From Octopus bimaculoides (Eukaryota): a stretch of 64,000 nt of DNA. The notes under the pieces are model-generated. The model was not told the DNA's origin, searched no databases, and worked only from the letters and a program-made list of their open reading frames with translations. Position numbers and translations under genes: made by a program. Location of the stretch: assembly GCF_001194135.2 (NCBI RefSeq), contig NC_068986.1, positions 81,403,967-81,467,966 on the forward strand, given 5' to 3'. Shown piece after piece: positions 1-64,000 of this stretch (positions are counted from its first letter, which is position 1; every line of letters starts with the position of its first letter).

Positions 1-156
1 AATGTATGTATAATCATACAAACAAGCAATTCTTTAAAGACTCTTTGGTTTGTATAAAATACCCAAAATATTAAGAACCAATCAAAACATTTATTGAGTA
101 TGCAGCAAGAGAAGAAGAAATAAAGACAAAGCATGAAAAGCTTGTCGGATACATAC

Positions 157-364
157 GATTTCACAATAGTTTTTAACGCTGATATTCTAACTCTGTCCAC
201 GAACCAATCCATAAGATAACCAGACATTTTCGGTGCACACCGGTAGAGCTTAAAAAACCTATGATAATTATTAAGTGCCCAAGCAGATCTCACATTTAAT
301 GCATGAGAGACACACTCATCTTTTCTATGATTTGATTTGAGAGTTGCCAATGCAGTTGTTAAAT
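157..364 (-). CDS. LENG8: LENG8 exon 15 (DLTTALA...ALKTIVKS)
   Basis: 208 nt, ttttaaag acceptor and GTATGT donor, PCI-like helical region; the next exon is outside the window. Confidence 0.93.
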
Positions 365-3300
365 CTTTAAAAGATGGTTAAGAAAAAACATTTTGGAGAG
401 AAAATATTTCAGTTTAGCAAACAAAGCTCAGGTTATTATATTTTTGACAAAGCTGTACGAATACAATCCACTAACAGACTATTTTTAAATATTTAAAAAT
501 ATTTTTAGTATTTTATGGCTATATACCATTAGTGTTGATAAACCCATACCTGTTATTTTAAGAAAGCCATATTTTATTTCACTGGTCTTCAAAACTGCAG
601 TGACAAATGTAGCCATGAAATGTCAACATTCATACACAAAAACATAGACATATATGACAGGCTTCTGTACAGATTCTATCTACCAATTCCAATGATAAGT
701 ATTGGTCAACTCAAAGCTAAAATTGAAGGCACTTACCCTGAACCTGAAACCTTGTGGTTGCAAAGCAGACTTAACCACTACAATTCATAAAGCACGTAAG
801 AGATCTGATGAAACTTCAATTGTTTGAAGTTTATTGAACAGTGGAAACAAAGTGAAGTTTGTCGCATCTAAATCACCAATTTAAACATCAACCATAAAGG
901 AGGAGTGATAGCAACGTTGCTATTAACAGACAGTTGGCCACTAGTACTGTTCCTTCAGAACCATTCAAACCAATCAAGCAGCTTCTTGTAAGTGATTGTT
1001 CAACCTGCTAGAAATCCCTTAAAATCACATTTTACCATCTTGAACCCAACCGATAATATAGTTCAAGATAAACTATGTCTAAATAAGAAACAGAATGGCC
1101 ACAGCTGCAACACCTCTGACCAGAGATCTGCTAGATCAGGACTAATTCAGGGATAAACAATTGCATCTGCAGTATGCAATTGATTGAGTGGGAGATAGTA
1201 ACTGAGTTGGGGGGAGAAGGCTGGAGGGAAGGAAACAAAATAAAAAACATGTTACATAATATGTAACATATTAAACATATACAATCAGCTGTTTGAGCCT
1301 GTGATTGGTAGCAATTAAATGTTTTAGTAAATCTCAGTTTTACAAAATAAACTGAAAGGCAATGAAGGATACCCAATGTGTTTGATGTAAATATGTAGTA
1401 AAGTATTCTGTAAGCTGTAAATTCCGCAACATTTCCATGGTGTCCTTCATGGTAGAGTAGCTTCAATTGGGTCTGACACTGGTTAAATTCTTCATGGTCT
1501 CCCTGAAGAGATTAATTACCAATATAGAAATCAAATTCTTACACGTACATATCAGATACATTAAACCATATTCAATTAGATGAGAAACTATTAAGAACTT
1601 ACTTTCTCCATAGCAATACGTGCATGAGTTTCATACACTCTGACAGTAAATATATCTCTTATTCCTTGTAACTGCAAATAATGAAAAATATTCTCCAATA
1701 ATTTCTATTTCTTCTGTGTTTGATGGTTTTTATAGTACAATTTTTTTTTCAAAAGATACTTTCACCAAAAATATATAATAACTATTTTTGAGAAGTGCAA
1801 ATTTAGAATATGATCTGATATTATGTCAGTAACAACAGTAATAAAACTCTCAGCATGTCTGAAGACAGATAAAGTGAGCATCTTCAATAAAATGGTACAA
1901 AAGCCATCCAATTTCGAATAGTTCAAAGTATTAATATGCCTGCTCAAGCATACAAACATGCCACTTATTATTCATTGGATCTTAAGGAACCATCCAACCC
2001 AAGTAGACACTGAATGGTGATGAGAATATCACCATCATCATTTAACATCCGATTTCCATCCTGGCATGGGATGGACAGTTTGACTGAGGACTGGCAAGAC
2101 AGGATGTTGCATCAGGTTCCAATCTGATCTGGCAAGGTATCTACAGTTGGATACCCTTCCTAACACTAACCACTCCGAGAGTATAGTGGGTGCTTATAAA
2201 TTTCATACACACAACCATTGTGATTGTGTACAACAGTGATGTAATTTCACATAATAATCCAGATATATTGTTAAAACATGGAAAAACAATCCTAAGAATG
2301 AAAAAAGTGACATCAAAGCAAGAAACAAGAGAAGCAAAACATCAATGAAAGTCTATACTTACTGTCAAATCTTGTCTAATTGATTTCAATTGTTCACAAG
2401 CATAGTTATAGTCAGCTTTAGCTCTCCAATGATCCTGTACCATAATTAGGGATCGTTTCAAAACTTCAGTAGGGCGTATGGTTGAAGGATCAGGGGCCTG
2501 AAAGTATTTATCATTGTTGAAAAGAATTACCTTCTTCCTTTCAGTAAATTCTTCCATTAAAACATAAAATGAAATATAATCAATGTGACCAATACTTTAA
2601 AAACAAGTCATCTTTTATAATGAAGCAGCATGAAGTTGAACTCGTGCTGAAGACCTTTGCATCTCTATAGCATTCTTGTCTAGGCGGCTATGTGTTAGTA
2701 ACGAACAGTAGTAAGAAATATAAGATGACAACTGTATATACTGTAGTCAAACAGAAACACTGCTTGTATGGATAATGTAAGTTAGTGGAGGAGGGAAGAG
2801 AATGTGGTGATAACAGCTATAAATACTTACTGTGGTCAAACGGAAATATTGTTTCTCTAAATCTTGACATTCACCAACAATGACACAACCATCCATGTCA
2901 AGCTCATCATCACTTCCAGTGGTCTGGACAATAGAAGAAATAAAGAAATAATATAGTAGTAGTCATTGCTCATGAAAGGCAAAAACGAGTGAGACAGTCA
3001 TGTTGTTAAACATATCCACTATCAAAAGCCACAAAGGTAAGGTCAACTCTCATATTTAATTATAACACTACACTGAGATACATTAAATAATGAGCAAAGT
3101 GAAGTGTTTTTAAGATGGATCTATGACTTCTAACCTAAGTCAACACTTCAGTCAACAAGTAGTAAAGAGTGTATAACTAAATCATCAAATAACACAATAC
3201 ATTATTTTATCATCTCAAAAAGGAATACATCTGATAAGTTGGACCTAGGGTATTGTGCCTAAGAAAAAAGATGGGATGGTCATGTTTGGGATATTTTTCA

Positions 3301-5346
3301 TTGTAGGTCTGATCTGTCAGGGTTGACCTAGGGCTAAACAGTAACAATTTACAATCCAGCCCTGAAGTAACATTGCAGGATAGCATTCCCAGGTTCCTAA
3401 AGGAAATAGTGTTTATATGTAATGCATACAATCATTATTACACTGCTAATAGGATAGATATATGTGAATACATTATTGAGTTGCTTTTGTTTAATCCTTT
3501 CATGTTCAAACCAGTCATATCAAGCCCAATATTCTTCCCATTTTATGTTCAAACTGGACAGATCAGGCCTCTTGCACCTACCCTACAATGTCATTCTAAA
3601 AGTAAACAATTGCATCATCAAAATCTCAAAGTTATGAGACAATGTATGATAAATTCTAAACAATATAAAATAAGCATTATTTTTGACAGGGTAATCTGAA
3701 TACTAAAAGGTCAATTTAGTATTTGTAATTTTATTATACAACACCCATGAAGGAAAACTAGGTATGTGCACCAGATCTTTGAGTATCCAATGCACAACTT
3801 CAATGCCATCACCTTCTTACCATCTTGACTATTCATCATTTGCACTTTCCTTCACCAGTAAACATCACCCACTCTATATATATCCTCCCTCTGCTTATCC
3901 AGCATACTTTCTTACAACCATTTTCACAACTATCCACTGCTCACTCTTTCTCTCCCATAACCTGCCATACAGTTACTCCAACCATCGTTTTTTCCTCTCA
4001 TACTAAGGTTCCTTTCTCCCTCTTAATCTAGCTTAATTATCTTCTATCTACTGATCACATTGCCTGGAAACAAAGGTTGACCACACTGAACAGTGAGGAC
4101 TTATTGTCATCAATGAGGCAGATTATGAATGGTCAGATGCCCTTCCTGTCACCAACTTTCACATTTTTCTAGCAAGATAATATTTCACAATAGCCAGGAT
4201 ATGTTTCCACAGAAGATTGGAAACAACACTGCTTTTGTAAAAGTAACACTAGTTTACAACTTTTGTACAATGTCAAGTCAAGAATAAACACAAACATACA
4301 TGTTTACATATATATATTATCTGACTGGCACCTGTGCCAGTGGCATGTAAAAAGCACCATTTGAGCATAGCTGATATCAGTGGCACATAAAAAGCACCCA
4401 CTACACTCTCAGAGTGGTTGGCATTAGGAAGGGTATCCAGCAGTAGAAACCTTGCCAAATCATATTGGAGTCTGGTGCAGCCTCCCTGCTGACCAGTCCC
4501 CAGTCAAACCGTCCAAACCATGCCAGCATGGAACACAAACATTAAACAACAACAATGATGATATATACACACACACACACGCGCGAAAAGTTTCTTTCAG
4601 TTTCTTTATAGCAAATTCATCCACAAGACTTTGGCTGGCTTTGCCCAAGGTGCCATACAGTGGTACTGAACCTCCAAATCATGATTGGAAAGCAAACCTT
4701 TAAACCACACAATTATGTCAAGGCCAAAAGTAAAAAGATTACAGGAAAAACAATCTGGTTCTTATTACCAGAATGTTAAGACAATGTAAGTCACAGGTCT
4801 GATGAAGCTATAACACACTAAATATCAATTATATAAAAAACAAGAGAAAATAGGTAAGTTTAAATTTGAAAGCAGTTAGATTGCACTCAAAAATGGAGAT
4901 GAAAAAAGTGAGAAACTTACGGTAAAGTTATTGATAGTGAGAGTCAGTGTTTGACGGTACCTCTTAGAGTCTGAAGAATTATTTAAATGTTCAACGAATC
5001 GTGCAGCTCTTCGTTGCAGCTTTTCTTCTTTATCAGGCCCATCATACTCAAAAGTCAAGCTAAAGATGGTTTAATGAGAATAAAATAAGAAAATGTAACT
5101 AACCACACTCTTGATATAACAAATACAGGCTCATTATAATTTGAGACAACATATTCTTTTACTTGTTTCAGTCATCTGACAGTGGTCATGCTGGAGCACT
5201 GCCTTAAAGAGTTTTAGTCGAAGAAATCGACCCCAGGACTTATTCTTTGTAAGCCTAGTACTTATTCTATCAGTCTTTTTTGCTGAACTGCTAAGTTACA
5301 GGAGACATAGACACACCAGCATCAGTTGTCAAACGATGGTGGGGGA

Positions 5347-5397
<51 letters not shown>

Positions 5398-5502
5398 NNN
5401 NNNNNNNNNNNNNNNNNNNNNNNNNNNNNNNNNNNNNNNNNNNNNNNNNNNNNNNNNNNNNNNNNNNNNNNNNNNNNNNNNNNNNNNNNATATATATGTA
5501 TG

Positions 5503-5536
<34 letters not shown>

Positions 5537-8500
5537 TACACACACACAATAGGCTTCTTTCAGTTTCCATCTACCAAATCCACTCACAAGGCTTTGGTTG
5601 GCCCGAGGCTACAGTAGAAGACACTTGCTAAGGTATCATGCAGTGGGACTGAACCTGGAGCCGTGTGGTTAGGAAGCAAACTTCTTACCACACAGCAATT
5701 GTTTACGCAATATGTTGATTTTCATTGAATGCTACTGAAATGATAATAATAGCATAAAAGATGTTTAGTGTACAAACTGCCCTTGTACACAATGAACCCT
5801 TGTAAATGATTTAGGAAAGACCAGTTAATAAACGAGTGCATTAATGTCTTAATGAGTCAACATGACTTTATCAAAAATATACTGGAAATAATTCATCGTA
5901 GAACTTTTGTAAGCTTTCTCTGCTTCACCTGTAAACCATAACAAACAAGACTAAAGAGTCAAGATTCATCAAGACCTGAAACTATACTTACTCTCTGTCT
6001 TTCTTTCCTTTCTTGCCACCAAAAGAATCCTCTCTAAAACGTCCACGTGATGCTCTACCTCGAGCACCACGACCACGTCCTCGACCTCGGTTTTTGTTGC
6101 CAAAACTATGTTTACTCACATACTTCTCTGATGAGCTACTGTCGTCAGAGACACTAGAACTGTCACTGGATGAAAAATAAAAACATTATTATTGTTTCTT
6201 TTTCATATATAAATCTCACCATTATCAGCATCATTTTAACATCCACTTTCCCATATTTACATGGGTCAGGTAGAATTTATTGAGGCAAATTTTCTATGGC
6301 TGGATGCCCTTCCTGTTGCCTACCCTCAACTGTTTCTAAGCAAAGTAATATTTTCCCATGGCCAGATATATTTTCCTGAAGACTGAAAATGAACAATACC
6401 ACTTGTTTGATGGTGACACTCACAACTATTGCATGATGTCAATACAAGGATACATACATATCTACAATGGGCTTTTTTTCAGTTTCTGTCTACCAAATCC
6501 ACTCACAAAACTTTGACTGGTTTAAGGCTATAGAACACACTTGCATAAGGTACTACAACAGTGAGACTAAACCTGAAACTATGTGGTTGGGAAGTAAAAC
6601 TTCTCAACCACATAGCTGGCATTAGCTGGACAAGTTGTTAGGGTATGCATCAGTTCTTGTTTGATATTACTGCTCCCAGTGGGACCATTCCTCATTCACA
6701 CATTTTCATTTATGCATGATTTCTGCAGTTAGATTACCTTCCTATTACCAACTACCCTATAGAATGTACTGGGTGCATTTCATCAGGGCACCAACACTAG
6801 AGAGTTTGTTGTATCCACATGAAATAGATATTTAACCCTTTAACATTTAAACAGGTCACATTCAGTTCAAATACTTCATCTGTTTTATGTCCAAACTGAT
6901 GTCTATCCATCAATGTCATATAAAAAAAAAAACAATCACATCATTGAAGTCTTGAAGCTATGTGATAATAAAACTTTAATTCAAAACTATGTGAAACAAG
7001 CATTACATTTGACAGAACAATCTGAATGCTTAAGAGTTAATGAAGTTTAACAGTCACTCTTTGAACAATGATTTTGGAAGTGCAAAATGAACTGACTGTA
7101 ATGACAACAATTATAAAGAAATGTTAACTTTTAATCATTTTGTTATATTGCTCTAATTTAATTCTATGTTCTGACTAAGTATCAAACTAAGTTTAGTGAC
7201 TCTGCTTTACTTCGTGCATTCACCTCGTGTCCTTTTAAAGTGAACTTTTGACTACCTTCTAATTTGCATACTGGTTTGTTTCATAAGTGGCATAATACTT
7301 TTTGCAGGTAGATCTTTAGGTTCTGCCCTTTTTTTTAATTAGCATGCATTTTTGAGTATATATTGCATTGTATTTGCTTACATATTGACTCCATTATTGG
7401 CTTGCATTCGAGTAATGTAATCCAAGTTAATAATTCTGTATTAAAACATAACACTTTTAATAAATTTAAAAGCTTCACATTGTAGTTTAAACCATAAATC
7501 ATTTATCAAGATTATTTACGCCATAATCAAAACATCAGTGAAATAGCCCTAACATTACAATACTACTTTAAAAATGTAGTAAAATTCTTACACTAACATT
7601 TAAAAATCTGTTGGAAATGTTTCAACTAAAGACAAATGGAAATCAAAGACTGAACCAATTCAAACAAAATACCTGCTGTGTCTTCTGTGCTTTCGTGCTA
7701 CAGATCGTGAATATTTGTCTCTGACAGAAACTACTACAGCAGCTGGGGAACGTGAACGACTTCTGGATTTACTACGTGAACGTGAACGAGATGTCCTATA
7801 GGTTGGAACTCTGTCCCCATTGTAAGGACAACGCACTGATGATCGATTGTTTGGTGGTTCAGGATCATCTCTTTCCCACCGACTTCGTTTGCGCTTCTCT
7901 AAACAAGAAATACTAAAAAGACAGAAAATAAAAATGGAGTTTTATATTTTAATTAAGTCTTAGAAAATGCCAAATTTTCTTATATTAAGAACTTTACTGA
8001 AATTTAAAATCTTTTCTTTGAAACTTGTAGTATTCTAGGAGATTAAACTGAAGAAAATATTCAAAACGCTTAGCTTGTCTGCTTCTCCAAATCAATCACT
8101 ATACACAATTATAAACAACACTTTTATTGCATGTAAACCTAGCCACATATCAGTGTTAGCTTTACTCAATCTGATCTCATAAAAATTGTTCCTAAAACAA
8201 ATTTCCTGCTTACACTTAAAAAGTTAATGCACTTGATACATCAATTTAGGTGGGCATTTGTCACCATTTCCCTGAATAACAACTGTTTCCTTCGTATCTA
8301 ATAAAGAACTCAAGCAGTCAGTTTTTTTTTTTGTTCTTTTTCTCTCAATATAATACATTAAGGTCACATTTCAAAGACAACATTGAGCTTGTACTTTATA
8401 CCACTACATAGTTGGGGCTGAAAAGTAAAAGGGTTACCATAAAATTGATTTTGAAGTAAAACTAGATCAAAGATATCTTTAGTATAAGGTGAAATCTAAT

Positions 8501-11500
8501 GCAGTAAACTGCTTCAGGTTAAAATACATCAGTGATATACAAGATGAAATATACCGCAAAAGTCAAAAGCAGTAAACTACGATATAAAAACTAATTCTTG
8601 AATCTAATATGGAAATACTACAGAAGACAAAGTATCCTTTTAACTTCACTGTCCTTTACTATTTTCATTCTGAAGTGTGAAAACATACAATAGTACTTAC
8701 TCAGGCAAGGGTTCTTTATACCAGTCAATATTCCATGGAGTTTGGTCATCAAATATGCCCTTTAACTTCATCTTTAGACATCTTTCCATTTCATCTTTCT
8801 GGTTTTCTTCACTAACACTGGCAAATGCTCTTTGTACATAATCTCTAAAACATTCCAGATGGAAGATAATAAAGTTGCCATAGTTACACAATAAAGCAGG
8901 GGGTTTTTTGTGTTTTTTGTTGGGGGTATGGTTTCTAAGGAAAATAGAAATACCTATACTCTGAATGGAGTAGCTATTGTTCATGTAGTTTAGACCCAGG
9001 GGAAGCCTAACTGAGCAGACCTATGACTAAAGGTATTATACTCATTACCATTCCAACTTTGATGGATAGCTAATGTATCCATTCCATATTTCATATCATG
9101 AGTGTAATTCACAAGAAATTTGGCAGCTATTTCTAGCAGGCTGCATAACTACAAAGAGGTAAAGTGGCAATCCATGGGAAATCAGAACTGAAGGTTATGG
9201 AAAGTATCTTTTTATCTCTGGTATAGACTTGCTGCAATAGCTCCATCTATATACATATTCCTTTCTACACCTGTATGGTAGCACCAACCATTTCCTTATA
9301 AAATCCACGAGGTTTGCAAGTTTCCAGGAATTGATCATATATAAAATATGGAGGCAAAGCTCAGACAGAGAGACATGAATTATCAATACTGAAGTGTTGA
9401 AGATGCAGCTACTTAGAGAATATATATTGCTGTGAATGTATTGGAGTACTAATCTCTATGTAAATGACATGAAGAATGGTATTCTTCTTGCCATTTAGGT
9501 AGAGATTAGCATGCATTTCAACTAACTGGATTCATGGAATATTCATAAAATATTGGTTTCAAGTTTTGACAGACGGTCAGCAATTTTGGAGGGACGGGGG
9601 AGGGGGTCAACTGCATCAATCCCAGTGCTTAACTAGTACTTATTTTATCAACCCCAAAAGGATGAATATAATGACAGAAGAAATGCCACTAAGCATTTTG
9701 CCTGGTCTACTAACAATTCTACCAGCTTGCTGCCTTAAATATTCGTAAAACATTGAAACCTAAATTAATAGATAAAAACTGATCTGATAAATTGTTTAAA
9801 TATTAAATAAGAAGAGGAAACGTTTGAAGTTGACAAATTTCATCTTTACTCACTTCAAATGGTAATCCCCACCTCTCTCTCACATACATACTAGCTTAAA
9901 AACCACCCCATTGGGTAGCTTTTAAGCTAGCTCTTGTGGAAGGCTCTTCATTGGGCCTTGGGCCCAATAATGACACTTCATGCATTGAGTACTTATTAAA
10001 TTTTATTAAACTTGACCAATATTTTTCAAGCAATGAACAATTTTCATCAAAACAATGATATAATTCGTCGACTTGGAACTTATTGCACAGCTGCATGATA
10101 AACAACATTTTTTGTCTTCCCATTTGGGGGTCAGTACAATTTTTTTTTCTTCTGTTTAACCTCTTTCTTTCTTTTGATTGTTTTCAACCATCACTATCAC
10201 CAGTACCACCACAACTGCCATACACACACCATCCAGACTTCTGGCGCCACCACCATCACCACTGTCTTTCACATTGCTTATTATCACCATCATCCCTGAC
10301 CATCTCAGCTACCACCACCACCACCATCATCATCATCACCATTACCATTGCCTCCGCCTCTATCACAAATACAGCTCATACTATTACTATCACCCCATTA
10401 CCATCACAACCTTCAATCTACTACCGTCCTCATAGTCTCTATGCCTACTATATTACTCTCACCCCAGCAGGAGGAATAATAGAAGTGTCATTGAATAGTG
10501 AGAGAGGGGATCAAAGTGTGACACACTGACACACAGAAATTCGTTTTGGCATTTATTATCATAGATATAGCGAAAAATCAGTATTAAGTTCATAAATAGA
10601 AACATTATATGAAATACAAACACTTACTTTAAAGAAGGAGGCCATTCTCCCTTCTCAATACCTGGAGATTTTGATCTAAAATAATAAAAAAATAAGATCA
10701 ATCAATGTGATAAGAATAGGCAAATAAAGTCAACCTGCATAATAATAAAACATAAATCCAAATACAAAAAAATCTTCCATTTCAAAACCCCACTTTGAAG
10801 GTGTTTCAAAATATTTGGAACAGAAATATTTACCCATATGACTAATTAAAAAATATAGCATAAATTACTTCAATATATTTCACATACTTTTACTATAAAG
10901 CTTAAATTATTAAACATTGATATAATCATTTTGTATTTCAATAATCATTCTACCATATACAGGCTTCACTCAATAAACTTGCTAGCCAGAACCAAAGCAC
11001 TTATTATTGGTTTCAAAGTCTGGCACAAAGCCAACAATTTTGGAGAAGGAGGTAAGTTGATTCCAACAACCTATGTCCAACTGATACTTATTTTACCAAC
11101 ACTAAAGGTATGAAAGGCACAGGCAACACCAGAGGCATTCAAACTCAGAATGTAAAGTCCAAAGAAATGCCACAAACCATCGTTCCTGGCAGGGTAACAA
11201 TTCTGTCAGCTCACTGCCTTCAAACCATTTATTATTGACAACAGTGATCTTATATGTGAGGGAACCTATTTTCTTATAATACTATATCAGTCTCTCATAA
11301 TTTTACTAAAACCTTCTGTATAACTTATTGAAGCACATGAATCAGTGAGAAACACACAGCTCCAACGACTGTCTCACAATACAATCTATTACTTACTCAG
11401 CATTGGAGGAATTATCTTCTGTTTGATTATTCTCGGGACTTGATTGATAATTAGACTGTTGTTGTTGCTGCTGCTGCTTTCCAGGATGAGGAGAACACAT

Positions 11501-14096
11501 TTTCTGCTGTGATTGTTGCTGCTGTTGAGGGAACATTTTTGTTCGGTAACTTGAAATGGCATTGGTATTCTGTACATTGTGACGTTTAGAGATCTGAAAA
11601 CGAATGCCCAGAGCATTTGCGTTCCTTACTGCAAGAAAAAAACAGAAAAGGAAAACATTACATTTATAATAATTGATTTTAATACTGGCACCCTCTTATC
11701 CACCCACATCTCGAGTGTCATTCTATAAAACAACCCTTTCCACCTATCCAGAACAACATCAGTCTCTGTCACAACTCTACATGACTTTTACAGGGATAAT
11801 CAGGAGAAATGCTTTCATCATATAATTTTTACTATATAGCTAATCACATGTAACAGCACACCATCACAGACACATTGTTACAATACAACACCACACCCTT
11901 ACCAAATACGTCTACATTACACCACAGACACAACCTCACTACAACTACCACCCAACAACACATCATCTCACAAACCCTCTCTTCCACACTGAACTTCACC
12001 ACAGATCCTCACTTCCACACTACACCCCACTCTCCACAGACACATCATACTTTTATTAATAAGTTACACATCACATCCAAGCCAATGAAGGAGCCTCTAC
12101 ATACTCATTCAACTAGCTAGAAATACAGCCAAATCTCCTTCAAATCACATCCCACTACCTTAAAATAAAAAGAACACATCGGATAATTAAGTTTCTAGAT
12201 ATGCTAGGTCAGTATATAAACACAGATGAGAAGGTCAGAGGTGGCACATGGATCAATGCTGAATTGACTAAATAATCTGGTACATGTTCAAACAACCACA
12301 CAATGTAACAGGCCCTTACTGCCACACTGTGTAACAGGTCCTTGCCACTATACCACTCAATATATCCCCTCTATGATGGAGGAAGTGTAGTTATAGATAA
12401 GATTGAAACATTCAATAGTCTCAACTGCCAACTTGCAGAGAAACACTGTCTGATCCCTTCAAACTTTCAAAATGTTGAATAAGAATATTGTTAAAAAATA
12501 TGCATGTATAAACCTATACATGGATAGAGATATGCATAATATTTTTATTGTGGCCAAGTCAGTCTCTTGCTACACTGAGTTTTGCCTGTGGATGCACAGA
12601 GTCATGAACTCAGGTTTTGCTGAGGAACTAAAAAAGTTTGCTTTGCAACTATGAGGTCTTGGGTTTTATAAAAACAAAAAAAAAACCTGAATACAGAAAC
12701 CAACTAAGCCCCAGCATACAGGCATGAAGGCTTGAGGCAGACATGTTTCTTTTTAAATTAATATTAGATAAAAGTGTAAACTGTTGGCAATACTACAAAA
12801 ATAACCCATTAACAATACTTGAATGGGATAATGGAAGAACAAATGAGACAATAAAAGAAAATTGCTATGTAATGATATTTAAGAAATGGTTAATGATTTG
12901 TTAAGGCCCTTTATAGATCCCTGAAGCATTTAATATTTCTTCTCCTTACTTTACACCAACAGAGGTAGTTGCTGGTGGTGTTGTTTTATACACTCACCTT
13001 GGAGTGTATTTTCTTAATTTTATCATTTCTGTAGTCTTCATCATTTAGCATCTGCTTTTCATGCTGGCATGGGTTAGATGGTTTGACCGAAACCGGTAAA
13101 CTGGAAGGCTGCACCAGGTTCCAATCTGATTTGGCATGGTTTCTATGACTAGATGCCCTTCCTAAACCAACCACTCCAAGAGTGTAATGGGTGCTTGGTA
13201 TGTGCCACTAGCACAGATGCCAGTTATGTGACGCTGGCATTGGCCACAACTATGATTTCACTTGGCTTGACTAAGCTAAGAAATTCTTACATTCTCTTAA
13301 TTCCCTGTAATTCAGACCACCCCATGGTCCCAGCAGACAAAATCGAAAAAGTGTGGCCCTGGAGGATGTGCTTGAACACCCAGACTTGCAGGACTCACAC
13401 TTGTGGATAACCATCTCCATGCAAAAAGCAGTGAACAGGGATATGGTCCAGGGGCCAAGAATGCTGGAGGTCTCCACTGCCAAAAGCTCAACCATAAACC
13501 TGCCAGATAGCAACTGATACTTTGACAATGTTGTTACTTTAACCTTGCCCACAACACAAACCTCTCTAAATTCTGCCATTTATTCAAACAAATACCGTTT
13601 TATAAAAACAAGAAAGAAATGTTACAACTAACGTTTATTCTTGGCCATTTGAAACCTTGGCATATTTGAAGGATAATCAGTATTGTGGTACTGGTGGCCA
13701 GGTGACAACTGTTGCTGCTGCTGCTGTTGTTGAGAAGACTGTTGTGGTGACTGTTGATCTGGCTGGTAATGCTGAGGTGGTGGCTGTTGTTGAAGGTGTG
13801 GCTGTGACTGTTGTTGATGAAGATGTGGCTGTTGAAGATGATGAAGTGAGGTTGGCATATGTGGTGGAGGTGGCTGCTGCATGCGTTGCTGTTGCTGATC
13901 TATGTTGTCTCCAGTGCCAGGAGGTAATGGTTGCTGGAGAACCATATGAGGAGGTGGAGGAGGTACCTGGTTAGGTGGTCTGTTATCTGGATGCTGTTAA
14001 AACAAGCAGAAGATGTATTTAAGATATACTAAACCCTATTATTATAACTAAGTCATTAGAAGAAGATTCTATGAATTAAGCAGTAACCTGTGTTGT

Positions 14097-14174
<78 letters not shown>

Positions 14175-17100
14175 TATATCCTTTAAGTTCGTTTATGGGA
14201 AACATTGTGAATATGCATATAAAAACTCCTATTCTATTATGCTGGCTACAGCTTAATGATGCCAACTTGCAATACCAGTTTTTTGGGATTGCACCAAGGA
14301 TTATTCTTGTTATTACTATATATCATTTGCTTTGTCTTTTTTTTTCTATGCTGGCATGGGTTAAACAGAAACACGTTTTACAACCATACAGCTAGATGCT
14401 CTTCCTATTGCCAACCCTTCTGTTTTCAAGTAAAGGATTTTTATTTCATTGGTTTTTGAAAGCACACAAGCAACAGGATGTATTTTTAAGATGGAATGTA
14501 ACATAGCAGTTTTTATGCAGGCAATAACAATCACGTGGTACATCAGCATCCACACTCATATAAACATAGACGATGTCATTATATTGACCAGATGTTGTAA
14601 CAAACAGCTGATCACAATGCTCAAAACGTCATAGCCAAATACTGCAAGGCATTTTGCCTAACACTAACAATTCAGCAGATCTACTACCCTAATAACACCA
14701 ACACCAACAATAATAATAATGATAACAACAACAAGAATAGAAATTCAATACTTACATTCTGCTGATACTGGCCATAAGGTGGTACATTACCGTACTGTTG
14801 TGGCATATTGTAATACCTAGTAAAGACGAAGAGGAATGTAATAAACTATATATCAAAGAAATAGGAACTAAACAGGTTTAATAGACAACAATAATAATCT
14901 TGAGGAGATTGCACAATAAATGTGTTATCTGCTGGATCATACTTACTGTCCATAAGGATACTGAGAATACATATTATAGTTGTTGTTGTAGTAGAAGTTG
15001 TTGCCATAATTACTGCCATTGTTGTTGCTGTTGTTGTTAGACTGGTCAGGTAAGTTCATGTTAGGATGGGGTGGTGGTGGTGGTGGTGGCATTTGTTGCA
15101 TGCTGTGGCCAACATTACCAGCTGGGTGAGGACTCTGAAGAGGTGGCGGAGGCATTGGTTGACAGGGTAAGACAGAAGCCGGCAGACCAAGACTTTGTTG
15201 AGCTGAAAGGACAGCAGCTTTTGTTGGACTTGTATCTTTGCAGCTATCAGTGTCAGTCTTTAACTTTAAACCACTTACAGCCTCTAATGCTTTCCGAGCA
15301 GTTTCCCATTCTGGTTTATTAGGATACATTACATTATCAGAACTAAAACAAAGAGTTTAAATGAAAATTTTAAAAAACAATTAAAAATTGTTTGAAGACA
15401 AGAATCTCAATAACAGCTAAAATAAAATAAAAAAGAATACAGGTGCAAAGAATCAAATATGTTAAGTATGTTGACATTTTGTTCCACTAGTTTATTTATT
15501 CTGCAGGTGAAATATAACAGATATGCAAGCTAACTAATAATCAGAACTATGTTTTTATGCTACATTATAATCTAAAGTAGAAAGAAACAATATCATTACT
15601 ATAAAAAACAAACTTCTCATGAAAGTATTGGGATCTTTTTTAAAACGGGGGCCACATTTTTCATTAACGAAACACTTTGAAACTTGGATCACTGGTAGAA
15701 TGTGTCATATAAAACATCTTTTTCTCTTAGTCTTCTTAAAAAAAAAAAGAAATCCATAAATTATTCCATGTTAAAGTTGTCGTATTTCTGTAATTTCAAC
15801 CAATCACTGACGTCCATTCAGCCGATATACATTAAGTGCCGCCTACATAAACAAACGATTCTGAAACAATTAACCCTAACCCTAGGGTTAGGGTTAAAGC
15901 AAATTTAAAATGAAAAAAAAAAAAAANNNNNNNNNNCGCTTAATCAGCCAAAGGAGTAAATATAAACAACTGAATACTTGTCAGTGATTGGTTGAAATTA
16001 TCGAAATAAGACAATTTTTTACATGAAATAAATTCGAATACAAAAATATTTTTCTGTTCTATAACACAAAATAGATAAGTATACGGAGTTTGAAAGTCTT
16101 TCCGTACCAAAAACACTACGTAAAACATTAATGAAAAATGTGGCCCCCGTTTTAAAATAGATCCAAGTATTGTAATAAAGCTGCAAGAATAAGAACAGGC
16201 TAGACGAAGTTCAGAGAGCTTCTACCTTTGTTGGTAACAAAGAGCCTCTCCCTCAGAGTGAAAGGTAGATTGTATGATGCTTGTGTGCAAACAACTATGC
16301 TACAAGGCAGTGAAACATGAGCTGTGACTGCAGAGGATATGCAAAAGCTTGAAAGAAATGAACTCAGTATGCTTTGTTGAATGTGCAATGTCAGTGTGCA
16401 TGTAAAAGAGAGTGTGTCACAAGAGAAAAATTGGGTACAAGAGGGAGGGCACAAGATGTAGTGTGCAAGAGAGAAGACTGTACTGATATGGCTATGTGGC
16501 GCATATGGACAAGGACAGATGCATAAATAAGTGCTGATCTCTAACTGTGGAGGGAACCTGTGGAAGAGGAAGACCCAGGATGACACGGGATGAGGCAGTG
16601 AAATAAAATCTTTGGAAGTTGTGTCTCATGGAGGCAATGACAAGTGGCCGAGACTTCTGGCAATTTGCTGTGCTTGAGAAGACACATTAAGTTAAGTGAA
16701 ACTACACTCATGGCCAGTGCTAGTGATGTGTAAAAGGTGCCTGTGCTGGTGACATGTGTGAGGCACCCATGCTGGTGAGACATAAAAGGCACCCATGCGA
16801 GTGATATGTAAAAGGCATCCATGCCGGTGTGTTAGGAATGGTATCTAGTTGTAGAAACTAGGCCAAAACGGACTGGAACCTAGTGCAGCTTTCCATCTTA
16901 CCAGTTCTAGTCGCACTGTCTAGCCCATGCCAATGTGGAAAATGGACACTAAATGATGATGTCAAAGATATTTAATGAAGATAAACACTACATGAAAGAA
17001 AGGCTGTTGGTGAAAAAACTGAGGGTGGTAGCAAAGATCATCACAATCATCATTCAAAAGGATAACACACTATTTTCCCACATCATATTTCCAGTGCTTC

Positions 17101-20100
17101 GTTATTTCATGTGCGTCACCCAGTATTTTGAGATCAGACTTAATCACATTTTATTCTTCTATGGTTACTGTCCATTATTACCATACAACACTTTGTAACC
17201 AAGTCCATATCAGTGTAATCTTTTCTTGCATACATCACCTGACAACTTTCAAGAAATCATACTCAAGCCATTCTTCTTCGGTTCCCATAGATCAACTACA
17301 GAAGTCCCACTACCAAATAGTATCACACATTTTTATAAATTCTTCATATAATCTATCTTCATATGATGAGAAAAAATATTTATAATAGGTCACTGAACTG
17401 TGACCACATCTTTGCTTTTATTCTAATGTCTACCGCTTTATTAGAGCCATCTCCAGGACTAAGTCACTAGAAACTAATAATTACATCTTGTGAGTCATCT
17501 TGATACTTCATGGGTTTTATTTCCATTTCTTTCAGTACATTTAGTCTGTTAGCCTGCTATAGACTCCACTATACTTTTTGTATACAAACTATTAAGTCCT
17601 ACCTACTCATTTCCTACGGAGAAGCTACCTCCCAGATGCTGAACTATTTAAATTTTTCTTTTTAATCTATAGATAAAATTAAAGAAACCTTGGGTTTTAA
17701 TCAAGCATCTCTCAAATAAACATGAAGTGAATGCCCTTTAGCAATAAAATAGTGAGGGAAGTCAAAGTAAATCACTTTACAAAAGATTAATTTCACAATT
17801 ATCAAAATAAAATGTATATGAAATCACAGTAATGATGACATTAGTAGCTGACAGCAGCATCCAGCATTTAGTTTGAAGTACTTTAATAGCTGACAGAAGT
17901 ATCCAGTGTTTTGTTTGATGTACTTTAGTAGCAGACAAAAGGAAGTTTTTGAGAGGTTACTGCAAAAAAACTTGTTTTGGAAGTAGACTTCTCTTGCAAT
18001 AATTTTGAGAAGTAGATAATGGAATTTTACATAATGAACAATTTTCTTTAACTAATTATGGCAATCATTCAAATTTCCTACATTTCTTCAACATTACAAC
18101 CAAATAGTTACACCAAAATTTGTTGTGAAAAAAAAAAAGTTCTTCAGTATATATTTCCTTGTGCACGCCTAAATACCTCTCTGCCCCTTTGTAATTGTTG
18201 CTTCTAAACCATTTTTTTTACAAATTAAAGGGTCCCCCCCCCCTTTTTTACAGTTTTCTAAATTGCAGAAACGGTTCCATTTGAGTAGAAATTTGATCAA
18301 AGGAATTTCAGCCAACAATATTCCTTTTTGTACATCTTGGAAAAGTTTGTCCAATATACAATTCCTATTGCTTTTTAAATAAGTCTTACACTTTACAGAG
18401 TAATCAGAATGCTAAAGGCCAACAGAAATCTAATTTTTTTAAATTAGATTTTTCATTCAATCTGAATACTTTAAAATAGACAATCAAGAGCAGATTCATC
18501 AACAATGCCTTAAGTTCACTTTTCCATAGAAAGAGGAATTTTCTGAGGCAGTATGTTACCAGATGCTCTTGCTATCACCAGTCCTTTCAGCAACTATTAC
18601 AACATACAGAAACACGGTATACTTTGGTGCTAATCTGCATTGAGTCACATCGAACAATTTAAAGAAAATGGATTTAAGAGGCATCAGATGTGGTGTGCAA
18701 GAGAGATGACTGCACTGGTATGGTCATGAGTTGCAAATGAATGAGGACAGTTGTGTGAAAAAGTGTCACACCCTAGCAGTTGAGGGAACCTGTGGAAGAG
18801 GTAGACCTAGGAAAACCTGGGATGAGGTGGAGAAGCACGACCTTCGAACATTGGGCCTTACTGAGGCAATGACTAGTGACTGGGACCTTTGGAGATATGC
18901 TGTGCTTGAGAAGACCCGACAAGCCAAGTGAGACCATAGCCCATGGCCTATACAAGTGGGTGTAACAAGCCCACTTATGAATACTCCTCATTCATTGGAC
19001 AATAAATCTTGCTTGTGGAGGCAAGTAAAATCAAAATTAAAAACAAAATTGCTGACGTGGCCGACGAGAGTACCACCAGATTGGCACTCATGCCAGTGGA
19101 ACGTTAAAAGCACATCCAAACGTAGGGTGAAGACCTATTGAGGCAAGTGTAAACAAATCAAAATCACTGACGTGGCCGATGACAGTACCGCCTGATTGGC
19201 ACTCGTGCCAGTGGAACGTTAAAAGCATATCCGAGCGTGATTGTTGCCAGGGCCACGGATTGGCACCGGTACCGGTGACACGTGAAAAACAACATTCGAG
19301 CGTGATCGTTGCCCGTGCCGCCGGACTGGCTCTCATGCAAGTAGCACGTAAAAATACCTTTTGAGTGTGGTCGTTGCCAGAACCACCTGACTGGCCCTCG
19401 TGCCGGTGGCACGTAAAAAGCACCCACTACACTCTCGGCGTGGTTGGCGTTAGGAAGGGCATCCAGCTGTAGAAACTTTGCCAGATCAGATTGAACCTGT
19501 TGCAGCCTCTGGCTTACCAGTCCTCAGTCAAACCGTCCAACCCATGCCAGCATGGAAAGCGGACGTTAAATGATGATGATCTTAACCATGCATGGACAAC
19601 CTGCGACCCTCGGACGAGTTTCAGGGTTACTAATTTCATACTAAGACAAATAAAATTGAAGAACTGCAAAAAATTCAGTGTAAAGTGGGCAAGTAATATT
19701 TCATTTGGAAATGGTACGATACGGCCCCAGTTAAAGAAAAGTTAGTCTACACAATTCCTCCGTAGCTTAACTACAATCTCTCATATAAATGTTATTTAGT
19801 TAATTGCGGGATGGAGTGATCTGATCTTAAATATTTGTTAAAAGTGTTATAATTTTATAGAAATTGTGTATCTTTTCTATTTGTTGTCAGTGTTTAGCCC
19901 GCGGTCAGGGAGTCCAACAATGACATTCCTTCAACCCCGCATCCTTGTAAGACTGCATTAGAAAATGTTCTTTCCTTTCCCTTTTTTTTAATGCGACTGG
20001 ATGTAATATAAGGGAAATTTGGATGTCATTTCTGGCAGGTTTAGTGACTACACAGAAGCTATAGTTATAGACGGTGGGCGTAAAGCGAAAGCAAAAGATA

Positions 20101-21296
20101 AAAGTGGCAGAGTAAAAATAACAACTGAGATATGAATCTAAACAAGCTCCATAATTAAACTGATTTTAATAAATATCAACAATTAATAAATAAGGGGCAA
20201 GTAATGCTCTAATTATGTTAATATTCTAAATGACGGGAGCCTCTGTGTATAGCAGTGCCAATATATGTTAAATGTAACATGAGAAAATCTGAGATGTAGT
20301 GAATGCCGCCATTATAAGGAGTGGCATTGAGGTGGTCTCACTGAAGTTTACAAGTGAAATAGCAGTGAAACTACAGATGGTCCGTCACATCAAATAATAC
20401 AAAAAAGTTTACAGACAAGAATAAATTTGATGCGAAAAACAGAAGCCTAACATTACGGGTAGATTCTTCGCCGAGCAGTTCACCTCAAGACATAAGAATT
20501 CCTTTCTTCCTCACACCAAAATAATTTTTTCCGTTTTATTTGTTGTATTACATCAACGTTCTTTAAACACGATTTTCATTTACAAAACACACGCCATTAT
20601 ATTTTAGAGATACAAAAATGAAACTCACTGTCTTATGTGATTTTTTTCATTTTTCAATAATTATTTGTAAAAATCATCAAGATACTTTTGTGTGACAGTT
20701 TGCTTAATTAACATCGTTATTTTCTATAGCTCTCTTTCCATATATATGTGTATGTAATGACAGCATTGTAGCCTATCTCCAGTGTGTAACATAACCTAAT
20801 ATTACTGTTCTGTGTTAGCTTATAATAATACCAGTTATGTTTTATATAAATACATACACACCAGTTCATATCTACATAACTTACATCAAAGGTAAATCAC
20901 TGAAAGCCCCCGCTATTTATATATCACATATCTGTCCTATATTGCCTCTTTACTTGACATGATACACCAGTCTGTTCCTGATATATATATATATATATAT
21001 ATATACCAACACTGTGTATGTATGTATATGTAAATATATATCAACACTGTGTATGTATGTATATGTAAATATATACCAACAGTATATATGTATATATACA
21101 TAAATCAGTCGATTTCTTTATCAGCACTAGACGCCATATTACAGTAAATTAACCAACACAAAATATTTGCTATAACATTAAAATAGCATTTACTGATCAT
21201 AGTAAAACAACGAATACATTTTAATATACATTCATAATACCTTTCTGATGTCTCCGACCCTGAGGTAGGGTTATTATTCCAAGAAACTGACGACAT
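157..21296 (-). CDS. LENG8: LENG8/THP3-like SAC3/GANP-domain nuclear RNA-processing protein; 15 coding exons in window (~828 codons), final exon beyond left edge
   Basis: All junctions are GT-AG and phase-consistent. The joined peptide has LENG8 hallmarks: [128 protein letters not shown]. Confidence 0.93.
1373..1502 (-). CDS. LENG8: LENG8 exon 14 ([13 protein letters not shown]...YIFTSNTL)
   Basis: 130 nt, ctcttcag acceptor and GTATCC donor, phase 0 to 1. Confidence 0.93.
1603..1671 (-). CDS. LENG8: LENG8 exon 13 ([23 protein letters not shown])
   Basis: 69 nt, ttgcag acceptor and GTAAGT donor. Confidence 0.95.
2030..2200 (-). mobile_element. RTE-tail repeat in LENG8 intron 12
   Basis: CATCATCATTTAAC.TCC..TTTCCAT..TGGCATGG family signature; related copies near 4320-4560 (+), 12995-13270 (-), 14330-14460 (-), 30057-30250 (-), 54530-54750 (+), 55020-55210 (-). 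Confidence 0.75.
2363..2497 (-). CDS. LENG8: LENG8 exon 12 (APDPSTIRP...IRQDLT)
   Basis: 135 nt, tttcag acceptor and GTAAGT donor, SAC3/GANP core. Confidence 0.95.
2831..2923 (-). CDS. LENG8: LENG8 exon 11 ([17 protein letters not shown])
   Basis: 93 nt, tgtccag acceptor and GTAAGT donor, phase 0. Confidence 0.93.
4320..4560 (+). mobile_element. RTE-tail repeat in LENG8 intron 10
   Basis: GTGGCAC.TAAAAAGCACCCACTACACTC ... CCATGCCAGCATGGAA signature. Confidence 0.75.
4921..5059 (-). CDS. LENG8: LENG8 exon 10 ([12 protein letters not shown])
   Basis: 139 nt, ctttag acceptor and GTAAGT donor, phase 2 to 0. Confidence 0.92.
5150..5695 (-). mobile_element. SINE family A copy with expanded internal (CA)/(TA) microsatellite spanning a gap
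   Basis: Reverse complement of the 35067 element on both sides of the N-run. Confidence 0.85.
5992..6165 (-). CDS. LENG8: LENG8 exon 9 (Ser-rich plus RG/RGG-like box)
   Basis: 174 nt, catccag acceptor and GTAAGT donor, phase 2 to 2. Confidence 0.88.
6836..7036. mobile_element. piggyBac-like MITE
   Basis: TTAA flanks; CCCTTTA.CATT ... GAATGCT.AAG.G termini. Confidence 0.65.
7673..7912 (-). CDS. LENG8: LENG8 exon 8 ([10 protein letters not shown]-rich)
   Basis: 240 nt; the in-frame acceptor is ctttttag at 7913-7914; AG|GTATTT donor. Confidence 0.85.
8701..8844 (-). CDS. LENG8: LENG8 exon 7 (KDYVQRAF...DWYKEPLP)
   Basis: 144 nt, ttttag acceptor and GTAAGT donor, conserved motif. Confidence 0.93.
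10628..10675 (-). CDS. LENG8: LENG8 exon 6 ([15 protein letters not shown])
   Basis: 48 nt, ttttag acceptor and GTAAGT donor, phase 2 to 2. Confidence 0.88.
11397..11628 (-). CDS. LENG8: LENG8 exon 5 ([10 protein letters not shown]...)
   Basis: tttcttgcag acceptor, GTAAGT donor, phase 1 to 2; motif matches the LENG8 G.KF.I.KR segment. Confidence 0.88.
13290..13580 (-). mobile_element. CRE-like non-LTR retrotransposon C-terminal endonuclease remnant in LENG8 intron 4
   Basis: [25 protein letters not shown] ... [10 protein letters not shown] resembles the KY..L...F.P.AVET.G..GP ... RGNA..IL motif. Confidence 0.55.
13633..13993 (-). CDS. LENG8: LENG8 exon 4 (poly-Q/P region)
   Basis: ttttaacag acceptor, GTTAGT donor, 361 nt open, phase 0 to 1. 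Confidence 0.88.
14756..14816 (-). CDS. LENG8: LENG8 exon 3 ([21 protein letters not shown])
   Basis: 61 nt, ctag acceptor, GTAAGT donor, phase 2 to 0. Confidence 0.85.
14947..15342 (-). CDS. LENG8: LENG8 exon 2 ([12 protein letters not shown]...YPYG)
   Basis: tgttttag acceptor, GTAAGT donor, conserved PEWE.AR.AL motif, P/Q/N/Y-rich. Confidence 0.93.
15631..16164. mobile_element. Non-autonomous foldback DNA transposon, Merlin-like (8-bp TSD, GG-starting TIR), in LENG8 intron 1
   Basis: TIR GGATC.TTTTAAAACGGGGGCCACATTTTTCATTAA at both ends; TSD AAGTATTG at 15623-15630 and 16165-16172; second internal inverted pair; central TTAGGG palindrome. Confidence 0.75.
16380..16960 (+). mobile_element. 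RTE-clade LINE 3' fragment
   Basis: Degenerate ERRL.W.G.V..M...GRGRPR..W ORF end plus family 3' UTR ending (GAT)n. Confidence 0.75.
17842..17945. repeat. Degenerate ~42-bp tandem repeat (about 2.4 units) in LENG8 intron 1
   Basis: TAGTAGCTGACAG.AG.ATCCAG..TTT..GTTTGA.GTACTT repeated. Confidence 0.7.
18680..19580 (+). mobile_element. RTE-clade LINE 3' fragment with tandemly duplicated 3' UTR
   Basis: [31 protein letters not shown]; duplicated ~70-110 bp UTR units; (GAT)n tail. Confidence 0.85.
21241..21296 (-). CDS. LENG8: LENG8 coding exon 1 ([18 protein letters not shown]..)
   Basis: AAG|GTATTA donor, phase 2, joins exon 2 in frame (AG+T=Ser). Further in-frame ATGs at 21341, 21365 and 21431 make the true start uncertain. 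Confidence 0.65.
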
Positions 21297-21359
21297 TAGA
21301 AATATTTCAACGTTCGTAACACAAAAAAAGACATCGGACATAGAACGATAGAATTTAGA

Positions 21360-21369
21360 GCGCATGCGT
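21360..21369. promoter_or_regulatory. NRF1/Ewg-like motif GCGCATGCGT
   Basis: 9/10 match to GCGCATGCGC within the divergent interval. Confidence 0.4.
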
Positions 21370-21564
21370 GCATTAGCATTCAACCAGGCAGCTACTGAAT
21401 GTTTCGTATTTATTACGGTAATATAATTCACTTGTTTCTTCAGAAATTTATATTATAAACATATATATTTAATCGATTAAAGAATCTTTTTTTCAAATTG
21501 TTTATACTATATTTCTAATGTTGATGGGAAGCTAGCTCTGCTTCGCCATCCTGACACAAACTTT

Positions 21565-21576
21565 TATGGCGCCAAT
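21565..21576. promoter_or_regulatory. E2F-like palindrome TGGCGCCA (ATTGGCGC on minus strand)
   Basis: About 50 bp upstream of the MCM10 ATG; replication genes are classic E2F targets. Confidence 0.45.
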
Positions 21577-21621
21577 TTTTTATGTTGTTTCGTTCGTAGA
21601 ATTACGAATTCTGTCTGTACT

Positions 21622-24159
21622 ATGATGGATGACCATTATAATTTAGAAACTCTAGTTGAATTTTTGGGAGAGGATTCATCAGAAGATGAAGAAGTAAAGG
21701 ATCAAAGTACTGCTGATTTTTCCAAAAACTGCAGTGAATCTCACACAAAATCCACTACATTGAGAAGTAATGTTCTGGGAAATAACCAACCAACTCCCAA
21801 CTCTGATCCTCACTCCAGTTCCCAAGAGAATCTTCTGGATGAGCTACAGAAAATGAGAGAACGTATGCAAGAACTAGAACAGAAATTACAGCAACAAAAC
21901 TCAACACCGTCACAGCCGGTAAATTCGAATTTACCTCAAACCAATTCTGACCCTAAATCTCATAGTTTGTTTAGTGCCGAAGTTGATCTGTTTACCTCAG
22001 AAGGTCAGTCAAGACACGTTTCTTGTTCTAAAACCTCACCATCTCCTCCCTCTGTGTCTGTCAAACCTTCCACTTCTTTAGTGAATAACGGCAGAGAATC
22101 TTCGACTTTAAAAAATGAATTATTTGGTGATAGTGATAGTGATTGGGAAGATTTGGAGGGAGAGAAACCAAAATTAAGTGAAGAGGGTAATGAAATGAAG
22201 AAATTACTGAAAAAGTCTGCAAACCAACGAATCGCCCATTCGGCCACGCATGACGTGGCAAGCCTGCGAGCGAAAGCTGTGAAGAAGAAATCACCAGTTC
22301 AAACTATCATTAATGTTGAAAAACAGTTTAATGGACAATCTGATCCAAAAGCAAACGTTTTCACAAATACAACTGCTGCTAATAACAAATGTGATACAGA
22401 TCCTTTTTCAGGAATTCGTATTGTTAATCCCAAAGTATCCTCTTCCACCATGAAAATACGAATGCAAGATAGGCGAATGATTAAATTATCTCACATCCAT
22501 AACAAAAATCCCAAGGAATTATCTGAATGTGACTGGGTAACTATTGCAGTTGTGGTACAGAAAGGGGAACCAAGGAAATCTTCCAAAGGAAATACATATA
22601 GTATATGGAAATTGAATGATTTACAGAACTGTGAGGAAAGTGTTTCATTTTTCTTGTTCAGTGAAGTGTATAAAACTCACTGGAAATTGGTTGTTGGTAG
22701 TGTGATCGGTTTATTAAATCCAAACATGATGGATAAATCTGAAAGAAAGCAATCTGATATTGCTTTCACCATTAGCCATCCCAATAAATTAATGGTTATT
22801 GGTGAGTCTGCTGATATGGGGAAATGCCAACAACGGAAGAAGAATGGTACTCCATGTACAAATATTGTGAATAAGATGCAAGGAGAATTCTGTGTCTATC
22901 ATGTCACTAGTGCTTATAAATTAACTTGTGCTAAAAGGAGTGAATTAAATAGCTACACTGGTGTCACTCCTAAATGCTTCACCAAGAAGGTTCTGCCTAA
23001 GGGAGGGATGTTTTTTTATGAAGGTAAATCTTATACATCATTACCCTTTGGCAATACACAGCAAAAAGACAAAATTACTGTGAACAAACTGCAACATCAA
23101 CAGAATAAGCTGGGACAAGCTAGGCTGTCAACAATGAGTCTTCAGAAGATCAGTGGCAAAGATCAGGCAATTCTTAATAAACTTTCTTCAGATAAGGATC
23201 AGGCATTCTTAGATATGCTGAGTACACCATCAGTTGGGTCAATGAACCTCGTGAAACATTTACTGAAGAAAGAGAAGATTGCGGCAGAGTCTGGGACAAA
23301 TGTCTCTGTTGTTTCTATCAGCCCATTAGAACTTCTCAAGAAACACAAACAACAAATGGAAATGAAAAAAACAATCACTAAACTGTCTAATCCAGTTTTA
23401 GGGAGGGGTTTACAAACTGGATTAAACATTAACTTAGATTGTGTCAAGCCAGGATCCTCAAATTCTTCTGAAATATCAAAAATATTGGCTGTCAAGAAAA
23501 TCCAAAGTAGTGGAGGGCTTCAGAAAGAAGATCCTAATGCTGTCCGTAAACAAAATGATTTAAAGGTTATGGAAAAGATTAAGAAAAGAATCTCCCAAGA
23601 CTTACAACCATTGACAGAAGAGGTGTCTGCTTCACAGCCTCCTCAAGCTAAGAGATCAAAACTATTAGGAAATATTGACTTAAATTCATCAGAAATAAAG
23701 AAATTGATGAAATTAAAGTCATCCCATTCTGGTGCCATTACAGAAATGGAAAATGAAAAACAGGAGAATTACTTCAATACTTTGGAGAAGAAAGAGGCAT
23801 GTGAAGTCAAAATGCAATCTATAACTGAAATGAAATGTACATTGTTCAGCTGCAAGTTGTGCAGCTATACTGCATTATCTATTGGTGATAGGTGCAAGAA
23901 AGAACGCCATCCAGTGAAGAAACATGAAGGCATGAAACGATTCTTCAAATGTCGTAAATGTAAAACTCGTCGCATTGCTTTTACACTGATGCCTAAAGAT
24001 CCTTGCAATGAATGTGGTGAATATAATTTTGTAAAGACCTCAATGATGCCTGAGAAATCAGGCCCTAAACTTCAATCTGAACAACTCTCCTTGCGAGGGG
24101 ATGAAGCAAAGAATTTGAATAGTTTGTCCTATAATATAACTGCTTCCATTGAACTCTAA
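21622..24159 (+). CDS. MCM10: DNA replication factor MCM10, full length (845 aa), intronless CDS
   Basis: N-terminal coiled coil (LLDELQKMRERMQELEQKL); OB-fold (DPFSGIRIVNP, DWVTIAVV, YSIWKLNDL, FFLF, GSVIGLLNP); CCCH zinc finger (C..RKKNG..C.NIVN....EFC.YH); C-terminal zinc motifs (CKLCSY..C..H; CRKC..C..C). No stop or frameshift. Confidence 0.97.
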   Translation: MMDDHYNLETLVEFLGEDSSEDEEVKDQSTADFSKNCSESHTKSTTLRSNVLGNNQPTPNSDPHSSSQENLLDELQKMRERMQELEQKLQQQNSTPSQPVNSNLPQTNSDPKSHSLFSAEVDLFTSEGQSRHVSCSKTSPSPPSVSVKPSTSLVNNGRESSTLKNELFGDSDSDWEDLEGEKPKLSEEGNEMKKLLKKSANQRIAHSATHDVASLRAKAVKKKSPVQTIINVEKQFNGQSDPKANVFTNTTAANNKCDTDPFSGIRIVNPKVSSSTMKIRMQDRRMIKLSHIHNKNPKELSECDWVTIAVVVQKGEPRKSSKGNTYSIWKLNDLQNCEESVSFFLFSEVYKTHWKLVVGSVIGLLNPNMMDKSERKQSDIAFTISHPNKLMVIGESADMGKCQQRKKNGTPCTNIVNKMQGEFCVYHVTSAYKLTCAKRSELNSYTGVTPKCFTKKVLPKGGMFFYEGKSYTSLPFGNTQQKDKITVNKLQHQQNKLGQARLSTMSLQKISGKDQAILNKLSSDKDQAFLDMLSTPSVGSMNLVKHLLKKEKIAAESGTNVSVVSISPLELLKKHKQQMEMKKTITKLSNPVLGRGLQTGLNINLDCVKPGSSNSSEISKILAVKKIQSSGGLQKEDPNAVRKQNDLKVMEKIKKRISQDLQPLTEEVSASQPPQAKRSKLLGNIDLNSSEIKKLMKLKSSHSGAITEMENEKQENYFNTLEKKEACEVKMQSITEMKCTLFSCKLCSYTALSIGDRCKKERHPVKKHEGMKRFFKCRKCKTRRIAFTLMPKDPCNECGEYNFVKTSMMPEKSGPKLQSEQLSLRGDEAKNLNSLSYNITASIEL

Positions 24160-24850
24160 TTTGGAATTATTTTCACACCTAAACATTGCTCATGAATTTG
24201 ATATTTTTTTTTACCATGTATATTATAAACTCGAGCACTTTATTCACAGACATTCATTTTTAGTGAATGTTGGAAACATTTTCATTTTGATAGCTCACTG
24301 CTTCCATGTGTGTGCATATATATAGTCCTGTAAATCCTTTTTATCAATCATATCTATGTAAACATTTATTTTATAAAGTATTTATTTTTTCAAATGTTAG
24401 GATGTTTTTTATTTCACTGTTACTTTGAAAAACAAAATTCGTCTACTAATTTTCATATGATTCTATCAACTTTTGAACTTTGTTGAAGTGGGTAGAGAGG
24501 ATAGGTGAGGGCAGGTAGTGTACCACCCTCTAAAGAGATATAATTAGGGTGTTACACTATCAGTATTGAAACAAGAAGTAGGATGAAGCTGGATTATAAA
24601 ATCACTATGGCCTGCAAGACTTAAGGGTAATCTCTTATCAGTTAATAGGTCAGTCTTAATAGTTATGGTCAGTGTTTCGTGTGTTTTGCGCTTATTGTTT
24701 GACCACATTGGTATTTTTAACCAGCTGTTAAATCTCTCTCTAAGGCATAGAAAACCTGTAAAATAATGATGATGATGTGTGTGTGTGTGTGCATATAAGT
24801 TTATTATATTATTTTTGGTACAACCATTTAGAAACTGCTGTAGCATGACC

Positions 24851-24903
24851 TTGCTGATAATGTTCAAACATGAAAGTTTATCATGTTTGAACATTATCAG
24901 CAA
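24851..24903. repeat. Perfect 23-bp inverted repeat with 7-nt loop, downstream of MCM10
   Basis: TTGCTGATAATGTTCAAACATGA-aagttta-TCATGTTTGAACATTATCAGCAA. Confidence 0.95.
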
Positions 24904-25230
24904 ATTAAACAATATGCTTGCTCATTTTATCTCCATTTTCCATTCTAATATGAGTTGCACAAATCTATATGAAGTTATATTCAGTTTCAATGACTACTCC
25001 TATGCACAACCAGAATCTTTGCACTATTTATTTCAGCCATCAACTGGACAATGCCAGCCTTCAGTTAAGCTATAATATTGCGGTTGGTGATTAGTCACCC
25101 TTTCAACAACACTGAACATACTAGTCCAAGGGACTTAAATCTGCTAAGTTTGGTATCATATGGTCATAAAGATTGTCTGATATCCATTCATATATAGTGA
25201 ATAAAAATATATATATATGCAGTGAATAAA
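24904..25230 (+). terminator. Candidate MCM10 polyadenylation signals
   Basis: ATTAAA at 24904-24909; AATAAA at 25200-25205 and 25225-25230. Confidence 0.35.
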
Positions 25231-25239
25231 CTGTCATCT

Positions 25240-26073
25240 AAATTGTACAAAAATGAAAGTAACACTGATCTCATTTTAACGTATTTACCAAAATTACATA
25301 AAAATATCTTGCAATACTAAAGAGTAAATTTATTCAATAAAATCGCCATTGGCTTCAATCACAACTTTGGAATCTCCTGCAACTCCTTTGGATGGTCTTC
25401 TTGTTTAAGTTGGTGAATGCTGCCATAATCTTTGCCTTCAGTTCATCTTTGGTGTTACAATGAGTTTTCTTGGTCTCTCACTCAGCTGTGCCCCACACAT
25501 AATCAGTGGGGTTGCAGTCTGGGGAATTAGGTGGCCAGGTGTTAGGGGTGATGTAGTCACAGAAATTCTCTGACAGCCATGACTGGGTTCTCCTGCTTGT
25601 GTGGCACGATGCAGAGTCCTGTTGCCAGACATAGGATCTTCGAGCAGCCACCCTCTTGACTCAGGGCAGCACTGTCTCCCCCAGAAACTTGACGTAGGCC
25701 TCTGTGTTGATTCTGAGGCTGTGTGGAAAGATGAATGGTGGCATGACATTGCCATTGCTAGTGATCACTCCAAGCACCATGATGTTGAATGGATGTTTGA
25801 ATTTTATCACTCATGGTACATATCTTCAGATTGCAGTGTCCTCAGATTGATACCCAAACATGCTGAAATGTTCGTATTGGAGCTTCCAGGGCAAATGCCA
25901 AGCAGTACAGCATGTTTCCAAATTTCTGACAGAATGAATTGTATCATGGTGCTGTTTTCACACAAATGGTGCCCAACTGACCCTACTATGCTGCATAGTT
26001 GACAAAATCAAAAACAATGCATATGCATGAAATTAGAAATATAAATTTGTGACAATTTACCCATCGCACCCTG
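25240..26073 (-). mobile_element. Internally deleted Tc1/mariner relic, DD37D (maT-like)
   Basis: TA-CAGGGTG terminus; remnant WQQDSA...WPPNSPDCNPTDYVWG with 37 residues between the catalytic Asps; left boundary approximate. Confidence 0.8.
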
Positions 26074-26514
26074 TATGTATATATATATGTTTGTGTGTGA
26101 ACTGTTAATCCCTATTCGTTTTTTTCTCTTTTTTTTTCATTCTTTCTTCATTTTTTTACCTCTCAATCCTTTCTGTCAAAAAACGTGGGCGAGAAATATC
26201 AAAGACCTGTCCATTTGTCCCAAGCGTTAAACTAATACACCTGCTTGTTGTTTACTCACCTGTCAATGTCTTGTTTTCTGTAAATTTGAACTTTATATAC
26301 ATACGTGATGAACTTCTTTTCATTTCAATCTTCCAAATTCACTCAAAAAGTTATCATTATTGTGTAAAAGACATTTGCCCAAGATGCTACAAAGCGAACC
26401 TGAAGCTACAAACTTAAACAATGAACTTCTTAAACACTGCCACATCAGCACAATAATTTTGAAAATACATATAATAATCAAAATCAAAAATATAACACAA
26501 GTTATCTTCATTAA

Positions 26515-26733
26515 CCCTCTAGCATTCAGATTAATCTATCAAATATAATATTTATTCATTCACATTGTTTTGAATTCCTCAAGCATTATATTATGGCTTC
26601 CAGATTTTAAAGATATAACTGTTAATTTTTAGAATGACATTGGAGGGTATGTGTGAGGGATCAAATCTAGCCACCTTGAACATAAAGCAGGTAGAATATT
26701 TTGGCCAGGTGTGGCTGTTTGAATACTAAAGGG
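26515..26733. mobile_element. piggyBac-like MITE, same family in opposite orientation
   Basis: TTAA-CCCTCTAGCATTCA ... TGAATACTAAAGGG-TTGA. Confidence 0.65.
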
Positions 26734-27582
26734 TTGAACTTTTATCTTAGTAAAGTCTCTATAAGTAAAATGGATACAGATTATATTGTCTCACCCATAT
26801 TACTGGTATTATTTTGGCTCTTTGTAGCAAAAGTTAAAATCATTTTGAAATAAGACTAGAGAAGTTAAAGTAACATAGTACTTTTGGTTGTTTGACTATT
26901 ATGTGTTACCTCACTGCTCTTCCATGCTGTATAAATGACAAGAAATGCATTAAAAATTTGAAGACAAGGACCACTGTGTGTGTGTGTGTGTGTATATATA
27001 TGGTGGTTGTCTACTCCTTATGCAAAGTCTGACCACCTCTTGTATTTACACTTTAGATGTGTGTGAACCTTATAAAATGCTTATGTAATATTGTATTATT
27101 TGTTTGCAAAATAGATATAAGATAAAAAAAAATTGTCAGTTTTTATTATATTTATTATATATATTGTTTCCGGTATAAATTAACATTACTAAGAAATATT
27201 ACCAGTCCCTGGCACATTGGAAAACATACTGCCAGCACACCACATCAGATAATTTGAGAAGCACTGATCTAGACAACAGAGACTATCTACTATTTCTAGG
27301 GAGCCTCCTGAGCTTTTCACAACATCACAGGAAATAGATGTCCTGAAATGCTCTTATTATTTATTGCTCTTGCTCATTTGTCACAAACAAATTCTACTTT
27401 CTCTGTTAACCTATCTTTGATTCCACTGTACCTTTTATTTACGTGCATATACATATATATGTGTGTATATAATTGGGCAAGTGTCTTCTACTATAGCTCC
27501 AAGGCAAACAAAATCTTGTGAATGGATTTAGTACATAGAAACCAAAATAAGCCTGTCATATAATAAATATATATATATTCTC

Positions 27583-27623
<41 letters not shown>

Positions 27624-27633
27624 NNNNNNNNNN

Positions 27634-27669
<36 letters not shown>

Positions 27670-29058
27670 TTATGTATGTATGTGTGTGTGGAGAAAGAAA
27701 GACGCGCGCGCGTTTGTTGTGTGTGAACAGGTCTGAAAACTTGTTAAAACAATTTTTTTTTTTACTGAACTAAGGAGTTGTTTCCCTTGAACTATATCTT
27801 GTCTTCAGTTTGTCTATTTCAAACGAAGATATATCCCATGTTGCATATAGTTGCTGTTCTAAATTGATTTCGCTGAATTATGTATATTAATCATTCATTT
27901 GAGTGTTGATTTACAAGGTTACATGGTGACAGTGGAAATTAAACTTAGTAAGAGTCATGATAAAAATCTGAATTTGAATCCCACGGAAAGGTTACTATGT
28001 ATTAGTGACAAGGAAACTAATGATAACATGTAATGACAAACTAAAAAGGGAGGAAACAGATGTTAGCTCGAAAACGATTGAACAAATGTTTTCGTGTATG
28101 AGATGGTGTTTGCACGGTTATATTTGATACCATATTCGTTCAAAAGATACAAATTTATTTCCAAGTAGTCACGGTTGGAGCTTGGTTGTTGTTTGGATCC
28201 AAGTTAGTCCTGATTGAGCAGACTAATGATTGATGGCATTCCAGTTGTGACCAACCCATAATTTTTTTATTTTTTTATATTAGGAACTACTTCACTATCG
28301 AAATGTGTTCTTCCGTCTGTTTAGATAATACAATTGTAATTTAAAGGAAATTTGATTACAACTTCCTATAGGGCAAGTAATCGTATAGCGCAGATATGGA
28401 CAACCTTTCTCCAGAAGAAGACTGCATGAGACATGGGTCATCATTAGACAGCATACAGTCTAGTAAAAGAAAGTTCAAGGTAATTTTTCATTGGCATTGT
28501 CTTTCAGAAAGTCCCGTGGGCTGCAGGTTTCTCATGACAAGTATTGAAACTCATGGAACAATGTTGTTAAGGTAGATATCATTCTTGGTGTCAACCATGG
28601 TATGTGGAGAGATAGAGGGCATTCTTACATTTTTATGATACTAAGGAAGTCACTGAAATGTATGTTCTATAAAGAGCTTTATATTGAAATCACAGCCTAT
28701 TTTTAATAGTGGTTATCTATAACCAGTGTTAACATTTACTCTCTTCAACTATGAAAGCTAGACAACGCTGAGTAAGTGTTAATGTGTGTACACATATATA
28801 TACATTCATTCTTTACTCCAATTTCTATGATATTTTCCAGCTTTCCTGTTACATCTCTTATACTCATCCACTACTCCGCCTTTGCCTCCCTCCCAAATAT
28901 GCTTTACTTACATTCATGCTGCTCTCTATCCCACGTCTATGGTACATTCTAGCTTTTCTTTCTCTCTCCACCCCCTCAGTGATATCCAATAAACTCTCTT
29001 CCACTGTATTTTCTCTAGTTTCCCTGCTTGGTTGCTTTCTCTGCATTAAAACTTTGCT

Positions 29059-29141
<83 letters not shown>

Positions 29142-31005
29142 CCCACTGCTATAGTACACTCCACCCTTCCTTTCTATCACTATTCTTGCTACATTCCCCC
29201 TCTGCATTTTTTCTCTCACAGTACGTTGCCTCCTCAATACCCTCTCGTTTCTCTCTTTCTGGCCTTTCTCCACAATCTTCAAATCTCTTCTGCCCTCAGT
29301 TGGCTCTCTTTAGATTCTTCACCAATTTCTCTCTGTTGTGTTCCTACCCCCTCACACCTTGCACCCATATTCACCCTGGTAAAATTAGAGAACTCTACAC
29401 AACCCAGCTCATCACCCTTATCACACTATTCCCCCTTCTCTCTCTCTCTCACTAACCCTTGACATTAATCCCTTTTTTTTTTCTTTAGTCAATTACAAAT
29501 ACTCGTCTTCTGTGGTGTATACTCTGTCACTCTCTTCACTACCACACTCTCACTGTGGACCTTTTCCTCTCATCATATTTTAGCCTCTCTTGGGATCTCA
29601 TCTGAAGTCATCCTACTCTCCTGTATTTCGTTCAGTCACAGAAGGTCTTTATTCTTGCAAATTGTTAGGTGACCTCACTAGTGTTGGTGCCAAGGAGAAA
29701 AAAAGTATCCTGTACACTCTAATCTGGTTGGTTTTAGGAAGGACATCAAGCCATAAAACCATACCAAAACAGACATTGGAGCATAATACATTCCTCTGAT
29801 TCATCAGATCCTGTGAAACTGTTCAGTGAATACTAGCATAAAAAGTAGATGTAAAATGATGATGGTATGATTACACACACATGAGTAATTTTAAGAATAA
29901 TAGGTGAAGACTCGCTGTTGATTGTAGAATTAAATTCATTTATTAAACTCATTTTGGGTGGGACTTATTTGACTTATTCAACTAGTTAAATAAGTTGCCA
30001 GGTGGAAATTAAAGAATTAAATTTATAGTCAAAACTAATTTTGTAATAGGTATATCATCATCATCATCATTTAATGTCTGTTTCCTATGCTAGCATGGAT
30101 AAGATGGTTTGGCAAGAACTGTCAAGTCACAAAACTGCACCAAGCTCTGCTGCCTGTTTTGGTGTGGTTATGGATGCCCCTCCTAAAGCCAACCATTTTA
30201 CAGAGTGTACTGGCTGCTTTTTATGTGGCACCAACAGCAGTGAGGTCACTTGCAGGACAAGATATCCCCTCTCCCCCAACTGCAGGGTATACTATTGAGG
30301 GACAGAAAGGTCTATTGCAGTTGAAGAGAGATGTGATATCTTCTGATGGAGAGAAAGATAGTAAAGGTGTGACAGAGAGGGGCGGAGGCCATACACCCAG
30401 GTTACAGGGTGATGTATATAGTGAAGTGGACTGGGATTGGGGAGGGTATGTAGATGGGTAAGTTCAAAAGGAGAAGGGGAGGGATTTAGCTGGGCATATT
30501 GTGTGCACGTAGGTAGGTGGATATGTGAGGGAGAGTGAAAGAGGGGAAAGAGTGGTGGGGAGCATAGATGGGTTGTGGGGAAGGGAGGGAATCATGGACA
30601 TGGATTTTACTTTGTTAGCTGGGTCTTCTCAAGCATAGCATTTCACCATTTCACCAATTGTCTCAGTCTTTTGTCATCTCCTCTACGAGGCTCAAAATTG
30701 GATTATTTAAGCCCAGAATAAACAATGACTACAGTATAGAATAATGGCCAAACATTGAAATATTCAGGCTACTGGACATAATTACTTAGAGTCAGTGAAT
30801 AAATATCATAATATAATTTATTTTAACACTGGCATGGGTTGCAAAGATCTGCAAATGTATATATTTAGATGACTTGCCAATTATGCAATTTTTACTGCTT
30901 TATGTCAGTACTTACTTTACTAACTAATCATGTATGAGTGGCTCCACATTGCTTCTAAATGGATTGAGATGAGAAATCTATCAAATAGAAACCAACAGTA
31001 TTGTA

Positions 31006-32146
31006 CAGGGTGCAAGGTGTATTTGTGGACATTTAACTATCAGTGTATTACTCTCTTCTTCAAACCAATTAAAAATATTTTGTCTGTTTTGGATCTCCAT
31101 GGCAGACACAAGAAATGAAAAGATGTGCAGTCATTGTTGCTTGCTATATATGTGGAAAATAGTGATTTTAAAAAATGCTAACTATCTAAATGTTGCTAGA
31201 TCTTTTGTATACAAAGTTCAAATGGAAATGGAAGACTCTGGTGGTAATGTTTCAACTGTATCAAAGAGAAAAAACATTCTTGGAAAATCAATGAGGGCCA
31301 TCACCAAAGAATAATCAAAACTGAGGTGCACAAGGATGTTCAGTACAAGTTGTATATGCTGAGAAGAGACCAGATTACATCTGAAAAGTCATAGGAAAAC
31401 TGTTTGATCCCTTCCACTTAACAAGGTTCAAAACCCTCTTGAATATATGGCATACTTTGGTTCTTCTCTGATGAGAAAGTCTTCTATCATCTCCAAAAGT
31501 CTAACTAGAGAACTAACAGACGGTTATGTGCAGATCCTTCAACTACTTCCAGAGTGATGCACACTAAGTTTCCAGCAATGTAAGTCATGACATGCTACCT
31601 CACATCTTTCCACAGGGTCTAAGAATTAGGCCCTGCAGAAAGATACTTTGAAGTGCTGCAGACAGTTGTTAAGCTCTGGATGGATGAAGTATGCAGTGGA
31701 AGGCCATGTATTTCAACAAGACTCAGTACCTTCTCACAAAGTCCGCGTAACTCAAGAAGGGATATCAGACAATCATTGCAATCATGTATCACCAAACTTG
31801 TGATTTTCAAACTTGCCAAATTTTTAATCTCATAGACTACTATATTTGGAACATTGCTGAAAGGGAAACTAAACAACATCCTCACAATACCATAGCTTTA
31901 CTGGAGGCTACCATTGTCCAAGTGATGTCAAAGATGAATAAAGATCATTTAGTGTAGGCATGTCCACTATTCCAGTTCTGCATTGAAGCAATCATCAAAG
32001 CTGAAGCTGGATTCATAGAAAAATCTTATGAGGAAGCTTATTGAGAACATGTGCACTAATTTTTATTAAAATTCATTTGGTTTTTGCTAGATTAGAGTTG
32101 TTTCATTAAATTACCAAATATATTCTCAAGTACCTCTCACACCCAG
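31006..32146 (+). mobile_element. Degraded Tc1/mariner relic of the same maT-like type
   Basis: TA-CAGGGTG...CACCCAG-TA ends; remnants FQQDS, NLIDYYIWNI, IEAIIKAEAGFIE with stops and frameshifts. Confidence 0.72.
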
Positions 32147-32638
32147 TACTTTTAATATACAGTTTCTGTTATTTTATTTCTTATGTATGTATATGCATGT
32201 GTGTTGTGTGTGTGTGTGATCAGGATCATTTTTACACTCACTTACCCATGCTAAGATGGGTTGGTTAGGAGATTTTGAGATAGTTATTTTACAGTTTGAT
32301 GTCATTTGAGATCATCAGGCAGTCTCACAACTTTCTGAGGATTAGCTATATAAAAACTATGAGTAACATTTTGTGAATGTTTTTCAGTTTCAACAAATTA
32401 CTATTTTACTCTACCTTTGGTATGCGAGTACTATTTTTTCCACCATGTGTGGTTAAGAAGTTAGTTTTGCAACCACATGGCATTTGGTTCTGTCCCTTTG
32501 CTCAGCACCTTGGCAAATGTCTTTTATTATAGTCAAACAAAGCCTTGTGAGTGGATTTGGTAAAGAGGAACTGAAAGAAGTCTGTCATGTGAGTGTCTTT
32601 GTACATCCTTTTCTCAGCAATACCATGTGCTAACTACC

Positions 32639-33030
32639 AACGTTGTTGTTGTTGGCACTTCGTCGCTTATGACGTCGAGGGTTCCAGTTGATCCGATCAA
32701 CGGAACAGCCTGCTCATGAAATTAACGTGCAAGTGGCTGAGCACTCCACAGACACGTGTACCCTTAATGTAGTTCTCGGGGATATTCAGCATGACACAGT
32801 GTGACAAGGCTGACCCTTTGAATTACAGGCACAACAGAAACAGGAAGTAAGAGTGAAAGAAAGTTGTGGTGAAAGAGTACAGCAGGGTTCGCCACCATCC
32901 CCTGCCGGAGCCTCGTGGAGCTTTAGGTGTTTTCGCTCAATAAACACTCACAACGCCTGGTCTGGGAATAGAAACCGCGATTCTATGTCCGCGAGTCCGC
33001 TGCCCTAACCACTGGGCCATTGCGTCTCCA
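32639..33030 (-). mobile_element. Young tRNA-derived SINE (family C) with 9-bp TSD
   Basis: CTAACTACC at 32630-32638 and 33031-33039; tRNA-like head; (CAA)n tail; related copies near 39160-39400, 46240-46400, 46705-47010. Confidence 0.85.
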
Positions 33031-33869
33031 CTAACTACCTTGTTTACAATCTGTTATGAAAACACGTCCAGCCATGGTGCTGTTCATATTCAAAGGACTT
33101 TGCTTGCAAACAGATGAAGCTTGGCAACAGGAAAAACATACAGCCACAGAAAAACTGCCTGAACAAATTTCATCTGATTCATGAGTATAGAAAAGTGAAC
33201 GTTAAAACTTCCTTATTAGTCTCTAGTTAGGTTCCTACATCGATTGATGTTTTTAGACCTTCATAGTTTGATCATCTGGGTGAATAAAGCTGAGTGATAG
33301 GTGTTACTACTATTTTACATCAAGTGGGAATTACAAAAATTGTTATCAGCAAATTTAATATTTTCACTTACAACTCCAATTTATTTTTCAGCAATTAGTA
33401 ATTATCCAATATTTATTATTAGGGTGTTACATGTCTTAATTTATTGATTGTATTTTACTACTAATATAGCTTACTTTGCTCAACTTCTTTATATGCAATT
33501 TCATATGTGATAATTGTATTATCAAGTAATGATTATCTACTTAGTATAGCTTTGGGTTGATTGACACTTTATTGAAATTGGTTGATGAAAATTGTAGAAA
33601 CCTATTATAAATTTTTGTGTGTGTACATGCTTTGATATTGTCTATATACTGCAGAAAACAGTATCAGGATAGGTGGTGCCACTGTTTATGTCTGCTCCAA
33701 AAACAGATTCACCCATTGAACCGATAGTCTGAAAGGCTAGGAGAAATGGCACTTTACTTGGAAACAAATAAAGGTTGTTGACAGAAAGACATTCCAGCTG
33801 TAGAAAAAATTCCTCAATAAGTTTCAGTAATCCATGCTAGCATGGTCAGAAAACATATTTTAAAATAAT

Positions 33870-34018
33870 TATTGTTATACACCAAGGTCGACTTTGTTTT
33901 TCATTATTTTGGGGTTGATAAAAAAAGTACCAGTCAAGTACTGAGGTCAATTGACAAGCCCTCTCCCCCAAGTTTTCAGGCCTTATGTCTATAGTAGAAA
34001 GGATTATTATCATTAGTG

Positions 34019-34067
<49 letters not shown>

Positions 34068-34271
34068 CATGCTGAGCAATATGCTTAGCAACATTTTGTC
34101 CATCTTCACATTCTGAGTTCAAATTTTACCAAGTTCAGCTTTGCCTTTCATCCTTTTGGGGTCAATAAATTAAGTACCAGTTGAGTACTGGGGTTGATGT
34201 AATCAACTAGTTCCCTCCCACTTGTGCCTCTAGTAGAAAGTATTATTATTGTTGTTAATTATTATTATTAT

Positions 34272-34310
<39 letters not shown>

Positions 34311-34530
34311 CAGTAGTAGTAGTATACGCAACATCGTCAGCATATCGAATAAAATACTTAGTAGCTTTCCTTCTGATTCTTTACATTCTGAGTTCAAATA
34401 CTTCCATGGTCAACTTTGCCTTTCATCCTCTCTGGATCAATGAAACAAAGTACCAGTCATATACTGGGGTTGATGTAACCAGTTAATCTCCTGTCACTAA
34501 AACTGCTGGCCTTGTGCCAAAATTTGAAAC
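33870..34530 (+). mobile_element. Head-to-tail array of three SINE family B copies separated by (TAG)n/(TAT)n
   Basis: Repeated TTCTGAGTTCAAAT...CTTTGCCTTTCATCC...AAGTACCAGT core. Confidence 0.8.
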
Positions 34531-35066
34531 AGTTATTATTATTTTCTGAAGTATGCTCTGGCTTCTTATTATAAATACATGGTCAACTGATGAGGAGCAT
34601 CATATTTGTAAGATCAAATAGTTGAACAAAAACAAAACATGTACAACACCTGGTAAAAACAAATATAACATGTACAACACCTGGTAAAAACAAACAATGC
34701 CTACATTGTGTATCCTGCATGGAGTAAATATCCGGGTTATAAATAAATATTCATATTAATAATATAATATTTATAGAGTTAACAAATAAATAAAACAGAA
34801 CACAGCATATAGTACATCCAATTACAAATGATCAGTAAAAGTATATTACATATGTATCAGAATTAAAAACCTTATCATCAACACAAACTACAAATCTATA
34901 GACCATAGGAATGTTCCTTAAGTAAGCAATATAAGAATGTAAATATAAGAAAAAAATCTAACTTAAACTGCTATGTCAGACACACAAATGTCTGGCTGGC
35001 CTTGTATTTGCAATAAGGAGCCATTACCATACATTATACCTCAGAACATAAAACTAGATAGAAATA

Positions 35067-35437
35067 GGCCCAGGAGTGGCTGTGTGGTAAGTAGCTTGCT
35101 TACCAACCACATGGTTCCGGGTTCAGTCCCACTGCATGGCATCTTGGGCAAGTGTCTTCTACTATAGCCTCGGGCCGACCAAAGTCTTGTGAGTGGATTT
35201 GGTAGACGGAAACTGAAAGAAGGCCATCGTATATGTGTGTATGTGTTTGTCCCCCTAGCATTGCTTAACAACTGATGCTGGTGTGTTTACGTCCCCGTAA
35301 CTTAGCGGTTCAGCAAAAAGAGACCGATAGAATAAGTACTAGGCTTACAAAGAATAAGTCCTGGGGTCGATTTGCTCGACTAAAGGCGGTGCCCCAGCAT
35401 GGCTGCAGTTAAATGACTGAAACAAGTAAAAGAGTAA
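35067..35437 (+). mobile_element. Intact tRNA-derived SINE (family A)
   Basis: Box A TGGCTGTGTGGTAAG, box B GGTTCAGTCCC, internal microsatellite, TAAAAGAG tail; other copies near 640-780, 4590-4710, 6200-6620, 32440-32590, 43930-44300, 47530-47840, 56420-56580, 61615-61745, 62030-62370. Confidence 0.85.
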
Positions 35438-36669
35438 ATGAATAACACTAACATTATGTAAAAATTCACAGTGTATTACAATATTAGCAATAAAAGCCAT
35501 GTTAGAAATGATAAACAATTTTTTCGATCTATTAAAATTAAAAGAGTTAAATGTTAAAGGTAAAAGGGTGCAAAAAGAATGGAAAAAGCATAATGTTAAC
35601 AAAACTTGTTAAGTCCCTGTATTGAGGAAGGTATATGTGAGCAAGGAAGATAATTGATGGTATCTATGGTAGAAAAACCTGGGGAAGCTACACATGGCAG
35701 ACATAGTTAGTGGAGTTACATAAGATATAGGAAAACTAGAGAGAGTACTTGTAGTTAGGCAAAGTACAGGGACAGGCAGTGGAGGGTATTTGTAACAAGG
35801 GAAGATGAGACAAAGTAACTGTGGCAGAGGCAGACTGATGGAGAAAAGTACCCATGGTAGACTGCAGTTGGGGAGCATTGTGAAAGATATTTATATTAAT
35901 GGTAAATATAGGGAAAAGTGGTGAGATCAGAGAAAAGAAAGTAAAGGATGAAGGCAAATGGGAAATAAATATAGATGATAATGATGACAGTGATGATGAT
36001 GACTATGATTTTAAGAATAAACACCTTTCATCTATTGTGATATCAGAATTAGTTTCTCAGTTACACACCATTAATTGTATTATTCTTTTACTATTTACAA
36101 ACATATTACATCATATACACCAAATATAACAGTGGCTAGTTGAACTAAGCTGAACAATATTCCCTGAAGTATGTCCAGGCGAGAGACAATCACAGTGTTA
36201 GACAATTCAGACGATTACACTGACCTAAGTCATTAGGTGACTAACTCTCACTTGTAAAGAACTACTGACCTCAGTGAAATAGTTTTCAGTCTGTAATTTC
36301 ATTTGTATCATGGCCACCAACTAAAAATGGTTACAATTATTTTGTGTCAATGGTGCACCTGAGGACAGTTATCTCTCGACACGACACTGAAACTTTTCTG
36401 GTAAACAATTCACTTGATTGCATTCCGAACTCAGGATTCTAAAAATCTGTTGCACCTTATTGTGTGTTATCCCTGGCATAATTGTCCCTTATCACCGCAC
36501 AATGTCACTGAAGTTAAGTTATTAATTTTATGTTTTATTTGCTTTCTTCATAATCATTATTTGTTTTTCTGGTAAAAATAGTTTTATCTAAACAACAATG
36601 CTCTGTTACTGGCTGTAACATCAGTACTATCATTATGTATGCATGTAACTTTACACACTTATATATGTG

Positions 36670-37240
<571 letters not shown>

Positions 37241-37246
37241 CATATA

Positions 37247-37463
37247 CAAGGGGTTACTGAAAAGTTCCTGGCTTTAAGGGCATCGTGAAAGGCCTAGTCG
37301 GAGGCCCAACCTTCTGAGTCTTTTTACAAAGTTTAGAAAACCTGAAGGACCTTTGCAATAAAAGTGTGAACCTGAGAGGGAAATATTTTGATTAAAATCA
37401 TAACTAACTGAGCCTCCTATATTTTCTTTTATCCAAAGCCAGGAACTTTTCAGCACCCCCTTG
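37247..37463. mobile_element. Mariner-type MITE (~217 bp)
   Basis: TIR CAAGGGG.T.CTGAAAAGTTCCTGGCTTT at both ends; TA at left, TG at right. Confidence 0.8.
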
Positions 37464-38336
37464 TGTGTGTGTGTGTGTGTGTGTGAGCACGCAAATGTGT
37501 GTGTGTATTTATAAATTCAAATTATGCAATAAAAGCAGATCTACAATGTACACATTATCTATGCAATATACTTACCATACATGTGTTGTTTAAATGTTAG
37601 AAGCTGCAGTTTTTCACCCAAGAAAATCCCGTTAAAGACAGATAGTGTTAATAAAAAGGTAAAACACATACCTATCTCTGAAGTATATTGTACTTTTTTT
37701 AATACTATATATCTTTAATAGGACTTTTCCTATTTAAAATGCCACACATGGTGTTTAAACAACACATGTACATTAAGTATGTAGTATTGATAATATTTAT
37801 ATATACATATATATAATAAATATATAAGAAATGTATACTCATATTTTTGTATATGTACAATAATTTTTATTTAATACATTCAGTGTGTTAGTTCATATTA
37901 AGTTCTATAATTCTTGGGGAGGCATTGTCCATTTTGTAGATATTTCTCTGTTTTTCTATGTAGTATTTTTTAAATGTCTGTGCTTTGTAACTATAAGTAT
38001 ATGTTGAGTTATGTTTGAGATTTGATGTTTGTATTTGTGATATTAAGCAGGTGTAGACAAAATGAATATATTGCTTTAATATTTCACTCCTGCTTATTTT
38101 CTCTTGATTCCCAAACAGTGTTTATGATTTTGATGCTGTTGACATTACCGGATTGAATGATACTGCCCAGGTGTCAAAACTATAATGAAATCTATTAGAC
38201 AGCTGATGATGGATGTATACGTTTGATGTACTTACTGGCTATGAATCTTTTGTATGTTCTTGTGTTTCTAAGTTGTTCTTCACTGAAGTCCTAGTTCTCA
38301 TAGGATTGAAATTGTATGAGAGTTCTTGGTTTATGG

Positions 38337-38628
38337 TAGTTTTGTCATTTATATTATACTATACATTGATATTGCATGATTGTTCTTATAGACACATGCA
38401 TGCATACATACATACATACATACATACATACATACATACATACACACACACATACATGCATACATACGTACATACACCCACATACACACACACACACATA
38501 TGATGTGTGTATGTCTCCCTGTCTTGAGACCGTGTATGTATGTATGTATGTATGTATGTATGCATGCATGTGTCTATAAGAACAATCATGCAATATCAAT
38601 GTATAGTATAATATAAATGACAAAACTA
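38337..38628. repeat. Perfect 95-bp inverted repeat (arms 38337-38431 and 38534-38628) around a 102-bp spacer
   Basis: 67 bp of unique sequence plus 7 ATAC units mirrored without mismatch. Confidence 0.92.
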
Positions 38629-39509
38629 TGGTGTCAGCAAATGTCACCATCATATAAGGAGCGTTGTTCAATTACAATCTTCCATAAAAATATGCCTGGC
38701 CTTTGGAAACATGTTTGGGTTGGCAACAGGAAGTGCATCTGCCCATAGAAAACTTATCTCTACAAATTTTGCCTAACTCATTCAAGTATAGAAAATGGAT
38801 GTTAAAATATGACTTGCTTTGGCCCTCAACTCCCAATGGAATCAGAAAGTATCATGAATAGAGCCATAACATATGGTGTATCTTGGGTATTTTCAGACAT
38901 GACAGCGCCCATCATTCTTCAGAGAAAGGAAGAGAGATAGACAGAAAGAAAGACTGATAGAAAAAAGGAATTGACACCCACCTCGTAAAGGAATAGTGCT
39001 TTATTTACTGGCACTGAAAAGATGCAAAGCAAAGTTGGCTTCACCAGTATTTCAACTCAGAATGCAGAAGCTCAGTATATTGCCATGAGACAGTCTATCC
39101 AATGCTCTAACAACTTGGCCAGTTCAACACATTATACTTGTGTGTCTCTATGTGTATGTGTGAAGGTGCATGGCCTGGTCGTTTGGAGTGTTTGACTTAC
39201 ACTCATAAGGTTGTGGGTTCACTTTCTGAACCCAGTATCAGGTTGTGTCTTTGGGTAAAGCACATTATTTCACATTGCTCCAACCTACTCAGCTGTAAAT
39301 GAGCATTAGCCTTGTACTGGTGCAACCCTTCCTCATATTGGATGGTGATGAAGTGGCTAAGAATGTTGAAACACTGCATTAAAATCAAAGGTTCTGAGTC
39401 CAAATTCAGCAAAAGACACCATATTTATTGTATAGTCATACACATATACATAGCACTTAGATAATCTCAAAGGTAATAGAGACAGCTATTAAACAACTTT
39501 CTCATTCAC

Positions 39510-39633
39510 CTTGAATCTTTCTCCCTCCTTCATCACAACAAGAACAGTTTTCATAAAGACGGGTCTGCAGCTGAGCTGCACTCACATCATACTTCAGTGA
39601 GTTCTCACCTTCAAGAAGATAGGAGTTGGACAC
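39510..39633 (-). other. Candidate coding exon of an unidentified gene (VSNSYLLEGENSLKYDVSAAQLQTRLYENCSCCDEGGRKIQ)
   Basis: ttttag acceptor, AAG|GTGAAT donor, single open frame over 124 nt, GC above background; no family recognised. Confidence 0.4.
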
Positions 39634-40629
39634 CTAAAAGTTACAGAGATCGAATTGATTAAAACAGTGTTAAAGAAAACAAAACATGAAGATTTTAATT
39701 CTTTTGTGTCAAAGACTCTTTTTATGTAAAATTTAACATACATAACCTATTTACAAATGTATGAAGTGATCTATAAATTAAAAAACTGTAACTCATGAGC
39801 TCGATCCTAACAATTTTTAATTAGTATTCAGGTGAATGCCTAAAAATAATTTCATATCAAAGTAGCAGTGTAGTCTGATATAACAATTTATTACGTACTG
39901 TTAATTATTTACTTAGGTAACTTTTAATAATTAAATTGTTCTTTCTAAGCGATTGTCAAGAACATTACGATAAATACCCGCTCTTATATAAACAAAAACA
40001 ATCCGTAAGTTTAAAACTCGTTCAGTCTCAAGGTGAGAGCAAATTATTTACCTGTTTACAGACAGGAAAATATCTTTGAAGTGTATAAGTAAAAAGCAAC
40101 TTTAGGAAAGAAAAATAAATAACCATGTTGCAAACGGATAATAGAACTGTTTCTCTTTCTGCTTTTGTATTTAAATAAATAATTAACAACAAAAGAGAAG
40201 AATTAAAAAATGATTTTCTTTTTTAAATAATTAAATAAACTGTGCCAAAATCTGTTAAGGTTTGGGTAGAAATACTATTTTTCTTTCAGTTGAAATGTAG
40301 AATGTCTGGCAAAAACTTTACTGAATTATAAAAGAATTAATCTGCCTTATGTAATTTTGAGAGTAATCTAAATCTTGTTGGAACTATTATGATATGATTT
40401 TTCTCAAAGAAAATCATGATTACTTTAAATGATGGTAACAATGTTCTATTATATTTTTGTTCTAGCTGATAGTAGGGAGAAGTATGAGGTTCTGAAGGGG
40501 GAAAGCAACTGAGCCCAAAACCCATTTAAATTTTCTCACCACTCAGAGAAATACAAACATCACAATTTGATTCTCGTCTGTAAACCTTTGGTCAGTTGTC
40601 ATCATTTTTGTTGTTGTTGTTGTCATTTT

Positions 40630-41560
40630 CATTTTCTTGATTTAAATTCCTACTCTTATAAACTGTATCATAAACCAAACAAGAAACTTTCATCCATACA
40701 TAAACAGTCCTGTTACCCCCTGTAGTATTTAAAAACCTGATAGCTAACATAAGTAATAGGATATGAAATCTCTTTTCTAAACAAATATTTGATAAGGCAG
40801 CCCCCTGTTATAACAATGCCCTAACTAACAGTAGCTTCAAAGATAATATATATTACAACCCTGAAGGGTTGTTATATAACTTATCATAAAAATATACCTA
40901 AAAATAGACCTAGGAAAATAATTTGGCTTACCCCTCCTTTCTTCCTAAATGTTAAGACTACCAAATTCATGTCTATTTTAGATAAACTTTTCCCAATAAA
41001 GCACAAATACAGGAAGATTTTTAACAGACACTCAATTAAGATATCATACAGCTGCTGCCCCAATATGAAGAACATTATAACTTGTGAAAATCACCAAGAG
41101 CCCACTCTCAGTTGTAGCTGTTAAGACCCTGAAGCTTGTCCACTTCACCTGGCTTGTATGATAAACTCCGTGATATACGAGACAGAAGTAACAGTACTGC
41201 TTCAAGATAAATCAATTGAGAAAAAAATTACATCAGGTTATGTGAAAGGGTTTAAAAAAACATTATGCTTATATTCTTCCAGCACATGGACAAAAATAAT
41301 GCAGCTAAGCTGGCTAGCCATGGATGGAGTTTCAAGACCAGCTCCTTACTGTATACAATCAAGTGGAGAATCATGGAGATCCAAGCCTGGATCTATGAAA
41401 TGCAACTTATGTGTAACAGAAAGATCTCATCTTCTTAGATCTAAGAATACCAACACACTACTTAATTCCAAATCTGAAACTTTTAGCAGGTGTGAACACA
41501 CAGACAGGTTTCTTTTGTCAAATTAGAGGACACTAACCACTTTGGATTGAGTTGCTGTCT
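40630..41560 (+). mobile_element. Penelope-like retroelement, 3' part (RT thumb/linker plus GIY-YIG endonuclease), degraded
   Basis: IFDKAAP.YNNAL, RKIIWLTPPF, KIFNRHSIKISYSCCPNM, C.C...CPL...C..NSVIY, KCNLCVTE..LLNSKSE.FSRC.H..RFLL. Confidence 0.85.
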
Positions 41561-41836
41561 TGCAGAATTTGATTATGTCTTGCAGAATTTGATTGTTATT
41601 TTGTTCTATACCATGTGCATTAATTGTGGTTTCTGCAATCAGAGAAGATGGAGATCTTAGTTTTCTTGCTTCTGTTTCTTTCTTCTTCTTTCATTTTTTG
41701 CATCAACCTTCTTTACATTGTTCTTCTTGTTTTATCTTATTTTTTCACTGTCTAGTATCCTTGTTTGTAAAATATATATAATGCATAAACAGAGCCTGAA
41801 AGATTGCTTGGAGATGCAGGGCATATTTCATAAATA

Positions 41837-42690
41837 CATGGTCTGATCAATAAGTATCCGGACTGTTGCCATAGTAACTAAGTTAAAGCACATAGAGTGA
41901 AGTGGCTTTGTACAGATTAACCTTGCATGTGCACTAAGTTTCAACATTTTAGCTCACTTCCGCTGTTTATGGCAGTGCTTGGAAGGAAGGTGTGTAGTGT
42001 ATGATTGTCACATTGATCATGACGAAGAAAGTTGAGCAGAGAATCTGAGCAAAGTTAAGCAGAAATTTTGCTAAAGGCTTGGTGATACCTGCTCAGAAGC
42101 CTACACAACATTTTCAAAAAGGTTTCATCATTCTCGACACAATCAAGGAGATCTTGTGCGACTGAAACCCAAACTTGGCAGACACATATTTCATACCCAA
42201 ATCTTCAATGATAATGGACTGAACTGAACTGTAACTAATCTGCACATCCTCTAATAACTCATGGATAGTGATTTGACGATTTACCTTCACAGCTGCATGC
42301 ACATCTGCAATGTTTTTCTCAGTTCTGCTGGTTGCAGGTCACCAAAAACATTCGTCAAGGTTGACATTTTTCGGTCATCTTGGAAACGTCTGAACCCCTC
42401 GTACACTTGTGTGTAGCTCTTACATTCCTCTCCATACACTTTCTGCAACCTTGCATAGGTCTCTGAGCAGGTATCACCATGACAACTTTCTCTGTCATGG
42501 TCAATGTGACAATCACACGCTACACACCTTCCTTCCTTCCAAGCACTGCTGTAAACAGCAGAAGTGAGTCAGAATATTAAAACTTATTGTGCATGCTCAA
42601 CAGAGTTCAAGGTCAATCTGTGCTAAGCAGCTTCATTCTGTGTGCTTTAGCTTCGTTACTATGGCAACAGTACTTATTGATCAGACCTCA
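41837..42690. mobile_element. Mariner derivative built from two inverted 5' ends
   Basis: TA-C/TG.GGTCTGATCAATAAGTA..CTGTTGCCATAGTAAC at both ends; about 270 bp of subterminal sequence repeated in inverted orientation; N-terminal transposase remnant on minus strand. Confidence 0.8.
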
Positions 42691-43696
42691 TATGCCAAGT
42701 TAAAATATCATAAAAGCATGAAACTATTAGTAGCTTTTTTTGTTGTGTATTAAATTGATGTGTGTGTGTGCGTGTGTGTGTGTATGTGTGTGTGTGTGTG
42801 TGTGTTGTGTATGTTTTGATGCAGCAGCATCAAAATCATTATCATCATTTTAGATCTCCTTTCCATGTTAGCGGAGATTGGAGAACTTGTCCCAATCTGA
42901 GTTATATCTAATTGGGAATAACTACTTTCACAGACTGGTGCTGGTACATGCCATTTGGTTTGGTTTCTATGCTTGAATGCTTTTCCTATCATCAGCCATT
43001 CTACAGAGTGAAATGGGTACATTTTTTTATGTTACCTATCCACACTAGAAAAGTCAATAAGTTCTCAATGAGAAAGGGCTAAAGAGAGACACACATGCAC
43101 ACATTTGTGTGTGTTGTGTTTGTGCAAGCACACACGTATGTATGCACGTGTGTGTGTATGTCCTAGTCTTGATATTGCATGTTAATTGTAAACAAACATC
43201 ATCATTCAAGCAATATCATATAAGCATATTTGCAATCTTCTGAAAAGACATATGTAGCCAGTGCTCTGTTTCGATTTGAAAGTCTGGGAGAAACACGCAT
43301 ATTACTTTGCTGGGAAACTGGTGAGAGTTGCTGACAGAAAAAACATCCAGTCAGGCAAAAATCTACCTTAATGAATTTTGTCTGACCCATCCAAGCATGA
43401 AAAAGTAGGCATTAAAACAATGATGATGATGGTGGTAGTGGAGATGATGACGACGACGACGATGACGACGATGATGACAATGACGACAATGATGACGACG
43501 ATGACAACATATGCATCTATTTACTGTGTTCTATATGCCCATTTTCTTTAAGCAGTTATTGTCAGTTTATTTTTTTTTAAATGTTGGAGTGAATATGTTA
43601 GGTCATTAGTGTGACATATGATGGGATGGCTGTTGTTGGAGTTGAAACTAACAGATCATCTTACAGTTTGGTGATCACTCCTCGGAGAAGGCATAC

Positions 43697-43767
43697 CTGA
43701 CTTTCTTCTTGTTTAATATGCTAGCTGAATGCTCTATACCGTTGACTGGAGGAAGAAGTTCAATATG
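43697..43767 (-). other. Candidate coding exon (HIELLPPVNGIEHSASILNKKKV)
   Basis: ctcctcatag acceptor, CAG|GTATGC donor, only one open frame; phase-compatible with 40052-40073. Confidence 0.35.
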
Positions 43768-45183
43768 CTATGAGGAGCAAGTCAACAACCTCTGAACTGA
43801 TCAATCAGGAGACTCTCTTCCTATTTTTTTGTTTTGATTTTTATTTTGCACATAACTGTCACAGAAAGAATATATTTACATTCTTTTTTCATCCTCAGTA
43901 AGGCTCTGTAATATCTGAATTTAGTGTGGATGTGTAGTAAGTAGCTTGTTTCTCAACCACGTGGTTTCAGGTTCAGTCCCACTGCATGGCACTTTTAATG
44001 TAAGTGTCTTCTACTATAGCCCCAGATCAACCAAGGTCTTGTGAGTGGATTTAATAGGCAGAAACTGAAAGAAGCCTGTCATATTTGTGTGTGGGGGGGT
44101 GCATGGGGGGGGTCTGTATGTGTGTGTGTACATATGTGTTTTACTGTGGTCTCCTTGCTTTGACATCGTATGGTGTCTGGTTATGGAAAATATTACCTTG
44201 CCTGGAAACAGGTGGGGGTTGGTGACAGGAAGGACATCCAGCCATAGAAATTCTGCCTAACCCGTGTGAACATGGAAAAGTGACTGATAAACTGGTGATG
44301 ACGACCATGACAATGATGATGATAATTTGTGTTCACCAGATTTGCTGTATTGTGCATAAAACAGATAAAATTAAAATGGTTTTATGCTTTTTAAACTTGT
44401 CCAGCATCATGATGAAGAGAGAAGAATTATACAGAAGCAAACTCTATTTTGGATGGTCCCTGGCAGGAAAAATGTCATCAAAGGGGAGAGAATCTCTTTT
44501 CAGTTAAATTCTTAAGTTAGACATATTTCAATTCTTTCTTCTTTTTTGTTTGTTTTTCTTTTCTCATTAATAAAAAAGAAGGTGCAGACACACAAAATTT
44601 CACTTTTGGCAGGTGAAGTAGCAGTATTTGTCAGTTCAAGAACCACTGGAATAGTGGTAATGGTGGTGGTAGTGGTGGATAATAATAGTGGTCGTAGCTG
44701 TGGTAATGGTGGTGGCGATGGCAGCAGTGGGGGTGGTAGCAGTGGCAGTGATGGGTGGTGGTGGTGGTGGTGGTGGTGGTGGTAGTAGTAAGTGGTAGTA
44801 AGTATGTACAACTCCCACCGATGAACATTTGGCATTATGATGTTCGTTGGTTTCACTTTACATTGTTGTTAGATAATCTACTCCCTAACCTGATGATGTA
44901 AGCAAAACACACAGACACCACACCTGTAACAGTCAAAAGTATATTCCCAACCTCTCTCTCTCTCTCTCCCTCTCCCACTCCCCCTCTCTCTCCCTCTCCC
45001 ACTCCCCCCTCTCTCTCTTTCTCTCTAAAACTTTGCTTCAGTGATAAGATTAAAGTCTAGTTTGTAGAGTTATTTACTGCTTGGTACTAAAGGGAGGAAT
45101 CATAAGAGATGGTTTGTTTTATCTAAATCAGAAGTACTCACTGTTGCAGTCACTGGAATTATGCCTGATATACTTCCTCTAAG

Positions 45184-45215
<32 letters not shown>

Positions 45216-45467
45216 TTCTGAATATTAGTGTTGGATGGTATATAATGACGGTTTAGATGGTATGTTGGGTTGTAAATGGCATGTAAAGGTCATGGGTGGG
45301 CCTATGAAGATCAGAGCTGGAACACCTCTGATCAAAGCTACTTTTGTCAGAGATAGCAAACTTGAGGCAAGTATCACTAACAACAAAGCATGTATTCTAC
45401 ACAATCTGTCTTTCAATCACTACTGCTGCTGCTGCTACTACTACCACTACTACTACTACTGCTGCTG

Positions 45468-45512
<45 letters not shown>

Positions 45513-45786
45513 AGCATTTTGCCCAGCATGCTAACAATTCTACCAGCTTGCTGCAATAATAATAACAATCCTTTCTGCTATAAGTAAAAGGCCTGAAATT
45601 TTGGGGGAGAGGTTAGGTCGATTACATCAACCCCAGTACTCGACTGGTACTTAATTTATCAACCCCAAAAGGATGAAAGGCAAAGCTGACCGTTGGCAGA
45701 ATTTGAACTCAGAACGTAAAGACAGACAAAATGCCTCTAAGCATTTTTGGCTGGTGTGCTAATGCTTCTGCCAGCTTACCGCCTTC

Positions 45787-45861
<75 letters not shown>

Positions 45862-48108
45862 GTGTCAAATATAGTGCACCCATCCTGAAATGGACACGAG
45901 TGGAGATTAACTAATTTGATTGCATTACCAGAAAAACAATGACAATGCACGATGCCCTCTACCCTAAGGTGAACGTACATAGATTCTACATGAAAAGGTG
46001 TAAAGGTGAACATCACAAGAAAAGTAGATACATAGATTGAAAGAAAAGATGATACATAGATATATACACATATTGTTAAATTAAAAATGGGAAAGAGGAG
46101 GGATACAGAGGAAATGAGAGACAGTAGATACATAGATCGAAAGAAAAGTTGATACTTAGATACATAGACACATTGTTAAATCAAAGACAAATAATTACAG
46201 CAAATCTTGGATGTCACTTTCACTTTTCATTACCACATGAGGATAAAATTAATTTGCAAGTGGTTGAGTATTCCATACACATGCATACCATTAACGTAGT
46301 TCTCAGGGAGATTCAGCCTCACAAAAAATATGACAAGGCTGGCTCTTTTGAATTATAACTCATTTTGGCCAGCTGAGTGGACTGGAGCAAGATAAACCTT
46401 CAAGTGGTTGGAAGAAAACGAAAAATGATCTTATATAGGGACAGGAAAATCTTTTTAGCTATTAGGGTCACTATGGGTGTTAATCTTGTCCTAACAGTAG
46501 CATTTGTGGGTCTCACAAATGTGGAGGCCAAACCCCCAGATAAACACTAATGTGCAGTCTATTGTTATCAAACTGAGCAGGAGTCGAGGGCAAATACATG
46601 ACGGAATAGCAATTATTTCGTCTTGGCTTTCTCTACTTATACTGAACATATGACATTTTTGCCTTATGATATGGAACATTTCCTTTTCTTTCACTTTCTT
46701 TAAAAAATGGCACTCCGTCGGTTACAAGGTTCCTGTTTATCTGATCACTGGAACAGTCTGCTCATAAAATTAACATGCAAGTGGCTGAGTACTCCACAGA
46801 CATGCATACCTAATATTGTTCTCAGGGAGATTCAACCTCACACAGAATGTGACAAGGCTGACCCCTTTGAATTACAGCTACAACTCATTTTTGCCAGCTG
46901 AGTGGACTGCAGCAAGGTGAAGTAGAGTACCTTGCTCAAGAACACAATGCATCGCAGGGAATCATACTCATGACTTCACAATCGTGGACCGAATACCCCT
47001 AACCACTGAGCCATGCATCTTCACTCTCTTAACCATAAAGAAAAGGAGTGAAAGTGATAGAGACAGAGAAAGGAAAGCGTCAGTCATTTACAATGGCAAT
47101 TAGACTGAAATACGATTGATCTTTTCTAGCTTCTTTACTATTAACAATGAAAAAGGAAAGACATTTAGTAATGAATAGAGGGAAAGTCTTTCAGGTGTTT
47201 ACATTTTTATTCTGGGAGTTCTAAAACAATCAAATGTTAGTGCTCTCTTCTTTCCTCTATCCTCGGTATTTATTCGCCTTCTTTCATAATTTTTCATGTC
47301 TTTTAGATGGGGGGAAAGACCATGCTTTTCTTTCAGGCATGTTTAACATTTTCTCTACAAACAAGCCCCACTCCCTAACTTTCTTTTTTTCATACAAAAA
47401 CTAATGCAAATTTCGAACGGGGTATAGCTGTGAAAAGAGCCCACAAAAATGGGTAATACCCCCCTACAAAATAGGTGGGGGAGAAAAGTTGCCAGCAGGT
47501 TGCTACACGAAATTCAACTCATACTTTAAAGACTGTCTTCTACTATAGCCTCAGGTCAATCAAAGACTTGTGAGTGAATTTGGTAGATAGAAACTGAAAG
47601 AAGCCTGCCATATATATGTATGTATGTATATATTTATGCGTTTATGTCTGTGTTTGTCCCCTCCCCACCGATGTTGGTGTGTTTGCGTCCCTGTAACCTA
47701 GCTGTTCCACAGGAGAGACTGATAGAATAAGCACTAGACTTACAGGGAATAAGTTAAGAGGTCAATTTCTTTGACTAAAGGGTGGTGCTCCAGCATGCCA
47801 CTGTCAAATGACTGAAAGAAGTAAAATAATAAAAGAATACCAGAAAAACGTTCCATACCACTAAACCAAGAAGGTTCTCTGAATATGCATGATGTATTTT
47901 AAGGCTAAATAGTAATTCTGTTTACATTTGCATAACTGAGGTATTTTGGTTGGATTATAGTCATTGGTTTTACACTTGTTTCTATATTCTGTAAGTGTCA
48001 CAATATAGAAACGTTTCTCATGGCACCAGCACACAATTTACAGATGCTTACATTTTTTATGTTTCCTGTGAAGTTTTCACAGATCCAGCTTGTAAAAATA
48101 GTAATAGT

Positions 48109-48712
<604 letters not shown>

Positions 48713-49405
48713 TTACATCAAATACAGAATAGACTAACACATCAGAAGGTGATAAGTGCAGAATTTGTGGACAAAATGGTGAAGCCATATGGCATATTAC
48801 CAGTCAATGTACACCTCTAGCCCAGAAAGAATATAAGAGACGACATAGCAATATAGCAAGGTTTGTCCATTGGACACTTTGCAACAATTATGGACTTGAC
48901 AGAGCAAAAATGTGGTATGGACATAAAACCTGAAGGCGTCATCGAAAATGATAATGCAAAGATCCTATGGGATTTTATGATTCAGTGCAACCACGAGATA
49001 GAAAATAGGAAACCAGACATAGTCTTAATTGAGAAAGAAAGCAAATGATGCTGGATCATAGATATAGCATGCCCAGCTGACAACAAGGTATGCGATAAGG
49101 AAGACAGAAAAGTCGATAGATATAACAGGTTAGCTTAGGAGGTTAAGCAGTTGTGGTCACTGAAGAGGTGGTAGTAGTACAATGATTGTCGGCGCACTGG
49201 GAACAGTGAGTAAAAATCTTGAGAAGCGACTGGAACAAATATGAGCTACAATATGGGTGGAGCACTTGCAGAAAACAGCACTGCTTGGAACCGCTTGAAT
49301 ACTCTGAATGGTGCTTGAAAATAAGGGATGTTACCTTAGTCCACTGGTAGTAAACAGCTGACACTGTAGTACATCTCCAGCGTTAGAAGCTGTGCAAAGA
49401 CAATA
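48713..49405 (+). mobile_element. 5'-truncated R4/Dong-clade non-LTR retrotransposon (CCHC knuckle plus restriction-like endonuclease)
   Basis: CRICG..GEAIWHITSQC, KRRH.NIAR.VHW, KILWDF.IQ..HEIENRKPDIVLI, IIDIACP.D, IVGALG; flanked by (CAT)n and (AAT/GAT)n. Confidence 0.85.
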
Positions 49406-49467
49406 AAATAACAATAATAATGATGATTATGATAATAATGATGATGATGATAATAACAATAATAATA

Positions 49468-49930
49468 TTTTCTTCATTGGCCACAAGGGTTGAACACAAA
49501 GCAAAAGGGATAATACAATGCAAGGGACACTACAACAAAAGGGACAAGTGGGGGCTCAAATGAATATTCGTATGTAAAATAAAATAAAACAATAACAATT
49601 AACATCAAAATATTAACAATAAAATTCTCCAAAAGATGGGGAATTCCTCTCAGAGCCAACCAAGGAACCCCACACATCCTTGCTCCTTTTCAACCGCTCC
49701 AGTTTACAAGCATGTGTTCAGAGTGTGCCCATTCACAAGAGTCAGCCTTGCTACATTCATCCAACTTTCAACGAAAATACTGTCTGACATATTAAAATAA
49801 AGCTTGAAGGGCAGGCCATCCAGCCCTGGCAACTTCCATGTGCAGCTAGTCATCACATTCCATATATCTTCAGCTGTTGTTGGAATTTTATAGGATTCCA
49901 CATCCCTGGCTGAAAGGTGCAGCACACAGC
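49468..49930 (-). mobile_element. Internally deleted L1/Tx1-like LINE fragment with 3' UTR
   Basis: KLPGLDGLPFKLY (pre-RT motif) fused to a C-terminal FVESWMNVAR segment; ends in (ATT)n. Confidence 0.6.
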
Positions 49931-49949
49931 TGATGTAGGAAGTGAGATA

Positions 49950-51170
49950 ATAATCCTTTCTACTATAGGCACAAGGCCTGAAATTTTGTGGTAAGGGACT
50001 AGTCGATTATATCGACCCCAGTGTTTCACTGGTACTTAATTTATCAACCCTGAAAGAGGAATTTGAACTCAGAATGTAGCGACAGGTGAAATACTGCTAA
50101 GCATTTCATCCGGTGTGCTAACGATTCTTCCAGCTCGCCACCCCTGAGGAAGTGAAATAATAATCTTTTCTACTCTAGGCACAAGGCCCAGAATTTTTGG
50201 GGAGGGTGCCAGTCAATTAGATTGACCCCAGTATGCAACTGGTACTTAATTTACTGACCCTGAAATTATGAAAAGCAAAGTTGACCTTGGCGGAATTTGA
50301 ACTCAGAATGTAAAGACAGACAAAATACCACTAAGCATTTCACCTGGCGTGCTGACGTTTCTTACTTCTTTATTGCCCACAAGGGGCTAAACATAGAGGG
50401 GACAAACAAGGACAGTCAAAGGGATTAAGTTGATTAATGCGTAACTGGTACTTAATTTATCGACCCCAAAAGGATGAAAGGCAAAGTCTACCTCGGCAGA
50501 ATTTGAACTCAGAACATAACGGCAGACAAAATACCGCTAAGCATTTTGNNNNNNNNNNAAAGGATGAAAGGCAAAGTCTACCTCGGCAGAATTTGAACTC
50601 AGAACATAACGGCAGACAAAATACCGCTAAGCATTTTGTCTGGCGTGCTAACGTTTCTGCCAGCTCGCCACTTTCAGGAAGTGAAATAATAATAATAATT
50701 TGAAGAAGTACCTGAAAATACCTGATTTTCATAAAACTCTTTCAAAACTCAAATATTGCCAATTTAACAGAATCTTAGTTCTCAGATTCTAGTCTCCTTC
50801 TCATGCAATGTACCATTGCTAATTCTACATAATACCCAATGTAAAACGTCCAACTTACAGTTACCTGAGGTCTCTGAGTGAGATCTGGAACAACTTGTAT
50901 GAAACAAAAACAATAGTGTAAATAATAATAATAATAATAATCCTTTCTAACATTTGGTGCAAGGCCTGCAATTTTTAGGAGAGGGTTAGTCAATTTAATT
51001 GATTGCAGTGCTCAACTAGTATTTATTTTATTCATCCCAAAAAGGTGAAAGGCAAAGCTGACCTCAGTGGAATTTGAACTCAGAATATAAAGAGTTGGAA
51101 GAAATGATTCCAAGTATTTTGTCCAATGCACTAATGAATCTGCCACCTCACTGCCTTCATAATAATAATA
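49950..51170 (-). mobile_element. Cluster of four SINE family B copies with (AAT)n tails
   Basis: Same core in reverse orientation; further copies near 9590-9740, 11110-11220, 39000-39120, 45510-45790. Confidence 0.8.
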
Positions 51171-51256
51171 ATAATGGTTTTGTTTATTTTCTACAAGGGC
51201 AAAGGATGAGGGGGACAATACAGAGATAAAATGTGGTGGTTTAAATGTAATAATCA

Positions 51257-51612
51257 TCATCATCATCGTTTAATGTCCGCTTTCCATGCTAGCATGGGTT
51301 GGACGATTTGACTGAGGACTGGTGAAACCAGATGGCTACACCAGGCTCCAATCTGATTTGACAGAGTTTCTACAGCTGGATGCCCTTCCTAATGCCAACT
51401 ACTCTGAGAGTGTAGTGGGTGCTTTTATGTGCCACCGGCACGAAGGCCAGTCAGGCGGTACTGGCAACGGCCACGCTCAAAATGGTGTATTTTATGTGCC
51501 ACCCACACAAGAGCCAGTCCAGTGGCACTGGCAACAATCTCGCTCGAAAGTCCTTACACATGCCACGAGCACAAGTGCCAGAAAGGCGACGCTGGGCACA
51601 GGTGCCATCCCG
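51257..51612 (-). mobile_element. Isolated RTE 3' UTR copy, close match to 60224-60570
   Basis: The reverse complement aligns almost base for base with the post-gap part of the 59267 element. Confidence 0.85.
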
Positions 51613-52274
51613 ATTATAAAAAAAATAATAAATTAAAATTAAAATTTTAAAAAAAAGTATACACAGTATACACTGGAAAAAAAGGAATATATGCATAGCA
51701 TACAAAGGTAAAAAGATTTTTTAAAGAGAGAGGGGATGATAGAGATAATAATAATAATCATAATAATAATAATAATTTACCTTTTTCAATACAAGTCAGC
51801 ATTGCAAGCCAACCTGTATTATGGAATGCTGCCTCAGTTTTTCCAAATGATTACACAACATATCAGTTGTGATTAAAAGTAGGTCAACACATGGGTTTGA
51901 AACCTTCTCTCTGTTATTGCTTCCTTACATATTTTCCCTCCTACACAACTAGGGATTCTGAAATAGTTGTGTTTATTTTGGCCAATGTTTCAGAGAGATA
52001 GATAAATAGATAGATAGAGAGAGGAAGAGGGGAAAGAGAGAGAGAGAAAATAATATTGCCAAAACTACAGATGTTAGTGTTTATGTTAGTATATCTGCTG
52101 ACATTATAGCCACAGGTAGATATGCGAAATAACTTCACTCTAAGATTGTTAGGTAAGGTAGGGCAGTGATGGTTTTATGTGGGTGAAATATTACTGTAGT
52201 TGCGCACCTTCTCCGATTTCAGCAGGAAATATAGTATCTCATACATATGTGTGTGTGTGTATGTATATGTGTAT

Positions 52275-53836
52275 GAAGGCACATGGCTTTGTGGTTAGGG
52301 CATTCAGCTCGTGATTGTGAAGTTGTGAGTTCGATTCCTGGTGGTGCATTGTGTCCTTGAGCATAATATTAGGTTGTCAAGAAAGTTTTTGCAGAACTTT
52401 TAATTTTGGTTTTAAATGATGTATTTTCAAATTAATTTTCATTTTAAAGCCTATTTTTCGCTCTATCTAATCATGTTACTCTTTTTCTTTTTGAATAATT
52501 AGGCCATTTTTTCCAGAACGTTGAATACAACATGGACAAAAAGCAAATTCGCACAATTTTCTTATTCCAGTTCAAGCTAGGCCGAAAAGCTGCTGAAACA
52601 GCTCGCGATATCAATGATGTGTTTGGCCCAGGAACAACTAATAAACTTACAGCACAATAGTGGTTCAAGAAATTTTGTAGCGGTGACGAGAGTCTTGAAG
52701 ATGATAAGCGTAGTGGTCGACCATCAGATGTTGACAGCGATCATCTAAGTGCCTTAGTGGAAGCCAATCCACGCACAACTGTTCAAGAACTTGCTTCTGA
52801 ATTAGACGTAACGTATACGACAACTACCAACCACTTGAAAGAGATTAGAAAAACAAAAATACTTGAGAAATGGGTGCCATGCGAATTGAACGACAACCAA
52901 AAGAAAATGCTGTTTTGAAGTGTTGTCTTCCCTTCTTTTACGCAACAAGTATGGCCTGTTTCTCGACCGGATTGTGACTTGCGATGAAAAGTGGATTCTT
53001 TACGACAACCGGCGACGCTCAGCTCAGTGGTTGGATGCCAACGAAGCTCCACAGCACATCCCAAAGCCAAAGTTGCACCAAAAGAGGTCATGGTGACTGT
53101 TTGGTGGTCTGCGGCCGGTCTCATCCATCACAGCTTTTTGGATCCAGGTGAAATCATTATGGCGGAGAAGTACTGCCAGCAAATGGATGAAATGCATAAG
53201 AAACTCCAACAACAACAGCCAGCATTGGTCAGTAGAAAAGGACCGATTCTTCTCTACGACAATGCTTGACTGCACGTTGTACAACTGATCCTGCAGAAGC
53301 TGAACGAATTGGGCTATGAAACTCTGCCTCATACGCCATACTCACCAGACCTCTCGCCTACTGACTACCACTTTTTCAAGCATCTCGACAACTTCCTGCG
53401 TGAGAAATGCTTCAAAAACCAAGACGATGCCAAACACACCTTCAACAGCTTCATCGCCACTGGAACACAGGATTTTTACGCTACTGGCATAAATAAACTT
53501 GTTTCGCGTTGGCAAAAGTGTGTTGATTCTGATGGTGTTTATTTCGATTAATAAAGTTTTGTTTGAGTCAAGATATATGCATTTGAATTTAAAGGTTAAA
53601 AACCGCAAGAACTTTCATGACAACCTAATACTTAATTTGACATTGCTCCAGTCCACTCAGCTGGCAAAAATGTGCAGTACCTGTAATTCAAAGGGTGTCA
53701 CACTGAATCTTCTTCAGAACTACATTAAGTGTATGTGTGTCTGTGGAGTGCTTAGCCACTTGCACATTAATTTCATGAGCAGGCTGTTCCATTAATTGGA
53801 TGGAACCCTCATTGTCATAACTGACAGAGTGCCAGT
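52275..53836 (+). mobile_element. SINE (family C-related) split by the Hsmar1-like mariner
   Basis: Head at 52275-52366 and body at 53631-53836 join to match the intact relative at 46705-47010. Confidence 0.8.
52369..53628 (+). mobile_element. Full-length (1260 bp) mariner, cecropia/Hsmar1-like; transposase 52532-53551 disrupted
   Basis: TIR TTAGGTTGTCA.GAAAGTT.TTGC at both ends, TA TSDs; MDKKQIR, WVP, DRIVTCDEKWILYDN, YSPDLSPTDYHFF (D,D34D); at least two stops and one frameshift. Confidence 0.95.
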
Positions 53837-54170
53837 GTGTGTGTGTGTGTGGGGGGGGGGAACATGTGTGTGTGTGTGGGGGTGTGCACATGTATGTGTA
53901 TGTATATGTGTGTACATACATACGCGTGTGTGTGTGTGTGCATGAGCATCTAATAGCATGTTTATGTTGCTAATTACATTATTTAATTCTTGTTAGCCCT
54001 CATAATGCAGTCCAATGATCAGAAGCATTCCATCCATGACTACATTACCCAGTATATTGTTTTCTAAGATGGTAGGGAGTGATTTGGAGAAACTGAGTTG
54101 CTATTTCTAGCAGACAGAGTGACTGTATGGAGCAATCATGGACAAACTATGATACACTCACATACACACG

Positions 54171-54206
<36 letters not shown>

Positions 54207-55641
54207 CCCCCCACTCACACCACAAATACCTCACTCCCTACCTCAACACCCACACCCACACACATTCACACATGCATATCACCCACTGAACAGCAACCAG
54301 TTTGTTTCGCCTCTATACTTTCACTTCCGTCTACACCACATCTTACGCTTAGCTTATGTTATTATCCACTTTATATTGTGCCTTTCACAGTAGAAATGTC
54401 TCTATAGCCATGTCAGTTACAAAACAAACTCACTAATAATAGTACCATGATAAAATGCACTCAGTACACACTGGAAAAAAATATTAGTAACTCTAGTTTT
54501 GTAAAGGACATGATAACCTCTCAAGGACTGGTGCCATAGTAAACTGTACCCAGTAAACACTGTGGTTCATTTTAGGAAGGGCATCCAGCTATAGAAATCA
54601 TGTAAATATTGAGATATTGGAGCACAACATGGTTTTCTGCGACATCTAGTAGGGCAGTAGCTCTAAAAAAAAAGAACTAGTTCAGATTGAGATGACCAGT
54701 CCAATTCATGCTGGCATGGAAAACAGACATTAAAACAGAAATGCTGATGATGATGACAGTGGGGATGGTGAATCAACCCATCCTAGCATGGAAAGGGAGT
54801 GTTAAGCAATAATTTTCAATAGTACCTGAGAAGTCAATATAAAGCAAAACAGATATTCACATACTCCAAGTCCCACACATTCTACATTCTATAGATGTGT
54901 GTGACTATGAGATAAGACACATACGCACAAGACATACATATACATACATACACACATACATACATACATACATACATACATACATACATACATGCATGTA
55001 TATGTGTGTGTATGTTTGTCATTTTCACCAGCATTGTTTAATGTTTGTTTTCCATGCTAGCATGGGTTGGACGGTTTGACAGAAGCTGGCCAGCCAGAGA
55101 GATGTCCAGTTGTCGCATGGTTTCGACAGCTGGGTGCCCTTCTAATGCCAGCCACTTTACAGAGTACGCTGAATGCTTTCTACATGCCACTGGCATGGAT
55201 GCCAATTCCAAGGAGCAGAAGACATAATAGTAAAGATACAAAAGACGGACAGAGAAGCATCAGCCAGAGGCTGGAGCAAGTCAGTGAAGGACTTTATATT
55301 AATCAGTCAAGTGACCTTTTTCAGGATACAATCTAGAATGACCAGTAGGCCTTTGGTTAAACTCCATAGTTTATATTTTCCCACTTGAACCAAGAACCAA
55401 AGCAACTAGTTCCATTATCATAACAGCGCAATATAATTTTTTTACATCTTCCTTTCAAGCTGTGATTCATTCTTAACAAAGGTCTATTAAAAGTATACAA
55501 GATTGCATCAGGTGTAACTCATTTATATCAGGAAATAGGCTTAAAGAAATTTTTGATATTTAATCCCCATTCCAAGCTACCAGAAAAAAAAACCCCTGTG
55601 ATCCAGCCAAGGAACATAACTTCACAGTGAGACTATACATG

Positions 55642-55696
<55 letters not shown>

Positions 55697-56266
55697 TGTA
55701 TACATATTTATATATAACCCTTACTGTATTGGTACAGTATTAGTTAATACTTCACTGATAACTTTGTACCATTACATAAATGAGTAGTGCTTGGCACGGA
55801 ATTGTTTAAACTTTAATGAGTATTTACCTACGAGATAAGGTTTCAATTTCAGTATTAAGAATCTAATACACAGAAACAATAAGCACAGGAAATAATGAAT
55901 GTTATAAAAATTTCTAAAGAATGAAATTCACTGAGATTAATAAGAACACAGCATTCTACATGTTTGTTAATGATTTCTATATTTGTGTGCATGTATTTAT
56001 AGATTTATGTGCGTGTGTGTCTGTTTAGAATCTGTACAGTGTGAAGAAGTAAGTAGGCTTTCTGGTAATAACAAACTACATTATTTATGCAAAGTCTTAG
56101 TTTAAAAAAAAACAAAAAAAACATGCCAGATGAGCTGTTTGTTAAAATGCAGTCAGATGAATTCAAGGTATTTCCTGGGTGAGCTTGGCTACTAGTCTGC
56201 TTGATAGACGTATCTTTATTGAACAAGTCACTGTACTCCATGAAAGTACCTGAGCTGCCAGTTAAA

Positions 56267-56347
<81 letters not shown>

Positions 56348-57905
56348 ATGCATGCATATATACACATATGCACATATATATACAGATAAAAATGCATGTA
56401 TGTATATACGTATAAATGTATGACAGACTTCTGCACAGTTTCTATCTACCATTTCCATTTACAAGACATTGGCCAGCCCAAGTGTTATAGTAAAACATGT
56501 TTGCCCAAACTGCCATACAGTGGGACTGAACTCCAAAACTATGTGCTTGCAAAGTGAACTCAGTAACAAACAGCCATACCTGCCCCTGTATATTATCTAA
56601 ATATTGGATTAGAAATAATTATGTGGTAATTAAATATTAGAGACAACATCAGCTCAGTGATTAATATTTTAATAATTTCTACAAATATGGAAGACAACTC
56701 CAACTTTAGTTTTATCAAACCTCATCAGCAAAGCGAGGCATTTTGCACTCACAGAGAATCATTAAGTAAATATATCATATTGTACATGATTGAAGAAATT
56801 AGTCTGGGACACCATCTGCTTATATTTGTCATAGGTAAGTGCAGAGGGTATGAAGAATTAAGGATACTGTCCAGTAACATTATGAGACACCTGCAGTAGA
56901 TTTGAACAAATGACATATGAACTGATTTTTACAATAAAGATTGAATTGTAATTTCTGAGAATATGTTTCTTAATTACTGCTTGTTATATTTGCATTAAAT
57001 GTGTTTATGTAGTTTTAACTATTGTTATTTTGAAATGTTGTGACCTCACAAGAGTCAGTAATCCCTAGCCTAGATATATACAATCGCTTACTGTGTCACT
57101 TCGTGTAGACATATCTTAGAAACTACTATGACCAATTGAAGGTATTAAAGTTACCAAGAACAATATATTTAAGCTATACAAAAGACCACTGTATATGTAT
57201 CATGAATGAAATGTTAGTCCAACCATAAAACAAAGCCAACACAGTATCCAAAACATGGTGTTTTGTTTTAATTTTCTTTTAATTTACTTCTTTATGACAT
57301 TTTTACCGTTTTCTTTCAATTTTATCATCTGTATTGAAGTTGAGACAGCATGACTAGTGCTGTTAAAAAGAAGGATGATTATTTATAAAAAATAAAATTA
57401 AAATTAAAAAAAACAGTATAATTTAAAAACATTCTATAGATGGAATTATCTTTTAAAAATACATTTTTTAAACCTTTTGCTGCTTTTGTCAAATATGTGT
57501 TAAATTAAATATTTGTTACAAATATCAACCGATATAATTTTAGCAAATGATTTAAAAATGAAAATTTAGGTGTTCTTTTATAATCGATTGCAAAATTATC
57601 TTCCTTAGATTTGCTTTATGTGCCATACACAAATGAAATTCCAAGAAACATAATGGTTTACATAATTTAAATACCGTCTTATTTTAATAAATACATAACA
57701 CTTTATAGAAGCACTGAGGTTACAGTTATTAATACTTGATTGTTAAAGCATGCTAATAAAAACAAGGTTCAATCCCATTAAAACCATATACATGGGTTGT
57801 GATACTTCCCTTCAATTGACATACACACACTAACACACGTCTGTGCATGCAGATACATGCACGCATATGTATTCATGTGCACACACTCACCCATACATGC
57901 ATATA

Positions 57906-59194
57906 TTGGGTCATCCCATAAATAATGTAGTCTTTTTATACTTCTTTTATTTTTTAAAATTAAGATAAAAAAAATTTCTTTTTTAATCTAAAAGATACCG
58001 TTCTTCATTTTCTAAAATGCTCTTTCATCTATCTGGTAGACTTGCAAGGCCCCCTCTTCCAAAATTCACTTGTCCGTGACGAAAAATACTCCTCCAGTAC
58101 TGTTCTGACCTCAACTACAGAATTTGTAGTTTTTCCGTCCAACTGATTTTGAATATTGTGAAATAAATGATGATCAAATGAGACAATGTCCAGTGAATAT
58201 GGTGGGTGAGGTGTCATTTCTTATCAAACTGCTCCAGCCCTTAGAATGTCATCCTCGTTGTATGTAGCCAAGCATTATCCTGATGGAAGAACACCTTTCA
58301 TCTTGAAACCAAAGATGGTCGTTTTTCTTCTAGCACTGATTCAAGCCACTCAAGCTGCTCACAGTAGATCTCCTTTGTTATCATTTGGTTTGGATTTAAA
58401 AGTTCAAAGTGGACTAAACCTTTCATATCCCACCAAACAGATAACAACACCTTAAGTGGGTGAAGACCTTTAGTCTGGGATTCTGATGTTTCTCCTTTCC
58501 CTATCCACTGTCTTCAGCAATTGACATTTTTATAGAGAACCTATTTCTCATCACTAGTCACTATTCAGTTCAAAAAAGGTTCATTCATGAGACGTGATGG
58601 TAAAGAAGAGCACACATTCACTCTCTGCATGCGATTAGACTTGGAAAGTATGTGAGGAACCCATTGACCCTATTTGCTGACTTTTCCAATGGCACACAGA
58701 TATTGATGAATGGTTGAATGACCAAATCCAAGCTTCTCTACTAGTTCCTTGACAGTTACGATGGGATTTTGTTCCACCAGGGTTTGCAGGACATCCTCAT
58801 TGAGCTCTACAGATCTTCCAGGACAAGGCTTGTCTTCTTGGCTGTAGTTTCCGGCTCGGAATTTCTGGAACCACCCTTGACACTAGCTTACACTTACTGT
58901 CCAATCCCCACATACTGCATTAATAATCCTCACACTTTCCATTGTGCTGTTGCCTTTATTGAACTCACAAAGCAAAATATGCTGAATATGCTCCTTTGTC
59001 ACTTCCATTATTAGCTTTGAAAAAAATAACGGTTAAAATCAAACAGCACTCTTCAAAACTTGCACTAAGAATAAGGCCAAGGTAAAATTACTACTTGCTT
59101 TTATAGCAAGTTGATGTAGGTAGTTTATCTCATCCACCTCTGACTTTTAGTTTATGCAATTGCAAAAAAATGCATTATTTATAGGATGATATAA
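57906..59194 (-). mobile_element. Full-length degraded mariner of a second subfamily (mellifera-like start); ATG at 59008
   Basis: TIR TT..GTCATCC.ATAAATAATG with TA flanks; MEVTKEHIQHILL, WVPH, IVTSDEK, WWDMKG, QDNA, HPPYS..I...DHHLF; many stops. Confidence 0.88.
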
Positions 59195-59266
59195 TATATA
59201 TATATATATATATACACATGTACAGGAAACCAATAGTAAGAAGCTGACCTAGTGATATATTTGTGT

Positions 59267-60570
59267 ATATATGCTCCGCTGGATGTGTAATGTAAATGTG
59301 CATACCCGTCAGAGTGTAAGTATCTTGAGAGAAAAGCTGAACATAAGAAGCGTCAGTAGTGGTGTGCAAGGGAGACGATTGCGCTGGTTTGGACATGTGG
59401 TGAGAATGAATGAGGATAGCTGCGTGAAAAAGTGCCACTCCCTAACAGTTGAGGGAACCCGTGGAAGAGGTAGGCCCAGGAAGACCTGGGCTGAGGTGGT
59501 GAGGCAAGACCTTCGAACATTGGGCCTCACCGAGGTGATGACTACTGACCGAGACCTTTGGAAANNNNNNNNNNNNNNNNNNNNNNNNNNNNNNNNNNNN
59601 NNNNNNNNNNNNNNNNNNNNNNNNNNNNNNNNNNNNNNNNNNNNNNNNNNNNNNNNNNNNNNNNNNNNNNNNNNNNNNNNNNNNNNNNNNNNNNNNNNNN
59701 NNNNNNNNNNNNNNNNNNNNNNNNNNNNNNNNNNNNNNNNNNNNNNNNNNNNNNNNNNNNNNNNNNNNNNNNNNNNNNNNNNNNNNNNNNNNNNNNNNNN
59801 NNNNNNNNNNNNNNNNNNNNNNNNNNNNNNNNNNNNNNNNNNNNNNNNNNNNNNNNNNNNNNNNNNNNNNNNNNNNNNNNNNNNNNNNNNNNNNNNNNNN
59901 NNNNNNNNNNNNNNNNNNNNNNNNNNNNNNNNNNNNNNNNNNNNNNNNNNNNNNNNNNNNNNNNNNNNNNNNNNNNNNNNNNNNNNNNNNNNNNNNNNNN
60001 NNNNNNNNNNNNNNNNNNNNNNNNNNNNNNNNNNNNNNNNNNNNNNNNNNNNNNNNNNNNNNNNNNNNNNNNNNNNNNNNNNNNNNNNNNNNNNNNNNNN
60101 NNNNNNNNNNNNNNNNNNNNNNNNNNNNNNNNNNNNNNNNNNNNNNNNNNNNNNNNNNNNNNNNNNNNNNNNNNNNNNNNNNNNNNNNNNNNNNNNNNNN
60201 NNNNNNNNNNNNNNNNNNNNNNNGTGCCCAGCGTCGCCTTACTGGCACTTGTGCCCGCAGCATGTGTAAGGACTTTCAAGCGAGATCGTTGCCAGTGCCC
60301 CTGGACTGGCTCTTGTGCGGGTGGCACATAAAATACACCATTTTGAGCGTGGCCGTTGCCAGTACCGCCTGCTGGCCTTCGTGCCGGTGGCACGTAAAAA
60401 GCACCCACTATACTCTCTGAGTGGTTGGCGTTAGGAAGGGCAACCAGCTGTAGAAACTCTGCCAAATCAGATTGGAGCCTGGTGTAGCCTTCGGGCTCCA
60501 CCAGTCCTCAGTCAAATTGTCCAACCCATGCTAGCATGGAAAGCGGATGTTAAACGACGATGATGATGAT
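59267..60570 (+). mobile_element. Young 5'-truncated RTE-clade LINE, interrupted by a 659-N gap
   Basis: MLRWMC...RRLRWFGHVVRM...GRGRPRKTW open frame; well-preserved UTR and (GAT)n tail. Confidence 0.88.
59565..60223. other. Assembly gap (largest); other N-runs at 5398-5489, 15927-15936, 27624-27633, 48217-48615, 50549-50558
   Basis: N characters. Confidence 1.
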
Positions 60571-60935
60571 ATATATCAGGAATGGGAAATATCACCAAAT
60601 ACCTGATGCACAAAAGGGACAGAGATGCAGGAAAAGCAGTAAAATGTGATAACCAATGCAATGTGTGTGTGTGTGTAACTCTCTCTTGCATTTTCTTTAC
60701 TTCTATTTTGCTCTCTCTTCTTTCCTCCAACTATCTATACTACTCTTGATTACTAACTATATATAAACACATCAGCCAAATGTAAATTTTGTATTTCTCA
60801 TTTCTCTTTCTGAAAAATTTCTTACAGGAAGTGTCTTACATGTGTATCTAATACGTAAAATTTTGTAATTCCTGTTAGTAAATGAAGCATGTGTAATGGT
60901 GAATAATAACAAAAAATTTCCAACTCCCTGTTTTG

Positions 60936-60979
<44 letters not shown>

Positions 60980-60984
60980 GCACA

Positions 60985-61575
60985 CAGAGTAATACTTCTA
61001 TTTACAAGGATCCACTTTACAAGACTCCAAGTTTACGAGCTTTATTTTTCGGCTCACTTTTGTATGGTGAGCTGAAATTTTTCAAGCACAAGATCCAAAC
61101 TTTGAATGAAGTGCAAAAGTTTCTGCTATCATAACAAATGCTTCTGCATGTTACTGAGAAATTTATAGAGAATGAAAAAAAGCTTCTTCTAAGCAGACAA
61201 CTCTAGACTTATTTTTTAAAAAGAAATCTACAAGTCTGTCTACAAGTGCTTGTGAATCAGCAATTGCGTCTGAAAGTGGTGGTGTGCGTGAGTCTAGTAT
61301 GAGTAAAAGTGATTCGGAAAACACTTATAATAATAATTTTTTTTTTTTATTACAAACAATCTTGACATTCTTTTTACTTTACATAAAATATTCCTTACAT
61401 TCAACTGTTGTTTTATTGACATCTATTTATGAGTATTACAAATTCTATAGGTAAAATATTTTTCTGGGAGCGAATTACATTGCTACTATGGGAAATTATT
61501 GTTCTGCTTCATAAGTTTTTGCATTTTGAGCAGTCTCTGGGAACAAATTAACTCATATATTGAGGTATTACTCTA
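60985..61575 (+). mobile_element. pogo/Tigger-like non-autonomous element
   Basis: Short TIR AGAGTAATAC.TC; C-terminal remnant QDPN.E.SAKV ... KQTTLDLFFKK typical of Tigger transposases. Confidence 0.6.
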
Positions 61576-62384
61576 TATATATCTGCACACACATGCACAC
61601 ATATATACTCATTTACTCATTTACTTGTTTCAGTCATTTGACTGCGGCCATGCTGGAGCACCGCCTTTAGTCAAGCAAATTGACCCCAGGACTTATTCTT
61701 TGGATGCCTAGTACTTATTTTATCGATCTGTTTTGCCGAACCGCTATAAAAAATTAATATAAACAGCTAGGCACAGTGTAACACCATAAAGGAAAAATTC
61801 AATCATCACTAAGTGTGACTAAGCGTACCAACATACCTACATTGCTAGAAATAAGAGTCAAAATACTTTAATGCTGTAGGAAGAGCACAGACATACATGC
61901 TAACAGGGGAGGCAACCACCCTATACTGACTTAAAAATCCTCAGACTATACATCTAGTTTCATCTATTCTGTAGACATCTTCAGTGAGGACTGTTTGAAC
62001 AGTACATGGTCAGATAATTCTGCCAGATAACATGTTTCAGTCATTTGACTGTGACCAGGCTGGAGCATAGTCTTGTAGGGTTTTAATCGAACAAATTGGC
62101 CTAGTACTTATTCTATCGGTGTCTTTTGCTGAACAGCTAAGTTATGGGGATGTAAACACACCAACACCAGTTGTCATGTGGTAATGAGGGGCTCAAACAC
62201 AGACACAAGGACACACACACATAGATATATACATGTGTGTGTATGACGACAGCCTTCTTTCCATCTACCAAATCTACTCACAAGGCTTTGGTCAGCTCAA
62301 CGCTATTGTTGAAGACTCTTGTCTGAGTGCAACTGAACCCATGGTTGGAAAGCAAGCTTCTTACCACCTAGCCATGCCTGCACC

Positions 62385-62431
<47 letters not shown>

Positions 62432-62432
62432 A

Positions 62433-63690
62433 TATCATCATCATCATCATTTAATATCCATTGTCCATGCTGGCATGGGTTGGATGGTTTGACCAGGCTG
62501 GCACACTGGAAGGCTGCACCAGACCCCAGTCTGATTTGGCATGGTTTTCTACTGCTGGACGCCCTTCCTAATGCCAACCACTCTGAGAGGGTAATGGGTG
62601 CTGTTATGTGCCACCAGCACAGGTGCAGTTTGAATGACACCAGGGTGCTTTTGCATACCACTAGCACAGGTACCAATTTGCGTGACACCAGTATCTACCA
62701 TGACAGTGATTGGTCTTCTTCTCAAGCACGACATAATGCCAAAGGTCTCGGTCATTGCCTCCATGAGGCCCTACACTCAACAGGAATTCAACTACTTTGC
62801 CTCTGTGGGGTCCAACACTTAAAAAGAACTCAGCCACTTTGCCTATGTGAGGTCCTATGCTTGAAAGGTGTTGAGGCCCAACACTCTTTATGTACCATCA
62901 GCATGGGTGCACATCACTAAAGGTTTTCGTCACTAGTCATTGCCTCTGTAAGGCTCAAAGTTTGAAGATCATGCTTCACCACTTCATTCCATGTCTTCCT
63001 GGGTCTACCTCTACCACAGGTTCTCTCCACAGTTAGAGATCAGCACTTCTTTACACAGCTGTCCTTGCCAGCACAGTCGTCTCTCTTGCATACCACATCT
63101 GATTCCTCTTACGCCTAACTTTTCTCTCAAGATGCTTACACTCTGTTGAACATGCACACTGTTCATCCAGCAATGCATGCTGGCTTCATTTCTTTCAAGC
63201 CTACGCATGTCCTCAGCTGTCATAGCCCATGTTTCATTGCCATGCAGCATAGTTGTTTGCACACAGGTATCAAACAAGCTGCCTTTCACTCTGAGAGAGA
63301 AGCCCTTTGTTGCCAGCAGGGGTAGGAGCTCTCTGAACTTTGCTCATCTCTAATCTTATTCTCACAGCTATGCTCTCAGAGCATCCACCTTCACTACTAA
63401 CTTGGTCACCTAGATAATGGAAATTATCTACTACCTCTAGCTTGCTCCCCTGGCAGTTGATGGAGTCTATTTTCTGCACATTTTCAGCATTTGTTGTACT
63501 TGTGCATCTGCCACATACAAAAGCTAATTTCCCTGTTAATATTCCTCTGATGTTGCTGCACCTTTTATATGTCCAAAGCTTACACTGGGTGCATCTTATG
63601 GAGTTTCTACCTACACCTTTTCTACAGATTGAGCAGGGCCATCTACCTTAAGGGATTTGTGATTTGTCTGCCTTCCAACTTACTAAGACT
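62433..63690 (-). mobile_element. RTE-clade LINE fragment with Cys-rich (PHD-like) insert after the RT core
   Basis: WPCSICRKGVGRNSIRCTQCKLW..KRCS...FVCGRC, VDNFHYLGD, MLHGNETW, ERRLCW; (GAT)n tail. Confidence 0.85.
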
Positions 63691-63776
63691 TTGGTTACAT
63701 ACACACACACACATACACACTTAACACACAAAGTTTATGCTTGAGAGAGGAGCTTATCAATGAGGTTTATTAAATA

Positions 63777-64000
63777 CTAGCAGAGATACCCGGCGTTGCC
63801 CGTGTTACATGCAATTGAAGGATGAGACTTTTCTCTTATATTTCCTGTAAAGAACTGGAATAGATATGATTCGAATTTCATCAAAATTGCACATGTGGGT
63901 TCTTTCCCTCTTTACACACCCTAAAAAAATTCTAATCATGAGACATGTATCCCATACTATTAATCTTTAGGCACATATTCCAAAATTTCAGTCTTCTGGA
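63777..64000 (-). mobile_element. 3' end of a Helitron-like element running off the window
   Basis: Minus strand reads CGGGCAACGCCGGG hairpin then CTAG followed by T. Confidence 0.55.

What the first reader, a model, noticed from the sequence alone, without database searches (positions are those of the whole stretch)
21622..24159. Intronless, fully intact MCM10: possible retrogene that replaced its parent
Seen: one 2538-nt ORF holds every MCM10 domain with no introns, while the neighbouring LENG8 is split into at least 16 exons. Known: human MCM10 has many coding exons, and complete intron loss is the signature of retroposition. Inference: a processed MCM10 mRNA was inserted next to the LENG8 promoter in this lineage and now works as the, or a second, essential replication gene. 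No poly(A) remnant or TSD is visible, which would fit an old event.
Basis: partly seen in the sequence, partly recalled or inferred. Interest (0 to 1): 0.72.

Follow-up and report, generated by a model that had tools for sequence, protein, structure and literature searches.

The report
Intronless octopus MCM10: retrogene replacement
In octopuses and their relatives the essential DNA-replication gene MCM10 is a single intron-free, expressed gene beside LENG8, whereas other animals have a ~20-intron MCM10 beside UPF2, so an RNA-derived copy most likely replaced the original long ago.

Summary
Window 21622-24159 (+) of Octopus bimaculoides chromosome CM046606.1 is one 845-codon ORF with all four MCM10 Pfam domains. 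RNA contigs and reads lie on it without any splice.

- MCM10 has about 20 coding introns in a limpet and a scallop, 19 at shared positions. At least 10 of these positions are shared with amphioxus.
- In amphioxus, an annelid, the limpet and the scallop, MCM10 lies head-to-head with UPF2.
- In O. bimaculoides, O. sinensis and Argonauta hians the gene is intronless and head-to-head with LENG8. An unnamed cephalopod contig from the sister clade is intronless too and carries one LENG8-like exon upstream.
- The two 5' ends are about 190 bp apart, across a small CpG-rich divergent promoter.
- Only one MCM10 turns up among the annotated octopod proteins. It is under purifying selection (dN/dS 0.14-0.33).

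No poly(A) remnant or target-site duplication survives, which is expected at this age. The octopus UPF2 locus and Nautilus could not be examined. In-place intron loss followed by rearrangement therefore remains a minority rival.

This is a new example of a known kind, retrogene replacement with co-option of a neighbour's promoter region, as in amphioxus SYCP1. Interest is moderate.

The parts
21622..24159 (+). MCM10 coding sequence. One exon, 845 aa: N-terminal coiled coil, OB-fold, CCCH zinc finger, and C-terminal CCCH and CCCC zinc motifs.
   Evidence: Purifying selection.
21555..21621 (+). MCM10 5' UTR, unspliced. Transcript 5' ends fall at about 21548-21576.
   Evidence: Read depth rises from 21555-21560. 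Contigs start at 21548 (X1) and 21576 (X2). No loose ends or joints.
24160..24400 (+). MCM10 3' UTR, about 170-240 nt. AT-rich, with a TATAAA/ATTTA region near 24370. No genomic A-tract follows it.
   Evidence: X2 contig ends at 24328. Raw-read depth is zero from 24401. Sequence. 3' flanks aligned.
21368..21535 (.). Transcript-free gap between the divergent LENG8 and MCM10 5' ends: the shared, divergent promoter region. CpG observed/expected is 1.55 over 21330-21621, against 0.31 for the window.
   Evidence: Conserved blocks with O. sinensis and Argonauta.
21360..21368 (.). GCGCATGCG palindrome at the LENG8 5' end. It resembles an NRF1 site; that identification is from memory and is untested.
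   Evidence: It is the only occurrence in 64 kb, with 0 expected in shuffles. Conserved in Argonauta and degenerate in L003.
21567..21576 (.). TGGCGCCAAT: an E2F-like element (TTGGCGCC on the minus strand) overlapping a CCAAT box, at the MCM10 5' end. It is a candidate cell-cycle element and is untested.
   Evidence: Single occurrence, but 0.46 expected by chance. The GGCGC core is conserved in Argonauta. L003 has GGCGGCAAAA, which is TTTTGCCGCC on the minus strand.
21240..21350 (-). LENG8 exon 1, the 5' end of the divergent neighbour.
   Evidence: Read depth of 30-40 over 21248-21340, falling to about 0 by 21367. The LENG8 mRNA contig ends at 21329.
1..21365 (-). LENG8 (SAC3_GANP family) gene body, multi-exon, running off the window start.

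Best explanation
This is a case of retrogene replacement. The steps below are marked as shown or inferred.

1. In a common ancestor of octopods and the sister cephalopod clade (probably the coleoid stem), a fully spliced MCM10 mRNA was reverse-transcribed and inserted about 200 bp upstream of the LENG8 transcription start, in the opposite orientation. This step is inferred.
2. The copy used that CpG-rich promoter region as a divergent promoter. It has its own core promoter about 190 bp away, which carries an E2F-like/CCAAT element. The anatomy is shown; the function is inferred.
3. The original gene, with about 20 introns and lying head-to-head with UPF2, was then lost. This is inferred from the absence of a second copy among annotated octopod proteins.
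4. The single-exon gene is now the organism's MCM10. It is an intact, selectively constrained, transcribed replication factor. This is shown.
For: Intronless state
- One ORF, and the transcript is colinear with the genome.
- The same is true in O. sinensis, Argonauta hians and an unnamed cephalopod genomic contig, L003.

Ancestral state is intron-rich
- Patella has 20 coding introns and Argopecten has 20, with 19 at the same residues.
- At least 10 of these positions are shared with amphioxus. All fall inside the octopus ORF.

Ancestral neighbour is UPF2
- MCM10 lies head-to-head with UPF2, 1.2-7.7 kb away, in Patella, Argopecten, Branchiostoma and Paralvinella.

Derived neighbour is LENG8
- MCM10 lies head-to-head with LENG8 in three octopod genomes. 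L003 has one LENG8-like exon upstream.
- There is no UPF2 exon in the 64-kb window, in L002 or in L003.
- There is no MCM10 within 10 kb of LENG8 in Lottia or Plakobranchus.

Divergent promoter
- A 190-bp transcript-free gap separates the two 5' ends. CpG observed/expected is 1.55 there.

Single copy
- Among the hits of the one MCM10 protein search, the named Octopus and Argonauta proteins fall into just two clusters, one for Octopus spp. and one for Argonauta hians. A 43%-identical limpet protein was still detected, so a diverged paralogue should have been found.

Selection
- dN/dS is 0.33 against O. sinensis and 0.14 against Argonauta. It is 0.06-0.07 in the OB/zinc-finger and C-terminal domains.

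Precedent
- Amphioxus SYCP1 followed the same route (PMC5803294).
Against: - No poly(A) remnant or target-site duplication is present. No empty site was seen, because no cephalopod outgroup such as Nautilus was available.
- The octopus UPF2 locus was not recovered. That MCM10 has moved away from UPF2 therefore rests on UPF2 being absent from the window and from the 10-kb flanks, not on its known position.
- Coleoid genomes were heavily rearranged (PMC9023564), so a changed neighbourhood alone does not prove retroposition.
- Biomphalaria shows that MCM10 can lose many introns in place.
- Absence of a parental relic was tested only among annotated or called proteins, not by searching whole assemblies.
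- The taxon of L003 and L009 is inferred from a tree, not from metadata.
Confidence: 0.7

Rival explanations
1. In-place intron loss followed by rearrangement. The ancestral gene lost all its introns at its original locus by recombination with a reverse-transcribed mRNA. The coleoid-stem genome reshuffling later broke the UPF2-MCM10 pair and placed MCM10 next to LENG8.
For: Biomphalaria MCM10 has a single 2232-nt exon that replaces about 13 ancestral central exons, while the flanking introns are kept. This shows RT-mediated loss in place for this very gene. Coleoid genomes underwent large-scale reorganisation (PMC9023564). No poly(A) remnant or TSD is present.
Against: It needs two independent events. 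It needs loss of every intron, including the 5'-most coding intron (residue 30) and the 5'-UTR intron seen in Patella (first coding exon 4.1 kb into the gene). Biomphalaria, by contrast, kept its terminal introns. It also needs a breakpoint inside a 1-8 kb intergenic region that lands the gene only about 190 bp from another gene's start without loss of function.
Confidence: 0.2
2. Additional copy. The intronless gene is a functional retrocopy that coexists with an unannotated multi-exon parental MCM10 elsewhere in the octopus genome.
For: The octopus UPF2 flank was not inspected. Gene annotations of large cephalopod genomes are incomplete.
Against: No second MCM10 appears among proteins of O. 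bimaculoides, O. sinensis, O. vulgaris or Argonauta hians, although the search reached 29-43% identical homologues. The intronless gene is expressed and constrained over a divergence with dS above 1. All cephalopod MCM10 transcripts recovered fall in one clade with the intronless genes.
Confidence: 0.07
3. Artefact: cDNA contamination or misassembly produced an apparent intronless gene.
For: None specific.
Against: The same intronless gene sits in the same genomic context in four independent assemblies. Its flanks are ordinary genomic sequence, including the LENG8 promoter.
Confidence: 0.01

Closest known systems
Amphioxus SYCP1 retrogene replacement (Garstang & Ferrier 2018, PMC5803294)
   Same: A single-coding-exon copy of a gene that is multi-exonic elsewhere. 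It lies at a new locus and the parental copy is absent. Its 5' end sits next to the 5' end of an unrelated gene (CHIC), whose promoter region is used bidirectionally.
   Different: Here the gene is an essential replication factor rather than a meiosis gene. There is no de novo multi-exon 5' UTR; the transcript is wholly unspliced. The event is shared by deeply diverged cephalopods. The ancestral locus is itself a conserved divergent pair, with UPF2.
Orphan retrogenes (Ciomborowska et al. 2013) and retrogene replacement (Krasnov et al. 2005), both as cited in PMC5803294
   Same: A functional retrocopy whose parent has been lost, recognised by a single exon at a locus different from the ancestral multi-exon gene.
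   Different: These were mostly documented in mammals and are often younger, with poly(A) and TSD hallmarks. Here those hallmarks are erased. Loss of the parent is shown only at the level of annotated proteins.
Sowah retrogene and the Iroquois-Sowah block in tetrapods (Maeso et al. 2012, as cited in PMC5803294)
   Same: An ancient bilaterian gene linkage was uncoupled when a retrocopy elsewhere took over and the linked parent decayed.
   Different: In that case pseudogenised remnants persist because they hold Iroquois enhancers. Whether anything persists beside coleoid UPF2 is unknown.
Canonical metazoan MCM10 (Xenopus and human; PDB 3EBE, 3H15, 2KWQ)
   Same: Same domain set and same zinc-binding motifs. 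The internal domain aligns with Xenopus at E 1.9e-52.
   Different: Gene structure is 0 rather than about 20 coding introns. The neighbour is LENG8 rather than UPF2. The protein is somewhat shorter: 832-856 aa in cephalopods against 831-1198 aa in other full-length molluscan proteins.
RT-mediated partial intron loss in place (example found here: Biomphalaria glabrata MCM10)
   Same: Many adjacent ancestral introns were removed precisely, leaving one long exon.
   Different: Biomphalaria keeps its 5'-most intron and six 3' introns. The octopus gene keeps none and has a new neighbour.

Membership tests
MCM10 (replication initiation/elongation factor) | OB-fold plus adjacent CCCH zinc finger (internal domain) | tested here: met
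   PF22379 at 5e-44 and PF09329 at 9e-15. Xenopus internal-domain structures match at 1.9e-52. C-x9-C-x11-C-x2-H is readable in the translation.
MCM10 (replication initiation/elongation factor) | Metazoan C-terminal domain with CCCH and CCCC zinc motifs | tested here: met
   PF24863 at 2e-44 and PF09332 at 4.5e-14. PDB 2KWQ matches at 3e-17.
MCM10 (replication initiation/elongation factor) | Biochemical function: binding to ssDNA, Pol alpha and CMG, and requirement for replication | not testable with these tools
   Inferred from domain conservation and from dN/dS of 0.06-0.07 in the domains.
Retrogene (retroposed functional gene copy) | Lacks all introns of a parental gene that is multi-exonic | tested here: met
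   The octopus gene has 0 introns in the CDS and UTRs. About 20 ancestral intron positions map inside the ORF.
Retrogene (retroposed functional gene copy) | Lies at a locus unrelated to the parental locus | tested here: met
   The ancestral neighbour is UPF2 in four phyla or classes. The cephalopod neighbour is LENG8. No UPF2 exon is nearby. Caveat: the position of octopus UPF2 was not obtained.
Retrogene (retroposed functional gene copy) | 3' poly(A) remnant. This is a hallmark of young LINE-mediated copies and is not expected to survive long divergence. | tested here: not met
   No A-rich tract lies after the transcript end in any of four species. dS between Octopus and Argonauta is already 1.1, so neutral hallmarks should be erased.
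Retrogene (retroposed functional gene copy) | Flanking target-site duplication. This is also a hallmark of young copies. | tested here: not met
   One AT-rich direct repeat flanks the unit in O. bimaculoides. It has no counterpart in O. sinensis, Argonauta or L003, so I read it as chance.
Retrogene (retroposed functional gene copy) | Intact ORF, transcription and purifying selection, which together mark a functional copy | tested here: met
Retrogene replacement / orphan retrogene | Parental multi-exon copy absent from the genome | tested here: inconclusive
   Only one MCM10 cluster is found among annotated or called proteins of four octopods. Neither a whole-assembly tBLASTn nor inspection of the UPF2 flank was possible.
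Bidirectional (divergent) promoter pair | Head-to-head genes with transcription starts less than 1 kb apart, both transcribed | tested here: met
   LENG8 reads end at about 21350 and MCM10 reads begin at about 21555, with zero depth between them in three RNA runs.
Bidirectional (divergent) promoter pair | Shared regulatory activity or co-expression | tested here: inconclusive
   LENG8 exon-1 depth is about equal in X20, X21 and X22, but MCM10 depth is about 11, 0 and 15. The two genes are therefore not expressed in step.

The most novel reading that the evidence does not exclude
UPF2-MCM10 is an ancient, constrained divergent gene pair, present in a chordate, an annelid and two mollusc classes. 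Coleoid cephalopods escaped it only because a retrocopy of MCM10 captured another housekeeping promoter (LENG8) on the coleoid stem. On this reading the event belongs to a wider wave of retrogene replacement of core genes that accompanied the coleoid genome reorganisation, and MCM10 is a datable marker of that episode.
Probability: 0.25. Interest if true: 0.6.

Novelty: new member of a known kind. Interest (0 to 1): 0.45.

Why it matters
MCM10 is an essential, single-copy replication factor. Finding it as a relocated, intron-free gene across octopods and a sister cephalopod clade gives three things.

- A clean rare genomic change. It could serve as a phylogenetic marker for coleoids if Nautilus keeps the ancestral state.
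- A natural experiment on how an S-phase gene is re-equipped with a promoter after retroposition. Here it has a new divergent partner, LENG8, and a candidate E2F/CCAAT element of its own.
- Evidence for a previously unremarked deep bilaterian divergent pair, UPF2-MCM10, and for its dissolution in coleoids.

The case also warns annotators that long single-exon housekeeping genes in cephalopods can be genuine. It does not reveal a new mechanism.

Tried and rejected
Locating octopus UPF2, the parental site
- A search with human UPF2 returned only vertebrates in the 120 listed hits.
- An exhaustive representative search was run, followed by two cluster look-ups. It found amphioxus, hemichordate, cnidarian, insect and flatworm representatives, but no cephalopod or mollusc to use as a closer query.
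- The UPF2 pieces in L004 and L005 are low-complexity N-termini and were useless as queries.

Target-site duplication
- Direct repeat D1 (21462-21498 and 24359-24395) brackets the transcription unit, and only 0.8% of control windows score as high.
- No equivalent exists in O. sinensis, Argonauta or L003, and neutral sites are saturated at this age. I rejected it as chance.

Downstream synteny with L003
- The only tblastx match (window 48760-49330 to L003 20014-20606) is a decayed non-LTR retrotransposon ORF2 tail, not a gene.

Empty-site test at LENG8
- The Lottia and Plakobranchus LENG8 gene models are C-terminal fragments.
- No MCM10 and no octopus-window neighbour lies in their 10-kb flanks. 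Their true 5' ends were not defined, so this is only weak support.

Species identity of L003 and L009
- No paper cites the accessions.
- Their placement as sister to Octopodiformes rests on an NJ tree.

Other
- A literature search found no report of an MCM10 retrogene or of UPF2-MCM10 synteny.
Full report
WHAT IS THERE

The window is part of Octopus bimaculoides chromosome CM046606.1 (GCA_001194135.2); the ORF is at record position 81,425,588 onward. At 21622-24159 on the plus strand there is one 845-codon ORF. The stop-free frame is 892 codons long. The next longest in the window is 227 codons and is low-complexity. At the window's composition, with a stop probability of 0.069 per codon, an 845-codon open frame has probability about 5e-27.

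The protein carries all four MCM10 Pfam modules far above their curated cut-offs. It aligns with the solved Xenopus MCM10 internal domain at 1.9e-52 and with the C-terminal zinc domain at 3e-17. The zinc ligands are in place.

TRANSCRIPTION

A 2754-nt transcriptome contig (run X2) is colinear with 21576-24328. Another contig (X1) starts at 21548. Raw RNA-seq reads cover the gene from about 21555 to about 24400. They show no splice joints and no loose ends at the 5' end. The joints reported all sit in the (TA)n and (GT)n microsatellites at 20981-21006 and 24775-24797. The transcription unit is therefore a single exon of about 2.8 kb, UTRs included.

THE NEIGHBOUR AND THE PROMOTER

Upstream, on the minus strand, lies a multi-exon SAC3_GANP gene with a 913-aa product. 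Its coding blocks are scattered from position 63 to about 21350. A query assembled from its exons retrieves proteins that their sources name LENG8, or leukocyte receptor cluster member 8.

In three RNA runs, reads of LENG8 exon 1 stop at about 21350 and MCM10 reads start at about 21555. Depth is zero in between. This is a divergent promoter of about 190 bp.

The stretch 21330-21621 has a CpG observed/expected ratio of 1.55, against 0.31 for the window and 0.35 for the MCM10 CDS. It holds two notable elements:
- The only GCGCATGCG in the 64 kb, with 0 expected in shuffles. I recall this as the NRF1 consensus; that is a lead, not a test.
- TGGCGCCAAT at the MCM10 5' end, an E2F-like site plus a CCAAT box. 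It occurs once, but 0.46 occurrences are expected by chance.

Both cores are conserved in Argonauta, and related sequences occur in L003. LENG8 exon-1 depth is nearly the same in the three runs, while MCM10 depth is about 11, 0 and 15. The two genes share a promoter region but are not expressed in step.

COMPARISON ACROSS SPECIES

The same intronless gene, head-to-head with the SAC3_GANP gene, is present in O. sinensis and Argonauta hians. O. vulgaris has a 94%-identical protein in the same cluster.

A 159-kb contig of an unnamed organism in an ENA assembly (L003) encodes an 856-aa MCM10 in one ORF. It has a LENG8-like exon 5.6 kb upstream. Its protein, and a 77%-identical one from Logan assemblies (P0005/P0055, locus L009), form the sister group of Octopus plus Argonauta in a neighbour-joining tree. 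All cephalopod sequences together are monophyletic against bivalves and gastropods. The simplest reading is that these two are decapodiforms, but I could not confirm the taxon.

Outside cephalopods the gene looks quite different:
- Patella vulgata MCM10 spans 49 kb and has 21 coding exons.
- Argopecten irradians MCM10 spans 28 kb and has 21 coding exons.
- Paralvinella and Branchiostoma each have at least 14 detectable exons.

I mapped the intron positions onto the octopus protein. The limpet and the scallop share 19 of 20 coding intron positions (residues 30, about 45, about 73, 180, 222, 268, 322, 375, 417, 443, 474, 530, 557, 620, 660, 708, 746, 796, 809). Amphioxus shares at least 10 of them. 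All of these positions lie inside the uninterrupted octopus ORF.

In all four outgroups the gene immediately upstream, in head-to-head orientation at 1.2-7.7 kb, is UPF2. This was shown by MIF4G and Upf2 Pfam hits, and for amphioxus by tblastn. The UPF2-MCM10 divergent pair therefore predates the protostome-deuterostome split.

No UPF2 exon is present in the octopus window or in the Argonauta and L003 loci. No MCM10 lies within 10 kb of LENG8 in Lottia or Plakobranchus.

COPY NUMBER AND SELECTION

The protein search reached homologues down to 29% identity. Among its named hits it found only one MCM10 cluster for Octopus spp. and one for Argonauta.

dN/dS is 0.33 between O. bimaculoides and O. 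sinensis (dS 0.08) and 0.14 against Argonauta (dS 1.1). It falls to 0.06-0.07 in the OB/zinc-finger and C-terminal domains.

INTERPRETATION

The best explanation is retrogene replacement. A processed MCM10 mRNA was inserted next to the LENG8 5' end before the split of octopods and the sister clade. It came to be transcribed from the divergent side of that CpG-rich promoter region. The UPF2-linked parent was then lost.

What is shown:
- the intronless, expressed and constrained gene;
- the ancestral intron-rich state;
- the ancestral UPF2 linkage;
- the derived LENG8 linkage;
- the divergent-promoter anatomy.

What is inferred:
- reverse transcription and insertion as the route;
- the roles of the promoter elements;
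- loss of the parent.

Retroposition hallmarks are absent. One flanking AT-rich direct repeat in O. bimaculoides has no counterpart in the other species, so I treat it as chance. With dS above 1 even within octopods, such hallmarks could not have survived.

THE MAIN RIVAL

The main rival is complete intron loss in place, by recombination with cDNA, followed by rearrangement. Two observations keep it alive. Coleoid genomes were extensively reorganised while Nautilus resembles other molluscs (PMC9023564). Biomphalaria glabrata MCM10 has lost about 13 central introns in place, leaving a 2232-nt exon flanked by retained introns.

The rival needs two events. It needs loss of every intron, including the 5'-most ones. 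It also needs a breakpoint that lands the gene about 190 bp from another gene's start. I give it about 0.2, against 0.7 for retroposition. A surviving unannotated parent gets about 0.07, and an artefact about 0.01.

COMPARISON WITH WHAT IS KNOWN

The phenomenon is known as retrogene replacement, or as orphan retrogenes. The closest described case is amphioxus SYCP1, a single-exon copy that replaced its parent and co-opted a bidirectional promoter from CHIC (PMC5803294). I found no report of an MCM10 retrogene or of UPF2-MCM10 synteny in the library. I therefore rate this as a new member of a known kind.

LIMITS

The octopus UPF2 locus, Nautilus and whole-assembly searches were out of reach (see the account of what was tried and rejected). 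The decisive tests are listed under next steps.

Noticed in passing
L006 12315-14546 (Biomphalaria glabrata MCM10): One 2232-nt exon encodes residues 77-820. About 13 ancestral central introns are gone, while the 5'-most intron and six 3' introns remain. This looks like an independent, partial, in-place intron loss in a heterobranch snail.
   Followed up: partly
L004, L005, L007, L014 (Patella, Argopecten, Branchiostoma, Paralvinella): UPF2 and MCM10 lie head-to-head, 1.2-7.7 kb apart, in a chordate, an annelid, a gastropod and a bivalve. This appears to be an ancient bilaterian divergent gene pair. I found no mention of it in the literature searched.
   Followed up: partly
window 24032: The assembly reads T (Val804), but every RNA read and contig reads A (Glu804). 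Glu is also the residue in O. sinensis and Argonauta. This is an individual variant or an assembly error in the CDS.
   Followed up: yes
window 21360-21368: The annotated LENG8 start codon (minus strand, 21365-21363) sits inside the unique GCGCATGCG palindrome and has almost no RNA cover. The true LENG8 start codon may lie further downstream.
   Followed up: partly
window 21330-21621: There is a small CpG-rich island (observed/expected 1.55 at only 33% G+C) in a strongly CpG-depleted region (0.31). The MCM10 coding sequence is depleted like the background (0.35).
   Followed up: partly
window 48760-49330; L003 20014-20606: Decayed C-terminal part of a non-LTR retrotransposon ORF2, with a CCHC motif and frameshifts and stops. 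It is present in both octopus and the unnamed cephalopod contig. It first looked like conserved synteny.
   Followed up: yes
window 4463-4678, 16861-16971, 19430-19741, 62390-62920; many copies in L002: A short interspersed repeat, seen as the translated motif ...[10 protein letters not shown]..., recurs in LENG8 introns and elsewhere in the window, and also in the Argonauta locus.
   Followed up: no
L005 17183-18521 (Argopecten MCM10 intron): A tandem array of about 42-bp units whose translation repeats the last 15 residues of the preceding exon. It appears to be a minisatellite derived from the end of that exon.
   Followed up: no
window 20981-21105 and 24775-24797: (TA)n/35-bp and (GT)n microsatellites on either side of the gene attract large numbers of chimeric or partly fitting RNA reads. 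They produce spurious joints such as 21006 to 24776.
   Followed up: yes
window ~48100-48600 and ~59560-60200: Runs of N (assembly gaps), the first of them inside a homopolymer or microsatellite-rich stretch.
   Followed up: no
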